Shown here in pieces: positions 1 to 64,000 of a stretch of DNA of 64,000 bases; positions within the stretch are counted from its first letter, which is position 1; each line of letters begins with the position of its first letter. Under the pieces are notes generated by a model. It saw only the letters and a list, made by a program, of their open reading frames with translations, ran no database searches and was not told where the DNA came from. Made by a program: the position numbers and the translations under genes. The stretch lies in NCBI GenBank assembly GCA_018970325.1, contig JAGWWP010000005.1, positions 1,594 through 65,593 on the forward strand, in the 5' to 3' direction. Source of the DNA: Cyanobacteria bacterium REEB446. Its GTDB lineage: Bacteria > Cyanobacteriota > Vampirovibrionia > LMEP-6097.

Positions 1-223
1 CTTCTTCTTTATTAGCTACTTCTTTATTGGGAAGAAAACCTTCACTCTTATAACCCACGTCAACAAGTGCGCCATCCTTATCAAATCTAGAGACGAAACC
101 TCTAATGATGTCGCCCGCTTTAAAGTCAAACTTGTAAGAATTCTTATCAAGTAAAGAATCAAACTCAACAGCGAGATCCTCAAATATCATTTCTTCAGGT
201 ATCAATTCTAGATTTTTGTTCAT
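1..223 (-). CDS. rpsA: 30S ribosomal protein S1 (N-terminal part, truncated by window edge)
   Basis: Reverse-strand translation from ATG (RC at 221-223) gives MNKNLELIPEEMIFEDLAVEFDSLLDKNSYKFDFKAGDIIRGFVSRFDKDGALVDVGYKSEGFLPNKE. The GDIIRG...DVG.KSEG.LP pattern is an S1 RNA-binding domain, typical of the RpsA N-terminus. The ORF runs off the window. Confidence 0.5.
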   Translation of the reverse strand, partial: MNKNLELIPEEMIFEDLAVEFDSLLDKNSYKFDFKAGDIIRGFVSRFDKDGALVDVGYKSEGFLPNKEVANKEE

Positions 224-242
224 TATCAGTCCTAATTACAGA

Positions 243-317
243 TGGAGCGGAAGACGAGATTCGAACTCGCGACCTATTCCTTGGCAAGGAATTGCTCTAC
301 CACTGAGCCACTTCCGC
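243..317 (-). tRNA. tRNA-Gly (anticodon GCC), CCA encoded
   Basis: RC reads GCGGAAGTGGCTCAGTGGTAGAGCAATTCCTTGCCAAGGAATAGGTCGCGAGTTCGAATCTCGTCTTCCGCTCCA. Cloverleaf: 7-bp acceptor, D-arm, anticodon stem ATTCC/GGAAT with loop TTGCCAA (GCC), T-arm GGTTCGAATCC-like. Confidence 0.8.
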
Positions 318-380
318 AGGCAGACTATTATATTAGCAAATTATCCTGCCTATTTTCTAGGATAATGATTAAATTTTTTA

Positions 381-568
381 GGCGTGTTGCCGAACTCCAA
401 TTTCTGCGTTTTCGTCGTTCTCATGATCCTCATGTACCCGCAGTAAGCTGAGCTTGTATTTCCGCTTGCTCCCATGCAACACTGATGTCGCAGAGTCGGC
501 ATCGCTGGAAATTACACTGCGGTCATTCGTCCTCCTCAGCCTTGAACTTGTTCGTTTGACTACACGCC
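381..568. repeat. MITE-like palindromic dispersed element (long copy) containing the 30-bp core repeat
   Basis: Terminal inverted repeats GGCGTGTTGCC...GACTACACGCC. Core CTCCAATTTCTGCGT at 395-409. Internal blocks (TCATGATCCTCATGTAC, ACTGCGGTCATTCGTCCTCCTCAGCCTTGAACTTG) recur in the argJ copy (33.9 kb) and the 4.8-kb copy. Confidence 0.6.
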
Positions 569-572
569 ATTC

Positions 573-1175
573 TTATGACAGATGTAAATCTTTCTCTTTT
601 AAATCTGAAAAAAAGCTTTTACCCTTAGCATTCAGCTCATCTATTTTTCTAACTACATCATTTTCTATATAGCTAAGAATCTGTTGTGCGTAATTATCAG
701 CATCTTCTTTAATTCTTCTAGCTTTAAGTAAAGCCTGCTCTTCAAATCTCTGAGCCTTTTCTATTGCTTGCATTCTAATAGTCTCAGCATCTGATTCAGC
801 ATCTTTAGTTAATCGTTTTGCATGTTCACTGCATTCATTAAATAAACTTTTCGCCTCATGTTCAGCTGATCTTTTTATTTGACTTTCATCTAAAAGCTTC
901 TCTGCTTGGTCTTTAGCCCTAATAAGCATAGTTTCGCATTCCTGTTTAGTCCTAGTAAGAAGATCATCAGCCTGTTTCCTAGCTTCAGTAAGTTCCTTAT
1001 CTCTTTTCTCAATAAGCTGCCTAGCCTCTTTTATTTCCTCTGGGATAGTCGCATAAAGATCTTCAAAAGCTCTCATCAAGTACTCTGGATCAATCATTTT
1101 CTGATTAATCATCGGTATGTTCTTAGCCTGTTCTATATATTCGCCGATTTCATCTAGTTTGCTGAAAATATCCAA
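573..1175 (-). CDS. coiled-coil protein, ATP-synthase-b / V-ATPase-E-like (function uncertain)
   Basis: 200-aa ORF, highly charged, continuous heptad-like K/E/A/R/Q composition and no TM segment. Overlaps coaD by 26 nt. Confidence 0.3.
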   Translation of the reverse strand: MDIFSKLDEIGEYIEQAKNIPMINQKMIDPEYLMRAFEDLYATIPEEIKEARQLIEKRDKELTEARKQADDLLTRTKQECETMLIRAKDQAEKLLDESQIKRSAEHEAKSLFNECSEHAKRLTKDAESDAETIRMQAIEKAQRFEEQALLKARRIKEDADNYAQQILSYIENDVVRKIDELNAKGKSFFSDLKEKDLHLS

Positions 1176-1677
1176 TATTTCTTCCCTCCAAATATTTACT
1201 CACACAATCTGGAACGAGAGTGCTTACATCTCCCCCCAATTCTAGCAATTCCCACACCCTGCTTGCCCTTATAAAAGAATATTCTGGGCTAGTCATCAAA
1301 AAAACAGTCTCAATAGAATCGTTATATCCTTTTAGAGATAGTGATCTATTTATCTGTGACATCTCTAGTTCCTGCTCAAAATCATTAGCAGCACGAATTC
1401 CCCTAAGCAATATTCTATAATCATTTGCCCTAGCGTAATCTATAACCAAGCCTTCGACTATCGATACCTTAACATTCGAAAGATTCGCCGTAGCTGTTTT
1501 AACTAAAGATTCTCTCTCCTTTGCATTCAAGATGGATTTCTTCCTAGAATTACTAGCTATAGCGATTTCAACACAGTCAAAAATCTCTACTGCTCTTACA
1601 AGCACGTCTAAATGCCCTAAAGTAAAAGGATCAAAACTTCCTGGATAAAGAGCTTTTTTAGCAGGCATTAGTTTCAT
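1150..1677 (-). CDS. coaD: phosphopantetheine adenylyltransferase
   Basis: N-terminal YPGSFDPFTLGHLDV matches the PPAT (T/H)xGH nucleotidyltransferase motif. 175 aa is typical CoaD length. Confidence 0.9.
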   Translation of the reverse strand: MKLMPAKKALYPGSFDPFTLGHLDVLVRAVEIFDCVEIAIASNSRKKSILNAKERESLVKTATANLSNVKVSIVEGLVIDYARANDYRILLRGIRAANDFEQELEMSQINRSLSLKGYNDSIETVFLMTSPEYSFIRASRVWELLELGGDVSTLVPDCVSKYLEGRNIGYFQQTR

Positions 1678-1933
1678 CTTATTACCTTTAGTCTCTTATG
1701 TAAAACTAAATCACCCGATATTATAGAGTTTTTTCATTTGATATTACTTTGATTAATATTTATTTATATTCCGTATTACATTTTTCAGTAAATTCTCTTG
1801 CACTTGTATATAATATATTACGTAATACTTGACTAAGCTCCTCACATGACTTCTTTCAAGCTAAATTGCATAACTGGGCCTTTCTGTCCTCACGAAGACA
1901 AGTCAGCGCCAACATTCCGAGGGAGGGCTCTGA

Positions 1934-3946
1934 TTGCTTAGTACTTCTATAGGTACAAACAAGAGCTTTCTAGAACAAGGAGTAAATCCGAACACCCCAA
2001 CAAACCCAGAACCAACTGGGGCGATTTTTAACGCCGCTAAAGCCTTTAATCAAGGTTTAAAAGGAGAAGTCTCTTCTGCTAGGTCTGATAAGATTAACCC
2101 AAAAAATAAAAAGCCTATCTACGATAAATCGATATCTGGCTACCATGCTGATAATTATTATGGCGAGCGAAATTGGAACAAAGGCTTTGCTTATTCTCTT
2201 TGGGAAAGTGTTCTAAAATCTTGGACTAATGCTTTATTAACGAGTTCCTCAGCAGAAGCAGTAGTAAATGCGATCATCCAAGAAGGTGACGCGACCAAGC
2301 TATCAAACAATTTAGATGAGCACTGTAAGGAATTAAAGAACCTTCTTACAAGCAAAAACCTGTCGGAGACAGAGAGAGAAGCAACTCTTCAGCAGATCAA
2401 AAAGCTTGAAACTGCAAAAATTGATCCAAATAGTATAGAGTACAACGCTTTAAACAATAATATTGAAAAAACCTTTTCTGACTCATTCCTGTCACGCCTA
2501 GTCACAGACATTGGCATAGATCAATCTATCTCTGCTTTTCGTCGAATTTTCCCTGACTTTTCTAAAAAATATCCAATAATTAATACGCTTATTGGTGACA
2601 TTGTCGCAAGACCATTAACTTTTATTCTAAGAACTATTACCGCAGAAAATAATATACTGACTAACTCTTCAAACCATGGAGGCAAAGTGAGCCCTGAGCA
2701 GCAGATCATAATCGAAGCCATGAAAGACACTGGTGTAGCTAAACTAATCGGGTGGATAAGAGGGGAAGATGAAAATGGCGAGAAAAAATTTAGAATTGTA
2801 GATAAAGGAAACGGCGAATTAGTCAAAGAAGAGGCTGGCTTTAATCTTAAAAAAATCCTTGATCCATTTGTGAATAACGTAAACAAGTACCTTCTTGGCA
2901 TTACATCTGGTGAGACACTAAAAGACGCACAGGGTCAAATCCTCTATTCTACAAACTCTCGCGGTGAAAAAGAAGAAATTAAATCACTCGCAAAATTCAA
3001 CCCTATTCATTTTGGCATAACATCCCTAGCCAGCCTTGGTTTAACAGCACTCACCTTAGATAAAAAAGCTCAAGCGACAGGCTTCCAAGATGCTAATACT
3101 CCGTTAAAAGCCTTCGGCTCAATGATACTCAGCAACGCAAACCGCATAGATTCTGCTATGACCAGTTACGCACACGCATCAGTTCGCAAAGGCGAATCCT
3201 TCATGGGTATTTTCCATAATATTATTCCGAAAAAGCTACTAATGCCTATGTGCCAGAACTTCATGAAAGGCTTATCAAATCTACTACCTGGCGAGCTGCT
3301 CAACCCTGCCACCAAATCTATTCTATTGAATATGCTTGTGGAATTCACCGCTCCACCTTTTGTACAGAGCTTTATGCCAAAATCAGAGAAGAGAGCCATT
3401 GATAATGATACTCAATTCGTTTCTCATTCATTAATAAAACCTCCGCTATCTGAACTTATAAACGTCCTTAAAAAAGGCTGGATGTGGTGGGGTAAAAACT
3501 TCCACGCCGCAGTGGGGACCTATCCTGCTGTAATAAAATTAACTCCGACATCGAGTCCTTTCTGGCTTATCCAACAAATCAGCAGTAAAATAACAGGTCG
3601 CACTCCGAAAGATATACCTGGATTATTTAAAGAGAAGGAAGAAGAAGTTTTCGCGAAAGAATTACCAGATCACTTAGCAAGCTATAAAGATACTGGCATT
3701 GGCAAAACCGCCCTCCTCGCCGTCAAGAGCATTCTAAAAACCCCACTCAATGTTACAGATTGGTTAGTAAAATCAGGAGAAGCCAATAAGACTTACTCTA
3801 ATCTAACTAACAGTATCGTATCAGCAGCCAATCTCAAAAATACGCTCAAAGAGCGCATCCACACTAACGCCGCTAACAATATCGCACCAACAGCTAAGTT
3901 GAGAGAGATAATTCAGGGAAAGCAGCTAGCTCAAGCTTTGAACTAA
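1934..3946 (+). CDS. hypothetical protein (670 aa), lineage-specific
   Basis: Long uninterrupted ORF with no recognisable catalytic motifs. Follows a 250-bp AT-rich promoter region and ends at a palindromic terminator. Confidence 0.55.
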   Translation: MLSTSIGTNKSFLEQGVNPNTPTNPEPTGAIFNAAKAFNQGLKGEVSSARSDKINPKNKKPIYDKSISGYHADNYYGERNWNKGFAYSLWESVLKSWTNALLTSSSAEAVVNAIIQEGDATKLSNNLDEHCKELKNLLTSKNLSETEREATLQQIKKLETAKIDPNSIEYNALNNNIEKTFSDSFLSRLVTDIGIDQSISAFRRIFPDFSKKYPIINTLIGDIVARPLTFILRTITAENNILTNSSNHGGKVSPEQQIIIEAMKDTGVAKLIGWIRGEDENGEKKFRIVDKGNGELVKEEAGFNLKKILDPFVNNVNKYLLGITSGETLKDAQGQILYSTNSRGEKEEIKSLAKFNPIHFGITSLASLGLTALTLDKKAQATGFQDANTPLKAFGSMILSNANRIDSAMTSYAHASVRKGESFMGIFHNIIPKKLLMPMCQNFMKGLSNLLPGELLNPATKSILLNMLVEFTAPPFVQSFMPKSEKRAIDNDTQFVSHSLIKPPLSELINVLKKGWMWWGKNFHAAVGTYPAVIKLTPTSSPFWLIQQISSKITGRTPKDIPGLFKEKEEEVFAKELPDHLASYKDTGIGKTALLAVKSILKTPLNVTDWLVKSGEANKTYSNLTNSIVSAANLKNTLKERIHTNAANNIAPTAKLREIIQGKQLAQALN

Positions 3947-3956
3947 ATGATTAGAA

Positions 3957-4118
3957 CTAAGTGGCACACAATTGTGCCGCTCGATCACGACGCTGACTAG
4001 CACTGAAAGCCACTGAAGATTTATCAAGATTAGCAGCAGGTGCTATATGGTTCCTAAGCCAACCAGCTAAAGCATAAACCGAAAATCCGACTGCAACAGG
4101 TGCAACTAAAGGGTTCAT
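3957..4118 (-). CDS. small hydrophobic-N-terminus peptide, paralog 1 (53 aa)
   Basis: ATG (RC of 4116-4118) preceded by GGAGGT 7 nt upstream. Translation: MNPLVAPVAVGFSVYALAGWLRNHIAPAANLDKSSVAFSASQRRDRAAQLCAT. Paralogous to the ORFs at 4419-4583 and 5044-5235. Below the ORF-track size cutoff. Confidence 0.45.
   Translation of the reverse strand: MNPLVAPVAVGFSVYALAGWLRNHIAPAANLDKSSVAFSASQRRDRAAQLCAT
3960..3982. terminator. bidirectional hairpin terminator (GTGGCACACAATTGTGCCGC)
   Basis: Near-perfect palindrome GGCACAcAAtTGTGCC directly after the stop of the + strand 670-aa gene and the stop of the - strand small peptide gene 1. Confidence 0.4.
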
Positions 4119-4338
4119 AAAAGAACCTCCCCAGATATAAACATAAATCCCTCTTCACACAATAAATAAGATTTATAGTTTTTAATTTTTTAAAAGTTTT
4201 ACGACTCTCGCCAACCGAATTTGGTACAGAAACACGGAAAGTTATTAATTTGGTTCCTACTATATTACTGTATAAACTTTAGAATTACCATATTATTCAC
4301 AATTATTTAAGATTTGCCGTTTATCCTTGAGAAATAAT

Positions 4339-4388
4339 AAGCAAAGAGACACCTGCACAATGATAACGCAGAAATTATCGCTGTGCAG
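4339..4388. terminator. hairpin terminator downstream of small peptide gene 2
   Basis: GAGACACCTGCACA...TGTGCAGGCGTCTC, a 14-bp stem with one mismatch. Followed on the minus strand by a T-rich tract (TTTGCTTATTATTTC). The loop contains ACGCAGAAATT, a fragment of the dispersed core repeat. Confidence 0.4.
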
Positions 4389-4418
4389 GCGTCTCGTAAA
4401 AGCTTCACCAGAAAGCTC

Positions 4419-4583
4419 TTAACAGGCAGCTAGGCGATTACCAGTTAATCTGCTATCCGACGAAGATTTAGCCGCAGAGTTAATAATCGGTGCATCTAGA
4501 TTAGCCTTAACAAAGCACTTATTTGCTGCATCTGCAACCTTGAGAACACCGAACATACCACCAGCCAATAATAAAAGTGGCAT
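4419..4583 (-). CDS. small hydrophobic-N-terminus peptide, paralog 2 (54 aa)
   Basis: ATG (RC of 4581-4583) with GAGGT RBS. Translation: MPLLLLAGGMFGVLKVADAANKCFVKANLDAPIINSAAKSSSDSRLTGNRLAAC. The track ORF 4496-4711 is in another frame and is probably spurious. Confidence 0.45.
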   Translation of the reverse strand: MPLLLLAGGMFGVLKVADAANKCFVKANLDAPIINSAAKSSSDSRLTGNRLAAC

Positions 4584-4816
4584 AAATTAACCTCAAAATA
4601 AAACAGTAAAAATAAAAAACCTCTCCTCACACATTTGAAGATTTTTATTAAATTACTGTTTAAAATTAAACATTTTAAGACTTGCGTCAACCATGTTTGG
4701 TACAGAAACATGGAAAGTTATATAAGAATTATTATACAGCCTCTAATGCGGCTAATCAAGTGGGCTTAGGATAATTTAATCTTTCAAGAAACGAATACTC
4801 ATCTACTTTTTACAGT

Positions 4817-4968
4817 CATTCCTCCTCGTCCTGAACTTACACGCTTGCGAGCAGTGCCTTGAACTTATATATTTGCGAGCAATCCCACTGTACATCAGTC
4901 TCCAAGACACTGCTACCAGACTCCAATCTTTACGTTTTCATCGTCCTCAGCTTGGACTTGCGCGTTCC
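4817..4968. repeat. degenerate/composite copy of the MITE-like element
   Basis: Contains CATTCCTCCTCGTCCTGAACTT, TTGCGAGCAGTGCC, TTGCGAGCAATCCC, CTCCAATCTTTACGTTTTCATCGTCCTCAGCTTGGACTTG. All are diverged versions of blocks in the 381-568 and 33.9-kb copies. Confidence 0.5.
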
Positions 4969-4987
4969 TAGACAGTTTCTTTAATTA

Positions 4988-5025
4988 ACAAAGGCAAGAG
5001 TGAAAATTCTTACCTTTGTTAATTG
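4988..5025. terminator. hairpin terminator downstream of small peptide gene 3
   Basis: TTAACAAAGGCAAGA...TCTTACCTTTGTTAA inverted repeat immediately 3' of the stop at 5044 (minus strand). Confidence 0.4.
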
Positions 5026-5043
5026 TGTTTAGTTTATTTAAAT

Positions 5044-5235
5044 TTAAGCTGACTGCAATGTGGGCTTCAACATAGACGAAGCTTGTGAGCGATCATTAGG
5101 AGATCCCGATGTAGCAGAATTTGTCTGTGAATCATAGCTTGATGACGCAGGATTAAAACCATTCTGCCTCGCCTGTCGTAACGCCAAACAAGCAGATAAA
5201 CCTACAACAGATATTGGAGCTAAGAGAACATTCAT
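5044..5235 (-). CDS. small hydrophobic-N-terminus peptide, paralog 3 (63 aa)
   Basis: Track ORF. MNVLLAPISVVGLSACLALRQ..., N-terminal hydrophobic segment and Ser/Thr/Asn-rich tail as in paralogs 1 and 2. GAGGTG RBS. Confidence 0.5.
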   Translation of the reverse strand: MNVLLAPISVVGLSACLALRQARQNGFNPASSSYDSQTNSATSGSPNDRSQASSMLKPTLQSA

Positions 5236-5441
5236 TCAACACCTCAAAATATTTCAGGTGTTTTAAGGACTTGCCAACCAAATTTAATACATAAACTTGG
5301 AAAAGTGTGAAGAAGACCACGCTCAATTAATTCTTTTAAAATCAACTAAACGCTTACATGAACTAGTATAAGCTAATATCAATAAATGCAAAGTTAAAAG
5401 TCATTCATGTCGTATTATCTTTTATGAAAATTTTTTAAGAA

Positions 5442-5471
5442 ACGCCGAAATTAAAGTTCGGCAACAGTGCC
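5442..5471 (+). repeat. core repeat copy (ACGCCGAAATTAAAGTTCGGCAACAGTGCC)
   Basis: Variant of ACGCAGAAATTGGAGTTCGGCAACACGCC, sitting just 3' of the leuA-like gene stop. Confidence 0.4.
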
Positions 5472-5492
5472 TTAGAGATTGCAAGCAGCCCC

Positions 5493-7154
5493 CTAAGCTA
5501 ATTCAACTGGCTTAACGCCATACTTGATCAAGCCATATTCAATACTGTCAACAATCGCATCCCAAGAAGCTTTTATAATATTAGTACTAACTCCGATAGT
5601 ATCCCAATCTTCTGCTAAATTTCCAGTATTCACCTGAACCTTAGTCAGAGCCGCCGTCCCAAGTGAGCTGTCCTGAATCCTTACTTTATAATCTAACAAC
5701 TGAAATTCTTCTATCTTCGGATAGAAATTTACTAAAGCTTTTCTAAGAGCTTTATCTAAAGCATTCGCAGGACCATTACCCACACTTGCAGAGTGGATTT
5801 CCTCACCTGCTATTTCGATTCGCACCGTAGCCTCTGTCTTCTCGCCATTTGAAATATATACATTATGCTCCACTAGCTTAAAGTATGGCTTATAAGCCTT
5901 GAGTTTAGTTTCAGCAGAGCCTTCTACATCTATTAATTTACGCACCATTAACTCTAAACTCGCATCAGCATTCTCGAAGCTATATCCCTTATGCTCTAGC
6001 TTCTTCACTCTCTCTAAAACAGTTTTAGCGAATTCCCCGATAATTTCATCACTCGCCTTCGGAGAAAGCTTTTTCTTCTGTAGCCAATCTAGTATATTAC
6101 TCACCCCAGACTGCTCTGAAATAATAATCTTAGTAGCATTACCTACTAAAACAGGGTCTATATGCTCATAGCTAAAATCTTGCTTCTTCATCGCGCTTGC
6201 ATGCAAACCCGCTTTATGAGCGAAGGAGCTAGCTCCCACAAAAGGCTGATGAGCACTGTGGTGCTGATTAGCGATTTCAGCGACAGCATGAGAAAGACTG
6301 CTCAAATGTTTTAACTTATCCTTAGGTAAGCACTTTAATTTCTCTTCAGTATACTTAAGCTCTAGGTTAGGAATTATAGAAATCAGATTCGCATTACCAC
6401 AGCGCTCTCCATAGCCATTAATGGTTCCCTGCACCTGCGTAGCACCAGCTCTCACTGCTCTAATACTGTTAGCTACCGCGAGTTCACAGTCATTATGTGC
6501 ATGTATACCAATTTTAATAGGGGTCAAGCTTGAACTTGCATATTTGCAAGCAGTCCCAGCATAAGCCTCAATAATCTCTTTAGTGATTTTAAAAACCTGC
6601 TCAGGCAGACTACCACCATTAGTATCACAGAGCACCAAAGTTTCGGCCCCAGCCTCCACTGCAACTTTAGCAAACTTAAGCGAATAAGCAGAATCAGCCA
6701 TATAGCCATCGAAGAAATGTTCTGCATCTATTATCACTCGGCGGCCTTCTGATTTTAAGAAAGATATGCTTTCAGCTAGCATATCTAAATTCTTGTCTAG
6801 GGAAATCTTTAAAGTATTGGTAACCTGTGGGGCAGAGCTTTTCCCCACTATGCAAATCACCTCAGTCTCTGCTCGTAAAAGAGCAGCTAATATAGGATCT
6901 GACTCTACCTTGGTATTCGCCTTGCGAGTGCTACCAAAAGCTACTAGCTGAGTGGTTTTCAGCTTAATCTTTTTCGCTTCACTAAAAAAATCTATATCCT
7001 TCGGATTCGCCCCAGGCCAACCGCCCTCCACGAAAGCGACACCAATATCATCTAAGAGCCTGAGCACTTTGAGCTTATCATTCACGCTAAAAGAGATGCC
7101 CCGCATCTGCGCGCCATCTCTAAGTGTAGTATCGTAAATCTCTATTGCTCGCAT
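5493..7154 (-). CDS. leuA: 2-isopropylmalate synthase / (R)-citramalate synthase family (LeuA/CimA)
   Basis: N-terminal IEIYDTTLRDGAQ and HxH metal-site context (GIHAHNDCELAVANS) define the HMGL-like TIM barrel. C-terminal LeuA-dimer-like region. The track ORF starts at a TTG at 7196. The first 14 codons are encoded by a copy of the dispersed core repeat, so the ATG at 7152-7154 (MRAIEIYDTT) is the likelier start. Confidence 0.8.
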   Translation of the reverse strand: MRAIEIYDTTLRDGAQMRGISFSVNDKLKVLRLLDDIGVAFVEGGWPGANPKDIDFFSEAKKIKLKTTQLVAFGSTRKANTKVESDPILAALLRAETEVICIVGKSSAPQVTNTLKISLDKNLDMLAESISFLKSEGRRVIIDAEHFFDGYMADSAYSLKFAKVAVEAGAETLVLCDTNGGSLPEQVFKITKEIIEAYAGTACKYASSSLTPIKIGIHAHNDCELAVANSIRAVRAGATQVQGTINGYGERCGNANLISIIPNLELKYTEEKLKCLPKDKLKHLSSLSHAVAEIANQHHSAHQPFVGASSFAHKAGLHASAMKKQDFSYEHIDPVLVGNATKIIISEQSGVSNILDWLQKKKLSPKASDEIIGEFAKTVLERVKKLEHKGYSFENADASLELMVRKLIDVEGSAETKLKAYKPYFKLVEHNVYISNGEKTEATVRIEIAGEEIHSASVGNGPANALDKALRKALVNFYPKIEEFQLLDYKVRIQDSSLGTAALTKVQVNTGNLAEDWDTIGVSTNIIKASWDAIVDSIEYGLIKYGVKPVELA

Positions 7155-7184
7155 GGCACTGTCGCCAATCTCCAATTTTTGCGT
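7155..7184 (-). repeat. core repeat copy abutting the leuA start codon
   Basis: RC reads ACGCAAAAATTGGAGATTGGCGACAGTGCC immediately 5' of the ATG. Confidence 0.5.
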
Positions 7185-7192
7185 TTTCGTGT

Positions 7193-7594
7193 TCAATATG
7201 TAGCATTAAAATCATAAGGATCGAAATCAATAAAATCACCATCCAAGCTCATAGCCGCTGCCGAGAAAGGACTATCCTGACTAATTCTTACACCATTAAT
7301 CACACCACGTAAAAGACCTGTCACACCGCCAGCGACACCACCAATAAAGAAACCTGATGGCACACCAACTAGTCTTGGAAGCAGTCCTTCGCCAAATTCC
7401 GTAGAAAATGATGAAGCATACTGTGAAGACTTAGAAACAGCTCCACGTGCAAGACCAAAAAAACCACCCAAAGGCGCCGAGATTAAAGATGAAGTAACTT
7501 TAGAAACAGCTCCATGAGAGCTGTAAGCAGGACTTGCACCTAAAAGTAAACTTAACGCAAGAACCAAGAAAGATAATCTTTTAAGAAAAGTCAT
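7193..7594 (-). CDS. secreted glycine-rich hypothetical protein
   Basis: N-terminal signal peptide (LSFLVLALSLLLGASPAYS) followed by Gly/Ser-rich repeats (GGFFGLARGAV, GFFIGGVAGGVTGLLRGV). Confidence 0.4.
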   Translation of the reverse strand: MTFLKRLSFLVLALSLLLGASPAYSSHGAVSKVTSSLISAPLGGFFGLARGAVSKSSQYASSFSTEFGEGLLPRLVGVPSGFFIGGVAGGVTGLLRGVINGVRISQDSPFSAAAMSLDGDFIDFDPYDFNATY

Positions 7595-7646
7595 AAGAAC
7601 ATTCTAACAGAGACAGATGCAGGTTATACATCAGTCCTTAACAAAT

Positions 7647-8384
7647 TTAGACTGCCCCAGAATGACTCTTTAAAAATCCTTCTGGAATCAGCTGATAACC
7701 ACCACCGTAGACAGTCTTAATATATTTTTTTGCCCCAGCTTCTATCCTAGATCTTAAATGACGAATATGCACTCTAATAGTATCTATATCATCTTCAGGT
7801 GAATAGCCCCAGACTTCTTTAAGAATAAGACCCGGTGATACTGTTTGACCATGATTCTGCATTAAGCAATGTAGAACTTCAAACTCAATCGGAGTGAGTC
7901 TTAAAATTTTATCTTCAATTTTAACTTCTCTAGATTCTGGCATTAAAGTAATGTCTCCAGAATGAAGAACTTCAGGAATTGACTGAGCTAACGTAATAGC
8001 ACCAGATCTTCTAAGAAGCGCTTTAACACGTACAAAAAGTTCAGGAAGCTCAAAGGGTTTAGTCAAATAATCATCAGCACCAGAATCGAAACCAGTAACT
8101 TTATCGTTAGTGCGGTTAAGGGCTGTAAGCATTAATACTGGTGTCTCTTTCGTTACATCATTCTGTCTAATGCGTTGACAGGCAGTAAAACCATCCATAT
8201 TAGGCATCATCAAATCAAGAATAATTAAATGTGGTGGCTTCTGAAAAGCCATCGCCAAGCCATCTATAGCGTTATCACAAGACTCAACATTATAGCCCTG
8301 CAATTCTAGATTAAAACTCACAAGTTCGAGTATAGCCGGATCATCATCAATGACGAGAATATCTTTTTTTAGTTCCTGATTCAT
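7647..8384 (-). CDS. OmpR-family two-component response regulator
   Basis: Receiver domain with DDDP...ILDLMMP...LTA...DDYLTKPF, then a winged-helix trans_reg_C output (LTPIEFEVLHCL, RVHIRHLR, GYQL). Confidence 0.85.
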   Translation of the reverse strand: MNQELKKDILVIDDDPAILELVSFNLELQGYNVESCDNAIDGLAMAFQKPPHLIILDLMMPNMDGFTACQRIRQNDVTKETPVLMLTALNRTNDKVTGFDSGADDYLTKPFELPELFVRVKALLRRSGAITLAQSIPEVLHSGDITLMPESREVKIEDKILRLTPIEFEVLHCLMQNHGQTVSPGLILKEVWGYSPEDDIDTIRVHIRHLRSRIEAGAKKYIKTVYGGGYQLIPEGFLKSHSGAV

Positions 8385-8400
8385 AGCTCATAACATTCTA

Positions 8401-9198
8401 TCAAACACCGTCATCGCTAGCTATTATTTTTTTTCTTTTCCTTAAAACCTTACCCAAAGTACTAAATATCTGCGTTCTTTTGCTGCGATTATGATAAATA
8501 TGCTTATAAAAATCACTCAGCTCTTGCTCTAAAGCTGCGAGGCTGTCATACCGCTTTAATTTTCCCTGCTTTGCCATAGAAATATCACCAGTCTCCTCTG
8601 AAACTACGAAACACAGAGCATCTGTAACTTCACTAAAACCGATAGCAGCCCTATGTCTAGTTCCATACTGCCAATCTAGCTTAGGGTTCTCCGTCATCGG
8701 TAATATAACACTAGCTAGGGCAAGCTGAGTTCCACGAATAATAACAGCACCATCGTGCAAAGGAGATTTATTATCAAAGATAGTCATCATCAGCTCCGTA
8801 GAAATATCTGCATTAATAGGGAAGCCTGCATTAATGTAATAACGCTCTGCCTGAGACTTTTCTACGATAATCAAAGCCCCTACTCGCCTCTTCTGTAGCA
8901 TCTCTAAAGAAGCGACAATATTTTTATTCGCCTTCTCTAGCTGATCTAAAGATTTATGGCCGTCTATATAATTTAGAAGATTAAACTCACCACCTAACTG
9001 AATCAATACTCTGCGAAATTCAGGAGCAAATATAACGATTAAACCCACAATAAAAGTCTGTGAAAATATCTCAAAAATTTTAGTAAGTATACTTAGTTTC
9101 AAAATATAACAAAGCATCATTACCGGCAGAAGCATAATTAAACCTCTTAGGATTCTCTCTGCCTGTGTGCCTTTAAAACGATCATAAGCCTGATACAC
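8401..9198 (-). CDS. cdaA: diadenylate cyclase (c-di-AMP synthase), membrane-anchored
   Basis: Three N-terminal hydrophobic helices followed by a DAC domain with the hallmark DGAVII, GTRHRAA and SEETG motifs. Confidence 0.8.
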   Translation of the reverse strand: MYQAYDRFKGTQAERILRGLIMLLPVMMLCYILKLSILTKIFEIFSQTFIVGLIVIFAPEFRRVLIQLGGEFNLLNYIDGHKSLDQLEKANKNIVASLEMLQKRRVGALIIVEKSQAERYYINAGFPINADISTELMMTIFDNKSPLHDGAVIIRGTQLALASVILPMTENPKLDWQYGTRHRAAIGFSEVTDALCFVVSEETGDISMAKQGKLKRYDSLAALEQELSDFYKHIYHNRSKRTQIFSTLGKVLRKRKKIIASDDGV

Positions 9199-9381
9199 TA
9201 ACCAAGCTAAAATCGCAAGCTGTATCGCTACAGTAAAAAGACTTACAGTATTAAACTCTATATCTAAAAACTTATATAAAAGCTCGCCTACATCTAAATA
9301 GTTCAGCTCTAGACTAGTGTTATCAACTGGGATAGTGGTACAACCTCCTTAAGAAGACGATGAAGCCTTCTCATTACTTCC

Positions 9382-10782
9382 CTAAGATAAACTCTGAGGC
9401 AATTCATCCCATTGTACGACATCCTCATAAGTCTCTCTTCTTATAATAATATCGGCTCTGCCGTTATTTACAAGTAGCATGGCTGGTCTTCGCACTCGAT
9501 TATAGTTACTTGCCATACTGTAATTATAAGCACCAGTCGAATAGACTACCAATACATCATCATGATTCAGCTCTGGAAGATCGATATCACGAATCAGTAT
9601 ATCCCCAGATTCACAGAATTTACCTGCGATAGTGACTTTTTCTGTTTTAGCATCACCAATCTTTCCATCTACCTCAGCATAGTAACGAGCTTGGTACATA
9701 ATGTGCCTAACGTTATCTGCCATACCACCATCAACAGCTACAAACTTACGCAGATTCGGAATATTTTTAATATTCCCGACCTTATAAGCCGTTATACCAG
9801 CGGGTCCTACTATACTTCTACCAGGCTCCACTATTACTCTTGGCAAATCTAAATTCAGTGCTTTACAGTTAGCAACTATAGAATCAGCCACCACTTTCAC
9901 CCAGTCATTAATCTCTGGAGGATCATCGTGCTCATGATATTTAATACCTAAACCACCACCGACATTAATATCCTGTAAGCTAATGCCGTATTTATCCTTA
10001 AGGCTTTTGTATTGATTCAGTAAAACTCCCGCAACATCGTTATGCGGCATGGTTTCAAATATCTGTGAACCTATATGAGCATGCAAACCCTTAATGTTTA
10101 TATTTTTATACTTCTCTTTTAGAGCAAGTATTCTAGAGATAAGTTCATCAACCTGAGACAGATCAAAACCAAACTTACTGTCAATTCTGCCAGTCTTAAT
10201 ATATTCATGCGTATGGCATTCGATACCCGGAGTCACTCTAATAGAGAGGTTCACTACCGTATCTACAGAAAATTTTTCACGAAGGAGCTCTGAAATAAGT
10301 TCTAATTCATAAAAATTATCAAGCATAATAGAACCGATTTGATTTTCTATCGCCATCTCAAGTTCATCTTTGCCCTTGTTATTACCATGAAAAATAATTT
10401 TTTCCTTTGGGAAGCCTACCGACAATGCCGTAAATAGCTCTCCACCACTGACCACATCAATACCTAAGCCCTCGCTGTCTATAATCTTGCAGACCGCTTT
10501 ACAGTTAAGTGCCTTACTTGCATAAATAACTAAGCTTTCACCTGAATAAAACTCCTTAAAAGCATTTACATAGAGCCTTGCACGAGTACGAATAGTTTCT
10601 TCGCAGAGAATATATAAGGGGCTACCATATTTAGTAAGTAAATCTTTTACTTTAAGTCCTGCTATTGTAATATTATTGTTTGCATCCACCGCATAACTAA
10701 GCGGTTTCAAGTGGCTAGAAATTTGATCTAATTTAGAACTAAGAGAAGCACCTTGAGCTATCATAGGACACGATACTAGCAT
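9382..10782 (-). CDS. lysA: diaminopimelate decarboxylase (PLP-dependent Orn/DAP/Arg decarboxylase fold)
   Basis: HAHIGSQ, GGGLGI and EPGRSIVG motifs. 466 aa is the long-form LysA length. Confidence 0.8.
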   Translation of the reverse strand: MLVSCPMIAQGASLSSKLDQISSHLKPLSYAVDANNNITIAGLKVKDLLTKYGSPLYILCEETIRTRARLYVNAFKEFYSGESLVIYASKALNCKAVCKIIDSEGLGIDVVSGGELFTALSVGFPKEKIIFHGNNKGKDELEMAIENQIGSIMLDNFYELELISELLREKFSVDTVVNLSIRVTPGIECHTHEYIKTGRIDSKFGFDLSQVDELISRILALKEKYKNINIKGLHAHIGSQIFETMPHNDVAGVLLNQYKSLKDKYGISLQDINVGGGLGIKYHEHDDPPEINDWVKVVADSIVANCKALNLDLPRVIVEPGRSIVGPAGITAYKVGNIKNIPNLRKFVAVDGGMADNVRHIMYQARYYAEVDGKIGDAKTEKVTIAGKFCESGDILIRDIDLPELNHDDVLVVYSTGAYNYSMASNYNRVRRPAMLLVNNGRADIIIRRETYEDVVQWDELPQSLS

Positions 10783-10785
10783 AAA

Positions 10786-12489
10786 ATGAAAGCCTTTTTA
10801 GCACAAATTAACCCTATAGTCGGCGATCTTAGAACTAATTTCGAGAAGCACGTAGATATTATTAATATAGTTAATAGTAAAAAAGATTCTAATCCTAAGT
10901 TAATCATATTTCCAGAGCTTAGTTTAATCGGCTACCCCGCAAGAGACTTACTATTTAAAAAAGAATTGTTAATTAGGCAAGGTGACTATTTAAAACAGCT
11001 CTCCGAACTCTGCCCTGCGAATTTAGGTATATTAGTGGGTGGAGTAAGTTCTAACGACACTACTGGTAAAGAGCTTTTCAACTCGGTATTTTTTATAACT
11101 TGGAATAAAGTAGCTGACGTATTTAGAAAAACTTTACTCCCTAATTACGATGTATTTGACGAGACCAGATATTTCGAATCCAATAAAGAATTTAAAACTT
11201 TAGATTTCGGTGGATATAAGCTGGGAATCAGTATCTGCGAAGATCTGTGGGCAGATGAACTTAAAAATCTCTACGATATAGATCCCATAGCTAAATTAAC
11301 CAAGCTCGGAGCTAAATTGATTATTAACTGCTCTGCATCTCCCTATTACATCAATAAAATTAAACTTAGACAGAGCCTTATTACTCACGCAGCTGAAAAG
11401 CACCAAGTACCAATACTGTACTGCAATCAAGTAGGTTCTAATGACCACCTAGTCTTTGACGGTGCTTCGCTCGTGGTAAATAAGCATGGCTATGTAACTA
11501 GACAGGGACGCTCTTTTATTGAAGACCTTATGGAGATAGATATCGAATCTCTTATGAAAAATGAGGAAAAAGCATTTCACGACAATCTAGACTCAAATAT
11601 AATCGAAGAGAACAATACTGAACTCTTTATCAGCGATATAAAAGCCTATGGTGAAATACTCTCTGCTCTCAAGCTCGGCATACAAGATTACTTTAAAAAA
11701 TGTGGTTTTAAAAAAGCGATACTAGGTCTTTCTGGTGGAATAGACTCGGCTCTAGTCGCCTATTTAGCAGTTCAAGCCCTCGGCAAAGACAATGTCAGCG
11801 GAATAATGTTAGCTTCTAAATTTACAAGTACTGAGAGCTTGAAAGACGCTCAGCAGCTTGCAAAAAATCTTGGCATAGACTACCGTAGCATTAGCATAAA
11901 AGAACTTCATGAAACAATGCTGGAGACTGTACCCAAAATAAGTAAACTTGCAAAGGAGAATGTCCAAGCAAGACTCAGAGCAAATATCCTCTTAGCTATT
12001 TCTAACACCGAGGGTTCACTATTATTAGCTACCAGCAATAAATCCGAGCTAGCTGTAGGTTATGCCACTATTTACGGTGACACCTGTGGCAGCATAGCTC
12101 CCATAGGTGACCTATTGAAAACAGAAGTCTATGCCCTAGTAGATTACATTAACCAAAATACTATTTCATTAGATGTGGGCCTTACTATCCCTGACAATAT
12201 CTGCAAAAAAGCTCCGACAGCTGAATTAAGAGAAAATCAAAAAGATGAAGACAGCTTACCAGCTTATTCTAAGCTAGATGCAATTATTATGAATTACGTT
12301 GAAAAGCGCAAATCACTTACAGAAATAGTCGAAATGGGCTTCTATGAACCAACTGTACTCAGCATCTTAGGCATGATAGATAGAAACGAATATAAAAGAC
12401 AGCAATATCCACCGATTATTAAAGTTAAAGAATTAACTTTCGGATATGGTAGAAAAATGCCAATAGCAGCTAAATATGAGCATTACTGA
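10786..12489 (+). CDS. nadE: glutamine-dependent NAD+ synthetase
   Basis: N-terminal nitrilase/CN-hydrolase domain (Glu and Cys sites in ...FPEL... and ...ICED...) fused to an NAD-synthase PP-loop (GLSGGIDS). Confidence 0.85.
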   Translation: MKAFLAQINPIVGDLRTNFEKHVDIINIVNSKKDSNPKLIIFPELSLIGYPARDLLFKKELLIRQGDYLKQLSELCPANLGILVGGVSSNDTTGKELFNSVFFITWNKVADVFRKTLLPNYDVFDETRYFESNKEFKTLDFGGYKLGISICEDLWADELKNLYDIDPIAKLTKLGAKLIINCSASPYYINKIKLRQSLITHAAEKHQVPILYCNQVGSNDHLVFDGASLVVNKHGYVTRQGRSFIEDLMEIDIESLMKNEEKAFHDNLDSNIIEENNTELFISDIKAYGEILSALKLGIQDYFKKCGFKKAILGLSGGIDSALVAYLAVQALGKDNVSGIMLASKFTSTESLKDAQQLAKNLGIDYRSISIKELHETMLETVPKISKLAKENVQARLRANILLAISNTEGSLLLATSNKSELAVGYATIYGDTCGSIAPIGDLLKTEVYALVDYINQNTISLDVGLTIPDNICKKAPTAELRENQKDEDSLPAYSKLDAIIMNYVEKRKSLTEIVEMGFYEPTVLSILGMIDRNEYKRQQYPPIIKVKELTFGYGRKMPIAAKYEHY

Positions 12490-13387
12490 CACACAGATAA
12501 GCAGAGATTCTTTGGATGGCTCTCCCTTAATTAAACTTGGTGAAATTTCGTATATTAACTGTGAAATTTTTAATTACCCTTTAAATAAAATTATTCATTC
12601 TCAGAATTTAAAAAATGAAGGGAGTGAAGCTAGCCAAGATGCTTTTAAAATAAAGATTAGCAGCGGCGTGCCAAGTCACTTAAATAAACTCTTTGCAGAA
12701 GGTCTAATAGACGCTGCTCCTATTTCTAGCTTTGCCTATCTCAAAATAAAAGAACACTGTAAATTGCTCAAACGAATTTCTATTAGTGCCTTTGGCAAAG
12801 TTCAAAGCGTATTATTCTTCTCTGCTCAAAATTTAAAAGAACTAAAAAGCTTACAACAAGAGGGTTTACAACCCCAAATATACACAAGTGAAGAAAGCGC
12901 AAGTTCCGTAGGTTTATTAAAAATCCTGTTAGCCGAAAAATATTCTTTAGATATTAATAATATTGAATTCCTTAGATTTTCTGGCAGGGGAGAGGGCTTA
13001 GCGAATAAATTATTAATAGGTGATAAGGCTTTGCTTGAAGCGAACCAATTATCACACGATGCTGAGGTTACAAATTACCAGCATGTTTATGATCTTGGAG
13101 AAGAATGGTTTGATTTATCGAATGGATTACCAATGGTCTTTGGGCTTTGGGCTCATAAACTAAATCCCCAGAAGGAAAAATTCTTACAAGAGATTATCCT
13201 TACAGCAAAAACTATGGGACTTAATCAAGATTTAGATAAAATAATAGACGTAACCCACTCTAAGACTAACTTACAGAAAAATGTTTTAAGTAATTATTTT
13301 CAGACTTTAAATTATGATTTCACCGATGAACATATACAGGGATTAGCTCTATACGAAAGCTATTTAAAGAAGTGGGCTTTGATTTAA
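12476..13387 (+). CDS. MqnA/MqnD-family protein (futalosine-pathway menaquinone biosynthesis, PF02621-like)
   Basis: LIKLGEISYINCEIFNYPL matches the (R/K)xGxISYLNxxP signature at the N-terminus of MqnA/MqnD. Length fits at 303 aa. Confidence 0.45.
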   Translation: MSITDTQISRDSLDGSPLIKLGEISYINCEIFNYPLNKIIHSQNLKNEGSEASQDAFKIKISSGVPSHLNKLFAEGLIDAAPISSFAYLKIKEHCKLLKRISISAFGKVQSVLFFSAQNLKELKSLQQEGLQPQIYTSEESASSVGLLKILLAEKYSLDINNIEFLRFSGRGEGLANKLLIGDKALLEANQLSHDAEVTNYQHVYDLGEEWFDLSNGLPMVFGLWAHKLNPQKEKFLQEIILTAKTMGLNQDLDKIIDVTHSKTNLQKNVLSNYFQTLNYDFTDEHIQGLALYESYLKKWALI

Positions 13388-13415
13388 ATAAAAACCGACA
13401 CATAATCCCATTTTC

Positions 13416-13751
13416 TTAAAGAAACCGCTGCACAATAGCTCTAATCTCCTCATCAAGCATTAAATCAGCCACTTCAGGTATATCTTTCTCTAAAGCATAT
13501 CGCAAAAGTCTTTTAACTAGCAATTGAAAACCTCTCGGTGAAGCAATTTCGAGATGCAAGCCTAAGGCATCTGCAAGTTGAAGTACAGTAGAAAACTGTA
13601 TATTCTCCTCAGCTTGTTCAAAACGTGAAATAGTTTGAGTGCTAATTCCGGTTAAGGCAGATAATCTTTTTTGAGATACTTTCTGCTTTTTTCGCTCAGA
13701 CTTAATCTCAGTAACTATAGTTTTTAAATATTTTTGAATATGCCGTTCCAT
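13416..13751 (-). CDS. XRE-family HTH regulator (HipB-like antitoxin), located downstream of hipA
   Basis: HTH motif QKRLSALTGISTQTISRFEQ. Overlaps the hipA 3' end by 28 nt. Confidence 0.6.
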   Translation of the reverse strand: MERHIQKYLKTIVTEIKSERKKQKVSQKRLSALTGISTQTISRFEQAEENIQFSTVLQLADALGLHLEIASPRGFQLLVKRLLRYALEKDIPEVADLMLDEEIRAIVQRFL

Positions 13752-14905
13752 CTTTTTTTAATATGCTCCCTAAAAGCTTTTCTCAACGAAGGATTTACCT
13801 TTTTACAAGCTTCTATAAAATCATAGACTTGATCCAACTTAGAGGAAAAATCTTTTACCGCCTGTTCTAAAACAGCTTCACGTAAATTAAAATCTGCACA
13901 AAGTATCTTTAAATGCTTAGCTTTAATATCGCCTAAGGGCAAGTCAAGTTTAGAATTAAACCCTAAAGCTAAATTAGGAGTTAGTTCTTCATAATATCTC
14001 ACAAAAACCATATCATACAGAGGGCTTAACTTTAGACCAGCAGCATTATGTAACATAGCAAAATTTTTCAAATGTGCATCAGTATTGCCTAAAAGTATAC
14101 AAGCCAAAACCCTTCTAAAGAGCTTTTCAACGTCAACTTTATTACACAGTTCACTATTATTCATATAATCAGCTAAATCTTTATAGCTTAAATCATATTT
14201 ATCTATAGCCTTCATGTGTAGCAGCGAAGCAAATTCTTCAAAATGTACTTTAGTTTTATTTTCAAGCCTATCAAAGCGTTTCACCAATAATGCCTCACCA
14301 ATACCTTCTATCTCAGCAAGCTGAGTTTCTGCAACTTCATCAGGCCTGAGTAAAATTTCAGCTACCTTCATGCAAAGATATTCATTCTCTAAAATTAATG
14401 GATACTTACCTTTCAGCTTCGCAATATACGTAGAAGTCTCTCCTAAATTGACAGGTGCGAAACCATTTTCTCCTAAAGTTACTAGTATTTTAGGCTGCAC
14501 ACCAGACATAGAAGCTTTAGATTTCACAGCTATTTTTTTCACATAATCATTTTTATCAAGGTGGATTTGATACTGTGGATCTGGATCGACTACCGTCACA
14601 GCTCCGATCAAATCATAACCAAAAGCCATTAATAATTTAAATCTATCATTTTCACGGATACCTAAGGCTCTAGCTTGAATCTGTGCAAGCCATCCCTCTG
14701 CGACAAGATTATCAAAAAAAGGATGTAAGCCGTTTTCAGAATAATGCTTATTTATATTTAAAGGTAATGTTACCGATACTGGATTATTACTGCTTTGTAT
14801 AAAACTCTCATCATAAGTAAAACAAGTTCTTCCACCTGGTTGTTCTTCTAAGTAACCAACAAAATCATCATTTAAATAGACTTTCGCCCAATTAGAATTA
14901 GCCAT
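13724..14905 (-). CDS. hipA: HipA-family serine/threonine kinase toxin
   Basis: HipA N-terminal region, a P-loop-like SGVQPKILV (cf. HipA GAQxK) and catalytic DAHLKNFAM (D-x-H-x-K-N). Confidence 0.75.
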   Translation of the reverse strand: MANSNWAKVYLNDDFVGYLEEQPGGRTCFTYDESFIQSSNNPVSVTLPLNINKHYSENGLHPFFDNLVAEGWLAQIQARALGIRENDRFKLLMAFGYDLIGAVTVVDPDPQYQIHLDKNDYVKKIAVKSKASMSGVQPKILVTLGENGFAPVNLGETSTYIAKLKGKYPLILENEYLCMKVAEILLRPDEVAETQLAEIEGIGEALLVKRFDRLENKTKVHFEEFASLLHMKAIDKYDLSYKDLADYMNNSELCNKVDVEKLFRRVLACILLGNTDAHLKNFAMLHNAAGLKLSPLYDMVFVRYYEELTPNLALGFNSKLDLPLGDIKAKHLKILCADFNLREAVLEQAVKDFSSKLDQVYDFIEACKKVNPSLRKAFREHIKKRWNGIFKNI

Positions 14906-14910
14906 ATATA

Positions 14911-15010
14911 ATATCCAATATATTAGATATTATACCCATTTAAGCATTGAATATCTAATATATTAGATATTTAATAATATTATTTTTAAAGTATCCAGTA
15001 TATTAGATAT
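14911..15010. promoter_or_regulatory. three 20-bp palindromic operator-like sites at 40-bp spacing in the hipA/nagZ divergent promoter region
   Basis: ATATCCAATATATTAGATAT (14911-14930), perfect palindrome ATATCTAATATATTAGATAT (14951-14970), GTATCCAGTATATTAGATAT (14991-15010). Confidence 0.5.
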
Positions 15011-15055
15011 TTTAAAACTTAGATAATAAAATATCCATGAGATAATTAAAGCATT

Positions 15056-16675
15056 ATGCAACTCAGCAATCTCTTCATCTGCGGCTTTAAGGGAGCCACT
15101 TTAGACAAAGAAACCGCAGATAAACTTTTAGAGTTAAAGCCAGCTGGATTAATTCTCTTTGATACCAATATAGAAGAGCCTGAACAGTTAAAAAAACTCA
15201 TCACCGATTTAAAAGATTTACTAGGCGAAGATATTTTAATTAGCGTCGATCAAGAAGGCGGTAAGGTAGAGCGCATCAGAAAAGTTTCGGCAAGCTTGCC
15301 AAGTCTCTATGCTCTAGGTACTGCTAGTAGAAAGAATCCAGATTATTTAAATTCACACACTCAGCTCTTTGCTTCTGAATTAATTGATTTGGGCTTTAAT
15401 CTAGTTTTCGCTCCCTGCTTAGATTTAAATACTAATCCTCTTAATCCCATTATCGGTACTAGAAGCCTTGGGAATGACGCTAAGTTAGTCTCAGAGCAAG
15501 CTACTGCCATTATCAGTGAATTAAAAAAATACCCCCTACTTAATTGTGCCAAACACTTTCCTGGACACGGCGACTCTAGTAAAGATTCGCATTATTCTCT
15601 ACCTTACATAGATCTAAGCGAAGAATCATCCTTTAATAATCATCTAGAGCCTTTTCGTGCAGCGATAAACTCTGAAATAGACATGGTCATGACTGCCCAT
15701 GCTATTTATAAGCTTCCCGAGAGCATTCAAAAAAAACTCTTAGGAAATACTTCTGATCACAATAAAGTTACGCAGGAAATATTAGAAAAACTACCAGCAA
15801 GCATTAATCCTTTTTTCGTGGAAGGTCTTCTTCAGCAAGAACTTAAGTTTAAAGGTCTGTGTGTAACTGATGAAATTACGATGAAAGCTCTGAGTGCATT
15901 TGGGGATTATAAAAGAATCTGTGAATTAATGATAAAGGCTGGCAATGATCTAATTATCTGGAACACTAATCTAGACGAAGCCTTAGAAATAGAGAGATCT
16001 AGCCCTACCTGCCATTTCAGTAAATCTTTGCGTGAGCGTATCGAAAATTCCATCGAAAAAATTAAACTAACTAAAAATCAGCTTAAAACTAAAAAAATAA
16101 CAGTGTTAGAAAGCCAACACAGTTCTAACTTAGATAAGAACAGTACTATAAAACACACTTTAGGCGCTAGCCATAGAGAAAAATTAATACAAGAGATGTC
16201 AAACATAGTTCAAGACAGCATTCAAATAAAATACAAAGCTCAAAATGGTTTAAATGCTGAGTTGTCCAGTTTGCTCCCACTTAAGCCTGATTATATTCTT
16301 GTTTTTGAACACCCTAAGCTAGAGAGCGAAGTGATCATGAAAGTATTTCCAGAAGCCAAATTAATAAAATTTTCCGCGGGAACTGAGTCTCTGATTGATT
16401 TAATATTAGGCCACCTGGAAAAAGAATTAAACGAAATCTCAAAGAGTACTTTAAAATATTTGATATTAACTTTCCAGTGCTGGAGCGATCCAAAATTAGA
16501 AAATCTTATTAAAGATGGAGCTACACAGCTGTCTCTTATTTTAAATTTTAAAAAACACTTTCCTAATACTGTTCATGTTGAATGTGATTTTGATAGTGAA
16601 ATCGCTGACATTAATCTAGCTGGTGCAAATTTCGTACACTATAAAGCACTAACCAAGATTCTCACACTTCTTTAA
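15056..16675 (+). CDS. nagZ: beta-N-acetylhexosaminidase, glycoside hydrolase family 3
   Basis: GH3 signature KHFPGHG and a catalytic-Asp region (SVDQEGG). Confidence 0.75.
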   Translation: MQLSNLFICGFKGATLDKETADKLLELKPAGLILFDTNIEEPEQLKKLITDLKDLLGEDILISVDQEGGKVERIRKVSASLPSLYALGTASRKNPDYLNSHTQLFASELIDLGFNLVFAPCLDLNTNPLNPIIGTRSLGNDAKLVSEQATAIISELKKYPLLNCAKHFPGHGDSSKDSHYSLPYIDLSEESSFNNHLEPFRAAINSEIDMVMTAHAIYKLPESIQKKLLGNTSDHNKVTQEILEKLPASINPFFVEGLLQQELKFKGLCVTDEITMKALSAFGDYKRICELMIKAGNDLIIWNTNLDEALEIERSSPTCHFSKSLRERIENSIEKIKLTKNQLKTKKITVLESQHSSNLDKNSTIKHTLGASHREKLIQEMSNIVQDSIQIKYKAQNGLNAELSSLLPLKPDYILVFEHPKLESEVIMKVFPEAKLIKFSAGTESLIDLILGHLEKELNEISKSTLKYLILTFQCWSDPKLENLIKDGATQLSLILNFKKHFPNTVHVECDFDSEIADINLAGANFVHYKALTKILTLL

Positions 16676-17774
16676 ATTCGATCACTTTCTTTTTTATAAT
16701 CCTATCTTTAAAACTAAACTTCTTGTTCTTCTCTCTTTGAGCTAAAAGAACAGCTGCATTCATCTCACCTAAAACCTGGCAAAGCTTAAAAGTAACATAA
16801 TGCAATTTTTTCTTATCAAATAAAACTAAGACGTAGAGTAATTCACAAGCTACATAAAATATTTTCAAATGCAGATAAAGAGGGATTCTTGCGATTTTAA
16901 TTCTAGTAAATTCTGGATAAAACAATCTATCACCACTATTGATTTGGAATAGATCTGGGGCAGAACGCTTAAGTCTGTCAGTATGAGCTATCCAATAGAG
17001 GCTTCTACCTGTTTTAAAATAACTAGTTCTTACATAATGCTCGTCGAGATGTTCTGGTTTGATAGGATGAAAAACTATGCATTGCGGTACATATAGCATT
17101 GGAATATTTATAGCAGCAAGATAATCAAAAAATTCATAATCCTCATGTGAGCCAAGACCACCTTCAGCATTAGCTCCTAAGTCCACTCTGAAAATTCCAC
17201 AGTTAATAAAAATTTCTCTGCGGATAAAAACATTTATACCTGATGGGTAATCCGCTTTACCAAACTCTGTATCGAAAGGGTAGAACCTCTCTTCATCACC
17301 ATAGCTATGTCCTCTAAAAACCTCTTGATCAACACCATAAGGTGGCTCTAAATCAAGCCATTCAGGCAAAGCATCCTCCCAAAGAGGTATAGAGCGTCCC
17401 CCATAGACACCTATTTCATGCTGTAAACAATTAGAAGCTAACTTATAAGCTTCTCTCAGCCAGTCCTCATCCAAAGAAATATCATCATGCAGAAAGGCCA
17501 GCAGATTACCTTGCGACTTCTCTATTCCAGTATTGCGTGCAGCGGCAATACCTTGTATAGGTTCAAAGACATACTTCACGCTTAAAGTATTCGCTTCAAT
17601 AAATTTATAAATAACAGCTTTAGTGTCATCTCCAGAATTATTATCAACAAGAATTAATTCAATAGACTGCTCTTCAGGAGCTAAACTTACATGCTGCTCT
17701 AAAATATCATTTAACAATTGCTCGAGCAAATTTGCTCTATTATATGTGGTGATTATTATACTCAGTTTAATCAT
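16662..17774 (-). CDS. family 2 glycosyltransferase
   Basis: LSIIITTYNR...LILVDNNSGDDT, a GT-A fold DxD-type N-terminus. Confidence 0.75.
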   Translation of the reverse strand: MIKLSIIITTYNRANLLEQLLNDILEQHVSLAPEEQSIELILVDNNSGDDTKAVIYKFIEANTLSVKYVFEPIQGIAAARNTGIEKSQGNLLAFLHDDISLDEDWLREAYKLASNCLQHEIGVYGGRSIPLWEDALPEWLDLEPPYGVDQEVFRGHSYGDEERFYPFDTEFGKADYPSGINVFIRREIFINCGIFRVDLGANAEGGLGSHEDYEFFDYLAAINIPMLYVPQCIVFHPIKPEHLDEHYVRTSYFKTGRSLYWIAHTDRLKRSAPDLFQINSGDRLFYPEFTRIKIARIPLYLHLKIFYVACELLYVLVLFDKKKLHYVTFKLCQVLGEMNAAVLLAQREKNKKFSFKDRIIKKKVIEFKEV

Positions 17775-17783
17775 TGAGGAACT

Positions 17784-18935
17784 ATGTTAATTGACGATTT
17801 TGATTTTGAGCTACCAGGGGAATTAGTCGCTAAGTATCCACTAAATAAAAGGGATAATTCTCGCTTGCTTTATTATAAGCGAGAAATTCAGGAAGCACCA
17901 AATCCCCAAGGCACTATTTCACAAGAACTTAATAAAAATATCGAACATAAATCCTTTCAAGATATCTGCTCCATTTTAAAAGCAGGTGATATTTTAGTCA
18001 GGAATGTCACTAGAGTGTTAGCGGCGAGATTTTTTGTGATAGATAAAGAGAAGCCTGAAAACAAAGCCATTGAAATACTTCTGGTTAAGGAAAACGCAGA
18101 AATTGGAGTTTGCGAGCAGTCCCATGATAAAAAATATCGCTGGACGGCTCTAGCCAAGCCTAGGAAAAAAATTAAAACTAATCCTCAATCTTATATCATA
18201 AGTGGCTCATCCGAAGAAATAATTATTTTCAAGGGAAACACAGAAAATGGAGTTGTGCAGCGATCTTCGAATGAAGATGGGATGATGATCGTCGAATTCA
18301 AAAGCTATGAGCAATTTATAAACATAATCACGAATCACGGCACTATGCCTATACCACCTTATCTACAAAGGAGTGCTGAAGATAGTGATAAAGAACGCTA
18401 TCAGACAGTCTATTCTAAACAAGACTCTCTCGGCAGCAGTATTGCAGCGCCTACTGCTGGATTACATTTCACCGAAGAAATTATTCAAGCACTTACAAGA
18501 AAAGGAGTTGAATTTATAGACTTAAATCTAGATGTAGGCATAGGAACCTTTAAGCCTGTCAGCGTAAGCGAAGTAAAAGACCATAAGATGCATTTCGAGA
18601 CTTATGAAATTATCTCTGAAAACTGGGATAAAATTCAGTCAGCCAAAGCAGAAGGGAGAAGGATAATCGCTATCGGCACTACTAGCTTACGCTGTCTTGA
18701 AAGCATAGCTATCACAGGTAAATTACGTGGCGAGACTGATTTATACATATACCCTGGGAATTTTAAATTTAAAATTATAGATGGGCTTCTCACTAATTTT
18801 CATCTACCTAAATCCACTTTACTACTATTAGTAAGCACATTAATTGGCATAGAGGAATGTAAAGCTCTTTACAGGATAGCCGTTGAAGAAAAATATCGAT
18901 TCTTTAGTTATGGTGACTGCTGCCTTTTGCTTTAA
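17784..18935 (+). CDS. queA: S-adenosylmethionine:tRNA ribosyltransferase-isomerase, with an in-frame repeat insertion
   Basis: DFDFELPGELVAKYPL...RLL matches the QueA N-terminus. C-terminal LHFTEE, GTFKP and IAIGTTSLR motifs also match. 383 aa is ~35-40 aa longer than typical. The core repeat at 18094-18123 encodes ...ENAEIGVCEQSHD.... Confidence 0.85.
   Translation: MLIDDFDFELPGELVAKYPLNKRDNSRLLYYKREIQEAPNPQGTISQELNKNIEHKSFQDICSILKAGDILVRNVTRVLAARFFVIDKEKPENKAIEILLVKENAEIGVCEQSHDKKYRWTALAKPRKKIKTNPQSYIISGSSEEIIIFKGNTENGVVQRSSNEDGMMIVEFKSYEQFINIITNHGTMPIPPYLQRSAEDSDKERYQTVYSKQDSLGSSIAAPTAGLHFTEEIIQALTRKGVEFIDLNLDVGIGTFKPVSVSEVKDHKMHFETYEIISENWDKIQSAKAEGRRIIAIGTTSLRCLESIAITGKLRGETDLYIYPGNFKFKIIDGLLTNFHLPKSTLLLLVSTLIGIEECKALYRIAVEEKYRFFSYGDCCLLL
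18094..18123 (+). repeat. core repeat copy inserted in-frame inside queA
   Basis: ACGCAGAAATTGGAGTTTGCGAGCAGTCCC. Confidence 0.55.
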
Positions 18936-18936
18936 A

Positions 18937-18966
18937 ACGCAGAAATTGGAGTTTCGCTATACGCCC
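18937..18966 (+). repeat. core repeat copy between queA stop and adk start
   Basis: ACGCAGAAATTGGAGTTTCGCTATACGCCC begins 1 nt after the queA stop and ends 21 nt before the adk ATG. Confidence 0.55.
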
Positions 18967-18986
18967 ATGTTAGAATTTTCCAATAC

Positions 18987-19649
18987 ATGGAAAACCTAAG
19001 AATCCTATTTATCGGTCCAGCAGGTGCAGGCAAGGGGACGCAAGCAGCTAAGCTCGCAGAAGAGTTTAAACTTGAGCACATTAGCACTGGTGATCTTATC
19101 AGGAACGAAATAAAGAGTGAATCTGCCTTAGGGAGAGAAGTTAAAGCTATAGTTGAGCGAGGTGAACTAGTCTCTGACGACATCGTCAATGAAATAGTTA
19201 AAGATAAATTACAAACCACTAATAGATTTCTATTAGATGGTTATCCAAGAACATTAGAGCAAGCTAAATTTTTAGCCGAGGTTAGCCCACTCGATTATAT
19301 ATTCGCTTTAAACGTCCGAAAAGAAATTCTCGTGGAAAGACTGAGTGGCAGAAGAATGTGTTCTAAAACTCAAGATCCGAACTGTAAAGGTATGTTCCAC
19401 ATCCTATTCACTCCACCTAAAATAGAAGGCCAATGTGATTTATGTGGCTCAGAGCTGTACCAAAGAAAAGATGATAATCCTGAAATTATAGAAAAAAGGC
19501 TAAATTCTTATGAGACGGAAACTGGACTGCCTTTAACAGAATTCTATAATAAATATAAATCAGGTAAATTTATTGAACTAGATGCAGAACTGAGTCCAGA
19601 TGAGGTGTACAAAAACATTACGCAGTCTCTAGCTCAAGCTGTGGTATAA
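18987..19649 (+). CDS. adk: adenylate kinase (long form with Cys4 zinc lid)
   Basis: P-loop GPAGAGKGTQ, then CSKTQDPNCKG...CDLCGSEL lid. Confidence 0.9.
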   Translation: MENLRILFIGPAGAGKGTQAAKLAEEFKLEHISTGDLIRNEIKSESALGREVKAIVERGELVSDDIVNEIVKDKLQTTNRFLLDGYPRTLEQAKFLAEVSPLDYIFALNVRKEILVERLSGRRMCSKTQDPNCKGMFHILFTPPKIEGQCDLCGSELYQRKDDNPEIIEKRLNSYETETGLPLTEFYNKYKSGKFIELDAELSPDEVYKNITQSLAQAVV

Positions 19650-19660
19650 TTACCTGACTT

Positions 19661-19864
19661 ATGCCTAATAATCAGAGCGATTCTACTAATAAGTTCTTAA
19701 GTGAGATTATAGACTACGAAGAAAACATCTATGATATGACCAGAGAGATTGCTGGTGTAGCTAAAAGAATTAAAGAGCAAGATAAAGAAGAGCCTAGTCC
19801 TTACCCACCTATTCTTAAAGCTATTAAGGAAGTTTACGTACACAGAGTAGAAAATCGTTACTAA
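19661..19864 (+). CDS. hypothetical small protein (67 aa)
   Basis: ORF only, positioned between adk and coaBC. Confidence 0.3.
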   Translation: MPNNQSDSTNKFLSEIIDYEENIYDMTREIAGVAKRIKEQDKEEPSPYPPILKAIKEVYVHRVENRY

Positions 19865-19869
19865 CTCAA

Positions 19870-21240
19870 GTGGAGCTGACTCTTGAAAATAAGACTATAG
19901 TTCTTGGAGTTACTGGCGGCATAGCTAGCTATAAGACCGTTGAATTAGTTTCCCAATTAAAAAAACTTGGAGCTAATGTCTATGTAGTTCTAAGCAGTTC
20001 AGCTGCAAGCTTCGTCAGTGCACTAAGCTTAGAGGTCATAAGCTGCAACAGAGTATTTACTAAAGACTCTAAACATACAGTCGAAGAATCAACCGTAAAT
20101 CCCTTTCTCAATAACTCTTACATAGACCATATACATTTAGCTCAAATAGCGGATATCATATTAATCGCTCCAGCGACTGCTAACTGCATCGGCAAACTCG
20201 CTCATGCTATTAGTGATGATTTAATCTACGATATAACCCTAGCGACTAAAGCCCCTGTAGTAATAGCTCCAGCCATGAATACTAATATGTGGCTGCACCC
20301 AGGGGTTCAAGATAACATTAAAAGGCTAAGAGATAGCTATGCTTATTCAGTAATTCAACCTAGTGCAGGAGCTTTGGCTTGTAAAACAAGTGGAATAGGT
20401 AGATTAGCAGATTTAGACTCTATCATCAGTACAGTAAATAAAATACTAACTAAGAAAATATTGTCTAAGTATTCTAAATTACAATTCAACTCTAAAGGAA
20501 AACCCCAAAACTTGCTAGACAACAATATACTTATCAGCGCTGGTGGAACTAAAGAATATTTAGATCCCGTTAGATTCATTTCTAATGACAGCTCTGGAGA
20601 AATGGGATTTGCACTAGCACAAGAAGCCCTCTATCGTGGCGCTAATGTCATACTTGTATCTACAGTAAATTATAGAAAAGATCCTATCAAATCCGCTCTA
20701 CTAGATCATCCTAATCTATTACTATTAGAAGTCAACTCATCAGAAGAAATGCTTAAAGCCATGGAAGGGAATTTTAATGAATCTATAGATGCTGTAATCA
20801 TGGCAGCAGCCGTATCAGATTACAGTCCGATGAAACATTTATCGAAGAAAATTAAAAAAGATAATGATACCGCAAGTACAGTCACCCTAGAACTCAAAGA
20901 AAATCCTGACATAATCAAGCATTTATCTGCTCAGAAAAGCCCAATCCAAATAACAGTCGGCTTTTCACTGGAATCCGAAGACCTAATAGAAAATGCTCGA
21001 AAAAAACTGATAGCAAAGAACTTGGATATGATAATAGCGAATGGCGTTGATGCTATAAATAGTAAAGAAAGCGAAATTAATATAATTTATCCTAAATTAG
21101 ATGATCCTAATAAACTCGAAATTATAAAATTAATTAAGCAGGATAAATCCTTAAGTGCTGATCATATATTAGATCATTTAAGTCTAATCCTAAAATCAAA
21201 ACATGAAAAGCATTCGCATCTCATTAATAGGCAGACCTAA
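19870..21240 (+). CDS. coaBC: bifunctional phosphopantothenoylcysteine decarboxylase / phosphopantothenate-cysteine ligase
   Basis: N-terminal flavoprotein domain (IVLGVTGGIASYK) and C-terminal CoaB domain (ISAGGTKEYLDPVRFISNDSSGEMG). GTG start. Confidence 0.85.
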   Translation: MELTLENKTIVLGVTGGIASYKTVELVSQLKKLGANVYVVLSSSAASFVSALSLEVISCNRVFTKDSKHTVEESTVNPFLNNSYIDHIHLAQIADIILIAPATANCIGKLAHAISDDLIYDITLATKAPVVIAPAMNTNMWLHPGVQDNIKRLRDSYAYSVIQPSAGALACKTSGIGRLADLDSIISTVNKILTKKILSKYSKLQFNSKGKPQNLLDNNILISAGGTKEYLDPVRFISNDSSGEMGFALAQEALYRGANVILVSTVNYRKDPIKSALLDHPNLLLLEVNSSEEMLKAMEGNFNESIDAVIMAAAVSDYSPMKHLSKKIKKDNDTASTVTLELKENPDIIKHLSAQKSPIQITVGFSLESEDLIENARKKLIAKNLDMIIANGVDAINSKESEINIIYPKLDDPNKLEIIKLIKQDKSLSADHILDHLSLILKSKHEKHSHLINRQT

Positions 21241-22549
21241 TGTCGGCAAAAGCACTCTAGTAAATAGATTAGCTGGTAGACAAGTCTGCATAGTAGGCGA
21301 AAAAGCTGGTATTACGCGAGATCGTAAAGAAGTTACTTTTGAATGGGAAGATACCCCTTTTACTATCCTAGACACTGGTGGAATAACTTTTGATAAACAA
21401 GATCCTTTTTCGGAGGATATTTATCGCCAAGCACTAATAGCCATGGAAAATTCAGATGCGATAGTATTTTTACTCGACGTTAATACTGGCATGACAACGG
21501 AAGACCAGAGAATATGCAGCATCTTAAGAGAGAAATTCTTTGACAGAGTCTATGTCGCTGTTAATAAAGTCGATAGCATAGAAAGAGAAAGCCTTGTTTA
21601 TGATTTTTATAAACTTGGTTTTGACAAGGTTTATGGTTTCAGTGCCTTACACGGTTCAGTAGGATTGAATAATATGCTAACTGATATTATTGAAAATTAT
21701 GGTGCTGGGCTAAAAGCCAGTGATGAAAAGCCAGAAGAGTCTATTAAGATCGCCTTTATAGGTAAACCTAATGTCGGAAAATCTAGTCTCTATAACAAAC
21801 TCATCGGCGAAGAAAGATCTATAGTAAGTGATGTTAGTGGCACTACCCGGGATTCCATAAATATTTTTCTAAATAGGCATGGGCATAAATTTGAGTTAAT
21901 AGATACAGCTGGGCTTAGAAGAAAGTCGAAAGTCCAAGAAGAAATAGAGAGATATTCGACGATAAGAACCACTCACAGTATAGCTCGCTGTGATGTAGCT
22001 ATTTTAATTCTAGATAGCACTCAGGACGATATAGTAAGCGAGCAAGATCAGAAAATCGCAGCACTGATACAGAGTAAAGGCAGGGCTTGTGTAATCGCTA
22101 TGAATAAATGGGACATAGTAGATCCTGAAATCAAAAATGATCAGACTAAACTCAAAGCCTTTAAAGAAGAGCTTTTATTTAAGTTAAGATTCGTCGACTA
22201 TGCACCAATAGAATTTATATCAGCCCTAGAAGGTACTAGAACTGACAAGATATGGACTAGAGCCATAGAAGTCAGTGCTCAGCATAAACGCCGCATAGAG
22301 ACCAATCTACTCAATAAAGTTCTAAGAGATATTTTATCTTTACAGCCGCCACCGATAGTAAAACAAAAAGCGATTAAGATTAAATATGCGACACAGATTA
22401 CTACAGAACCACCAGAGTTTCTGCTATTTGCAAACTATCCTGAATTAATCCCTCCTACCTTCGTTAGATTTATGGAGAAGAAACTTCGAGAGTACTTCGG
22501 TTTTATTGGTACACCCATTCTGATAAAATTTAAAACACAAGAAGAATAA
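21203..22549 (+). CDS. der: ribosome-biogenesis GTPase Der (EngA), tandem GTPase domains
   Basis: Two G domains (GRPNVGKSTL...DTGG and GKPNVGKSSL...DTAG) plus a C-terminal KH-like domain. Confidence 0.9.
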   Translation: MKSIRISLIGRPNVGKSTLVNRLAGRQVCIVGEKAGITRDRKEVTFEWEDTPFTILDTGGITFDKQDPFSEDIYRQALIAMENSDAIVFLLDVNTGMTTEDQRICSILREKFFDRVYVAVNKVDSIERESLVYDFYKLGFDKVYGFSALHGSVGLNNMLTDIIENYGAGLKASDEKPEESIKIAFIGKPNVGKSSLYNKLIGEERSIVSDVSGTTRDSINIFLNRHGHKFELIDTAGLRRKSKVQEEIERYSTIRTTHSIARCDVAILILDSTQDDIVSEQDQKIAALIQSKGRACVIAMNKWDIVDPEIKNDQTKLKAFKEELLFKLRFVDYAPIEFISALEGTRTDKIWTRAIEVSAQHKRRIETNLLNKVLRDILSLQPPPIVKQKAIKIKYATQITTEPPEFLLFANYPELIPPTFVRFMEKKLREYFGFIGTPILIKFKTQEE

Positions 22550-22557
22550 AAGCTCAG

Positions 22558-24276
22558 TTGCGCAGACTTAAATACCTTTTTTTAAAAAGCTTTGATACTA
22601 AGACTCAGATTTTACTTAGGGTTGCTTTAATTGGAGTTATAGTTGGCTGTATCGCGGTTGCATTCAGAGTTCTCACCGAGGAATTAAGTCATCTTTTCTA
22701 CTACAACCTCTATCATCGTGAATACTGGTATGAATGGCTTTACCCCATTCTCATCTGTACCTCTGGAGGCTTATTTGCAGGATTTATTACTCAGAAATAT
22801 GCCAAAGATGCTGGTAGTAGCGGCATACCACAAGTTAAGCATGCATTAAACAACCCTAATATCACAATTAGATTAAGAGCCGTAATCGTAAAATTCTTTG
22901 GAGCTATAGTGGGCATCGCTTCAGGTCTATCACTAGGACGTGAAGGACCAACCATTCACATAGGTGCTGGTCTAGGCGGTAAAATCGCAAGGCTAATGAA
23001 TAGTAAGCATCAGAAAAGAGCTTTAGCGAGTGGAGCCGGAGCGGGTCTAGCTGCTGCTTTTAATACTCCTATCGCTGGCGTACTTTTTATTATCGAAGAA
23101 TTAGATAAAGATTTTTCCAGTACTTCTCTTGGACCCGCCATAGTCGGCACCGTGTCTGCTGCGATCACCTGTAGATTACTCTATGGTGATTTCTTTGCTT
23201 TTCATTTTCAATCCAGTTCGGGAATGAGCCTCAGCTCAATTCCTCTTTATATAATATTAGGCATAGTCTGTGGTGTTATTGGCATCAGCTTCCAAAAATC
23301 CATCTTAAAATCCTTAAATTTCTATCAACAAAAATTGAGTTTCATTCCAGCTTGGACACATGGTGGCATAGCGGGTTTCCTTACTGGCATAGTCGCTCTA
23401 TGGTTGCCAGAAGCTATAGGTGAAGGTCACGCTACTCTGGAAGGTACATTAGCACAGGCTTATATTTGGTGGATGATACCATTGATATTTGTATTTAAAT
23501 ATATTCTCACGTTAATAGCTTATGGCAGCGGCGTTCCAGGTGGTATATTTGCACCATCGTTAATTCTAGGAGCCTTACTTGGAGCGATGTTTGGAAATAG
23601 TCTAAATTCATTATTTCCTTTTCTAGATTTAAATCCATCGACCTTCGCTTTTGTGGGGATGGGAGCTTTTTTCACAGCTATTTCTAGAGCTCCTATCACA
23701 AGCATAGTCCTGCTCTTTGAACTAACTGGTAACTATGATTTAGTGCTGCCTTTAATGTTTTCCTGTATTATCGCAAATATAACTTCTGAAAAATTACACC
23801 TCGGTGGAATATATGAAAACCTTCTCTCTCGCCAAGGTATAAAGCTAAATCAATATACCAGCCCCTCTTATTTACAGCAGTTTAGCGTTAAAGAGGCTAT
23901 GGCTCTAGACCCAGAATGCGTGGAGGAGAATATTTCACTCGGCTCTTTAAATAGAGTATTTCAAAGAACCACTCATGGTGCACTACCCGTAGTAGATACT
24001 GAACAGAACCTAGTCGGCATAGTCACCCGTAATGATCTGAAACAGGCTCTAGAAGAAAGTCTCAAAAGAAATACTAAAGTTTCTCAGATAATGTCAAAAT
24101 CACTTATTATACTCACCGAAGATGATAATCTTCACCAGGCGATTATTAGCTTACATGAGCATAATATAGGTAGATTATTAATCGTCGATAGGCATAATCC
24201 TAAAAAGCTAATCGGTATAATGACTAGATCTGACATTATTAATTTTGAGGCGACTAAAGAAATAGACGAGCCATGA
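22558..24276 (+). CDS. ClC-family chloride channel/antiporter with C-terminal CBS pair
   Basis: GSGIPQ, GREGP and GIFAPS selectivity motifs. Two CBS domains at the C-terminus. TTG start. Confidence 0.8.
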   Translation: MRRLKYLFLKSFDTKTQILLRVALIGVIVGCIAVAFRVLTEELSHLFYYNLYHREYWYEWLYPILICTSGGLFAGFITQKYAKDAGSSGIPQVKHALNNPNITIRLRAVIVKFFGAIVGIASGLSLGREGPTIHIGAGLGGKIARLMNSKHQKRALASGAGAGLAAAFNTPIAGVLFIIEELDKDFSSTSLGPAIVGTVSAAITCRLLYGDFFAFHFQSSSGMSLSSIPLYIILGIVCGVIGISFQKSILKSLNFYQQKLSFIPAWTHGGIAGFLTGIVALWLPEAIGEGHATLEGTLAQAYIWWMIPLIFVFKYILTLIAYGSGVPGGIFAPSLILGALLGAMFGNSLNSLFPFLDLNPSTFAFVGMGAFFTAISRAPITSIVLLFELTGNYDLVLPLMFSCIIANITSEKLHLGGIYENLLSRQGIKLNQYTSPSYLQQFSVKEAMALDPECVEENISLGSLNRVFQRTTHGALPVVDTEQNLVGIVTRNDLKQALEESLKRNTKVSQIMSKSLIILTEDDNLHQAIISLHEHNIGRLLIVDRHNPKKLIGIMTRSDIINFEATKEIDEP

Positions 24277-25304
24277 GTGATTTAATTTATATTTCTAAAA
24301 GATTTATTCATCTCATCTTTCTGTCACTGTTTATAAGCTTTCTAACTTTTAGCTTAATGAAAGCTGATTTTAAAATCCCTAAAATAAAGCTGGATATAGC
24401 TTTTATACATCTTCATACTAAAGAAATTCAGATAAAGACTGGTGATCCTCTTGCTGACCTTAGGTTAAATCCTGCGATTTCAGCCGCTCAAATAGAAGCT
24501 GAATCTAAAAGACTAGGCTTAAATAAAGGCTTTTTCTATCAGTATTTAACATGGTTAAGTAATTTAATTAAAGGAGATCTCGGTTACACTCAAGCTAATC
24601 AAAAAGTCATAGATGTCATAATACCAGCCTTAAAAAACACCTTGATTTTAAATCTCTGTGCGATTTTCTTCAGTTGGCTTATCGCTATTCCGCTTGGAAT
24701 AATCTGTGCGATTAAGCAAAACAGCTGGCTGGATCTCTCTGTAAGGTTCCTACTCTCTTCTTTAATGGCGATGCCCAGTTTTATACTTGCGATTTTCATG
24801 CTACTATTCGCCCTTTACAGCGGCTGGTTTCCTATCGGCGGACTTACAAGTGTCGTTATAGATGAGATGAATTTTTTTGAACGCCTTATAGATATAACTA
24901 GGCACTTATTTATTCCAGTAAGCATACTTACTCTACTCAGCATACCTAGCATACAGAGACAGATGCGAGCAAATTTACTGGAAATATTAGATAGACCCTA
25001 CATTAGAACTGCCTTAGCGAAAGGTCTTAAATTCGACATAGTGATCTGGAAACATGCTTTAAGCAATGCGATTAACCCTTTAATTACTTTATTTGGTTTC
25101 GAGTTCGCCGGCTTATTCGCTGGCTCTGCTCTGATAGAGATGGTTCTAGCTTATCCTGGACTAGGTCTACTGACTTTAGAAGCAGTAAGGAAACAGGATA
25201 TTAATATAGTTATGGCTAACCTTTTACTAGGAAGCTTAATGCTAGTCTTAGGAAATCTTCTGGCTGACTTGGTTTTAAAAAAGATAGATCCGAGAATAAA
25301 ATAA
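24273..25304 (+). CDS. ABC transporter permease, DppB/OppB-like (orphan; no adjacent ATPase or SBP)
   Basis: Six TM segments with an EAA-like loop (RTALAKGLKFDIVIWKHALSNAINP). Confidence 0.65.
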   Translation: MSDLIYISKRFIHLIFLSLFISFLTFSLMKADFKIPKIKLDIAFIHLHTKEIQIKTGDPLADLRLNPAISAAQIEAESKRLGLNKGFFYQYLTWLSNLIKGDLGYTQANQKVIDVIIPALKNTLILNLCAIFFSWLIAIPLGIICAIKQNSWLDLSVRFLLSSLMAMPSFILAIFMLLFALYSGWFPIGGLTSVVIDEMNFFERLIDITRHLFIPVSILTLLSIPSIQRQMRANLLEILDRPYIRTALAKGLKFDIVIWKHALSNAINPLITLFGFEFAGLFAGSALIEMVLAYPGLGLLTLEAVRKQDINIVMANLLLGSLMLVLGNLLADLVLKKIDPRIK

Positions 25305-25306
25305 AG

Positions 25307-25999
25307 CTAGGCTTGAATAGTTTCTAAATCTTCTACAAAATTACTAAAAGCGATCATCGCCTTATTAATCCCCATATCTAAATCTACAAGACTCGCTTGA
25401 TCATCCATATAAGCAGGTGAGGACACTATCTTATTCTTCTCATCCACTATACATTCGGTGCTTAAACATTTAGCTGATTTCACACCTATAGTTTCAAGAG
25501 CCTGATTAGGACCATCATCAAGCCCTAAAGTGAGTAAAATCTCTGGTTCTAAATCATGCAGAGAAAGAGCGACTAGAACTGGGGCGATGCAGATAGCTAA
25601 AATAGCTTTCTGCGTAGTAAACGCTTCACGGATAATTCTTTTAGAATCTTCATCGATAGTAGCTTTTACTCCATCAATAGCAAAGCTACAGAGATTTTTA
25701 GCTACCCCAAAACCACCAGGGATGGCAAGAGCATCATAATCATTCATAGAGACCGTAGAAAGGTCTAATATATCGCCGCGAGCTATGCGAGAGGCTTCCA
25801 CAAGAACATTACGCTCTTCATTTAACACAGAACCGTCTATAAAATTAATTACATCTCTTTGTAATTTATTCGGCGCGGTACACTGGAAGCTCATTCCAGC
25901 CTTCTCTATCGCTGTCAGTGTTAGCACTGCCTCACGAATTTCACTACCATCCTTAGCGCCAGAGCCAGCAAGTAAAACTAAAACTTTTTTCTTTTCCAT
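25307..25999 (-). CDS. DJ-1/PfpI-family protein, ElbB/glyoxalase-3-like
   Basis: VLLAGSGAKDGSE, nucleophile elbow AICIAP. Confidence 0.65.
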   Translation of the reverse strand: MEKKKVLVLLAGSGAKDGSEIREAVLTLTAIEKAGMSFQCTAPNKLQRDVINFIDGSVLNEERNVLVEASRIARGDILDLSTVSMNDYDALAIPGGFGVAKNLCSFAIDGVKATIDEDSKRIIREAFTTQKAILAICIAPVLVALSLHDLEPEILLTLGLDDGPNQALETIGVKSAKCLSTECIVDEKNKIVSSPAYMDDQASLVDLDMGINKAMIAFSNFVEDLETIQA

Positions 26000-26040
26000 A
26001 AACTTTATTTTACTCGGAATAGCATCATTAACGCAGAAAT

Positions 26041-26070
26041 TGGAGTTTGGCTACAGTCCCGAACTAATTT
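26041..26070 (+). repeat. core repeat copy, intergenic
   Basis: ACGCAGAAATTGGAGTTTGGCTACAGTCCC. Confidence 0.5.
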
Positions 26071-27401
26071 ACTGGCGCGGAAACAGCCTCTGGAGCCTTA
26101 AGCTTCGCCGTAATCTGAAATTCCTTATAAACCAGTCCATCACTATAATCTCGCGAACCACTTAAAAGCACGTCAGAGAAATACTTTGAGCTATGACTTA
26201 AATTTACAGCGAAGCCTGAAACCTCGTTTACTTTTTCGGCCTTACCGATCATCACTAAATTATTTTTAGCAGCGCTAAAACGCTCTATCCATAAACCTTT
26301 AGGGGTTAATTTACTGAGTTCCTTTAAAATTAAATCCCAAGGTGCTCGTCTTCTAGTTATCGAATAATAAAATTCTCTTTCTTTCTCTAAATCGCTTATC
26401 TCTTGCTTAATACGCTTCTTCTCTGCTATCTGCCTTTCGTACTGAGTAACTTCATTCTGGAACACTAAATACTTCTGGTCTAAACTCATATTCTGGAGAG
26501 TCGCGAAGAGGCCTAAAAGTAAACTAAAAACTAAAAATATCACCGCAAATAAATGAACAACATTCGGAAGATCCCATCTAAAAGGCTCTGAGGGAAGTTT
26601 GACTTTTTTAGTAATATCATGGAACGAGCTTACAGAAGGGAGATTCTCCATCAAGAAGCTTTCATAATCCTCTTTGAGAGTCAGTTTATGAGTTAAATTA
26701 CTGAAAGAATACTCACCTAGATTAGTACCATAGATATCTATATTTTCTATACTTAAACTTTTATTCTCAAGATCATTCTGATAAATATCTAAAAAACGAT
26801 TTAGATCATTCGCTGGATCATTAGTAGAACTTAAATTAGAAATAGCGATAGGGAAAGAATAGCTCCAGAAGACTATCTCCATATTAGACGAATGTGTGAA
26901 CGCTGATAAAATCTCAGAATCTCGCTCTGGTTTAAAAAGATTATAATTAGCGACGAATTTATACAGCTTAGAATTTATTTTCTTTAAAAAACTCTGACAG
27001 TTAAGCCTGACGGCCTTCTGTGGAGCTACTAAAAGATAGTCACAGACTCTCTCACCAGCGACCATTCTTTCTGTAACATTTAATCTTTCACAAGAAAATA
27101 GATCTAGAAAATTAGCCCTGTCTAACTCAATACTCATAAGCTTCAGCTTTTCATCTTGCGGCGCTTCATCTGGAAGTGGGATAACTTGATAGGTTATATA
27201 ACGAATTGGTAAAGAAAAAATGACCTTCGTAGAGCTAATGCCATAAGATTTCAGTTCTTGTTTTAAAGCTTGGTGAGCCTGTTTAGGTTTTTTAAAAAAA
27301 TCTTCAGTACTGACTTGGGTTTTACGGACGACAGAATTTATAGAGATGAGTATCTTCTCTAAACTAAAATCTATTATTAAAGTCTGATTACTATCTTTCA
27401 A
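26064..27401 (-). CDS. hypothetical bitopic membrane protein, C-terminal part PilN/PilO-like
   Basis: Single central TM (VVHLFAVIFLVFSLLLGLFATL) followed by a coiled coil and a periplasmic domain. 4-nt overlap with the prepilin-peptidase gene suggests a pilus/secretion assembly operon. Confidence 0.3.
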   Translation of the reverse strand: MKDSNQTLIIDFSLEKILISINSVVRKTQVSTEDFFKKPKQAHQALKQELKSYGISSTKVIFSLPIRYITYQVIPLPDEAPQDEKLKLMSIELDRANFLDLFSCERLNVTERMVAGERVCDYLLVAPQKAVRLNCQSFLKKINSKLYKFVANYNLFKPERDSEILSAFTHSSNMEIVFWSYSFPIAISNLSSTNDPANDLNRFLDIYQNDLENKSLSIENIDIYGTNLGEYSFSNLTHKLTLKEDYESFLMENLPSVSSFHDITKKVKLPSEPFRWDLPNVVHLFAVIFLVFSLLLGLFATLQNMSLDQKYLVFQNEVTQYERQIAEKKRIKQEISDLEKEREFYYSITRRRAPWDLILKELSKLTPKGLWIERFSAAKNNLVMIGKAEKVNEVSGFAVNLSHSSKYFSDVLLSGSRDYSDGLVYKEFQITAKLKAPEAVSAPVN

Positions 27402-28447
27402 ACTCTTAGTATGATAGCAACAAATACGGCAAGAGCCAATGCTGGCCCCAAACGGACTGTCTTAGATTTATCTTTCATAAGCGCCCGAAAAATTAATAAA
27501 ACTGAAAAAGCTATAGCTACACTGAGTAATGAGCATTCTACGCCTCCTATCATGGTAATAAAAGCAATCATAATAGTATCTCCACCACCCCAAGCATTTT
27601 TAAGCTCACTTGGCTTAAATTCGGCTGATGAGAAAAATTCACTATTTTTATCGTAAATTTTATTCTCCTCCTCCTGCTCATGAATTAACTTAGGAGAATA
27701 AAAACGAAATAAGTAAAAATCGAAAACTATTTCATTAATAAAATAAGCGAAACCTAAATAGCAGAGTAGTATCTTCAGTCCCATGAAATGAGCTCCGAAA
27801 AATAAAATAAGCATAAAGGTAAATAGGGAGATATAAATAAAAGAAATATACTTTTCTAAAAACTTAAACCTTAAAGTAAGTGCACTAGGACAGATGGGCA
27901 AAGCGAATTTTTTATAAATTATTTTATTTGCAAAATGATTAAACGCATCAAAGAATACTAATATTAAACCAAGATTCGCAAAACTCTCTATAAACGGCAC
28001 TGTTAAAAAAATCTTTGCGAAAAATATCGCAAAGATAATCCCAAAATAGCTTAAAGAATGTGGGATTCTTGCTGAATCATTATCAATAACCGCGACTGCG
28101 ACGGCTATTACCAAGAAGACCAGAGTAAATAAAAAAGAAAATATACTTTTTAAACACTCTGGCAATAAAATACCAACTTCCACAAAAGCCCGAATCGGCA
28201 TAAAAACTAATTTATATATAAGGGGAATAGAACATAGGCTCACAAGAAGCTCAACCACTAGATAACGTGCACCGATTCTAGTATCACAGTGAAAACATCT
28301 TCCTTGCAAGAAAAGGTAACTAAAGATCGGAATTTTTTCCCAGAAGCCTAATTTATGATTACAGACTGGGCAGAAAGATGCTGGCTTTGCAATGGAAAGC
28401 CCCAATGGAAGCCTGTAAATAAGCACGTTAGCAAAGCTTCCAAACAA
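27398..28447 (-). CDS. pilD: prepilin (type IV leader) peptidase, A24 family, divergent
   Basis: N-terminal Cys4 motif (CPVCNHKL...CFHCDTRI) and a C-terminal GGGD active-site motif. The middle region is unusually long and hydrophobic. Confidence 0.55.
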   Translation of the reverse strand: MFGSFANVLIYRLPLGLSIAKPASFCPVCNHKLGFWEKIPIFSYLFLQGRCFHCDTRIGARYLVVELLVSLCSIPLIYKLVFMPIRAFVEVGILLPECLKSIFSFLFTLVFLVIAVAVAVIDNDSARIPHSLSYFGIIFAIFFAKIFLTVPFIESFANLGLILVFFDAFNHFANKIIYKKFALPICPSALTLRFKFLEKYISFIYISLFTFMLILFFGAHFMGLKILLCYLGFAYFINEIVFDFYLFRFYSPKLIHEQEEENKIYDKNSEFFSSAEFKPSELKNAWGGGDTIMIAFITMIGGVECSLLSVAIAFSVLLIFRALMKDKSKTVRLGPALALAVFVAIILRV

Positions 28448-28607
28448 TGAAGCTAGTATAAAAGCGATTAAGGAATAAAAAACTGCAAATCCTATGACTA
28501 TATTTCCTATAATTTACATTATATATTCCGCTTGTAGATTTGTTATTTTCCTTTACTTTAGATAAGCATTTTTCAGTGGATTATTAATTCGATATTTAAA
28601 GAATGCT

Positions 28608-29579
28608 ATGCACACCGCCTACCTGTCTCTAGGATCTAATTTAGGAGATAGACAAAGAAATTTGGAAACTGCTCTTTCACAGATACTTCAATGTGAGGGA
28701 GTGAAGATTTTAAAATGCTCAACTTGGCTTGAAAACCCTGCAATAGAAGAAGCAGGTCCAAATCCTTTTCTAAATGGTGTCATTAAAATATCTGTAAATT
28801 TATCTCCTATAGAACTTTTAAAAGAATTACAGCGGATTGAATTGAGCATTGACTGTAATAGAGTGGAGCGTGGTAGAAAATCAGCACGAATTATAGATAT
28901 AGATATTCTGCTTTTTGATAGACTTAAAATAGATTCTGCGGAATTGACTATTCCTCATCCTCGCATGTTCAGTAGGAGTTTCGTCTTAAAACCGCTTAAT
29001 GAAATAGAACCAAAGATAGTGCAAGAAACCGTTTATTCTTATTTTAAACTTAAATCAGAGTATAAAATTCGCAAAATGATGCTTGCGGATTTAGATCAAA
29101 TATGCCGCATAGAAGCAGATGCCTACGGTGAAGTACACTGGACTCGGGATAATTTCGTCAGTGAATTAGATAATACTGTTGGTGATTATAATGTTTTATG
29201 TAAAGATGATAATGAAATTTTAGGTTATCTTGGCTCTTGGATGATCATAGATGAAATGCATATTACGACTATAGCTACTGCTAAAAATCACATCAGGAAA
29301 GGTGTCGCAGAAGCTCTTTTAATAGCCCAAATTTTTAAAGCTCTAGAACAGAATATTAAAGCACTTACCCTTGAAGTAAGAGTAAGTAATATTAAAGCTC
29401 AAGGTCTCTATGAAAAATATCTATTTAAAAGACAGGGAATCCGTAAAAGATACTACGAAGATACTCTAGAGTCAGCCTTAATCATGTGGACCGAAGATAT
29501 AAATTCTGATGAGTTTCAGAAAAATTTTAGAGAAAGGCTGATTGAGCTTGTAAATAAGAGTGAATTGTTTGATCAGTAA
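28608..29579 (+). CDS. folK: HPPK (2-amino-4-hydroxy-6-hydroxymethyldihydropteridine pyrophosphokinase) fused to a RimI-like GNAT acetyltransferase
   Basis: N-terminus AYLSLGSNLGDR is the HPPK signature. The C-terminal ~150 aa carry a GNAT fold (LGSWMIIDEMHITTIAT...RKGVAEALL...LEVRVSNIKAQGLYEKYLF). Confidence 0.7.
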   Translation: MHTAYLSLGSNLGDRQRNLETALSQILQCEGVKILKCSTWLENPAIEEAGPNPFLNGVIKISVNLSPIELLKELQRIELSIDCNRVERGRKSARIIDIDILLFDRLKIDSAELTIPHPRMFSRSFVLKPLNEIEPKIVQETVYSYFKLKSEYKIRKMMLADLDQICRIEADAYGEVHWTRDNFVSELDNTVGDYNVLCKDDNEILGYLGSWMIIDEMHITTIATAKNHIRKGVAEALLIAQIFKALEQNIKALTLEVRVSNIKAQGLYEKYLFKRQGIRKRYYEDTLESALIMWTEDINSDEFQKNFRERLIELVNKSELFDQ

Positions 29580-29641
29580 TTAAACGCCGAAGATGAAGCT
29601 GTGGAGGACTTTTAAAAGAATTAAAGATCACCGAAGACTCC

Positions 29642-29935
29642 CTAAGCAATTGCTACATCTTTGTTATCTCCAAGACGCAAGTCTCGCATGGCTTTTTTTT
29701 CATTTTCAGCTTCTTGAAGCCAAGTTTGAAACTGCTCACGCTTTAAACTGATTAACTGCTGAGCTAAAAATAACATTTGCCTTGTAGCTCCAGAAGAGCC
29801 AGATTCACCTAAAACCACTTGCTGCATATTTTGCTCAGCCGTAACTAAATTTTGTTGACCTTGCTCAATGCCTACATTAGCAGCAGCAATTTGACGCGTA
29901 GGATTTATAGCTGACATACCAAACGAGTATATCAT
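29642..29935 (-). CDS. hypothetical protein (97 aa)
   Basis: ORF only. Confidence 0.3.
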   Translation of the reverse strand: MIYSFGMSAINPTRQIAAANVGIEQGQQNLVTAEQNMQQVVLGESGSSGATRQMLFLAQQLISLKREQFQTWLQEAENEKKAMRDLRLGDNKDVAIA

Positions 29936-30007
29936 ATTTTCTTAATATTTCCAGAAAATGCAGCAGATAAAAAATTCATCAAAAGTCGGTCTTAGCAACT
30001 AACAGCC

Positions 30008-31081
30008 TTAAATATCGATCAAAAGCTTACCGTCAGCTATGTTCAAGCCTTTCTTAAAACCTGGATCTTCATCTAGTGCAGAGATACCACGATTCGCAAG
30101 CTTTAATAAATAAGGCATAGTCGAATTACACAGTGCATGAGTACTAGTATTAGGCACAGCACCTGGCATATTAGCCACCCCATAATGAAGCACATTATGC
30201 TTAACGATTATCGGATTATCATGGCTAGTAACTTCACTAGTTTCTATACATCCACCTTGGTCTACAGCCACGTCTACGATTACCGAACCATAACCCATCT
30301 GCTTAACCATACTCTCAGTGACCAACATAGGTGCTTTTTTACCAGTAATTAATACAGCACCGATAACTAAATCAGATTCTAAGACTCTCTTCTCTATCGC
30401 AGAAGAAGTACTAAAAATAGTAGCTACTCTGCTACCGTATAAATCATCTATCTCTGAAAGAGCATTTAAATTATTATCAAAAACATTAACATGCGCGCCC
30501 ATACCCACCGCTATTTTCAAAGCTGCTCTACCAACTATACCAGCACCAAGAATAGTTACTATCGCAGGAGGTACACCAGCAGCACCACCTAAAAGAATGC
30601 CTCTCCCTGGATGCTGATCATTAACACCTCTCTCTAAGAATCTTGCCCCGATCTGAACAGACATGCGCCCAGCTACCTCTGACATTGGCTTCAACAGTGG
30701 CAATCTACCTGATCTATCTTCTATAGTCTCATAAGCTATACAGTGAGCCCCAGTGCGAGTAAGTGCATCAGTTAAAGTCTTACTAGAAGCTAAGTGTAAA
30801 TAAGTAAAGAGTATGTGCCTTTCCTCGATTAACTTATACTCTTGCTCTAAAGGCTGCTTTACCTTGACGATAATATCTGATTTCTTAAAAACTTCTTCTG
30901 TGGTATCTAAGATAACCGCTCCAGCTTTTCTATAAGCTTCATCATGAAAACTACTACCAGTACCCGCACCAGCCTGAACATAGACATTATGTCCAGCTTC
31001 ATGCAAAGTACGAGCCCAGTCTGGAGTCATAGCTACTCTGTTTTCATGTGCAAGTATTTCCTTAGGAACGCCTATTTTCAT
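30008..31081 (-). CDS. ald: alanine dehydrogenase
   Basis: MKIGVPKEI...ENRVA...TP N-terminus and Rossmann fold GAGIVGRAA. Confidence 0.85.
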   Translation of the reverse strand: MKIGVPKEILAHENRVAMTPDWARTLHEAGHNVYVQAGAGTGSSFHDEAYRKAGAVILDTTEEVFKKSDIIVKVKQPLEQEYKLIEERHILFTYLHLASSKTLTDALTRTGAHCIAYETIEDRSGRLPLLKPMSEVAGRMSVQIGARFLERGVNDQHPGRGILLGGAAGVPPAIVTILGAGIVGRAALKIAVGMGAHVNVFDNNLNALSEIDDLYGSRVATIFSTSSAIEKRVLESDLVIGAVLITGKKAPMLVTESMVKQMGYGSVIVDVAVDQGGCIETSEVTSHDNPIIVKHNVLHYGVANMPGAVPNTSTHALCNSTMPYLLKLANRGISALDEDPGFKKGLNIADGKLLIDI

Positions 31082-31103
31082 TAAATTTTATTATAACAAG
31101 CAC

Positions 31104-31133
31104 GGGCGTGTAGCGAAGCTCCAATTTCTGCGG
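31104..31133 (-). repeat. core repeat copy ~22 nt upstream of ald start
   Basis: RC reads CCGCAGAAATTGGAGCTTCGCTACACGCCC. Confidence 0.5.
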
Positions 31134-32147
31134 CTAAACTTTCGCAGGCATCTCTGCTACTAAGATTTTTCCTTTATGCTTTTCGTAAGGAGATATCTTC
31201 GCACCAGAAACTACTATACAGTCTTCAAGCTCCGCTCCCTCACCGATTTCCACATTATCCCAGATCACACAGTTTTTCAAGCTTACAGTATCAGCGATCA
31301 CAGTCTTATCACCAATTTCATTATCTTCGATTAAACTTGCGAGTGGTGATATATCCTGAGAGCGAATTAAGGGTTTAAAACTTTCAAAGTTTACTGAACC
31401 AGAAGCTATATCTTTCATCGTCTGAATGTACTGCTGTGGTGTACCAATATCAGCCCAATAAATATCTGCATCCACCGCCACAGCCTGCATATAAACTCCA
31501 GCTTCTAGAAGCTTAGGGAAAAGATCATGAGCGACATCATATGTGGGAGCTTCTTCCACATCAGGAATCATATCTAGAATCTCAGGTTCAAAAAAATAAA
31601 TACCCGTATTAGCCCAATTAGAGAGAGCTTCTTCTGGCTTCGGCTTTTCTTGGAAATTAATAACCCGACCTTTACCATCAGTTACAACTACACCAAAATG
31701 AGTTGTATCTTGCACCTGCATCTTAGCGATAGTAACTTTACAGTTATTGTCTTTAACTGCTTTTTGGTGTGCTTTTAATAATTTAGTTAAATCAGCATTA
31801 GTAAGCGCATCGCCCATGATAATACAGACAGTAGAGCCTTTCAAATATTCCCTGCAAGCCCTGATACCACCAGCAACACCAGAGAGTTTCGATTCATGTA
31901 TAAAATGAATATCTATACCTTCTCTCTGTTTAATATCAGCAAAATAATCATGTAACTTCGACGCAAGATGATATGTATTAGATACTACATCTGTAATACC
32001 GTGCTTTTTCAGTAAGAGGAGTATATGCTCCATTACTGGTCTGCCAGCTATCTGCACAAGTGGTTTAGGTAAAATATTAGTGAGAGGTTCCAGTCTAGAA
32101 CCGATTCCAGCGGCAAGCACCATTGCTTTTATTTTTTTGTCTTCCAT
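31134..32147 (-). CDS. NDP-sugar pyrophosphorylase (nucleotidyltransferase + left-handed beta-helix C-terminal domain)
   Basis: AMVLAAGIGSRLEPLT...KPLV signature. Confidence 0.75.
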   Translation of the reverse strand: MEDKKIKAMVLAAGIGSRLEPLTNILPKPLVQIAGRPVMEHILLLLKKHGITDVVSNTYHLASKLHDYFADIKQREGIDIHFIHESKLSGVAGGIRACREYLKGSTVCIIMGDALTNADLTKLLKAHQKAVKDNNCKVTIAKMQVQDTTHFGVVVTDGKGRVINFQEKPKPEEALSNWANTGIYFFEPEILDMIPDVEEAPTYDVAHDLFPKLLEAGVYMQAVAVDADIYWADIGTPQQYIQTMKDIASGSVNFESFKPLIRSQDISPLASLIEDNEIGDKTVIADTVSLKNCVIWDNVEIGEGAELEDCIVVSGAKISPYEKHKGKILVAEMPAKV

Positions 32148-32230
32148 CTGCTAGGATATTGTAGCAAAATTCATAGAACTACCGCCAATATAGAGCTTTA
32201 AAAATTAAAATAGCGTTACAATTAATTGAT

Positions 32231-33253
32231 ATGAGTTTAATTAAGCAAGAAAAAAGAGAAATCATCGTCGTTATCACGCTGGTAGCTCTTTGTTTATTAT
32301 CTTCGATCCTTGGCATGGTTCTTTTAAAAGACGGGCAAGGTCAAATGCACTCTGGGAACGAAGTCAAAAAAGAGTTATTATCTCAAATTGGTAATTATCA
32401 GGATTATATTCCAATCATTGGGCTTGAAGGTGTTATTTATGATGGCTTTGCAAAAAGCAGCCCTTTTAGTTCTGCTACCGATGCAGTTAGCTGTAAACAG
32501 GAATTACAAAAAGCCTTAGATGATAAAAAAGCGAAGGCTGTTCTTTTAAGAATGAATAGCCCAGGTGGAACAGTTGCAGCTAGCCAAGAAATTTACCAAC
32601 TGGTAAAGAAACTTCGCGAAGCTAAAAAACCAGTATTAGTTTCTATGGGAGACATATGTGGCAGTGGCTGCTATTACATAGCGAGTGCCGCTGATTCCAT
32701 AGTCGCTAACCCTGGCACTCTCACTGGCAGCATAGGTGTTATCAGTCAGGGAGTAAATCTTAAAGGTTTTTTTGATAGGCTTGGTATTAAAGATCAAACA
32801 TTTAAAGCAGGTAAATTTAAAGACATAGGCTCCAGCCAAAGAGAATTAATGCCTGAAGAAATAAGTATCTTAAATAAGCTCCTTGAGAACAGTTATGATC
32901 AATTTCTAAATGATATTCATGCCGGTAGAGGCATAGAGATAGATAAGCTTCAGGTTATCGCAAGAGGGATAATTTACACTGGCTCTCAAGCCAAAGAAGT
33001 CGGTCTAGTAGATCATCTTGGGACACTAGAAGACTCTAAACTACTTTTAAAGGATTTATTAAAAACTAAATACAAAGTAAAAGGTGCTGACAGTCTAACA
33101 TTCAGAGAGACTTGGGATGGCGGTCAATTTTCTTCACTAGAAGGTCTGTTCGGTATGAAGATGTCACAGAAAGACTCTATAAAGAATCTTTTAACTGGTG
33201 AAAACGGTACAGCATCTTCCGTATTTCAACCACTATGGCTAATGGAAAGATGA
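32231..33253 (+). CDS. sppA: signal peptide peptidase SppA (36K type)
   Basis: ClpP/crotonase fold with MNSPGG...GSGCYYIASAAD...GSIGV. Confidence 0.8.
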   Translation: MSLIKQEKREIIVVITLVALCLLSSILGMVLLKDGQGQMHSGNEVKKELLSQIGNYQDYIPIIGLEGVIYDGFAKSSPFSSATDAVSCKQELQKALDDKKAKAVLLRMNSPGGTVAASQEIYQLVKKLREAKKPVLVSMGDICGSGCYYIASAADSIVANPGTLTGSIGVISQGVNLKGFFDRLGIKDQTFKAGKFKDIGSSQRELMPEEISILNKLLENSYDQFLNDIHAGRGIEIDKLQVIARGIIYTGSQAKEVGLVDHLGTLEDSKLLLKDLLKTKYKVKGADSLTFRETWDGGQFSSLEGLFGMKMSQKDSIKNLLTGENGTASSVFQPLWLMER

Positions 33254-34980
33254 AAATCAAAGAACTATTTATCCCAGTAATTCCACTTACAGAAGAGCTT
33301 ACTGGAAAAGAACTTAGGATAGTAGATCATCTGAATTTAACAGGTTCTAGTCCTAGGAATATAGGTTTCATCCCTGTTACGGAGTTGTATACATCCCAGT
33401 TTAATAGCGAAAACGCAGGAATTGGAGCTCAGCAGCAGTGCCTAGAAATTAAAGTTGCTGCTCTTGCCAACGGTGAAGTGCCTTCCGAAGAGGAAAAATC
33501 TTTATTACTTTCACAGGGTATACAGGCTTATAGTTATGCCTTAATGCCTCTAGCTCTTTACTACTGTGCAGAGGGTTACACTCTTTCAGCTAAAGCCTAC
33601 ATACCATCACTACCTAAATACTTCTCCATGACAGGTTTTCACTCAGGAATTAAAGCTGCGTCTAAAGAAAACAACTTAGATATGGCAGTTTTATTTTCAG
33701 AGAAACCGTGTTCTTGGGCTGGTACTTTTACAAAAAATGCGATGAAAGCTATATGCGTAGAACATAACATAGAATTAAAATCTAAAACCGTTCACGGTCT
33801 TATCGCTAATTCTGGTAACGCGAACTGCTGCACTGGAGAAGAAGGGATTAAAGCAGATAATGATTTAAGGAAACTACTTGAAGATTTTCTTGAAAATACC
33901 GTAGAAATTGAAGTCCGCGAGCAGTCCACACAAGACACGGTTGCCAGACTTGCAAGTTCAAGGCTGAGGAGGACGAATGACCGCAGTGTACTTAATGTAC
34001 ATGAGGATCATGAGGACGATGAAAACGCAGAAATTGGAGTCCGGCAACCGTGTCCAAAAGTGCTGTCGGCAAGTACGGGGGTTATAGGACGTAAGCTTGA
34101 CCTGAGTCACGCTAAAAAGGTTTTCACAGAAAAAATAAAAGAAAAGAAAAATTCTAAATCCTATGAAGCTGTCTATGATTTCGCTAGAGCGATTATGACC
34201 ACAGATACTGTTCCGAAGATCAGTCAGGATCAGAAACAGCGATTTCTTGGCATCTGTAAAGGTTCTGGCATGATAGCTCCAAACATGGCAACCATGCTCG
34301 GTTTTATTATTACGGATGTGAGAATTTCTGGACTTGATAATGAAAAAGTTACGGAATTTATGCAAGAAACTGTAAGTGAAATCGTCAATGCTACTTTTAA
34401 TAACATCAGCGTAGATGGCGATACTAGTACTAATGACATGGTTCTCCTCTTAAATAATTTCACTGGAGAGGAAATCAACCAAGAAGAGTTTAAATCATCT
34501 CTTGAAGAGGTCTGCAAAGGACTCTGCTATCAGATTATTGCAGATGGTGAAGGTTTAACCAAAATCATAGACCTAAAGCTAGAAAATTTACCCATCAGTC
34601 CATTAAATCTTCAAAAAATCGGCAGAAATATTATTAATTCGATGTTAGTTAAAACCGCTATCTTCGGTAATGACCCCAATTGGGGGCGCATAGTTGCAGC
34701 TTTCGCACGGGAAGAAGCGCTACTAGAAGGTTTAGACATGAGCTTAATTGAAGTTAATCTATTAGATAGCTGTGTTTTTAAAAATGCTTCTGCACAAATT
34801 TTTGGAGCGGATTTAGATAAACTCGCTAAGCGATTGAAACAGGCAAGGCACGTAGAGATAGTTATAAGTTTAACTAAAAATAAATCAACTATCGAAAGCA
34901 AAGCTTTAAATTCTGCACATTTCCTTGGAAATGATCTAAGTTATGACTATGTCAAGATTAATGCAGAATACACTTCTTGA
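33235..34980 (+). CDS. argJ: glutamate N-acetyltransferase / ornithine acetyltransferase, with ~130-aa N-terminal extension and in-frame MITE-like insertion
   Basis: The ArgJ-homologous region begins at M132 (ATG 33628: MTGFHSGIKAA...NSGNANCCTG). Self-cleavage motif PNMATMLGFIITD. 33235-33627 is an in-frame N-terminal extension of unknown function. ~57 codons at 33.90-34.09 kb come from the palindromic repeat. Confidence 0.8.
   Translation: MANGKMKIKELFIPVIPLTEELTGKELRIVDHLNLTGSSPRNIGFIPVTELYTSQFNSENAGIGAQQQCLEIKVAALANGEVPSEEEKSLLLSQGIQAYSYALMPLALYYCAEGYTLSAKAYIPSLPKYFSMTGFHSGIKAASKENNLDMAVLFSEKPCSWAGTFTKNAMKAICVEHNIELKSKTVHGLIANSGNANCCTGEEGIKADNDLRKLLEDFLENTVEIEVREQSTQDTVARLASSRLRRTNDRSVLNVHEDHEDDENAEIGVRQPCPKVLSASTGVIGRKLDLSHAKKVFTEKIKEKKNSKSYEAVYDFARAIMTTDTVPKISQDQKQRFLGICKGSGMIAPNMATMLGFIITDVRISGLDNEKVTEFMQETVSEIVNATFNNISVDGDTSTNDMVLLLNNFTGEEINQEEFKSSLEEVCKGLCYQIIADGEGLTKIIDLKLENLPISPLNLQKIGRNIINSMLVKTAIFGNDPNWGRIVAAFAREEALLEGLDMSLIEVNLLDSCVFKNASAQIFGADLDKLAKRLKQARHVEIVISLTKNKSTIESKALNSAHFLGNDLSYDYVKINAEYTS
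33903..34056 (+). repeat. MITE-like palindromic element inserted in-frame in argJ
   Basis: Flanking direct repeats AGAAATTGAAGTCCGC / AGAAATTGGAGTCCGG. Terminal inverted repeats GACACGGTTGCC...GGCAACCGTGTC. Internal blocks match the 381-568 copy in reverse orientation. Confidence 0.6.
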
Positions 34981-35040
34981 AACCGCAAAAATGCAGAAGA
35001 TCAGATTATACGTTGCGGGTGACGGTTATACCGACTGTCT

Positions 35041-36345
35041 CTAATAATCACTACAAAGCCAAGCAATAAAAGTACCACAGAGATTTTTACTCTCATTAAG
35101 ATCCTGCTTGATTTGGTAAGCATCACTAGCCTCGATTAAAGCTACATAAGGTCTGACGTCGTAAACATAACGAATATTCTCATAATTGGAATTATATTGA
35201 TGTTGTTTTAGGTAATAATTACAAGACTGAACATTTCTGTTGTCAGAAGTAGAAAGGCCGTAGGCCCTGCACATCATCGGACGAATCTGGTGTACCGAAC
35301 AGCCACCCGATTCACCTAAGAAAGGACAGCTGTATTTAAAATCATTAGGGTTTGCATCTTCTTTAGTCGGTCTATGTTTATTGGTGAGCTTTAACTCATA
35401 GCCATACTTTTCTACGTGCTTGCTTTGAATATCTCTAGCCTTCGCTTTATAAATTTCGATATCACGCCCTTCTTCTTTAAGCTTCTGAGCTAAATATTTA
35501 TATTCCGAGTAATAGAGTACAGGATAGTCATTATGACAGCATTCTGAACAACTATAATAAAAGCAGGTGTCTTCATTAACCCCAGTGAGATCACAGACCT
35601 CGGTCTGAATATCCTTAATCTCTTGATAAAGCACACCTAGATTATTAACCACTTCCGAAGGTGGATAAGTATGCTTATTAGGTAATTTCTTTAAGCTAAC
35701 TTTCTTAGTTAAGTCTGGGAGATACTGCTCTCTGTACTCTAACATCACATCATCAGCTTTCCCTAAATCTTTATTACGTCTATGATATAAAGCAAGTAAA
35801 CGTAATCTCTCTGGCTTTAAAGATTCTTCTTTTAGATTATCAAATAAGTTTTTATTAGATAGTATTTCAAACGCTTTAGGGTAAAGCTCTTCAAGTTGAT
35901 TAACTAATATAAAATCAGTATAGTAAACGATTACAGTTGGTAATAAATTAACGATAGTATAAAAATCTATATTCTTGAATCTTTTATCTAATTCCTCATC
36001 TAACTGAACATATTTATAAATCTTGGTATAAATATCTATAAGCTTCTTCGCAAGCGAGTTAGCTATAAATTCATTTCTTTTTATCGCAAAGAGATTTTTC
36101 TCTTCTAAATGAATCTCATAGGTCAAAGCATTTAAAATAAACAAACCCTTGATATCCAAAGAATCCATCAGGTCTGGTCTATTAATTAATTCTTCATGTA
36201 AGCTAAGAGATTTACCTTGAAGATACCTGCTTAAATATTTATTAAATCTATCTTTCTGGCTTCTTTTATAAAAAATATCCTGATAACCAGAATCATAAGT
36301 CTTTAATGCATCTAGGGATTTTAACCTGTTTTGATCTTGTGACAT
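35041..36345 (-). CDS. hypothetical protein with C-terminal YkgJ-type CxxCxxCC zinc/iron-chelating domain
   Basis: CFYYSCSECCHNDYP...YSCPFLGESGGCSVHQIRPMMCRAYG. Confidence 0.45.
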   Translation of the reverse strand: MSQDQNRLKSLDALKTYDSGYQDIFYKRSQKDRFNKYLSRYLQGKSLSLHEELINRPDLMDSLDIKGLFILNALTYEIHLEEKNLFAIKRNEFIANSLAKKLIDIYTKIYKYVQLDEELDKRFKNIDFYTIVNLLPTVIVYYTDFILVNQLEELYPKAFEILSNKNLFDNLKEESLKPERLRLLALYHRRNKDLGKADDVMLEYREQYLPDLTKKVSLKKLPNKHTYPPSEVVNNLGVLYQEIKDIQTEVCDLTGVNEDTCFYYSCSECCHNDYPVLYYSEYKYLAQKLKEEGRDIEIYKAKARDIQSKHVEKYGYELKLTNKHRPTKEDANPNDFKYSCPFLGESGGCSVHQIRPMMCRAYGLSTSDNRNVQSCNYYLKQHQYNSNYENIRYVYDVRPYVALIEASDAYQIKQDLNESKNLCGTFIAWLCSDY

Positions 36346-36376
36346 AAGATATATATTAATCCCTTTTTTGATTTAG

Positions 36377-36462
36377 TGGTACCGCAGGTCGGACTCGAAC
36401 CGACACTCTTTAAGGGAACTTGATTTTGAGTCAAGCGCGTCTACCGATTCCGCCACTGCGGC
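36377..36462 (-). tRNA. tRNA-Leu (anticodon CAA), CCA encoded
   Basis: RC GCCGCAGTGGCGGAATCGGTAGACGCGCTTGACTCAAAATCAAGTTCCCTTAAAGAGTGTCGGTTCGAGTCCGACCTGCGGTACCA. Long variable arm typical of Leu. Confidence 0.8.
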
Positions 36463-36479
36463 AGTACCAGACTTCTAAA

Positions 36480-37367
36480 TTAAGATCCAGCCATCATAGA
36501 AGCTACTTCATCTGCGAAGTTATCTTCTTTTTTCTGTATACCTTCACCAACTTTAAGTAAAACAAAAGCATCAATAGTCGCCCCACCTAAATAATCTTTA
36601 ACCTTCTGGTCTGGATTTTTAATAAATGGCTGTTCGTCTAAAGTCTTCACTGCAAGAAGCTTACTGATTCTACCCTCAACAATCTTCTCTTTAATCTCAT
36701 CAGGTTTCCCTTTAAGATCATCTTTCTGCATCTCTATATTCTTCTCAGCAGCAATTACTTCAGCAGAAATATCAGCTCTAGTTTTAAACTCTGGAGCTGG
36801 ATTACTAGCAGCTACATGCATAGCAATATCTAAAGCTTTATCTTCAGTCACAGCAGTACCAGATAAAGTAACTAAAGCACCAATTTTATAACCAACAGGG
36901 TGTATATATGGAGCTACTACACCATCAGTCTTTAAATAAGCTAATCTTCTAAGCTCTATCTTTTCACCAATTTTAGAAATCTGCTCAAGGATAGTCTCAC
37001 TTAAAGGCTTTCCTTCAAAATCTACAGCTAGAACTTCTTCTAAATTATTAGACTTAGTATCTAAAGCTATCTTCGCAATTTTCTTAGCAAAGTTAATAAA
37101 ATCATCATTCTTAGCAACGAAATCAGTTTGACAATTAAGCTCAATAAGAGTCGCAGACTTCTTATCATCAGCCACCGCCACTGCAATAATTCCCTCAGCA
37201 GCGATGTTTCCAATCTTCTTAGCAGCACCAGCTATACCTTTCTTACGCAAATAATTAACAGCTTCTTCTATGTTTCCATTAGACTCGGTCAAGGCCTCTT
37301 TACACTTCATCATGCCGACACCAGTCATCGCTCTTAACTCAGCTACGTCTTTTGCTCCAAAACTCAT
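36480..37367 (-). CDS. tsf: translation elongation factor Ts
   Basis: UBA-like N-terminus LRAMTGVGMMKCKEAL. Confidence 0.9.
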   Translation of the reverse strand: MSFGAKDVAELRAMTGVGMMKCKEALTESNGNIEEAVNYLRKKGIAGAAKKIGNIAAEGIIAVAVADDKKSATLIELNCQTDFVAKNDDFINFAKKIAKIALDTKSNNLEEVLAVDFEGKPLSETILEQISKIGEKIELRRLAYLKTDGVVAPYIHPVGYKIGALVTLSGTAVTEDKALDIAMHVAASNPAPEFKTRADISAEVIAAEKNIEMQKDDLKGKPDEIKEKIVEGRISKLLAVKTLDEQPFIKNPDQKVKDYLGGATIDAFVLLKVGEGIQKKEDNFADEVASMMAGS

Positions 37368-37407
37368 CTTCTTTTAAATTCCTTTATCTCTCGAAAACTA
37401 TAATAGC

Positions 37408-38193
37408 TTATCTCTTAGATATTTTTTGCTTAGCTGCCAAAATCACATCCATAAAATACTTAAGCAAGAAGCTAAGTGAACTAATAGAGTCATCATTAGC
37501 AGGGATAGGAAAATCTATACCAGTAGGATCACCATCTGTATCTACCAAAGAAAGTATAGTAATGTTGCCTTGTTTCTTTGATTCTGTTATAGCTAATGCA
37601 TCTTTCTTCTGATCAAGAACCATAACTACATCTGGCCTACCTTTCATCTTCTTAAGGCCACCTAATGATCTATTGAGTTTAAGAATCTGTCTATTAATAG
37701 ATGCTATTTCCTTTTTCCCAAGACCTTTAAAGCCACCAGTATCTCTAGAGTGCTCAAGCTCTCTAAGAGTGTTTAATCTAGATCTAATTATGTCGAAGTT
37801 AGTAATTAACCCACCTAACCACCTTTGGTTAATGAAAAAGATACCTGCTCTTTCAGCTTCAAGCTTAACTAATTCAGAAGCTTGCTTAGAAGTACCTACC
37901 AATAGAATATTTCTATCAAGCTTAACTTGTTTTTTTAAAAATTCTGCGGCCCTCATCATATTAGAGACCGTTATAGAAACATCAATAACATGCAAGCCAT
38001 TCTTCGCAGAGTGAATGTAGGCATCCATCTTAGGATTTTTCTTACGAGTAGGGTGCCCTAAATGTGAACCAGCTGCTACTAATGCTCTTAGTAATTCTTT
38101 GGCTTCAGCTTTTTTAGCCTCAAGCTTCTCTAATTTTTCAGCTTCTGTTGCTGTATCATTCACGCTATTTGCTTCTTTTATTTCTATTGACAT
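37408..38193 (-). CDS. rpsB: 30S ribosomal protein S2 (with ~35-aa charged N-terminal extension)
   Basis: GSHLGHPTRKKNPKM matches S2 G(V/S)HFGHQTRRWNPKM, plus the rest of the S2 fold. Confidence 0.9.
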   Translation of the reverse strand: MSIEIKEANSVNDTATEAEKLEKLEAKKAEAKELLRALVAAGSHLGHPTRKKNPKMDAYIHSAKNGLHVIDVSITVSNMMRAAEFLKKQVKLDRNILLVGTSKQASELVKLEAERAGIFFINQRWLGGLITNFDIIRSRLNTLRELEHSRDTGGFKGLGKKEIASINRQILKLNRSLGGLKKMKGRPDVVMVLDQKKDALAITESKKQGNITILSLVDTDGDPTGIDFPIPANDDSISSLSFLLKYFMDVILAAKQKISKR

Positions 38194-38311
38194 ATTATTT
38201 TACCATCTACATTATTAGTCCCAAGTCAAGACAATTAAGCAGGCTAATTATTCTAGCAATTAACTTACTAGGTTTGCAATCTTTTGAAAATTCAATGATA
38301 AGATAAAAATC

Positions 38312-38638
38312 ATGGCGACTATTGGTGAAGTTTTCGAGGAAATGCACAAGCATTTCAACCCAGAAGGAGCAGCAGGAATCGCTGCAACTTATCAGTTTAA
38401 TATTTCAGGCCCAGAAGGTGGAACATGGGTTTTTTCAATAAAAGATAAGGAATGTGAATTCAGTTCTACTCCATTATCAAATCCGAGTGTAGAAATAGCG
38501 ATGAGCGATAAAGACTGGATCTCCATTCGTGAAGGCAGACTCAATAGCCAAATGGCTTTTATGCAAGGTAAGCTAAAAGTTAAAGGCGACATGGGGCTTG
38601 CGATGAAACTACAAAACATTTTCCCTATTAAAGCCTAG
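38312..38638 (+). CDS. SCP2 (sterol-carrier-like) domain protein
   Basis: ~108 aa ending MAFMQGKLKVKGDMGLAMKL, the SCP2 C-terminal signature. Confidence 0.55.
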   Translation: MATIGEVFEEMHKHFNPEGAAGIAATYQFNISGPEGGTWVFSIKDKECEFSSTPLSNPSVEIAMSDKDWISIREGRLNSQMAFMQGKLKVKGDMGLAMKLQNIFPIKA

Positions 38639-38650
38639 GAGCAAGAGTCG

Positions 38651-39469
38651 ATGAGACTATTATTAATAGCGGGAACGCATGGAGTAGAACCTCAGAGTTC
38701 TGCTTTTTTAAATAGCCTTCTTACTCAAATTCTATCTATAACTGATGGTGATGGGAATTCAGGAAATGAGTCTCTGCATAGATCTATAGACACTGGTTTT
38801 AATAAAAAATCTATAGGAGTATTCTCACTATCCCAGCTGCTTGGGGTGACTGCACATGAAGCTGAAGATACTGCTATCCAGATTAATGATTTAGAGCTAA
38901 ATGTAAATGAATTTAACAATTTTAAAATCATCGCAATACCTGTATTAAATCCACATGGTTTAAAAAACTTCACTCGCCATAATCATCACGACGTAGATTT
39001 AAATCGTAATATGCCAAGCCAAAACTGGCAGAGTGCAAAGTTTAGAATAGATGGTGAAAAAAATCCCTATTATCCTGGTGATTTTCCAGCAAGTGAAATT
39101 GAAACTCAACTATTAACTAAATTGATAGAGGGACTTGATTTTGATTTAATTATTAGTTTTCATACTAACCATTTCATTCGCTTCCCGAATCCCCCACAAA
39201 TCAACTATGATGGGCTCGGTACTCATAAAGACTTTGCCATAAAACTTGCACTGGATACTGAACTGGAATTCACCGAAGATATCGGCTATCCAACTCCTGG
39301 CTCACTTGGTTCTTACTCTAAAGATAAGGGTCTGGACTGCATTACCATTGAGTTTGATGATAATATTACAGCAGAAGAACTTAATACTAAATACCTTAAA
39401 GCCTTTACCGAAAATATAATTTCACTATTTAAGAATCAATATTCAGATCTTAACGCAAAGACTATATAA
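38651..39469 (+). CDS. M14 / AstE-AspA-family zinc carboxypeptidase-like protein (murein peptide amidase-like)
   Basis: GTHGVEP, HHDVDLNRN and HTNH motifs correspond to zinc ligands in succinylglutamate desuccinylase/aspartoacylase-type enzymes. Confidence 0.5.
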   Translation: MRLLLIAGTHGVEPQSSAFLNSLLTQILSITDGDGNSGNESLHRSIDTGFNKKSIGVFSLSQLLGVTAHEAEDTAIQINDLELNVNEFNNFKIIAIPVLNPHGLKNFTRHNHHDVDLNRNMPSQNWQSAKFRIDGEKNPYYPGDFPASEIETQLLTKLIEGLDFDLIISFHTNHFIRFPNPPQINYDGLGTHKDFAIKLALDTELEFTEDIGYPTPGSLGSYSKDKGLDCITIEFDDNITAEELNTKYLKAFTENIISLFKNQYSDLNAKTI

Positions 39470-39472
39470 GCA

Positions 39473-40687
39473 ATGGACAGGATTTTTCAAGACAAAATCA
39501 ATGATCTTAAAAAACAAAATTTATACAGAGATCAAAATGTAATTAATGAGCGACTTTCAAGACAGAAAGAACTAATAAATTTCTCAAGTAATGACTATCT
39601 TGGGCTTGCTGAATGCTCCATTTCGGAAATATTAAATATCAATGCTACAGATTACTCAGTCAATAATTTAACAGAATTAATGCAAATCCCTTTTGGTAGC
39701 AGTGGTTCAAGGTTGACAACTGGCACGCACCTAGAGCATAAAGAGCTTGAGGACTGCATCTCAAATTGGAAAGCCTGTGAAGACACTATCATTTTCAGTA
39801 GTGGCTATTTAGCAAATCTTGGTGCCTTATCTGCATTAATAGATAAAGAGGATGTCATCTTCATTGATGAACTTGCACACTCGTGCATGTGGGATGCTCT
39901 CAGGATTAACAATGCAAGAAAATATATTTTCGCGCACAATGACGCTCAGGAATTGAGGAGACTTATTCAAAAATATCGCAACCAATATACCAATTCTTTC
40001 ATCATCACAGAGTCCATATTTAGCATGGATGGTGACCTTGCCCCCTTAGATGATTTAAAATCCATCGCTGACGAATATTCATCATTCTTATATATAGATG
40101 AGGCTCACAGTACTGGCATATATGGAGCAACTGGAGCAGGTCTTATCAGTGAATATAAAGAGAAGAATCCCGAGCAAAATTTCAGCAACCTTATTCAAAT
40201 GGGGACACTGTCTAAAGCGATTGGTCTTGAGGGTGGCTATATCTCTGGATCATCTTCACTGATTGACTTCTTACGCAATAAAGCACGAACTTACGTCTAT
40301 TCAACAGCGAGTTCTCCTTTCTTAATGAAAATCGCTCAGCATAATATCCAAAAAATCATTCACGAGAATGATCTTCGCCAAAAGCTTTTCAGTAATATTA
40401 AATATTTAGACTCACTACTCAGTAATCTTAAAACTAAGAATGAAATAGATATTGAACATAAATTTCACTGGACAAATTTCGGCAGTCCAATATTCACCAT
40501 ACAATTTCAAGAGATAGATAAGTGCCTCACTGTTAGTAACAAGCTTTTAGAAAAAGGTTTTATCTGTACAAGCATCAGACCACCTACTGTAAAAATCGCC
40601 CGATTGCGAATATGTGTCAGCAGCAAACACAGTCATGATCAGATTCTCAGCTTTTATACAGCTTTGTCAATAGCTCTAGCAGCATAA
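39473..40687 (+). CDS. bioF: 8-amino-7-oxononanoate synthase-like class-II alpha-oxoamine synthase
   Basis: PLP-dependent fold with DEAHSTG and GTLSKA(I/L)G lysine motifs. Confidence 0.65.
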   Translation: MDRIFQDKINDLKKQNLYRDQNVINERLSRQKELINFSSNDYLGLAECSISEILNINATDYSVNNLTELMQIPFGSSGSRLTTGTHLEHKELEDCISNWKACEDTIIFSSGYLANLGALSALIDKEDVIFIDELAHSCMWDALRINNARKYIFAHNDAQELRRLIQKYRNQYTNSFIITESIFSMDGDLAPLDDLKSIADEYSSFLYIDEAHSTGIYGATGAGLISEYKEKNPEQNFSNLIQMGTLSKAIGLEGGYISGSSSLIDFLRNKARTYVYSTASSPFLMKIAQHNIQKIIHENDLRQKLFSNIKYLDSLLSNLKTKNEIDIEHKFHWTNFGSPIFTIQFQEIDKCLTVSNKLLEKGFICTSIRPPTVKIARLRICVSSKHSHDQILSFYTALSIALAA

Positions 40688-40753
40688 TTTAACTTTTTTT
40701 CTAAAATTTATCTAAGCTACAAATTCAAAATTTTGCTATAAAATATAAATAGA

Positions 40754-41122
40754 ATGAAAGTTAATGCAAGTGCTGAATTGGAAAGGGATTGTATATCTAA
40801 TTTTTCCCTAGACCAATTAGAACGTTTTTTAGCAAACTATAGTGTAACCCTACTAAGCCTGAGATTTACTGGTGATAAGGTCTCTGTAATGTTCAGGGGC
40901 ACTAAAGAGAACCTTAGACTTGCAGTGAAAAGCCTATACCTTAAATCTGGTTCTTCCTTTAAAAAGACTGTGCCAGAGCATATTAAAAACTATTTAGACA
41001 GCATGGCAGATTCCAAATCTTATAAAAAAAATTACGATAAAGTCGCTGGTGACTATATTCGCCACTGTAATTTAAATAATGTAACTCCTCATCCTGAAGT
41101 TGACGAAGGTTTTGTTTACTAA
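40754..41122 (+). CDS. hypothetical protein (122 aa)
   Basis: ORF only. Confidence 0.3.
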   Translation: MKVNASAELERDCISNFSLDQLERFLANYSVTLLSLRFTGDKVSVMFRGTKENLRLAVKSLYLKSGSSFKKTVPEHIKNYLDSMADSKSYKKNYDKVAGDYIRHCNLNNVTPHPEVDEGFVY

Positions 41123-41990
41123 AATAACCAGTGATACTAATCAGTTTATTAAACTCGCCAGATCTCTCTTGGAGAAGAAGAGCCGAGATAAGGAAAATTT
41201 GTTTATAGTTGAAGGTTTTAAGCTAATAGAGGAAGCTCTAGCAGCTGATTTCACCCTTAAATATCTTTATATCCTTGAAGAAGAATCACAGAGTACTATT
41301 GAGCTGAATCTTTCTATTCAAGAAGCTTTTAAAAAAACTGCTGCCAGTAACACCAAGAAAATATTTTTAATTCCAGAGGGGCTAATTAAAAAGATAGCCA
41401 GCACTGAAACACCACAAGAAGCACTGGCTATATTTTCTAAAAAATCGGTTCAGCAACAGTCTTCTATTAATAAAAATGAAGCTGATTTTCCTTTAAGTAA
41501 TCTCTTACCTAATTTAGAGAAAGTTAGCCTATATTGCGAAAACCTTCAAGACCCTGGAAATTTAGGTGGCATTATTAGAACTGCCTTAGCAAGTGACTGT
41601 GAGAATATTTTCTTAGATAACTGTGTGGATATTTATAATCCTAAATTAATTAGAGCAAGTGCTGGAGCTGTTTTCCATGTGAAATTTCATGAAACGAATT
41701 TAGAAGAATTCTTAAAATTAAAAATGAATTTAAATATTCAAGAAAAAATAACTTTAGTTGCGACCTCTCCTAGAGCCAAACATGCCTATTATGATTTCCA
41801 ACCTGAAAGCCATGAGAAAATAATTTTAATGATGGGGAATGAAGGAAAAGGTCTAAGTGGAAAGGCTTTCTCTGCCTGTGATATAACCCTTAGTATTCCG
41901 ATTAGTTCTAAAGTCGAAAGCTTAAATGTACTAGCTGCAAGCACAGTGCTATTATTTCATTTTCAAAGTTTTAATAAAAAAGGCTTATAG
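41100..41990 (+). CDS. SpoU/TrmH-family RNA 2'-O-methyltransferase
   Basis: SPOUT motifs NLQDPGNLGGIIRTA and MGNEGKGLS. Confidence 0.75.
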   Translation: MTKVLFTKITSDTNQFIKLARSLLEKKSRDKENLFIVEGFKLIEEALAADFTLKYLYILEEESQSTIELNLSIQEAFKKTAASNTKKIFLIPEGLIKKIASTETPQEALAIFSKKSVQQQSSINKNEADFPLSNLLPNLEKVSLYCENLQDPGNLGGIIRTALASDCENIFLDNCVDIYNPKLIRASAGAVFHVKFHETNLEEFLKLKMNLNIQEKITLVATSPRAKHAYYDFQPESHEKIILMMGNEGKGLSGKAFSACDITLSIPISSKVESLNVLAASTVLLFHFQSFNKKGL

Positions 41991-42026
41991 ACAAAAGTAG
42001 TGATTTTTAAAATAGAATTTTAAAAC

Positions 42027-42446
42027 ATGGAACAGATAGTAGCTTTAGATATAGGTGAAAAACGTGTAGGCATAGCCACTAGTGATACTCTTGGGCTGGG
42101 CATCAGACCTTATAAAACCGTTCTTAAAGATGAACTTATAAAAACCCTTGAGTCACTAATGAAAGAATATGAAGTTATTAAACTAGTAATCGGTCTTCCT
42201 AAGCACAGAGACGGAAATAAAAGCGAGCAGACTCTTAAAGTAGAAAGCTTTACAGAGCTGATTCGCGAAAAGTTTTCTAATTTAGATATATGCTTTGAAG
42301 ATGAAATACTGACTAGTAGTGCAGCCAAAGAAAGACTTTTAGATATGGGAATTCATATCACTGAAAAAAATAAAGGACTTATAGATATGCATGCTGCTGC
42401 TATTATTCTTGAGCAGTATTTCACTCACCACTCAACTAAGGAGTAA
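42027..42446 (+). CDS. ruvX: YqgF/RuvX Holliday-junction-resolvase-like nuclease (pre-16S rRNA processing)
   Basis: ALDIGEKRVGIA N-terminus, RNase H-like fold. Confidence 0.8.
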   Translation: MEQIVALDIGEKRVGIATSDTLGLGIRPYKTVLKDELIKTLESLMKEYEVIKLVIGLPKHRDGNKSEQTLKVESFTELIREKFSNLDICFEDEILTSSAAKERLLDMGIHITEKNKGLIDMHAAAIILEQYFTHHSTKE

Positions 42447-44385
42447 CTGGTATCTCTGCTGGCACATTAGTACTACTCGAACTGGTATCGGTAACAGAAG
42501 TACCAGGCACAGAGACTGGAGCAGGCGCTGGAACTGGACCCTGGACTGGTTTAGTGTAAACCCCATATTTAGCCCCTAAATCTAAAAGCTTATTAATACT
42601 CTTTTTCGCTTGAGCTTTAGTCTCATCTGTAAGAGGAATAGAATCAAGCTTGGTGTTTACTTTATTAACAGCTTTATCTACGCTCTGTGTAACTGCCTTA
42701 GCTACAGGCTCACGAGTGATTTTTAGTCCTAAATCCTTCGGTAATGCTAAAGGCTGATCACCGATCAACTGGAAATCTTTTACTTTCACTTTAGGTTTTT
42801 TCGATTCACCATGAACATTAAAAGCCATCATAAGCCTCTCTGGCAAAGTTAAATTTAAATCAAAATTTAAAAAGCCTTTAAAACTTGAGCTGCCACTGCC
42901 TTTTAAAGTCGCATATTTACTTTCAGCTAAAAGATTATTCATCTGTATAAGCTTGCTCGCAACAGAGAAGTCAGAGCTAGCAGCAAGGAAATGCCCTTCT
43001 AAAGCTTTATCTATACTAGTAGTATCTATAGGTAAGAATTTAATATATTTATCTTTTTTCTTTTTCAGATCTAATATCACTGGGATATTAATATCAGTGA
43101 ATTTCAGTTTACCATTAGCGATAAGGCTTCTAGACTGCTGCTCTGGAGTTTTACCACTGAAACTAAGTCTATACTGAGGTATCTCAAAAGTCCCTTCTAC
43201 TGGTGCTTTAAACTTCGGATCAAAAGCATGCAGAACTTCATGAATTTTAAGACCACTCAAAGCCCCAGTGGAACTAACTTGCATCGCAAAGCTCACTAAA
43301 TCTATATTAGTATTTAAAGTGAAATTTAAATTACCCGTAGCATTTCTACTTTTATCTACACTCTCGATCTTCATAGAACCCTTACTAACATTGAGCTGTA
43401 GATTAGGATTTTTTATTAAACTCATAGCCGTATTTAAATTTAATAGAGAGCTTATCTTTAAAAGATTTCTTTCAGCTGCACCTATTCTAAAATCATTTAA
43501 AGTAAGAGTGCCAGAGCCATACAGAGTTTTTAAAACATCACCACGTAAACTAGCATTAAGATCTACGTGCTTCTGTGAACCATTAAAAGCAAGCAGCTTA
43601 GCAGAAGTATCCAGCATAGCTTTAGGTAAATCTTTAAGATTAATCTGCGCTCTTAAAGATCCTTTTACTGGAATACTGCTTACATCTAAAGGAATAGTCT
43701 CTAGTGAGCCTTTAAAACTCAGCTTAGAGTCACCCTTATCAAAGAAATTCGTATGAAAATCTATCTCAGAGAGCTTTTCTCTTGGCTTATCACTGATATA
43801 AATATCCTTAATATCTAAATTTAAATTTCTAAATCTAAGTGGAGCTCCTTTATATGGCTCGAAAAGGATATTTGCGTTTTTAATTTTCAGTAGATCTAGG
43901 CTAAGACTCTTAAGACCTTTATCTCCAGTCTTCATCTCTTCGCGCATTAAATCTTCTTCACTAGGTTTTAGTAGTTCCTGTAATTTAGTAAAATCTAAAC
44001 CTTTTAAAGAAACTTCTCTTTTCTGATTCTCGACTAAAGTAAATACTGGTGATTCGACTAGAAGAGCTTCTACTAGCAGCTTTCTTTTCAGTAAAGATTT
44101 TAATTTCGCTTCTATATAAAATTTATCTACAGTTAAAGCTTCACCGATTTTAATATCTTCTATTACTAGACTAGGATTTAGCTTAATAAAACTCAGAAAA
44201 CTGAATCTCACCTGATTAAACTCGACACTCAGACCAGTGTTTTTAACGATCTGCTCTTTTACGATTTTCGCCCAGTTATTTTTAAAATAAAACTCAAAAA
44301 AAGCATAAACCCCAGTCAAGATTAAGGTGAAAACTAATAAGCAGCTTAGAAATATTTTTCCAAAAGAGGCTATGGTTTTGGTCAT
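42436..44385 (-). CDS. AsmA-family outer-membrane biogenesis protein
   Basis: N-terminal TM anchor then a long beta-rich repeated domain. C-terminal Pro/Ala/Ser/Thr-rich tail. Confidence 0.55.
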   Translation of the reverse strand: MTKTIASFGKIFLSCLLVFTLILTGVYAFFEFYFKNNWAKIVKEQIVKNTGLSVEFNQVRFSFLSFIKLNPSLVIEDIKIGEALTVDKFYIEAKLKSLLKRKLLVEALLVESPVFTLVENQKREVSLKGLDFTKLQELLKPSEEDLMREEMKTGDKGLKSLSLDLLKIKNANILFEPYKGAPLRFRNLNLDIKDIYISDKPREKLSEIDFHTNFFDKGDSKLSFKGSLETIPLDVSSIPVKGSLRAQINLKDLPKAMLDTSAKLLAFNGSQKHVDLNASLRGDVLKTLYGSGTLTLNDFRIGAAERNLLKISSLLNLNTAMSLIKNPNLQLNVSKGSMKIESVDKSRNATGNLNFTLNTNIDLVSFAMQVSSTGALSGLKIHEVLHAFDPKFKAPVEGTFEIPQYRLSFSGKTPEQQSRSLIANGKLKFTDINIPVILDLKKKKDKYIKFLPIDTTSIDKALEGHFLAASSDFSVASKLIQMNNLLAESKYATLKGSGSSSFKGFLNFDLNLTLPERLMMAFNVHGESKKPKVKVKDFQLIGDQPLALPKDLGLKITREPVAKAVTQSVDKAVNKVNTKLDSIPLTDETKAQAKKSINKLLDLGAKYGVYTKPVQGPVPAPAPVSVPGTSVTDTSSSSTNVPAEIPVTP

Positions 44386-44411
44386 ATAGAGATTATATCG
44401 TCCAATAAAAG

Positions 44412-44488
44412 TGGTAGCTGGGGGCGGAATCGAACCGCCGACCTGAGGGGTATGAATCCTCTGCTCTAGCCAACTGAGCTACCCAGCC
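44412..44488 (-). tRNA. tRNA with CAT anticodon (Met or lysidine-Ile2), CCA encoded
   Basis: RC GGCTGGGTAGCTCAGTTGGCTAGAGCAGAGGATTCATACCCCTCAGGTCGGCGGTTCGATTCCGCCCCCAGCTACCA. G1-U72 wobble. One A-C mismatch in the anticodon stem. Confidence 0.65.
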
Positions 44489-44583
44489 ACGCGAACTAAG
44501 ATTTTAACACTTTTAAGATATTAGGAACTTATCAGATTTCAGAAAAAAGAATAATTTTTTCTTGGCAGTATATAATTTTCAGA

Positions 44584-45429
44584 ATGGGCTTACCTAATGC
44601 GACTTTTAAAAGTCTTGAGATATCCGCTAAAGGACTTATTAGTAGAGCTGATGTAAAAGCTAAAATTATTAAAAATACTAATAAAGGGATTAGATTTTTT
44701 GTTCAAAGAGATTTAATAAATATCCCTGAACAAGAGTTAATAAATATCCCTGAAGATAGTGCGATACTCGCTCATGTAAATAATATCTCTAGCACGCAGA
44801 GAAACACTGTTCTAAGCAATGGTACGGATTCCATCTGCCTTACTGAGCATTTTCTAGCTGCCTGTGCTCTAGCGAACCTTAATAATATAGATGTTTACCT
44901 AGATAATGAAGAACTGCCTTTCGGGGATGGTTCTGCTAACTTATGGTTAGAGCTTTTTAAAAAACATAATTTAATTCAGACTGTAAAAGAATCACAGATA
45001 AAGCTTAAAGAAGAAATTTACATCGAAGACCCTAATCAAGCACATAAATATATTAAAGCTGTGCCTACAGATGCTAATTTCACTGCGACTTATCAGATGG
45101 ACTGGAATCATCCGAAAATAGGAAAGCAGGCTTACACTTGGGCTTTAGATAAAGATGCGATAGACGAAGCCGCTAACGCTAGAACTTTCAGTACTGAAGC
45201 TGAAAACCAGATGCTCGGCTTAAGCGGCTGGATAGTGGGTATTACTGAAACTGATTTCACTGTGCCTTTAAGATTTCCAGACGAACCTAGTAGGCATAAG
45301 GTTTTAGATCTCATCGGAGATCTTTATCTTTCAAGTATTAATCCACTGAATTTTCAAATGCAGGTAATAAGCAATCAGGGCGGCCATTATCTAAATTCTT
45401 TGCTCGCAAGGGAATTAAGTAAACTGTGA
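44584..45429 (+). CDS. lpxC: UDP-3-O-acyl-N-acetylglucosamine deacetylase
   Basis: LTEHFLAA (cf. EHLLSAL) and HKVLDLIGDL (cf. HKMLDAIGDL) LpxC signature motifs. Carries a 24-bp in-frame tandem duplication at 44713-44760. Confidence 0.8.
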   Translation: MGLPNATFKSLEISAKGLISRADVKAKIIKNTNKGIRFFVQRDLINIPEQELINIPEDSAILAHVNNISSTQRNTVLSNGTDSICLTEHFLAACALANLNNIDVYLDNEELPFGDGSANLWLELFKKHNLIQTVKESQIKLKEEIYIEDPNQAHKYIKAVPTDANFTATYQMDWNHPKIGKQAYTWALDKDAIDEAANARTFSTEAENQMLGLSGWIVGITETDFTVPLRFPDEPSRHKVLDLIGDLYLSSINPLNFQMQVISNQGGHYLNSLLARELSKL

Positions 45430-46256
45430 AAATATTATCAGACCTAAAGTTCAAGACTAGGCAACCGCCTGATAGTAAAAGAAGAATTTTTCTGCTAATT
45501 CTTTTCTGTTTCACTTTTACCATAAGCTCTCTAAATGCCTTACAGGCAGATGATTTCATTATAAAAATCACTGGACCTCATTTAGATAACCTCTCAGCAT
45601 TAAGCATTAAACTTGCTGTAGATCCTAAAAAATACTGTGAGCTTGATAAAGAGATTAATATAAATAGGCAGACTTTCTTTAAGAATGTCGACCCGCAGGG
45701 CTCACTTATTAATGTTTCGTTTAAGACGAGTACAGCTAATCTTCTGAATACTAAAAGCGTCTCTGCTGTAATTAAGGACAGTAATTCAGAAACTATAGAA
45801 ATAAAAGGAAAGCTTAAAAGGCTTAACTATACTGGAAAATTAAGTGCAAAAGTTTTAAGTGCTGAGCTGGTAGCTGATTTCGGTAAAGAGCTGGACAACA
45901 AGCTTATTAGCACTGTGATAAGCATCACCAAAGAAGATGATTTATTACCTTTTTTTGGAATCACGAAAGCCAAAATACTAGGACCTAATCCTAGATTATA
46001 TTCCAAGAAAATGTTTATCAGTATAGGTGATATAGAAACTTATGGTTTTAATTTAGAAAAAAATATCACGAATATGAAAATCAATAATCAGAAAGCGGAT
46101 TTGATTAACAAAAAAATGATAATTGCTAATATCACTCTAGATGAAATACCCGAAAACAGTAAATTGCCTATTATCCTATCTATGATGGTGGCTGGGAAAG
46201 AGGTTAAGAAAAATATTGGGGTTATTGATTTGATAGAATCGGTGGAGTTAAGGTAG
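45426..46256 (+). CDS. hypothetical secreted protein (signal peptide)
   Basis: N-terminal hydrophobic leader (IFLLILFCFTFTISSLNALQA). 4-nt overlap with lpxC. Confidence 0.35.
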   Translation: MKILSDLKFKTRQPPDSKRRIFLLILFCFTFTISSLNALQADDFIIKITGPHLDNLSALSIKLAVDPKKYCELDKEININRQTFFKNVDPQGSLINVSFKTSTANLLNTKSVSAVIKDSNSETIEIKGKLKRLNYTGKLSAKVLSAELVADFGKELDNKLISTVISITKEDDLLPFFGITKAKILGPNPRLYSKKMFISIGDIETYGFNLEKNITNMKINNQKADLINKKMIIANITLDEIPENSKLPIILSMMVAGKEVKKNIGVIDLIESVELR

Positions 46257-46762
46257 GATTGCATCCCAAAGATTCTGGAAGAAAGTTTTATTTGGGTCTA
46301 AGCGACCTAGTTTTTTCTTTTTATAATAAAAGCGAAAGAAAGGATGGATAAGCAAGAAAAGTAGCCATGAAAATGCAATAACCATGGTTGTCACATAATC
46401 TAAATTAGACTCACTCATAAACCTTCTCCTTATTTTCTGAATGGTAGTACCACTCATCTAGAATGTCAATGCTGCGGTAGATGCAAATGATGCCAACTAA
46501 GCTTATGCTAGAAACTATTATGAATTTCAATATACCAATATCTTCAATCCTATAATTAGCATTAGTTAATTCCATAAAAATCATGCTTGCAAAAGAACTT
46601 AATAACCCAAAGCCAATGTATTGAAGAAGATTAGCCCGATGTTTAATAGATTCTGGAAGATCTTTCATTTAAATTAGCTTCGCAAAAATTAGAAAAAATT
46701 TTTAGGGGTCATTTTTCCTCAGAGTTAAAAACTAGAAAATTTTCCAGACTATAATTAGGACT

Positions 46763-47461
46763 ATGGGTGTAAAAACAATATCTTATTTTTTCTCTATTTA
46801 TTTTCAAGACGAATTATCTAATCAAGGTCCTACTTGGAAATCTGAATTTGATATTGCCATTAGGAAAGCTTTAACAAATTTATTTGAAGGGGAGCCAATT
46901 TTGCATCCAGCTCCACCAGCCCTCGGAATTCCAGAAGAAATTATTAATGACATTCCTCTTATTAGCCTAGTGTCTAAAGATAGATTCCACGAATGTAGTG
47001 CTACAAAGAAAAAAATAAATTTTAATTGGACATTGACTAATGATGAACAAAAAGATTTCAATAAACAGAAATCGCATTTCAAAAACTTGTTTGCTTATGC
47101 TAAAAGTTTAGAACTATCAATTCAGCGTATTGCTGTAGTTGCTAATTATTCTACTGATTTAGACAATATCGCAGCCAAACATCTTCAAGGGAAGTTCTTA
47201 AATATAGATCAATCTTTAGATATTCAAGAAGCTACCATACGCTACGTGGAGCTTGTCAATAGAGAAGAACTCAAGATTAATAACATAACGGAATTTTCTG
47301 CAGCTTATAGTATGAAAGAACTTAAGATTAAAAGAGATATTAATACTTATCATTTAACACCTTACAATTTATCTGAAGATAACTTATTTAATATCTTTTC
47401 TGAATTCGTAGATAGAGAATTAACTCAAAGTAAAGTTAAGAGGTTAATTCAAGATGAGTAG
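46763..47461 (+). CDS. hypothetical protein (232 aa)
   Basis: ORF with no recognisable motifs. 8-nt overlap with the next ORF (operon). Confidence 0.3.
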   Translation: MGVKTISYFFSIYFQDELSNQGPTWKSEFDIAIRKALTNLFEGEPILHPAPPALGIPEEIINDIPLISLVSKDRFHECSATKKKINFNWTLTNDEQKDFNKQKSHFKNLFAYAKSLELSIQRIAVVANYSTDLDNIAAKHLQGKFLNIDQSLDIQEATIRYVELVNREELKINNITEFSAAYSMKELKIKRDINTYHLTPYNLSEDNLFNIFSEFVDRELTQSKVKRLIQDE

Positions 47462-48164
47462 CTCTTCCAGTGCTTCAGGTAATTTTGATCAAAATTCACC
47501 AGATCCAGAAAAATTTGCAGTATTACCAGAAGAGATAAAAAAAGGTCTTTCAGAATGGTTCCAAACTGAAGAATTTAAACAATTACCAAAAGAGACAAGA
47601 AATTATTTTTTTAAACGATTCTCGCAAAATGAAAATAAACCACAGCAAAATCTTGAGACACAGACATTCAAAATAGAACAAGATATAAGTGCCTTAAAAG
47701 AAGAGGTTGAAAAATCTAAAAAAACACTTGATGAAAAAATGCAAGAATCTCAAAAAAGACTTGATGAAAAAATTAGAGAATTAGAGCAAAAATTTGAAAA
47801 AACACTTGATAAAAAAATCACAGATCAGCAAACTCAAATTATTGCTCTCTGCGGAATTTTTGTAGCTATCATTGCTTTCGTAACTAATAACGTCACAATT
47901 TTTACTAAAGCAGATAATCTTTATCAAGCATTAGTATTTATGGTTATTTTCTTTATATTAACCGCAGGGATAATTTTAATCAGTTATCAACTATCAAGAC
48001 AAGCAAATAACCAAGTAGATAACAAGGATGTAATCGGAATGCTCATCTTAATCACTGTTATAACCATTTTCTTGATTGTTTTCGCACAGAACTTAGATCA
48101 CATAAAGCTTATATCGAAACAAAAGTTAACTCCACCCCACCTACAACAGATCGTTCTCCAGTAA
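47454..48164 (+). CDS. hypothetical coiled-coil protein with three C-terminal TM helices
   Basis: Ser-rich N-terminus, K/E-rich coiled coil (KTLDEKMQESQKRLDEKIRELEQKFEKTLDKK), then hydrophobic helices. Confidence 0.3.
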   Translation: MSSSSSASGNFDQNSPDPEKFAVLPEEIKKGLSEWFQTEEFKQLPKETRNYFFKRFSQNENKPQQNLETQTFKIEQDISALKEEVEKSKKTLDEKMQESQKRLDEKIRELEQKFEKTLDKKITDQQTQIIALCGIFVAIIAFVTNNVTIFTKADNLYQALVFMVIFFILTAGIILISYQLSRQANNQVDNKDVIGMLILITVITIFLIVFAQNLDHIKLISKQKLTPPHLQQIVLQ

Positions 48165-48214
48165 ATGAACATAAAAAATTACAGCTGAAAGGAAATTGAA
48201 AATATATTGGCGAA

Positions 48215-48370
48215 ACTAGCTCTCAATCTTAAGCTGAGTTTCTAGTGCCTCTAGTTCACGTACTTTCACATGATAGCAGCGGTGTTCAATCCAGAATAGA
48301 CCAATGAGTGCTGGAGCTACAAAAAGAGCTATCTCCAAGATATACTCCCAATCAAGATTTGGTAACTTCA
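48215..48370 (-). CDS. putative small membrane protein (51 aa)
   Basis: ATG preceded by AAGGAG. MKLPNLDWEYILEIALFVAPALIGLFWIEHRCYHVKVRELEALETQLKIES. Below the ORF-track cutoff. Confidence 0.25.
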
Positions 48371-48503
48371 TGAATAACTCCTTTTTCTAATATACTTAAG
48401 CCTCGTAAAATACATTCTATTCCTAGGACAAAAAATAGTCCAGCGATGGCATAGCGATCTAACTTTTCCCCAGCTTAATTCGCACTTTAGTCACCTATTA
48501 ATT

Positions 48504-48537
48504 AATCTGCCATAATATGATTTGGTGAATAATCAAA
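48504..48537 (+). repeat. left copy of a perfect 34-bp direct repeat (AATCTGCCATAATATGATTTGGTGAATAATCAAA) bracketing the hsdRSM-ietAS block
   Basis: Identical 34-mer at 57948-57981. This copy overlaps the hsdR start codon region. Confidence 0.7.
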
Positions 48538-51323
48538 ACCCTGAGCAAAAAACGAGAGACAACATCGATAAGATGCTGGAAACTGCTGGCTGGGTAGTGC
48601 AAGATAAAGATAAAATAGACTGGTCAAATCATAAAGGTATCGCTATTCGAGAGTATTCTACAGATACTGGTCCAGCTGATTATGTTTTATTTATTAATAT
48701 AGATGCTGCCAAATTTCCGATTGGAATAATCGAAGCAAAACCAGAAGATGAGGGTCAAAGAATCAGTATTCATGAGGAACAGGTACTTAGATATGCGGAA
48801 AGCAAGCTCAAATACTGTATCGCTACTGAGCCTATACCTTTTCTCTATATCTCTACGAGCATAAGAACTCTTTTCTTTAATCTTAAAGATCCTAAGCCTC
48901 GTTCTAGAGAGATTTTTAATTTTCATAGACCAGAGACTTTAATAGAATGGTCTCAAGATGAAGGAACCCTAAGATCACGCTTAGAAAATTTACCGCTTTT
49001 ACAGACTGAAGGTTTGCGTGACTGTCAGATTAAAGCGATAAATAATCTTGAGAAATCGTTTAAACAAGCTAAGCCAAAGGCTTTAATCCAGATGGCTACA
49101 GGAAGTGGCAAGACCTTTACTGCTATTACTTTTATTTATCGACTTTTAAAATATGCTAAAGCAAAGAGAATATTGTTTTTAGTTGATACTAAAAACCTCG
49201 GCGAGCAGGCTGAACAAGAGATTAGAAATTATATTCCTCCAGATGATAATAGAACTTTCTCTGAGTTATACACAGTCCAAAGGCTTAAAAATAGTTACGT
49301 TCCACAAGACACGAAGGTTTGCATTAGCACTATACAGAGAATGTACTCTATCTTGAAGGGTGAAGCTTTAGAAGAATCTGCTGAGGATCAGAATCCTAAT
49401 GAGTATGAATTTATAAGTCAAGAAAAAATGAAAGAAGTTATTTATAACTCAAATGCTCCGATTGAAATGTTTGATTTTATTATTATTGATGAATGCCACA
49501 GGTCTATTTATAATCTCTGGAAGCAAGTTCTTGATTATTATGATGCTTTCTTGATTGGTTTAACTGCTACTCCAGACAAAAGAACTTTTGCTTTCTTTAA
49601 TGAAAATGTCGTCAGTGAATATACTCATGAAGAAGCTGTCGCTGATGGCGTAAACGTAGGTTATGACATTTATGTTATTGAAACTGAAATTACTAAACAA
49701 GGCTCGAAAATAAAAGCTAAAGAATATATAGAAAAACGAGATAAGTTATCACGTAAAAAACGCTGGGAGCAGCAAGATGAAGATTTAGAATATAGCTCAA
49801 AGCAGCTTGATAAAGATATAGTAAATCCGAGTCAGATTCGTAATATTATAAAAGCCTTTCGTGATAAGCTATCTGAAATATTTCCTAATCGTAAACAGTC
49901 TAATGATCAAATAGAAGTGCCGAAGACATTAGTTTTCGCTAAAACTGATAGTCATGCTGATGACATTATTTCGATAATTCGGGAGGAGTTCGGAGAAAGA
50001 AACGACTTCTGTAAAAAAATAACTTATAAATCTAAAGAAGACCCTAGCGAAGATCCTAAAAGTATTCTAGCTAGTTTTCGCAATTTATATAATCCAAGAA
50101 TCGCTGTAACAGTAGATATGATCGCTACAGGTACTGATGTTAAGCCGATAGAATGTCTGTTGTTCATGCGTGATGTTAAATCTAGAAACTATTTTGAGCA
50201 GATGAAAGGACGAGGTACGAGAACGCTTGCAGCAGATGATTTAAAACGAATAACACCAAGTGCTAAAACTGGAAAAACGCATTTCGTAATAGTAGATGCA
50301 GTCGGTGTAACTAAATCAGTTAAAACAGATAGTAGGTCACTAGAAAGAAAGAAGACTGTACCATTAAAAGACCTGATGTACAGCATTCTAATGGGTTCTA
50401 AAGATGAAGATGTTTTTCTTTCAGTGGCTAGCAGACTTTCAAGGCTTAATAATGAAATTAGTCCCCAAGAAAAACAAAAATTTCAAGAAATCACTAAGGG
50501 GAAATCTTTAAATACAGTGATACACGAGCTTTTAAATGCATTTGATGCTGATGAGATTGAAATCAAGGCTAGAGAAAGTTTTCAGATAGATTCTCTGAGC
50601 GAACCAAGCGAGGAGCAAAAATCAAAGGCTCAATTAGAGCTAATTAGAATAGCTTCTTCTAGTTTTACTGGGAACTTAAATACTTACATAGAGAATGTAA
50701 GGAGAGAATATGAACAGACTATAGATGTGGTAAATATTGATAAGCTTGAGTTTGCAGGCTGGGATTCACAGGCAAAAGCAGAGAATCATATAAATGAATT
50801 TAAAGATTTTTTAGAAAAACATAAAGATGAGATAATAGCTCTAAGAATCTTTTACAATGAGCCTTATAGATTAAAAGATTTGACTTATAAGATGATAGGA
50901 GAGCTTTATGAAGTTCTTCAGCGAGAAAAACCTCACTTGGCACCGCTATATGTCTATGAAGCTTTTGAAAGGTTTGAAGAAAATAAATCCAATAAACCAG
51001 AGAATCAGCTCACAGCTTTAGTTTCTCTAATCAGAAAGGTTTGCGGCATTGATAAAACCCTTACGGCATTTGATGATGTGGTTAATCGTAATTTTAAAAG
51101 TTGGATTTTCAAGAAACAAGCTGGCTCTTTAAAATTTAATGAAGAACAAATGGACTGGTTAAGAATGATTAAAAGTCATATCACAAGCTCTTTTCATATA
51201 GATAAAGATGATTTTGAATATGCACCATTTGATGCACAAGGTGGTTTAGGAAAAATGCATAAACTTTTTGGGCTGGATGCAGATTCGGTTATTAGTGAGA
51301 TGAATGAGGTATTGGTGGCGTGA
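48522..51323 (+). CDS. hsdR: type I restriction enzyme R subunit
   Basis: N-terminal Mrr-cat-like nuclease region. SF2 helicase motifs I (QMATGSGKTFTA), II (DECHRS) and VI (QMKGRGTR). TTG/GTG start. Confidence 0.9.
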   Translation: MVNNQNPEQKTRDNIDKMLETAGWVVQDKDKIDWSNHKGIAIREYSTDTGPADYVLFINIDAAKFPIGIIEAKPEDEGQRISIHEEQVLRYAESKLKYCIATEPIPFLYISTSIRTLFFNLKDPKPRSREIFNFHRPETLIEWSQDEGTLRSRLENLPLLQTEGLRDCQIKAINNLEKSFKQAKPKALIQMATGSGKTFTAITFIYRLLKYAKAKRILFLVDTKNLGEQAEQEIRNYIPPDDNRTFSELYTVQRLKNSYVPQDTKVCISTIQRMYSILKGEALEESAEDQNPNEYEFISQEKMKEVIYNSNAPIEMFDFIIIDECHRSIYNLWKQVLDYYDAFLIGLTATPDKRTFAFFNENVVSEYTHEEAVADGVNVGYDIYVIETEITKQGSKIKAKEYIEKRDKLSRKKRWEQQDEDLEYSSKQLDKDIVNPSQIRNIIKAFRDKLSEIFPNRKQSNDQIEVPKTLVFAKTDSHADDIISIIREEFGERNDFCKKITYKSKEDPSEDPKSILASFRNLYNPRIAVTVDMIATGTDVKPIECLLFMRDVKSRNYFEQMKGRGTRTLAADDLKRITPSAKTGKTHFVIVDAVGVTKSVKTDSRSLERKKTVPLKDLMYSILMGSKDEDVFLSVASRLSRLNNEISPQEKQKFQEITKGKSLNTVIHELLNAFDADEIEIKARESFQIDSLSEPSEEQKSKAQLELIRIASSSFTGNLNTYIENVRREYEQTIDVVNIDKLEFAGWDSQAKAENHINEFKDFLEKHKDEIIALRIFYNEPYRLKDLTYKMIGELYEVLQREKPHLAPLYVYEAFERFEENKSNKPENQLTALVSLIRKVCGIDKTLTAFDDVVNRNFKSWIFKKQAGSLKFNEEQMDWLRMIKSHITSSFHIDKDDFEYAPFDAQGGLGKMHKLFGLDADSVISEMNEVLVA

Positions 51324-52768
51324 TGGGGCTTATGGTAAGGGATATGACTGAATCATTTCAGTCTCAGATTAATAATTTATGGACAGTTGTTCCATTAGAT
51401 ACAGTTTTGATAAGTCTTGAATCTGGTAAAAGACCGAGGGGGGGAGTTAAAGATATTAAAACTGGCATACCAAGCTTAGGAGGAGAACATTTAAATTCAG
51501 ACGGTGGATTTAAATTTGAAAATATTCGCTATATTCCAGAAGAATTTGCTCTTAATATGCTGAGAGGACAAATTAAACAAGATGATATCTTAATAGTCAA
51601 AGACGGGGCTACTACAGGCAAGGTTTCATTTGTTAATAGAGACTTCCCTTATAGTAACGCGGTTGTCAATGAACATGTATTCATATGTCGCATCTCAAAA
51701 TTCATAGATCCTAAGTTTATTTTTTACTTTCTTTTCAGCGAGACAGGCCAAAAAAGAATACTAGAAAATTTTAAAGGTTCTGCACAAGGTGGAATCAACT
51801 CTTCATTCTCAGCTGAAACATTAATTTCTTTAGCCCCCCTCAAGGAACAAAAACGCATAGTTAATAAAATCGAAGAACTCTTATCAGAATTAGATCACGC
51901 CGTAGAAAGTTTTAAAAAAATACAACAGCAATTAAAAATCTATCGCCAAGCGGTTTTGAAGGCTGCTTTTGAGGGGAAGTTGACGGAGGAATGGAAAAAA
52001 TTTAATTCACAGAACATAAATTTAGATCCTTCTCGTAGTTTTGTCGAAATTAAAAAACTTGGCGATCTTATAGAAGAGCCTAAATATGGTACATCTAAAA
52101 AATGCTCTTATGAAAATGGGAATCTTGGAGTGCTAAGAATACCTAATCTTGTTGATTATAAAATTGACTTAGATGATTTAAAAAAAGCTGAATTTAATGA
52201 ATCAGAGAAAGAAGCTTATTCACTCAAAAAAGGAGACCTCCTTATAATTCGTTCAAATGGTAGCCCATCTTTAGTTGGAACTGCGAGCATTATTGATTCT
52301 CACAGTTCAAAATGTCTCTTCGCTGGATATTTAATACGTCTTCGGTGTTTAAATTCTTTAAATCCTAATTATCTTTTATATTGTTTACATTCATATTCTG
52401 TGAGGAATCAAATTGAACTTCAATCAAGGTCAACGAGTGGAGTTCACAATATTAATTCTCAAGAGATTAAAAGCCTTTTAATTCCCTACTGCTCTCTCGA
52501 AGAACAAAACCAAATAATCCAAGAAATCGAATCCCGCCTATCCATCTGTGATGAACTAGAAAAGACTATAGAACAGAATTTAATTCTAGAAAAATCATTA
52601 CGCCAAAGCATTTTAAAGAAAGCTTTTGAGGGGAAATTAGTCCCACAAGATCCAAATGATGAGCCTGCAGAGCTTTTATTAGAGAAGATTAAGCTCGAAA
52701 AAGAGAAATTAGCTAAATTAACTAATTCAAGCAAAACTAAGACTAAAAGGGAGAAAGTCACAGCATGA
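51320..52768 (+). CDS. hsdS: type I restriction-modification specificity subunit
   Basis: Two target-recognition domains, each followed by the conserved repeat (QAVLKAAFEGKL and QSILKKAFEGKL). ATGA overlap with hsdR and hsdM. Confidence 0.85.
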   Translation: MMGLMVRDMTESFQSQINNLWTVVPLDTVLISLESGKRPRGGVKDIKTGIPSLGGEHLNSDGGFKFENIRYIPEEFALNMLRGQIKQDDILIVKDGATTGKVSFVNRDFPYSNAVVNEHVFICRISKFIDPKFIFYFLFSETGQKRILENFKGSAQGGINSSFSAETLISLAPLKEQKRIVNKIEELLSELDHAVESFKKIQQQLKIYRQAVLKAAFEGKLTEEWKKFNSQNINLDPSRSFVEIKKLGDLIEEPKYGTSKKCSYENGNLGVLRIPNLVDYKIDLDDLKKAEFNESEKEAYSLKKGDLLIIRSNGSPSLVGTASIIDSHSSKCLFAGYLIRLRCLNSLNPNYLLYCLHSYSVRNQIELQSRSTSGVHNINSQEIKSLLIPYCSLEEQNQIIQEIESRLSICDELEKTIEQNLILEKSLRQSILKKAFEGKLVPQDPNDEPAELLLEKIKLEKEKLAKLTNSSKTKTKREKVTA

Positions 52769-54240
52769 ACGTCAGTTCAATCATACAAAAAATCTGGAAT
52801 TACTGTACCGTATTAAGGGACGATGGTTTAAGCTATGGTGACTATCTAGAACAGCTTACCTATCTACTCTTCATCAAGATGGCTGATGAATACTCAAAGC
52901 CTCCTCATAATAGAGAAACTAATATCCCAGAAAAATATAATTGGAAAAGTTTAACTAAGATAAGTGGTTCTGACCTAGAAGTTCATTATGTGGATTTATT
53001 ACTTAATCTAGGCAAAGCTAAAGGCATACTAGGACAGATTTTCACTAAATCGCAGAACAGAATACAAGACCCAGCGAAACTCTATAAACTAATCCAGATG
53101 ATAGATAGTGAAGAATGGGTAATTATGGGAGCTGATGTTAAGGGAGATATCTATGAAGGTCTTTTAGAAAAGAATGCCGAAGACACGAAGAGCGGAGCAG
53201 GGCAGTACTTCACTCCTAGAGCTTTAATTAAAGCCATGGTTGAGTGCATTAGACCTGAACCCATGAACACTATTGCAGATCCAGCTTGTGGTACGGGTGG
53301 ATTTTTTCTTGGAGCCTATGATTTTATAGCTAATAACTATAAACTTGATAAACAGGAAAAGGAGTTCCTAAAAAAACATACTTTTGCTGGTAACGAAATA
53401 GTTGCTAACACTCGCAGACTTGCTTTGATGAATCTCTTTTTACATAATATTGGAGATTTAACGGGAGATTCAGTAATTTTTCCTCAGGATGCTCTTATCG
53501 CAGATAGCGGCCAGCGATTTGATTATGTCCTTGCTAATCCACCATTCGGAAAGAGAAGTAGTATGACTTTCACTAACGATGATGGAGATCAAGAGAAAGA
53601 AGATTTAACTTATAATCGCCAAGATTTTTGGACTACCACTTCTAATAAGCAGTTAAATTTCGTTCAGCATATAAAGACCATACTTAAAACTACAGGTAAG
53701 GCTGCCATCGTAATTCCAGATAATGTTTTATTTGAAGGTGGTGCTGGTGAGATAATTAGAAAAAAATTACTTGAAACCACTGATCTGCACACGATTTTAA
53801 GGCTACCTACAGGTATTTTTTATGCTAATGGAGTTAAGGCAAATGTAATTTTCCTTGATAACAAACCAGCTGCCAAAGAGCCTTGGACTAAAGAAATTTG
53901 GTTTTATGATTATCGGACGAATATTCATCATACGAAGAAAAAAGATCCTCTGCGATTTGAACACTTAAAAGATTTTATTCAGTGTTACAATCCAACCAAT
54001 CCACATCAGCGTAAAGAGACATATTCAGAAATCAATCTAGAGGGCAGATGGCGTAAATTTACTTATAATGAGATCATCTCTAGAGATAAAACTAGTTTAG
54101 ATATTTTCTGGTTAAAAGATAAGAGTTTAACTGACTTAGAGAATCTCCCAGAGCCAGATTTGCTTGCTAATGAAATTATAGAAAATTTAGAGGCAGCCCT
54201 CGGAAGCTTTAAAGATATGGCTAGAATATTAAACTCTTAA
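52765..54240 (+). CDS. hsdM: type I restriction-modification N6-adenine DNA methyltransferase
   Basis: HsdM N-terminal domain. AdoMet motif I (DPACGTGGF) and catalytic NPPFG. Confidence 0.9.
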   Translation: MNVSSIIQKIWNYCTVLRDDGLSYGDYLEQLTYLLFIKMADEYSKPPHNRETNIPEKYNWKSLTKISGSDLEVHYVDLLLNLGKAKGILGQIFTKSQNRIQDPAKLYKLIQMIDSEEWVIMGADVKGDIYEGLLEKNAEDTKSGAGQYFTPRALIKAMVECIRPEPMNTIADPACGTGGFFLGAYDFIANNYKLDKQEKEFLKKHTFAGNEIVANTRRLALMNLFLHNIGDLTGDSVIFPQDALIADSGQRFDYVLANPPFGKRSSMTFTNDDGDQEKEDLTYNRQDFWTTTSNKQLNFVQHIKTILKTTGKAAIVIPDNVLFEGGAGEIIRKKLLETTDLHTILRLPTGIFYANGVKANVIFLDNKPAAKEPWTKEIWFYDYRTNIHHTKKKDPLRFEHLKDFIQCYNPTNPHQRKETYSEINLEGRWRKFTYNEIISRDKTSLDIFWLKDKSLTDLENLPEPDLLANEIIENLEAALGSFKDMARILNS

Positions 54241-56831
54241 GTCCTAGTCCTCGTTCTAGAATTAATATGAGAGTGAATTTCTGTGTAAATATCTATATCT
54301 GAGTCTATCTCTAATGTGATAGCTAATACATACGCAATCACATCAGAGTTTCTTTTTGAGTTCCCTTTTTGAGAACAAACAGAAATCTTTGCTAGATTAT
54401 TGGAGGAGTCTATAGCAAGAATAGCTTTTCCTTTTTTTAGCTCATAAATAGAATGTTTACAGGTATTTAACATTACATTGCCTGCTTGCTCAGAGCTAAT
54501 CTGTTCTTCAAAAGAACCATCCTTACTAATTTTAATATCTAGCTTACTTTGCTGATAATCACTGGTTTCTGGACTAATATCACTAAACCAAACCAAGGTA
54601 GAAATCAATCTTATATTGCTAGACAATGACTGATTTCTAAATTCTGAAGGCAAAGGAATTTCGTAGTCATGCTGAGTCGCAGCAGATATTTTATTACAAG
54701 CAATAAATAACACAGAATGATTAAAAGCACTGATAGATCTTTCAAAATCAGTCTTACCATAGCCATGAAAGCGAGCTAACTCCCTAGGCTTTTTAAAGTT
54801 ACCATCAGAATGATTAGCACTAGCGTTCCGATGTATAAATTGTAAAAAATCAGGATCATGCCAACTAGAGTGTATAAGAAGATTTTTAATCAATAAAGCA
54901 TCATATTCTTTGTCTGGGAATATCTCTGTTGATAAATAATCATTCTCTAAGAGTTGCTCATAGATTCTAATTGCATTATTAGTCGCTAATGCTGTAGCAT
55001 AACTAGTTCCACAGCCTCGTGCCTGTTTATTTAGATCTCCAGATTTAGCAGTAAAAGCATGTTTAAGCCCGAATTTATTACTAGCAGGATTTTCGCTTTC
55101 TAATTTAGAACTAAAGAAAAGCTTTTTATAGACTGAACTCCCTCCTGAAAACAATAGTTCAGGCTTAATAGATTTCTTCACTCCTAAGCCTACTCTAGAA
55201 TAAGCTGCACAATACTTATCATTTCGATATAAAATACCATTTTCTTGATTAGTGATTTTCTTTTCTATTTCAGAGTCGTCGTATTCTGTAGCTCCTATAC
55301 AGAGAGAGTTTACAGATTCTGCGGGTGAAATAATTTTCAGATTATTGAGATCCTTTCTCTTGCTACTTAAGACCACACTAAATTTCTCTTCATCTGAAAG
55401 CCTTATGAACTCTTCTTTATCACAATCTAAAGATAAAGCAGCATTATTACCAGCACTAATTAAAAATAGAACTTTATGTTTATATGATAAAAAATCTATC
55501 ATTTTAGCTAAAGGTGATATTCTTCTTGCTAAGTACGGTCTATAAAGATCTCCTAAAGAAAAATTAATTACTCTAACAGATTCCTTTTCTTTAAAAAGCA
55601 TTTCTACTGCGTCATACACAAGCTTTATAAACAGCTTATCATTTGGGATTATCTCCCTATCACCAGAGGAAAGCATAATTGGACAGTGCAATATTTTAGA
55701 ATTAATCCTCTCATCATTTTTATAAGTACCATTAATAACAATCGAACTCACGGCAGTACCATGAAATCTTTTATCCGCAGGATACTTAGCTTCAAAGTCA
55801 AATAAATCTAGAACATCTATAAAATTTTTAATATCATTGTGATTCTGTAAAGGCATTCCATCTAATATTGCAGCATAAGACTTTTCATATTTAGGTTTAT
55901 GTGTTTTAGATGATTCTAAATCACTATCAGGGCTTTGCTTTCTAAGCATCGCTTGTGGTGAAGGATTAATAAACATCACAGAATCAGCTTTTAAAAGCTG
56001 CATTCCTGTAAAATTAGATTTCTCCTTAAGTTTTAAAATAAGTTCTTTTTTAACAGAAGCTTTTAAGCCATGATAATTAATTTCCTCACAAACAAAGATA
56101 TCTAGGAGCTTTCCACCATCTAATTCAAGTATCTCTTTAATTCTATTTTCGGCTTCTTCTCTTCTATGTGGATCTCTGTGAAACCATAACTCAATCTCGA
56201 TAAAGAAGTCTTCGTGATCCAAATTAAGACCTTCTGTTTGTAAAACCCAGTCTTGAAGCTGCTCTTCATTCTCTATTCGATCATTTTCTGACCATTCTCT
56301 TATGTCTAATAAATATTTAAAGGCATCTCTAAATTTGGTGTAATTCCTTGGTAACTCCTCCCCTTTTTCATATTTTTGCCATAAGCGAATAAAAGTCTTA
56401 AATCCTTTCTCAGTATAGAACACACAGAAAGCTTTACTTTTCCCCACTGTAATTTTATTATTTGACTTTTTATCACAATATTCTAAAAACTCTGGGATTT
56501 CATAATTATCTTTAATTAACTGTGCGAAATATTCACAGCCTTTTATTTTATTAAATGCATTAATTAAATCCTCTAGCTTATCATCTAAAAATTCTAAAAC
56601 TAATACCTTCCCTAAATCATCTCCACTCAATCCAGCTTCATCAGTGACCCTCAGCGTTTCAAAATCTCTTAAGATCGCTTCAGAACGCTCTTTAAACCAA
56701 ATGGCCTGCTTTTCTTTGGATGATAATGTATATTTTTCCTTACCACCACGCCCGCTGCCCTTATAGGCTAACTCAGAATTACTAATAAGATAGATAGGTC
56801 TGCGTCTTTTATTAGTCTTGAGCCTCTCCAT
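54237..56831 (-). CDS. S8 subtilase-family peptidase with ~330-aa uncharacterised N-terminal domain (IetS-like)
   Basis: Catalytic triad contexts AILDGM (Asp), HGTAVSS (His) and GTSYATALA (Ser), plus oxyanion SAGNNA. 11-nt gap from the upstream AAA+ ATPase gene on the same strand. Confidence 0.55.
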   Translation of the reverse strand: MERLKTNKRRRPIYLISNSELAYKGSGRGGKEKYTLSSKEKQAIWFKERSEAILRDFETLRVTDEAGLSGDDLGKVLVLEFLDDKLEDLINAFNKIKGCEYFAQLIKDNYEIPEFLEYCDKKSNNKITVGKSKAFCVFYTEKGFKTFIRLWQKYEKGEELPRNYTKFRDAFKYLLDIREWSENDRIENEEQLQDWVLQTEGLNLDHEDFFIEIELWFHRDPHRREEAENRIKEILELDGGKLLDIFVCEEINYHGLKASVKKELILKLKEKSNFTGMQLLKADSVMFINPSPQAMLRKQSPDSDLESSKTHKPKYEKSYAAILDGMPLQNHNDIKNFIDVLDLFDFEAKYPADKRFHGTAVSSIVINGTYKNDERINSKILHCPIMLSSGDREIIPNDKLFIKLVYDAVEMLFKEKESVRVINFSLGDLYRPYLARRISPLAKMIDFLSYKHKVLFLISAGNNAALSLDCDKEEFIRLSDEEKFSVVLSSKRKDLNNLKIISPAESVNSLCIGATEYDDSEIEKKITNQENGILYRNDKYCAAYSRVGLGVKKSIKPELLFSGGSSVYKKLFFSSKLESENPASNKFGLKHAFTAKSGDLNKQARGCGTSYATALATNNAIRIYEQLLENDYLSTEIFPDKEYDALLIKNLLIHSSWHDPDFLQFIHRNASANHSDGNFKKPRELARFHGYGKTDFERSISAFNHSVLFIACNKISAATQHDYEIPLPSEFRNQSLSSNIRLISTLVWFSDISPETSDYQQSKLDIKISKDGSFEEQISSEQAGNVMLNTCKHSIYELKKGKAILAIDSSNNLAKISVCSQKGNSKRNSDVIAYVLAITLEIDSDIDIYTEIHSHINSRTRTRT

Positions 56832-56842
56832 AATTACAAATT

Positions 56843-57826
56843 TTAAAATTTAGCTTTCACAAAATTCTTAGATTGTTTAATAATATCTATAAAAGCTTTA
56901 ATATCTTTCTTAGACAGAGATTGATTCTTATTCAGTTTAATAAAATAACTACGTCTAACACTATCACAGAACTCTTTTAAATCCGAGAAAGAAAAATTAT
57001 TCAGCATTCTGCTCAAATAGCTAAATTGATACAAAAAATCAATGTCAAAACGCTTAGAATAAGATTCAAGATATTTTATAATTTCTAATTCTGATGGGGC
57101 ATCTAACTCTAATGTAATCTGAAACCTCCTAGTCATAGCGTGATCTAGAGCTTCAGGATGATTAGTAGCAGCAATCAGAATCGTATTAGATGATAATTTA
57201 TCAATATTAGTAAGTAACAGATTAACTATTCTTTTAACTTCCCCAACTTCATTCTTGTCACCACGTGATTTAGAAACGGTATCAAATTCATCAAAGAATA
57301 AAACACAATTGGAATTATATATTGAGGAAAATAATTTTTTAATGCGACTAAGGCTTTCACCTAAAAGGCTGTTAATGAGGACTTCATAATTTACATGATA
57401 TAAAGGTACTGCCAACTCATAAGCCATAGCCTCAGCCAAAGAAGTTTTTCCATTACCTGGTTTGCCTACTAAAAGTATTTTATTTCTAGGATTAATACCA
57501 TTGGACCTTAAATAGTCTTTCATAGAATACTCTTCAAGAAAGTCAGAGACAATTTGCAAATTAATATTAGAGAGTATTAATTCACCAAGCTCAATCTCAG
57601 GTTTAATAACAGTAAAAAAATCACTATTTACACCAGTTTGATTTTCAAGGAACTCAAACTTTTTTGTTTCTGTTACATTTAGTGCTTTTTTTAGACGTTC
57701 CGCAAGTGTATGATGCTGTTTAAACTCTTCCTCTTTGATTATTGACTGTGCGATTTCAACAAATAAATCAAAGTTCTTTTCAGAACCAGCTTTAATAAGA
57801 TTTGTCAATAGATCTGTTCGTGCCAT
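56843..57826 (-). CDS. AAA+ ATPase (classic CDC48/FtsH-type AAA domain; IetA-like)
   Basis: Walker A GKPGNGKTS, Walker B VLFFDEFD and second region of homology ATNHPEALDHAMTRRF. Confidence 0.6.
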   Translation of the reverse strand: MARTDLLTNLIKAGSEKNFDLFVEIAQSIIKEEEFKQHHTLAERLKKALNVTETKKFEFLENQTGVNSDFFTVIKPEIELGELILSNINLQIVSDFLEEYSMKDYLRSNGINPRNKILLVGKPGNGKTSLAEAMAYELAVPLYHVNYEVLINSLLGESLSRIKKLFSSIYNSNCVLFFDEFDTVSKSRGDKNEVGEVKRIVNLLLTNIDKLSSNTILIAATNHPEALDHAMTRRFQITLELDAPSELEIIKYLESYSKRFDIDFLYQFSYLSRMLNNFSFSDLKEFCDSVRRSYFIKLNKNQSLSKKDIKAFIDIIKQSKNFVKAKF

Positions 57827-57947
57827 AAGTACATGAATATATTTAGTATAACTTTAGATAGGTAAAATATGAGGCTTTCTTTATGCCTATATCGTATTTT
57901 ACTTATACTCAAGGGAGGGACTTATTAATAGAATTAGCTCATCTTCC

Positions 57948-57981
57948 AATCTGCCATAATATGATTTGGTGAATAATCAAA
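57948..57981 (+). repeat. right copy of the 34-bp direct repeat, 37 nt upstream of kdsC
   Basis: Perfect match to 48504-48537. Contains -10-like CATAAT/TAATAT. Confidence 0.7.
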
Positions 57982-58017
57982 GCTCAAAATTAAGCTATTA
58001 AATCACAAAAGAAAACT

Positions 58018-58539
58018 ATGTTTGAAAACATCTCAGAAAGACTAAAAGAACGTGCTCAGAAAATAAAAATGATCGGCTTCGACGTAGACGGCGTTCTGAC
58101 AGATGGTTCGCTTTATATAGCTAAAGATGGTGAATCTGTAAAAAGATTCTTCGCCTTAGATGGACATGGCATAAAACTCGCTCAGAACTTCGGTTTAACT
58201 GTGGTTATAGTCTCTGCTCGTAAAAGTGAGCAGACTATCAATCGCTGTACTGATCTGGGTGTCAAAGAAATTCACACGGGTGTAGAAAACAAACTGAGCT
58301 GCGTTCAAGATTTACTAAAACGCTATGAACTTAATTATGATGAGTTCGCCTTTATCGGTGATGACAGCATAGATGTTCCAGTCTTAGAACTAGTGGGCTT
58401 AGCTGCCTGTCCAGCAGATTCACATTATTCAGTATTTAAGCATATTCATTACATTACTGAGCGTAAAGGCGGACAGGGAGCGGCTAGGGAATTTATTGAT
58501 TTGATTCTTGCCATGCAGGGGAAGATACCAGTAGCTTAA
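58018..58539 (+). CDS. kdsC: 3-deoxy-D-manno-octulosonate 8-phosphate phosphatase (HAD-IIIA)
   Basis: HAD motif I FDVDGVLTDG. Motifs GDDSIDVPV and GGQGAAREF match KdsC. Confidence 0.8.
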   Translation: MFENISERLKERAQKIKMIGFDVDGVLTDGSLYIAKDGESVKRFFALDGHGIKLAQNFGLTVVIVSARKSEQTINRCTDLGVKEIHTGVENKLSCVQDLLKRYELNYDEFAFIGDDSIDVPVLELVGLAACPADSHYSVFKHIHYITERKGGQGAAREFIDLILAMQGKIPVA

Positions 58540-59126
58540 TCACACTCTAGCATTGAAATTAAAAGATTTAATTCTGGTATCGTTTTACGCTTTTCGTCGA
58601 GAATCTCCTTTGTTAGATTATCTCGATAGAAACTTAGCTCATCTTTACCTTTAATAATTCCACCTACAGCATTTTTTAAAGTCTTTAGGTCACTAGGTAG
58701 TGCTTTACCCAGCACTTTTAAAATGAAAGACTCTACAGATCGTGGCTGAGAGACAATTAAAGTAGGTCTCTTTTTATTCTTTGCATTAAAATTAGTTTGC
58801 AGTTTAGCCAAAGGGGTATTATTAAAGCTTTCTATGCGTTCCTCTGATATATTCCAAGCTTGAGCAAGTGATTTTTTATTTTTAATTTCTTTATCCTCGT
58901 CTAGCCAAACAAAACATCTATCACGATCATTATTACAAATCGCTGTATTAATTAGTGTATCTGCGTCACCGCCACCACTACAACGACCTTTATCAAGACT
59001 GACGGAAATAGATATACTATTTTTATCTAAGTAAAGTTCTTCTAATATTTTAAAAAAGAATCTCTCCCTTTGTCCTTCTAGGACAGCGTAGAGGGTAATT
59101 TTACGTTTACGTTGCTTTCTCCCCAC
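58536..59126 (-). CDS. RloB-like / DUF4276-like small protein (TOPRIM-like), partner of upstream AAA_21 ATPase (AbiLii-like)
   Basis: 196 aa. N-terminal ITLYAVLEGQRERFFF resembles the (I/V)xCEGxTE...YF signature of RloB/DUF4276. 2-nt gap to the upstream ATPase gene. Confidence 0.45.
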   Translation of the reverse strand: MGRKQRKRKITLYAVLEGQRERFFFKILEELYLDKNSISISVSLDKGRCSGGGDADTLINTAICNNDRDRCFVWLDEDKEIKNKKSLAQAWNISEERIESFNNTPLAKLQTNFNAKNKKRPTLIVSQPRSVESFILKVLGKALPSDLKTLKNAVGGIIKGKDELSFYRDNLTKEILDEKRKTIPELNLLISMLECD

Positions 59127-59128
59127 GC

Positions 59129-60352
59129 TTAAAACCCTCTATTTAACCAGTCTATATCAGGTACACCACCGTAAGTGCCGCTTAAATATTTTTGAGCATA
59201 GTTTTCATCATTACGAACTCCTTCTACTTCATCTAAACGATATATCTCAGTCGTCAAATCCTCTTTATTTTTTTCAACAATAAATATCTGCGTTTTAGTA
59301 AGTTCTTTCAGTAATAGCGCTTGATGTGTACTGAAGAGGATTTGAGCATTATATTTATTTATTTTTTTATTCATAAATAGAGAAAGTATTTTCTGAATCA
59401 AGTGGGGATGTATATTTGTCTCTATTTCATCAATCACGATAAGTCCACCTTCTTCTAGGACAGGGATTATTTTTAAAAATAAATTAAACGCCGTTCTAGT
59501 CCCATGAGATTCATCATGGAGGAATAGATCAAATTCAGCTCCAGTGAGTGTTTTATGTCTAAGGCAGAGTATCTTTTTATTCGTATCTTGTAGGTCTAGG
59601 AAAAAATGATCGCCTATCCCTATATCTAAACTCTTCATAAGTTTAATAGTCTTATCCTCTAATTTCGAATCTTGATTTTGATTTTGGATTAAGTGACGTT
59701 CAGCAGCAGATGGATAGGAGCTAATACTAGACTGGTTAATAGATAAATAAGAGCGCTTAAAAAAAAGGATTTTGGGTAAATATCCAGTATTTAAAAGGCT
59801 AGAAAAAATTGGGACAGTTAAACAACGACTTAAAAAACGCTCTTTATCTGATTTATTTAAGTTAAGTTCTGTTGAAATACTCAGATCAAGCTTTTCACCA
59901 TGTCTTGATAAGCTGAAAATTTTTTTAAATCTAGTATTAGTTTTTTTCTCCAATACTTCATTAAGAATGAATGGTCCATTCAAAACGAGTTTGTAACGAT
60001 ATAAATCTTGTTCATTATAAAACTCTATTGTGAAGCAAGACTCTTTATCTTGATGTAAAGCATGAGCTTTGTATCCTCCTATGCCTTGAGAGTAATCATA
60101 AGAAGAACCGATTAAAGGTGGTACTTTAAGATACGAATCATTTATCCAAGAAATTAAAAATGATAGCCCCTTAAGTATATTAGATTTACCAGAGCCATTG
60201 GCTCCCACCAAACCTGCGATAAGAGTAAAATTCTGTGACCCCACTACAGAAAAGGATTCATTTAAACAGTCTTTTTTAGAAACCTCTAAGGATACGCTCT
60301 GTGGCTCAAGCCCAATACTATAAAAATTAGACACTGTAAAAGATTTGAGCAT
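59129..60352 (-). CDS. AAA_21-type (ABC/OLD-like) ATPase (AbiLi-like)
   Basis: Walker A LVGANGSGKSN near the N-terminus. Walker B/D-loop-like LIVIDEIETNIHPHL near the C-terminus with a long helical insert between, as in AAA_21 abortive-infection ATPases. Confidence 0.65.
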   Translation of the reverse strand: MLKSFTVSNFYSIGLEPQSVSLEVSKKDCLNESFSVVGSQNFTLIAGLVGANGSGKSNILKGLSFLISWINDSYLKVPPLIGSSYDYSQGIGGYKAHALHQDKESCFTIEFYNEQDLYRYKLVLNGPFILNEVLEKKTNTRFKKIFSLSRHGEKLDLSISTELNLNKSDKERFLSRCLTVPIFSSLLNTGYLPKILFFKRSYLSINQSSISSYPSAAERHLIQNQNQDSKLEDKTIKLMKSLDIGIGDHFFLDLQDTNKKILCLRHKTLTGAEFDLFLHDESHGTRTAFNLFLKIIPVLEEGGLIVIDEIETNIHPHLIQKILSLFMNKKINKYNAQILFSTHQALLLKELTKTQIFIVEKNKEDLTTEIYRLDEVEGVRNDENYAQKYLSGTYGGVPDIDWLNRGF

Positions 60353-60458
60353 TATCCCTTCATTTTAACGATATTTTGTTATTTTTCCACTAATTTGAAC
60401 AAAATAGTTTAAATCTAGTAAAATCAGCCCTCGGCAAGAATGCTAAAATCATAAACCT

Positions 60459-60998
60459 ATGCAAATCAAAGGTAAAGTTCTAAAAGTCCTAAAGTCAAAC
60501 ATAGACACCGATCAAATCATCCCAGCAAGACACCTTACAGGGATTAGCAAAACTGGTTTAGGGAAATTTTTATTTGAAGATCTACCGAATAATCCACTAG
60601 ATGATATTGAGCATGAGGGTGCGAAAATTATTCTTACTTTAGAAAACTTCGGCTGCGGCTCTTCACGTGAGCATGCGGTTTGGTCTATTTTAGACAGAGG
60701 CTTTAATGCTGTTATCGCTGTAAATTTCGCAAGAATTTTTGAAGAGAACTGCTATAACAATGGCGTAGTGCCGATTAAGCTAAGTGAAGCAGAAATACAA
60801 GAAATAGATACAGCTTTAACTAATGATACTGAAGTTGAAATAGATGTCATAGAACAGGTTTTAAGTGTCGGAGCTAAAACTTATAAATTCAATTTAGATG
60901 AATTAAAAAAAGAATTTATTCTTAAAGGTGGCTTTATGAAGTTTTTAGATGCTAAAGTACCTAAAATTAAAGAGTGGGCTTTAGCTGAGAAGAGTTAA
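60459..60998 (+). CDS. leuD: 3-isopropylmalate dehydratase small subunit-like (LeuD / aconitase swivel domain)
   Basis: ILTLENFGCGSSREHA and NFARIF match the LeuD signature. No leuC is adjacent. Confidence 0.7.
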   Translation: MQIKGKVLKVLKSNIDTDQIIPARHLTGISKTGLGKFLFEDLPNNPLDDIEHEGAKIILTLENFGCGSSREHAVWSILDRGFNAVIAVNFARIFEENCYNNGVVPIKLSEAEIQEIDTALTNDTEVEIDVIEQVLSVGAKTYKFNLDELKKEFILKGGFMKFLDAKVPKIKEWALAEKS

Positions 60999-61769
60999 AA
61001 AATTATCTAGGCTTAAAGTCCTTAGCTCTAATGAATCCTGCACAAAATTTTCTAAATCAGAATGCACTTCCTTAAAATTAGTTTCTTCAAGACGCTTTAT
61101 TAAGCATGTTTGAAGACCTGCCATATCTAGTTTAGATTTTTTACCAGTACTTTGAGCGATAGCATTATTTAGTAAGACTAAATTAGGTTTAACTTTTTTA
61201 GTTAAATACCACATTAAATCATAGTAGTCTCTACCCTTGGTATATTTACGATGTAAAATAGCATGAAGCTTACCAGCATATAAACTAGGTAAATCATAAT
61301 GCTTAATGCCAAAGAAACTCTTTTGTATAGTGTATTCTAAGTTTGCTCCTTTTGGTGGATTCATATCCAATTCGAGTTTTATATATAATTTCTGTTCAGG
61401 TAGAGAAGTTAAGCCTAGCTCATAGAGAAGCTTTGCAAATTTTAATTGAGCTATGTAAACATTATTCTTAGTCTTTGAATTTATTTTCAGATTAATATTT
61501 AATAGTAAAAAACGCTTGCAGAGCTGGTCTAACATATTTATGAAATCAAAATCTTTTGCATCAATTAAACTAAAATCTAAATCTTCTGAAAAGCGATTTA
61601 AATCATATAAAATTCTCAGAGCAGTCCCACCAACAAAAGCAATATTCTTTGAAAATCCCTGCTGATCTATAATTTTCAGGGTTTGAATTTGAATAATCTC
61701 CCTTAGATAATTAAACTTTTCTTCAGTAGTAGAATATTTTTCTATTTGATTTTTTAATAAACTAAGCAT
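60981..61769 (-). CDS. AbiEii/AbiGii-family nucleotidyltransferase toxin (DUF1814)
   Basis: IAFVGGTALRILYDLNRFSEDLDFSL is the hallmark GG-TAL...RFSEDLDF motif of type IV TA nucleotidyltransferases. Confidence 0.75.
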   Translation of the reverse strand: MLSLLKNQIEKYSTTEEKFNYLREIIQIQTLKIIDQQGFSKNIAFVGGTALRILYDLNRFSEDLDFSLIDAKDFDFINMLDQLCKRFLLLNINLKINSKTKNNVYIAQLKFAKLLYELGLTSLPEQKLYIKLELDMNPPKGANLEYTIQKSFFGIKHYDLPSLYAGKLHAILHRKYTKGRDYYDLMWYLTKKVKPNLVLLNNAIAQSTGKKSKLDMAGLQTCLIKRLEETNFKEVHSDLENFVQDSLELRTLSLDNFLTLLS

Positions 61770-62397
61770 TTTTTAAAATCCTTTTTAAAACCACAATAGC
61801 CTGAGAGATTTTTTTCATATTAAATAAGCTGTCTAATTTCTTTAGTCGTGAGGCTTTCAAAATTTCCAGATTCTGTAATCTTAAATTTTCTTCAAAAAAA
61901 TCTTCATCAATGTTCTGATTTGCTTTAACTTTAAAGTAAATATAATCTAGAAGAGCTTTTTCAGGATAGGCAATTTTATAAGCATTACCAAATTCATCTA
62001 TTTGATGAATAAAATAGTCAAATAGGCTGGGTTTGATATGTTTGTAATTAAAGCTCGTTAAGTCATTTGTAAAAGTTTTAGTTTTACTAGTACTAACTGA
62101 ACTCACTTGAAAAACCCGCTCAGGGATTAATCTATAAAAACTCATAGCAGATTCTAAACTAATATATGAATTATCACCGTAGAGCAGCGAAGCCACATAA
62201 AAATTTGAAAATAATTTATTTTTCTCTAAACCCAAATAAGCATATAAACCTTTCTTTAACTGCATAACATAACCCTGTTGAATCCAGTTCTGAATCTGCC
62301 TGCGTAAAGTTTCTCGATCATAGCCAAGCAACTCCATGCTCTGCATAGTAAAAATGCGATTTTTTACGCTTAATCGGTGAAAATCTTCGAACTTCAT
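61762..62397 (-). CDS. AbiEi-like antitoxin / transcriptional regulator
   Basis: 8-nt overlap with the toxin gene. N-terminal winged-helix-like region (ETLRRQIQNWIQQGYVMQLKKGLYA). The track start (62415) is a TTG; the ATG at 62395-62397 is the likelier start. Confidence 0.55.
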   Translation of the reverse strand: MKFEDFHRLSVKNRIFTMQSMELLGYDRETLRRQIQNWIQQGYVMQLKKGLYAYLGLEKNKLFSNFYVASLLYGDNSYISLESAMSFYRLIPERVFQVSSVSTSKTKTFTNDLTSFNYKHIKPSLFDYFIHQIDEFGNAYKIAYPEKALLDYIYFKVKANQNIDEDFFEENLRLQNLEILKASRLKKLDSLFNMKKISQAIVVLKRILKNA

Positions 62398-62400
62398 TAT

Positions 62401-62434
62401 TTCCGTAACGGGCAATAATATTCCCGTTATGGAA
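62401..62434. promoter_or_regulatory. 12-bp-arm inverted repeat (TTCCGTAACGGG-N10-CCCGTTATGGAA) at the abiEi 5' end: candidate autoregulatory operator
   Basis: Near-perfect palindrome, one G-T mismatch, immediately upstream of the abiEi ATG. Confidence 0.45.
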
Positions 62435-62505
62435 ATATTATATCAAGAAGGGTTTAATACTTTGACAAATTGGCAATTAGATTTACAGTTAACTCTTAAG
62501 AACAA

Positions 62506-62760
62506 TCACTTCAAACTCGGCAACTCATAACCCCAAGGACATCCTAGGCAGCCAGTCATACAACAACCCGACATAGCATCTTCCAGCTTATCTGATCTAG
62601 CTACTCCATCGGAATCTGGTCTAGTAGATCTTTCCAGCGCACGCATTGAGAAAAAATCTTCCAGATCCTTTTCTAAATCTTGAGCCAGTTTTTCAAAGTC
62701 TGGATATTCATCATCCTCAGGCTTTTCAGAATTTATAGGATCTTCTTTAGGCTTATCCAT
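62506..62760 (-). CDS. hypothetical acidic protein with C-terminal Cys cluster (84 aa)
   Basis: D/E-rich sequence, C-terminal GCCMTGCLGCPWG. 4 nt downstream of prfA. Confidence 0.3.
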   Translation of the reverse strand: MDKPKEDPINSEKPEDDEYPDFEKLAQDLEKDLEDFFSMRALERSTRPDSDGVARSDKLEDAMSGCCMTGCLGCPWGYELPSLK

Positions 62761-62764
62761 ATAA

Positions 62765-63865
62765 TTAAGCAGCTGTAGATTCAGTGCTGAGCGATTCTAA
62801 CTGAGCACTCTGATCATAAGATATACAGGCATCAAAAATATCTCCCAAATGCCCTTCTATAACTCGATTTAAAGCGAAGTTGTTTTTCAGACGGTGATCT
62901 GTGACCCTGTCATCCTTATAATTATAAGTTCTGATCTTCTCTTCTCTGCCACCAGTTCCGACTTGGCTCTTACGTGCGTCACGCTGTTCAGCCTCACGCT
63001 TCTGAATTTCTAAATCGTAAAGTTTAGCTTTCAGTCTCTTTAAGGCTTTCTCCCTATTCTGCAACTGTGATCTCTCTTCACGGCACTCTACTACTATTCC
63101 AGTAGGCTTATGCTCTAATCTAACAGCGGTTTCTACTTTGTTTACGTTCTGTCCACCAGCTCCACCAGCTCTACAGGTAGTTAATAAAATATCTTCTTGC
63201 TTTAAATCAATATCAATATCATCATCAACTTGAACCAAAACCGCTACAGTAACGGTACTAGTGTGAATTCTTCCTTGCGATTCAGTCGCAGGAACTCTCT
63301 GTACACGATGAACACCAGACTCATATTTAAATTTACTATAGACATCATCGCCTTGAACTTCAAAAACGACTTCTTTAAAACCACCATGACCCGAATCATT
63401 AAAATCAGCCATTTGATGTTTCCAACCCACACTGTCACAGTATTTTACGTACATCCTATATAAATCACCGACAAATATAGCAGCTTCATCCCCGCCAGCA
63501 CCAGCTCTAATCTCGATGATAATATCTTTATCGTCATTAGGATCTTTAGGTAAAAGTAAAATCTGTAATTCATTAGCCAGCTTGACTATCTCATCCTGCG
63601 CTGAGCTAAGTTCTAATTCAGCCATTTCTCTCAATTCCGCATCAGTCTCTTCACGGAGCATTTGCCTAGCTTCCTCTACCTGCTTTTCTAAAGCCTTATA
63701 CTGCTTAAATTTTTCCGTAGTTTTATCTAATTTTTTTAAAGATTTAGTTAATTTCTGAAATTCAGCCTGATCCTTAAATATCTCTGGGTCTGAAAGCTTG
63801 TTACGATAGCTTTCGCAGGTAGCTTCAGTTTCTTCTAATTTGGCATAAAGTTGCTTATTAATCAT
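62765..63865 (-). CDS. prfA: peptide chain release factor 1
   Basis: [26 protein letters not shown] is RF1-type. PAT tripeptide anticodon motif ([15 protein letters not shown]) and GGQ motif ([10 protein letters not shown]). Confidence 0.9.
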
Positions 63866-64000
63866 GGAATCAAAATTAGCCCTAAGGTAATAAACCTTAG
63901 AAGCACCTATATATTTTACCCTATGAAATCAAGACTTAAGGATTTTTTATCAAGACATAAAAAAGCAGTTAATTAAATCTTTCTTTGTTAGAATTTTACC

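What the first reader, a model, noticed from the sequence alone, without database searches (positions are those of the whole stretch)
54237..57826. Two-gene AAA+ ATPase / S8 subtilase module resembling the ietAS anti-phage system, with a large novel N-terminal domain on the protease
A 327-aa classic AAA ATPase (Walker A GKPGNGKTS, Walker B FFDEFD, SRH) is followed 11 nt later by an 864-aa protein. Its C-terminal ~530 aa form an S8 peptidase with all catalytic contexts (D in AILDGM, H in HGTAVSS, S in GTSYATALA, N in SAGNNA). Its N-terminal ~330 aa have no recognisable motifs. The pair sits convergent to a type I R-M operon inside a repeat-bounded island. The ATPase-then-subtilase order matches the ietA/ietS system described in Gao et al. 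2020. The long N-terminal extension may be a sensor or effector-targeting domain and could define a new variant.
Basis: partly seen in the sequence, partly recalled or inferred. Interest (0 to 1): 0.7.

Follow-up and report, generated by a model that had tools for sequence, protein, structure and literature searches.

The report
Ordinary IetAS ATPase–protease defence pair
The two genes are a real and intact AAA+ ATPase plus subtilisin-like protease pair of the already catalogued IetAS anti-phage/toxin–antitoxin family, and the "novel" N-terminal part of the protease is the standard N-terminal part of a large known IetS subfamily, so this is an ordinary new member.

Summary
The pair is convergent with hsdRSM, and a perfect 34-nt direct repeat brackets the block.

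The IetAS reading is strongly supported. PADLOC IetA scores 2.9e-102. PADLOC IetS scores 4.8e-186 and covers residues 11-862.

The "large novel N-terminal domain / new variant" reading is not supported. That IetS model already includes the N-terminus. Residues 1-330 alone find 734 cluster representatives. Most of the best 150 are ~850-aa proteins matched at their own N-termini, and ten sampled ones are all IetS. The N-terminal key residues are near-invariant in 114 relatives.

The N-terminal part models as a disordered tail followed by two ferredoxin-like units, with only generic fold matches. Every relative whose upstream side could be read has the ATPase immediately upstream or fused, in mobile or defence settings. 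A ~97%-identical strain carries the R-M operon but lacks ietAS.

The likely function is an abortive-infection/toxin-antitoxin module, with the protease as toxin and the ATPase as ATP-dependent antitoxin. The mechanism is inferred from literature on relatives. Verdict: new member of a known kind, low interest.

The parts
56843..57826 (-). ietA: 327-aa classic-clade AAA+ ATPase. It has a ~100-aa helical N-terminal part, Walker A K127, Walker B D179/E180, pore-loop-like LLGE at 154-157, sensor-1 N222 and Arg fingers R233/R234.
   Evidence: Pfam AAA 1.2e-30. PADLOC IetA PDLC04232 2.9e-102 over residues 1-303. Best solved relatives are p97/Cdc48 D2 at 1.6e-45. 31% identity, E 4e-45, to the pTiC58 ATPase ATU_RS23410.
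54237..56831 (-). ietS: 864-aa cytoplasmic S8 subtilase, the presumed toxin/effector.
56742..56831 (-). IetS residues 1-30: basic N-terminal tail predicted to be disordered. It is a degenerate copy of the family motif (E/D)(R/K)PLLxFP...R.K..GG.
   Evidence: pLDDT about 30. Motif conservation in 114 full-length relatives.
55962..56717 (-). IetS residues 39-290: family-wide N-terminal module. It consists of a long helix and then two beta-alpha-beta-beta-alpha-beta (ferredoxin-like) units at 75-179 and 208-290. Near-invariant residues are V78, E80, W151, R178, W180, D184, R185, E212, E214, L215, G240 and H254.
54732..55889 (-). IetS residues ~315-700: S8 catalytic domain with D324, H357, N462 and S610.
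   Evidence: All four residues are conserved in 114 of 114 relatives.
54240..54716 (-). IetS residues ~706-864: C-terminal all-beta domain plus a terminal helix. This part is shared with pTiC58 IetS.
   Evidence: Secondary structure of the model. BLASTP alignment to pTiC58 IetS spans residues 420-856.
48504..48537 (+). Left copy of the perfect 34-nt direct repeat. It contains the start codon and first codons of hsdR.
   Evidence: The same junction is present in L007, L014 and L015.
57948..57981 (+). Right copy of the 34-nt direct repeat. It lies 122 nt upstream of ietA and 36 nt upstream of the HAD gene.
   Evidence: It is absent from L014, which also lacks ietAS.
48522..54240 (+). Type I R-M operon hsdR-hsdS-hsdM, convergent with ietS.
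   Evidence: Pfam ResIII/EcoEI_R_C, Methylase_S and N6_Mtase/HsdM_N. It is co-linear with ietAS on all metagenome contigs that carry the identical IetS.
54192..58006 (.). Segment present in the window but replaced by 58 nt in the ~97%-identical contig L014. It holds ietS, ietA, their upstream spacer and the right repeat, so ietAS is a presence/absence polymorphism.
   Evidence: blastn breakpoints. Sequences and ORFs of L014.

Best explanation
This is an intact IetAS module of the subfamily already modelled in PADLOC as PDLC04232 (IetA) and PDLC04233 (IetS). It is carried as accessory DNA in the chromosome of an uncultured low-GC proteobacterium, in a patch that also holds a type I R-M system, an AbiL-like pair and AbiE.

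Shown here: IetA is a classic-clade AAA+ ATPase with all ATPase motifs. IetS is a cytoplasmic S8 protease with an intact D-H-N-S set. IetS also has a family-wide N-terminal module (a disordered tail plus two ferredoxin-like units) and a C-terminal beta domain.

Inferred from published work on relatives: IetS is a toxic protease, and IetA neutralises it in an ATP-dependent way. A phage protein or process releases that control. IetS then cleaves cellular or phage proteins, and the infected cell stops growing (abortive infection).

My own inference, not shown: IetA works as a remodeller on IetS, possibly by engaging its conserved disordered N-terminal tail, much as TRIP13 holds CBASS HORMA proteins off. 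The propeptide-like ferredoxin units may take part in autoinhibition or trigger sensing.
For: Family assignment: PADLOC IetA 2.9e-102 and IetS 4.8e-186, both essentially full length. The genes are co-directional with an 11-nt gap.

Catalytic residues are intact and are conserved in 114 of 114 relatives.

The N-terminal module is family-wide.

The ATPase sits immediately upstream, or is fused, in every relative whose upstream side was readable: P0002, P0004, P0014, P0010, P0009, the P0017 fusion, Shewanella plasmid H1, the R. rhizogenes pTi and pTiC58. P0013 starts 350 nt from its contig end, so its upstream gene is cut.

The neighbours of these relatives are transposases, Tn7-like TnsD/E, AAA_21+DUF4276, YhaV/PrlF, PIN and STAND-like ATPases (the same calls).

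ietAS is absent from a ~97%-identical strain that keeps the R-M operon.

IetS has no signal peptide or TM segment.

IetA is closest to p97/Cdc48-type unfoldases and weakly matches PADLOC TRIP13 at 1.2e-15.

Literature: in ietAS the protease is the toxin and the ATPase the antitoxin; an ietA mutant could not be cloned; protease activity is needed for defence; the anti-phage mechanism is unknown (PMC13069673). The B. cereus ietAS acts by abortive infection and is triggered by SPbeta yosG (bioRxiv 10.1101/2022.08.27.505566).
Against: No experiment exists for this locus or, as far as I could find, for this subfamily.

The scores against NCBIfam's equivalogs of the validated Gao-type proteins are far below cutoff: 196 vs 510 and 88 vs 900.

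The founding pTiC58 IetS aligns only over residues 420-856 at 20% identity, and its N-terminus is not detectably related.

The nearest relatives are one protein at 70% identity and then <=33%.

The N-terminal tail motif is degenerate in the window protein, which weakens the tail-engagement idea for this member.

I could not inspect model coordinates to see whether the N-terminal units cover the active site.
Confidence: 0.8

Rival explanations
1. The pair acts mainly as an addiction (toxin-antitoxin) module that stabilises the DNA segment carrying it, here the R-M/ietAS block. This is what was described for pTiC58. It need not have a dedicated anti-phage role.
For: ietAS was first described as a plasmid-stabilising TA system (PMC13069673, citing Yamamoto 2009). 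93 plasmids carry relatives, mostly rhizobial. The pair travels with the R-M operon on all contigs carrying the identical IetS. It lies between 34-nt direct repeats.
Against: This reading is not exclusive of defence, since many TA modules are abortive-infection systems. Relatives were shown to protect against phages and to be triggered by a phage gene. The location is chromosomal, among AbiL-like and AbiE genes. A close strain has lost ietAS, or never had it, while keeping the R-M operon.
Confidence: 0.12
2. This is a new IetAS variant whose protease has gained a novel N-terminal sensor or targeting domain.
For: The local Pfam-A copy has no hit on residues 1-350. No similarity was detected to the N-terminus of pTiC58 IetS. 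The lineage is divergent: 70% identity to one relative, then <=33%.
Against: The PADLOC IetS model covers residues 11-862. 734 representatives share the N-terminal region, and most of the best 150 are ~850-aa proteins matched at their N-termini. Ten of ten sampled hits are full-length IetS. The key residues are near-invariant. Pfam PF27210 'Y4kK_2nd' already describes part of the region.
Confidence: 0.03
3. This is a housekeeping or secreted protease system: an AAA+ chaperone that matures or feeds a subtilase for protein turnover or export.
For: The AAA+/protease pairing superficially resembles ATP-dependent proteases. IetA is closest to Cdc48/FtsH-type unfoldases. Propeptide-like ferredoxin units precede the catalytic domain.
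Against: There is no signal peptide or TM segment. No secretion or maturation genes appear in any of about ten contexts examined. The distribution is patchy and linked to mobile elements, and ietAS is present or absent between ~97%-identical strains. Published toxicity of the protease is counteracted by the ATPase.
Confidence: 0.03

Closest known systems
IetAS as catalogued in PADLOC-DB v2 (IetA PDLC04232 / IetS PDLC04233 subfamily)
   Same: Both proteins match these models over essentially their full length (2.9e-102 and 4.8e-186). The gene order and spacing are the same. The domain layout is the same, including the N-terminal module. Ten of ten relatives found with the N-terminus alone match the same model.
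   Different: It is a divergent lineage within the subfamily, at about 25-33% identity to most members. Its N-terminal tail motif is degenerate. I found no experimental test of this subfamily.
Gao et al. 2020 ietAS (NCBIfam IteA NF042959 / IteS NF042956) and the B. cereus m1293 homologue
   Same: Both are AAA+ ATPase plus S8 protease pairs. The profile of the validated protease aligns from its position 121 to window residue 166, so part of the N-terminal region is shared. The expected behaviour is abortive infection, with protease activity required.
   Different: Scores are far below the equivalog cutoffs: 196 vs 510 and 88 vs 900. This is a different subfamily, so function is transferred by family-level homology only.
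pTiC58 ietA/ietS toxin-antitoxin pair (ATU_RS23410/ATU_RS23415)
   Same: The two-gene layout and sizes are the same: 328 + 836 aa with a 3-nt gap. IetA is 31% identical, E 4e-45. The C-terminal half of IetS is homologous.
   Different: The N-terminal ~300 aa of the two proteases are not detectably related (hhalign probability 3.6%). The pTiC58 pair is plasmid-borne, whereas this one is chromosomal.
ietHAS (Liu-DS4), an IetAS variant with an SNF2 helicase
   Same: It shares the core ATPase and protease (PMC13069673).
   Different: No helicase gene is attached here. The neighbouring HsdR belongs to a complete type I R-M operon that also occurs without ietAS in L014.
CBASS TRIP13-HORMA control (works-like analogy only)
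   Same: In both, an AAA+ remodeller acts as a negative regulator of an immune effector pathway. IetA weakly matches the PADLOC TRIP13 models at 1.2e-15. IetS has a conserved disordered N-terminal tail that could be a handle.
   Different: There is no HORMA protein, cyclase or nucleotide signalling here. IetA is a classic-clade AAA closest to p97/Cdc48. The analogy is inference only.
Subtilase pro-domains (I9-type propeptides, POIA1)

Membership tests
IetAS (PADLOC family definition) | An AAA+ ATPase that matches an IetA profile | tested here: met
   PDLC04232 scores 2.9e-102, residues 1-303 against profile 1-305/330. Pfam AAA scores 1.2e-30.
IetAS (PADLOC family definition) | An S8 serine protease that matches an IetS profile | tested here: met
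IetAS (PADLOC family definition) | The two genes are adjacent and co-directional, with the ATPase first | tested here: met
   The gap is 11 nt and both genes are on the minus strand. The same order, or a fusion, is seen in every relative whose upstream side was readable. The PADLOC program itself was not run.
IetAS (PADLOC family definition) | Intact ATPase motifs and protease catalytic residues | tested here: met
   Walker A K127, Walker B D179/E180, N222 and R233/R234 in IetA; D324, H357, N462 and S610 in IetS. The protease residues are conserved in 114 of 114 relatives.
IetAS (PADLOC family definition) | Protease toxicity neutralised by the ATPase, and protection against phage | not testable with these tools
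   Known only from relatives in the literature.
Gao-type IteA/IteS equivalogs (NCBIfam NF042959, NF042956) | Score at or above the curated equivalog cutoff | tested here: not met
   IteA scores 196.4 bits against a cutoff of 510. IteS scores 87.9 bits against a cutoff of 900. The pair is related but not equivalent.
pTiC58 IetAS (founding toxin-antitoxin pair) | Homology of the ATPase | tested here: met
   31% identity over 280 aa, E 4e-45.
pTiC58 IetAS (founding toxin-antitoxin pair) | Full-length homology of the protease, including its N-terminal region | tested here: not met
   Only residues 420-856 align, at 20% identity and E 4e-8. The N-terminal profile against the pTiC58 N-terminus gives hhalign probability 3.6%.
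Secreted subtilases with a cleavable I9 propeptide | Signal peptide, and a propeptide of the I9 family | tested here: not met
   The N-terminus is basic and hydrophilic, and the maximum KD(19) is 1.26. There is no Pfam propeptide hit. Only a generic ferredoxin-like fold resemblance was found.
CBASS TRIP13/HORMA regulators | A TRIP13-type ATPase together with a HORMA protein and a CD-NTase | tested here: not met
   The TRIP13 profile scores only 1.2e-15 against 2.9e-102 for IetA. No HORMA or cyclase genes are among the neighbours.

The most novel reading that the evidence does not exclude
The family-wide N-terminal part of IetS may be the control element of the whole system. It consists of a disordered, conserved tail plus two ferredoxin-like units with near-invariant E80, R178, W180, D184-R185, E212-x-E214 and H254. 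In this reading it is a built-in propeptide-like inhibitor and/or phage-trigger sensor. The IetA hexamer would keep it in the 'off' state by engaging the tail, as TRIP13 does with HORMA proteins. If that is right, this well-conserved yet divergent member would help define the first mechanistic model for IetAS, whose mode of action is still unknown.
Probability: 0.15. Interest if true: 0.5.

Novelty: new member of a known kind. Interest (0 to 1): 0.15.

Why it matters
It adds little on its own, because current defence-system HMM libraries would label this pair automatically. Its modest value has three parts.

First, it corrects the idea that the long N-terminus is new. It is a hallmark of a large IetS subfamily, with strikingly invariant residues and a conserved disordered tail.

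Second, IetAS still has no known mechanism and no solved structure. The domain map given here (tail, two ferredoxin-like units, S8 core, beta domain) offers concrete mutants to test.

Third, the locus shows strain-level gain or loss of ietAS next to a type I R-M operon, within a chromosomal patch of Abi genes, in an uncultured bacterium.

Tried and rejected
- The search for related loci with the 16-sequence alignment failed because no stretch was conserved enough.
- A second homologous-protein run with the alignment returned only the same 17 proteins.
- The sigma-70 promoter and terminator scan of 54000-58100 was no better than shuffles.
- Rfam found only three tRNAs in the window.
- A PDB sequence search with IetS found nothing at E<0.01, so there is no solved close relative.
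- The Yamamoto 2009 paper is not held under either its PubMed or its PMC id. The original toxin-antitoxin description is therefore cited second-hand from PMC13069673.
- The afdb50 fold library was unavailable.
- I asked whether the two 9479-bp Logan contigs indicate a circular form. Rejected as evidence: they begin and end 30 nt inside the repeat, which is what a k=31 graph break gives.
- I asked whether the ~340-aa hits are stand-alone N-terminal-domain proteins. Rejected: they run into the catalytic Asp motif and then end in unrelated tails, and L020/L021 show a gap followed by a further ORF. They are disrupted ietS genes.
- I asked whether the type I R-M operon and ietAS are an obligatory unit. 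Rejected: L014 has the R-M operon without ietAS.
- No integrase or recombinase gene was found between 39 and 64 kb.
Full report
**Observation.** The two ORFs exist exactly as described.
- ietA is 56843-57826 (−), 327 aa. ietS is 54237-56831 (−), 864 aa. They are separated by 11 nt.
- In IetA: Walker A 121-129 (K127), Walker B 177-182 (D179/E180), sensor-1 N222 and Arg fingers R233/R234.
- In IetS: D324 (AILDGM), H357 (HGTAVSS), N462 (SAGNNA) and S610 (GTSYATALA).
- Pfam gives AAA at 1.2e-30 and Peptidase_S8 at 9e-17 over residues 351-668. It gives nothing on the first ~350 residues.
- The upstream operon is a complete type I R-M system: hsdR 48522-51323, hsdS 51320-52768 and hsdM 52765-54240. 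It is convergent with ietS, and the ORF ends overlap by 4 nt.
- A perfect 34-nt direct repeat (AATCTGCCATAATATGATTTGGTGAATAATCAAA) lies at 48504-48537 and 57948-57981. None was found in 100 shuffles. It brackets exactly hsdRSM plus ietAS.

**What it is.** Against PADLOC-DB the ATPase matches IetA model PDLC04232 at 2.9e-102 over its whole length.
- The protease matches IetS model PDLC04233 at 4.8e-186, residues 11-862 against profile positions 4-850 of 855.
- NCBIfam's equivalog models for the experimentally validated Gao-type proteins hit, but far below their cutoffs: IteA 196 vs 510 bits and IteS 88 vs 900 bits. The IteS alignment starts at profile position 121 against residue 166.
- The window pair is thus a different subfamily of the same family.

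**Is the N-terminus new?** No.
- A 16-sequence alignment of full-length relatives shows the N-terminal 320 residues aligned throughout. Invariant positions are L77, V78, E80, W151, F171, L174, R185, E212, E214, L215, G240 and H254.
- I searched residues 1-330 alone against 1.84 billion cluster representatives. This gave 734 hits at E<=1e-3 and 450 at E<=1e-10. Of the 149 listed relatives, 100 are >=800 aa, with the match at their own residues ~5-320.
- Ten sampled hits all match PDLC04233 end to end, at 1e-268 or better.
- In 114 full-length relatives the catalytic D/H/N/S are conserved in 114 of 114. The N-terminal residues V78, E80, W151, R178, W180, D184, R185, E212, E214, L215, G240 and H254 are conserved in 107-114 of 114.
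- The pre-computed annotations of the protein collection list a newer Pfam family, PF27210 'Y4kK_2nd'. It is listed on a 99%-identical fragment and, faintly, on the window protein itself.

**Relation to the founding pair.**
- The founding pTiC58 pair has the same layout and size: ATU_RS23410 (328 aa) and ATU_RS23415 (836 aa).
- Its ATPase is 31% identical to the window's (E 4e-45).
- Its protease aligns only over residues 420-856 (20% identity, E 4e-8). Its N-terminus is not detectably related to the window's N-terminal profile (hhalign probability 3.6%).
- So IetS proteases generally carry a long N-terminal region. That region differs between subfamilies, and the window's version belongs to a populous subfamily that is already modelled.

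**Anatomy from structure prediction.**
- The full-length model is moderately confident and compact (mean pLDDT 71.9, pTM 0.81). An N-terminal-only model agrees with it (pLDDT 70.8).
- The layout is:
  - a disordered basic tail (1-30);
  - a long helix (39-60);
  - two beta-alpha-beta-beta-alpha-beta units (75-179 and 208-290);
  - a poorly predicted linker;
  - the S8 core (~315-700);
  - a C-terminal beta domain (706-842) with a final helix.
- A propeptide-like role is therefore a lead, not a result.
- IetS has no signal peptide or membrane segment. No solved structure is related to it by sequence at E<0.01.
- IetA is closest to the p97/Cdc48 D2 domain (1.6e-45). That places it among substrate-threading classic AAA proteins. 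It keeps a pore-loop-like LLGE where relatives have FMGE or YLGE.
- The family has a conserved tail motif, (E/D)(R/K)PLLxFP...R.K..GG...P..RQ..R. It is degenerate in the window protein.

**Context of relatives.**
- The identical IetS occurs on seven metagenome contigs, always with ietA and hsdMSR.
- In relatives at 25-70% identity, a 322-365-aa AAA gene lies directly upstream on the same strand wherever the upstream side is readable. One relative is a natural ATPase-protease fusion of 1166 aa. For P0013 the upstream gene is cut by the contig end.
- The neighbours are DDE and IS91 transposases, an integrase, AAA_21+DUF4276, YhaV/PrlF, PIN, UvrD-like helicases and STAND-like ATPases.
- On a Shewanella plasmid the pair follows Tn7-like tnsD/tnsE.
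- 93 plasmids, mostly rhizobial, carry relatives. These include a R. rhizogenes pTi.
- None of the contexts contains secretion or protease-maturation genes.

**The local setting.**
- The window is chromosomal. lpxC, ruvX, a SpoU methylase, tRNA genes and a release factor are nearby. GC content is about 35%.
- The only species-level genome holding the 34-mer is 'MAG: Proteobacteria bacterium isolate WB4_1_1465'.
- To the right of ietA lie a small HAD hydrolase gene, an AbiLi/AbiLii-like pair (AbiLi 1.5e-67), a LeuD-like gene and an AbiEi/AbiEii pair (2e-43 and 6e-70).
- A metagenome contig, L014, is 95-97% identical in the flanks. It has the left 34-mer and hsdRSM, followed directly by the HAD gene and the LeuD-like gene. 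In it, ietS, ietA, the right 34-mer and the AbiL-like pair are all missing. Window 54192-58006 is replaced by 58 nt.
- So ietAS is a presence/absence polymorphism between close strains, as expected of an accessory defence or addiction module. It is also not obligatorily coupled to the R-M system.
- It remains open how the block arose. One possibility is integration of a circular hsdRSM-ietAS element at a 34-bp site, followed by deletion in L014. The other is replacement by recombination. No integrase lies nearby. The 9479-bp Logan contigs merely break inside the repeat.

**How it most likely works.**
- Shown here: an intact classic AAA+ ATPase and an intact cytoplasmic subtilase that are always paired.
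- From the literature on relatives:
  - The protease is the toxin and the ATPase the antitoxin.
  - An ietA mutant could not be cloned.
  - Protease activity is required for defence, and the anti-phage mechanism is unknown (PMC13069673).
  - The B. cereus system causes abortive infection and is triggered by the SPbeta gene yosG (bioRxiv 10.1101/2022.08.27.505566).
- My inference: IetA continuously keeps IetS inactive using ATP, perhaps by pulling on its disordered N-terminal tail. A phage trigger interrupts this. IetS then cleaves essential proteins and growth stops.
- The invariant charged residues of the ferredoxin-like units are candidates for the autoinhibitory or sensing surface.
- I put about 0.9 on family membership, about 0.6-0.7 on an anti-phage abortive role in this organism, and about 0.15-0.3 on the specific control mechanism.

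**Verdict.** The IetAS interpretation is right, and the claim of a novel N-terminal domain or new variant is wrong. This is a new, divergent member of a known kind and of low interest. Its only wider relevance is that IetAS as a family still lacks a mechanism and a structure.

Noticed in passing
window 48504-48537 and 57948-57981; L014 (OGWJ01000280.1) 620-7820: A perfect 34-nt direct repeat brackets hsdRSM plus ietAS. The left copy holds the hsdR start codon. A 95-97%-identical metagenome contig has hsdRSM at the same site but lacks ietAS, the right repeat and the AbiL-like pair. The origin of the block (excisable element or recombination) is unresolved, and no integrase lies nearby.
   Followed up: partly
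window 58536-60352 (-): An AbiLi-like ATPase (407 aa; PADLOC 1.5e-67; Pfam AAA_21) has a 196-aa partner that matches AbiLii only weakly (1e-4). The pair is inserted between a HAD hydrolase gene and a LeuD-like gene and is absent from L014. L007 carries an 81%-identical stretch of the ATPase gene beside tRNA-Met instead.
   Followed up: partly
window 60981-62415 (-): An AbiEii (262 aa, 5.8e-70) and AbiEi (217 aa, 1.7e-43) pair lies next to a release-factor gene. Together with the type I R-M system, ietAS and the AbiL-like pair, this makes four defence-type modules within 14 kb, interleaved with core genes.
   Followed up: no
L011 7174-10674 (protein P0017): A natural fusion of the IetA-type ATPase and the IetS-type protease in one 1166-aa protein. 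It sits beside IS91-type transposase, integrase, YhaV/PrlF and PIN genes. This supports the idea that the two proteins act on each other.
   Followed up: partly
L020 1040-2065 and L021 986-2011 (protein P0023); also P0057 and P0133: Several ~340-aa relatives consist of the IetS N-terminus and stop shortly after the catalytic Asp motif, ending in unrelated tails. In L020/L021 a 630-nt gap and a further ORF follow. These look like ietS genes inactivated by frameshift, as might be expected for a toxic protease.
   Followed up: partly
IetS residues 10-45 (window 56697-56804): The family has a conserved motif in a predicted disordered tail: (E/D)(R/K)PLLxFP...R.K..GG...P..RQ..R, with P12 in 94, Q42 in 107 and R45 in 96 of 114 relatives. 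The window protein has a degenerate version (RRPIYLIS ... Q42, W45). Its role is unknown.
   Followed up: partly
window 51320-52768 versus L014 3540-5024: The hsdS genes of the two close strains share only the central and C-terminal conserved stretches. Their target-recognition domains differ, which implies different R-M specificities at the same locus.
   Followed up: no
window 46256-48406; L007 and L015: The ~2-kb stretch left of the R-M operon holds two ORFs of 232 and 236 aa with no family match. One of them contains three 31-nt near-repeats at 47710-47818. In related contigs this stretch is replaced by other genes, making it a second variable spot.
   Followed up: no

Follow-up and report, generated by a model that had tools for sequence, protein, structure and literature searches.

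ABC ATPase-Toprim defence systems related to the locus

Published work places AbiL alongside OLD, Gabija and PARIS among the systems that combine an ABC ATPase with a TOPRIM protein (PMC11464382, PMC13064643). The founding member, AbiL of Lactococcus lactis (AbiLi/AbiLii), gives phage resistance, and both this pair and the AbiL-like pairs of lactococcal prophages are two-gene operons in which an AAA_21/Rad50-like ATPase of ~400 aa is followed by a translationally coupled, RloB-family Toprim-like protein of ~190 aa. The same pairing of an ATPase with an RloB protein, with the same E...DxD core, is found in RloA/RloB of the type I restriction-modification (R-M) loci of Campylobacter jejuni (PF13707). 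In P2 OLD and Gabija GajA (class 1 and class 2 OLD nucleases), the ABC ATPase and Toprim domains are fused in one polypeptide; GajA, also a Toprim enzyme, cleaves DNA.

The window analyzed here is a stretch of 64,000 nucleotides from a Melainabacteria-like metagenome-assembled genome, and it contains a two-gene cassette that belongs, as a divergent member, to AbiL/RloAB, a known family of phage-defence systems. Its organization is that of AbiL, but the ATPase shares only ~24% protein identity with the AbiL ATPase, and the partner protein escapes the Pfam RloB model. Unlike AbiL, the cassette is chromosomal and lies between kdsC and leuD. In contrast to RloA/RloB, it is outside any hsd operon and its partner belongs to a divergent long-form subfamily, and it differs from P2 OLD and GajA in that the two domains are encoded by separate genes. 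With the cassette, the split ABC-ATPase/Toprim class of AbiL/RloAB now also covers Melainabacteria/Vampirovibrionia, a non-photosynthetic group related to cyanobacteria.

Gene organization and neighborhood

Two minus-strand open reading frames (ORFs) reported in the initial annotation were confirmed. The ATPase gene (59129..60352, ATG start) encodes a 407-aa AbiLi-like AAA_21 ABC ATPase, proposed to be the sensor or regulator, and the partner gene (58536..59126, GTG start) encodes a 196-aa divergent protein of the RloB/AbiLii family, proposed to be a Toprim-like nuclease effector. The stop codon of the ATPase gene and the GTG of the partner gene are separated by 2 nt, and a Shine-Dalgarno-like site (AGAGGG) precedes the partner start. 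Purifying selection acts on both genes: in comparisons with three orthologues, dN/dS was 0.13-0.16 in the ATPase gene and 0.24-0.30 in the partner gene, values that mark the ORFs as genuine genes rather than chance ORFs. The ATPase-then-partner order was kept in all relatives sampled, which belonged to several phyla.

The flanking genes are both on the plus strand. The kdsC product matched the NCBIfam KdsC-phosphatase subfamily (3.3e-48, exceeding its cutoff) and the leuD product matched TIGR00171 (1.9e-37). The stop codons of kdsC and of the partner gene overlap in one TTAA. In the existing annotation, the partner in the window is recorded only as 'hypothetical protein'.

Domains and motifs of the ATPase

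Pfam AAA_21 matched the ATPase over essentially the full model (1.7e-22; 81.3 bits against a cutoff of 27; residues 45-348, profile positions 1-303 of 304), and the PADLOC model of AbiLi gave a much stronger match (E 1.5e-67, 226 bits). These matches bore out the earlier proposal of an AAA_21 ATPase in an AbiL-like pair. Further, the ATPase was aligned over its full length (hhalign, 99.7%) with ORF55 of the Lactococcus prophage proPhi7, annotated as 'abortive phage resistance protein', and the product of the neighboring ORF56 matched Pfam RloB (4.6e-25). The C-terminal part of the ATPase showed weak matches to OLD, PtuA and GajA. Its C-terminal tail (residues 353-398) is conserved and may be where the partner docks.

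The Walker A motif (G50-A-N-G-S-G-K56-S; 60182..60205, minus strand) lies in the segment GANGSGKSN (residues 50-58), which had been recognized previously, as had the C-terminal DEIE..HP-type motif, found as LIVIDEIETNIHPHL (residues 304-318). The latter corresponds to Walker B, LIVIDE(308-309)IE, followed by H315-P316 (59405..59443, minus strand). An ABC signature-like motif, E281-S-H-G284, was located at 59501..59512 (minus strand). Residues G50, N52, S54, G55 and K56 of Walker A, E281, S282 and G284 of the signature, and G302, G303, D308, E309, H315 and P316 in and around Walker B were invariant in an alignment of eight sequences (A6).

Family and predicted fold of the partner

The single partner sequence had no match in Pfam at E<=0.1, including RloB, DUF4276 and DUF4435, and matched PADLOC AbiLii only weakly (1e-4). 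NCBIfam returned only a chance match to sigma-32 and PHROG returned none; searches of PDB sequences with the single sequence and with a 61-sequence profile yielded only chance matches to PU.1. The partner family comprises 223 representative clusters, and residue conservation was counted over 61 members. The family profile was aligned over its full length with a set of relatives, 40 of 43 of which matched RloB (hhalign 100%, E 8.9e-40), and also with annotated RloB proteins (97.2%). Among the 61 members, Pfam RloB was matched by 14 and PADLOC AbiLii by 20, and DUF4435 by none. At the level of sequence profiles the partner family is homologous to RloB, and the single sequence does not reach curated-threshold membership. 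The RloB-like character assigned initially thus stands by way of the family profiles; at the level of the single protein, the absence of any RloB, DUF4276 or DUF4435 match, which had been named in advance as evidence against the assignment, is what was found. DUF4276 (PF14103), suggested as another possible family, was rejected, with no match for the window protein and one of the 61 members touching the model (E 0.031). Since this subfamily is missed by Pfam RloB and the copy in the window is annotated as 'hypothetical protein', such systems may be under-counted.

An AlphaFold2 model of the partner based on the 61-sequence alignment reached a pLDDT of 94.4 and superseded an earlier model from 12 close sequences (pLDDT 65). 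With a probability of 0.98, its closest viral fold match was an 'RloB-like protein'. The model had no Foldseek match to the OLD Toprim, and no structural superposition on a solved Toprim domain (OLD, GajA, AriB, RNase M5) was obtained. In the prediction, residues 10-139 (58710..59099, minus strand) form a Toprim-like beta/alpha core, with strands at 10-16, 38-44, 70-76 and 122-126 alternating with helices; the features expected of a Toprim domain, namely a Glu after strand 1, DxD after strand 3 and a four-stranded parallel core, were all present. E17 (59076-59078), E21 and D76-E77-D78 (58893-58901) are predicted as candidate metal-binding residues. The N-terminal segment LYAVLEGQRERFF (residues 12-24), previously compared to the RloB signature, was present and includes E17 and E21. 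Despite a mean column identity of 29%, E17, G18, D76, D78, P128 and K151 were invariant over the 61 family members.

The partner begins with a polybasic stretch, RKQRKRK (residues 3-9; 59100..59120, minus strand; family consensus MGKKKRKxK), which probably contacts nucleic acid. The long-partner subfamily is set apart from the canonical short RloB proteins by a helical insertion of ~28 residues (~93-120; 58767..58850, minus strand), seen as a gap against A4 and A8 (hhalign) and in alignment A5, with helices predicted at 95-103 and 106-113. In addition, the partner has PRSVES where short RloB proteins, as in AbiL, have the canonical 'PCxEG', so that the Cys is replaced.

Insertion site, mobility and divergence

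The site between kdsC and leuD was empty in contigs L003, L009, L010 and L012-L015, and in empty-site contigs encoding an identical KdsC protein the two genes are 18 nt apart. An insert of 1,898 bp (58541..60438, minus strand) was therefore defined, which spans the ATPase and partner genes together with 86 nt of upstream sequence belonging to the cassette. In a base-by-base comparison with L009, whose KdsC protein is the same, the empty site reads GTAGCTTAAT followed directly by GCTAAAATCATAAACCTATG, and the window reads GTAGCTTAAT, then the insert (CACACTC...GGCAAGAAT), then GCTAAAATC. Each junction carries the trinucleotide AAT (58538-58540 and 60439-60441). The independent insertion between the plus-strand genes kdsC and leuD that had been suggested from gene orientation was thereby established.

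The cassette occupies the same site in L007, L008, L011 and L016. A diverged copy was found at an alternative site in relatives L003, L004, L014 and L015, with a truncated partner in L014 and L015. From tRNA calls, gene tables and junctions, this site corresponds to 44386..44488 (minus strand) in the window, where it is empty, and comprises the 26-nt gap between the start of a DUF748 gene and a tRNA-Met(CAU) gene (44412-44488). Between the window and L008, dS was 0.016 for the ATPase gene and 0.32 for kdsC; between the window and L003, the values were 1.7 and 0.22, respectively. The divergence of the cassette is decoupled from that of the host. Terminal direct or inverted repeats sought at the cassette ends amounted to AT-rich noise only, and the junctions at the tRNA-Met site showed no clean target duplication; nothing therefore points to movement by a transposase or an integrase. 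A recombinase gene is absent from the cassette. Within a single metagenomic population, the polymorphism in presence or absence and in the site used provides a record of the turnover of a minimal, recombinase-free defence cassette.

A scan of the genome contigs gave two loci only, and a metagenome scan with the ATPase alignment gave 11 loci, most of which have the short type of partner. Relatives were found in temperate phages as well as on 107 plasmid records, with adjoining genes annotated as RloB; tblastn of the partner against plasmids returned no match. Homologues also occupy moron positions in prophages and lie within defence islands, and distant relatives had unrelated housekeeping genes on their flanks.

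Proposed function

The cassette is probably a self-contained, horizontally mobile defence pair of the AbiL/RloAB type, a 'split OLD-like' system acting by abortive infection. The domain identities, the catalytic-type residues, the gene coupling, the purifying selection, the insertion and the mobility described above support this reading, as do the defence systems encoded by neighboring genes. For the defence phenotype, the way in which the partner is sequestered and activated, its substrate and the part played by the upstream dyad, the following is proposed. The ATPase, in which the Walker A, signature, Walker B and H-loop motifs are all intact, would dimerize through ATP and keep the RloB-family partner inactive in the uninfected cell. 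A phage-derived cue would alter the state of the ATPase, and the partner would be freed or activated. The site formed by Glu17/Glu21 and Asp76-x-Asp78 could then carry out metal-dependent cleavage of nucleic acid. The most likely target would be host tRNA, purely by analogy with PARIS AriB and P2 OLD, which are tRNases (PMC12409363; bioRxiv 10.64898/2026.07.10.737580). Cleavage of tRNA would stop translation and abort the infection. Through the conserved 16-bp dyad in the promoter region that it carries, the cassette may be capable of autoregulation.

Upstream dyad and alternative explanations

The dyad, TAAC-N8-GTTA (TAACAAAATATCGTTA in the mRNA sense; 60366..60381, minus strand), lies 13 nt upstream of the ATG of the ATPase gene. 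It was found in eight loci, including loci of other phyla; in seven of these (the window and six others) it precedes the ATPase start by 13-19 nt, and in L019 it precedes the annotated start by ~73 nt. In 190.8 kb, the dyad occurred 11 times, eight of them upstream of an ATPase gene, compared with 2.7 in shuffled sequences. Complementarity was 84%, against 21-54% when the pairing was slid, and symmetric double changes were seen at four of eight positions. Either the dyad serves as an operator, or it forms a short hairpin in the 5'-UTR. A consensus scan identified a promoter-like block overlapping it (TGGAAA-16-TAAAAT; 60362..60389, minus strand), which was conserved between cassettes with a coding dS of >1.4. 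In promoter and terminator scans, the site counts in the region did not exceed the shuffle expectation, and the promoter assignments are therefore leads only.

These features raise the tentative and rather unlikely idea that the long-partner subfamily (~200 aa, with the helical insertion) is a distinct, autoregulated AbiL subtype in which a protein of the module itself binds TAAC-N8-GTTA over the promoter. The binder would most plausibly be the partner, via the insertion and the C-terminal helical bundle, and expression of the module would be coupled to whether the nuclease is free or bound, as in the conditional cooperativity of type II toxin-antitoxin (TA) systems. To our knowledge, no transcriptional self-control has been described for ABC ATPase-Toprim (OLD-like) defence systems. 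The dyad offers a handle on the regulation of AbiL/RloAB-type modules, and the picture of OLD-like systems is unchanged unless the regulatory idea is confirmed.

The overlap of the conserved dyad with a promoter-like site also recalls many type II TA operators, and the cassette could be read as a selfish addiction element, in which a nuclease toxin and an ATPase antitoxin under dyad-mediated autorepression would maintain the cassette by post-segregational killing, and defence against phages would not be a dedicated role. The small size of the two-gene operon and its solitary insertion between housekeeping genes, seen in several genomes, the TA-pair behavior of PARIS and the decay evident in the truncated partners are in keeping with such an element. 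However, purifying selection on both genes, the homologues at moron positions and in defence islands, and the phage resistance given by AbiL make it improbable, and its mechanism overlaps with that of a defence pair and is not exclusive of defence.

A PARIS module, in which an AriA hexamer senses anti-restriction proteins such as Ocr and releases a DUF4435 Toprim tRNase (AriB), is very improbable. The cassette resembles PARIS in its split architecture, with an ABC ATPase sensor followed by a small Toprim-type effector, and a shared sequestration and release, possibly with a tRNA target, is plausible by analogy; a type I R-M system is also encoded 4 kb away, and PADLOC 'AriA' matched the ATPase at 2.9e-23. 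This match, however, is identical in score and coordinates to that of the generic Pfam AAA_21, and the AbiLi match is ~145 bits higher; the ATPase therefore carries no PARIS-specific signal. The partner has no match to DUF4435 (PF14491) or AriB, is 196 aa long against ~300 aa for AriB and is linked by its family to RloB, and nothing in the cassette points to a hexameric propeller or to Ocr sensing. The PARIS-like alternative of the initial annotation was accordingly abandoned in favor of the AbiL/RloAB-type pair.

The hsdR/S/M genes of the R-M system (48522-54240) lie in the same island, and RloB takes its name from restriction-linked ORFs, as in the Campylobacter rloA/rloB genes inside hsd loci. 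A role as an accessory that works only with this R-M system is nevertheless scarcely credible, given that L007, L008, L011 and L016 hold the cassette at the same site without R-M or IetAS genes and that unrelated genes flank the distant relatives. Finally, a housekeeping ATPase-nuclease pair for DNA repair or chromosome maintenance (RecF/Rad50/OLD-like), belonging to the core genome beside kdsC, would agree with weak SMC_N and RecF N-terminal matches of the ATPase, but these were below their cutoffs and confined to the P-loop, and the presence or absence of the cassette beside identical KdsC, its alternative sites and its decoupled divergence make this reading the least credible of all. Besides the type I R-M genes, genes for the defence systems IetAS and AbiE were identified nearby in the window.

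Gene organization of the cassette

Between kdsC (58018..58539, plus strand; NCBIfam KdsC-phosphatase subfamily, 3.3e-48) and leuD (60459..60998, plus strand; TIGR00171, 1.9e-37), two minus-strand ORFs were found as described in the initial annotation, encoding an ATPase of 407 aa (59129..60352) and a partner protein of 196 aa (58536..59126). The partner gene begins with a GTG start codon 2 nt past the ATPase stop codon, preceded by a ribosome-binding-like site (AGAGGG), and its stop codon has a single TTAA in common with that of kdsC. The window proteins are identical to those of a MAG labelled 'Cyanobacteria bacterium REEB446', in which the partner is annotated only as 'hypothetical protein'. 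Close relatives carried the labels Melainabacteria or Vampirovibrionia.

Assignment to the AbiL/RloAB family

The cassette belongs, as a divergent member, to the AbiL/RloAB family, which upheld the overall interpretation proposed initially. The ATPase matched the entire Pfam AAA_21 model (1.7e-22, 81 bits against a cutoff of 27), as had been predicted, and PADLOC AbiLi with 226 bits (1.5e-67); Pfam AAA_15 was below its cutoff. In an alignment with seven relatives (identity down to 31%), Walker A positions G50, N52, S54, G55, and K56, the signature-like E281-S-x-G284, Walker B D308-E309, H315-P316, Q337, and H343 were invariant, and the C-terminal tail was strongly conserved. The ATPase family profile aligned full-length with ORF55 of Lactococcus prophage proPhi7 (hhalign 99.7%, E 2.5e-26), which is annotated as 'abortive phage resistance protein'. 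Among solved structures, sequence comparison gave only weak C-terminal matches, to PtuA and an OLD nuclease. The match to PADLOC 'AriA' (81.3 bits, residues 45-348, profile 1-303 of 304) was numerically that of generic AAA_21 and thus uninformative about PARIS; the suggested PARIS-like identity was rejected.

Searches with the partner as a single sequence gave no Pfam match at E<=0.1, assigned it to no family of NCBIfam or PHROG, and revealed no relative in the PDB; PADLOC AbiLii was matched only weakly (1e-4, 20.7 bits). DUF4276, the other family suggested for it, was accordingly not retained. A word-indexed search for the partner family gave only 11 clusters; once these were aligned and used in a full HMM search, 223 representative proteins were recovered at E<=1e-3. 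In a 61-member alignment (mean column identity 29%), E17, G18, D76, D78, P128, and K151 were invariant; 14 of the 61 members matched Pfam RloB and 20 matched PADLOC AbiLii. Among 43 shorter, more distant hits, 40 matched RloB (best 2.3e-13), and their profile aligned end to end with that of the partner family (hhalign 100%, E 8.9e-40). Three independently annotated RloB proteins, from a Stenotrophomonas phage, an Asticcacaulis plasmid, and Lactococcus proPhi7 (ORF56; Pfam RloB 4.6e-25), could also be aligned to the family (hhalign 97.2%), the alignment spanning residues 4-139. The proposed RloB relationship therefore held at the level of family profiles, but not for the partner sequence by itself.

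An AlphaFold2 model built from the 61-sequence alignment (pLDDT 94.4) predicted strands at residues 10-16, 38-44, 70-76, and 122-126 with helices between them, followed by a C-terminal helical bundle. E17 is located just after strand 1 and D76-x-D78 closes strand 3, a predicted placement that corresponds to the Toprim pattern. In contrast to short RloB proteins, the partner subfamily has an extra helical insertion of ~28 residues (93-120) and lacks the Cys of 'PCxEG'.

In the literature, AbiL is placed in one class of ABC ATPase and TOPRIM modules that also takes in the OLD, Gabija, PARIS, and retron-associated systems, and the mechanism of AbiL itself is described as unknown (PMC11464382, PMC13064643). 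Cleavage of tRNA has been reported for PARIS AriB and P2 OLD (PMC12409363; bioRxiv 10.64898/2026.07.10.737580). Based on this grouping and these activities, the ATPase would serve as both sensor and keeper, and the RloB-type partner would be a metal-dependent nuclease effector, with abortive infection as the outcome. By analogy, tRNA would be the leading candidate substrate, an assignment that is tentative and rather doubtful. The modest value of the find lies mainly in the annotation gap, a clean population-level record of mobility, and the conserved dyad described below.

Mobility and divergence of the cassette

Ten contigs that all encode one identical KdsC protein, closely related to that of the window, were compared. 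The kdsC-leuD site was filled by the cassette in four (L007, L008, L011, and L016) and empty, with the genes 18 nt apart, in six (L009, L010, and L012 to L015), which bore out the suggested insertion. Base-level comparison with an empty site defined an insert of 1898 bp (58541..60438) with AAT at each junction; it has neither terminal repeats nor a recombinase gene. An IS110-family transposase gene, absent from the window, lies directly upstream of kdsC in the cassette-bearing contig L016 (18-974).

In L003, L004, L014, and L015, a diverged copy (ATPase identity 62%, partner identity 58%) was present immediately 3' of tRNA-Met(CAU), between LpxC and a DUF748 gene (L003, 8568-10696; L014, 1023-3250). 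This region is a second insertion hotspot; the site is empty in the window (44386..44411; 44386-44488 with the tRNA gene included). Its junctions showed no clean target-site duplication, and both copies together were seen in no contig. In L014 and L015, the partner is only 171 aa (1212-1727 in each), C-terminally truncated relative to the 203-aa form of L003, which may reflect decay or assembly error.

Cassette divergence was decoupled from host divergence: dS for kdsC, leuD, and the ATPase gene was 0.32, 0.24, and 0.016 between the window and L008, and 0.22, 0.31, and 1.7 between the window and L003. In the mismatch profile, the ATPase gene was near-identical in five contigs despite 3-8% difference in the flanks. 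Further, the pair recurs in unrelated genomes as a lone two-gene insert amid housekeeping genes, and temperate phages, as well as 107 plasmid records, carry homologous ATPases whose partners are annotated as RloB. Together, these results show no conservation of the pair alongside kdsC, the pattern that would have counted against the interpretation proposed initially.

Comparison of the window with L016, L011, and L001 revealed that the 3' half of the partner gene, encoding the C-terminal helical bundle, is mosaic (58468-58900). There, L016 had 18-30 mismatches per 150 nt and resembled the L001 allele, whereas its ATPase gene was nearly identical to that of the window, which suggests recombination or diversification within the partner C-terminal domain. 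Both genes are under purifying selection (dN/dS 0.13-0.16 for the ATPase, 0.24-0.30 for the partner).

Conserved upstream dyad

The cassette includes 86 nt of sequence ahead of the ATPase gene, and the block adjacent to the start codon was kept even in copies whose dS is saturated. Within this block lies a 16-bp dyad, TAAC-N8-GTTA (60366..60381), directly followed by AAAAT. The same dyad was present in seven other loci (L001 5757, L003 8767, L006 6715, L017 3757, L019 1494, L034 1268, and L037 107), one of them from an Alphaproteobacteria MAG, where it takes the form TGAC...GTCA. In this subfamily with the long partner, the distance to the start codon was 13-19 nt in the window and six of the other loci; in L019, where the ATPase ORF is apparently truncated N-terminally, the dyad lies ~73 nt before the annotated start. 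Across the 190.8 kb that the loci comprise, the motif was counted 11 times, and 8 of these occurrences precede the ATPase gene; shuffles gave 2.7. Symmetry was 84%, compared with 21-54% when the pairing was slid, and symmetric double changes were found at four of the eight positions. In L006, the dyad is nested within an inverted repeat with 16-bp arms that takes in the ribosome-binding site. It was absent upstream of loci with the canonical short RloB partner.

The dyad could be an operator overlapping a promoter-like TGGAAA-16-TAAAAT, a motif whose count was not above shuffle expectation, or a small 5'-UTR hairpin. Neither the ATPase nor the partner had a detectable DNA-binding domain. A second promoter-like sequence in the cassette upstream region, TTGAAC-18-TAAAAT (60395-60424, plus strand), is directed at leuD; this consensus match was likewise not above shuffle expectation. 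Since leuD follows kdsC by 18 nt at empty sites and is probably co-transcribed with it there, the insert may supply a replacement promoter for leuD.

Surrounding defence island

The cassette sits in a patchwork defence island whose cassettes vary independently between sister contigs. Just upstream of kdsC is a block (48522-57826) comprising a type I R-M system (48522-54240; hsdR 48522-51323, hsdS 51320-52768, hsdM 52765-54240) and an IetS/IetA pair (54237-57826; 54237-56831 and 56843-57826; PADLOC 4.8e-186 and 2.9e-102). L007 is near-identical to the window in the cassette and leuD region and lacks this ~9.6-kb block, which thus appears to be a separate insertion. An AbiEii/AbiEi pair (60981-62415; PADLOC 5.8e-70 and 1.7e-43) is convergent with leuD, the two overlapping by 18 nt at the leuD 3' end. 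The corresponding position in relatives is occupied by a transpeptidase gene or by a set of Fic, transpeptidase, and AAA_14/DUF4143 genes, or is empty. AbiE presence was independent of the AbiL-like cassette, as in L010, which has AbiE with an empty kdsC-leuD site. In addition, a conserved 84-aa ORF (62506-62760, minus strand) was identified, which is acidic in its N-terminal part and rich in Cys at its C-terminus (CCMTGCLGCPWGY); its relatives, with no Pfam family recorded, are 74-84 aa long, and it adjoins prfA in both the window and the relatives.
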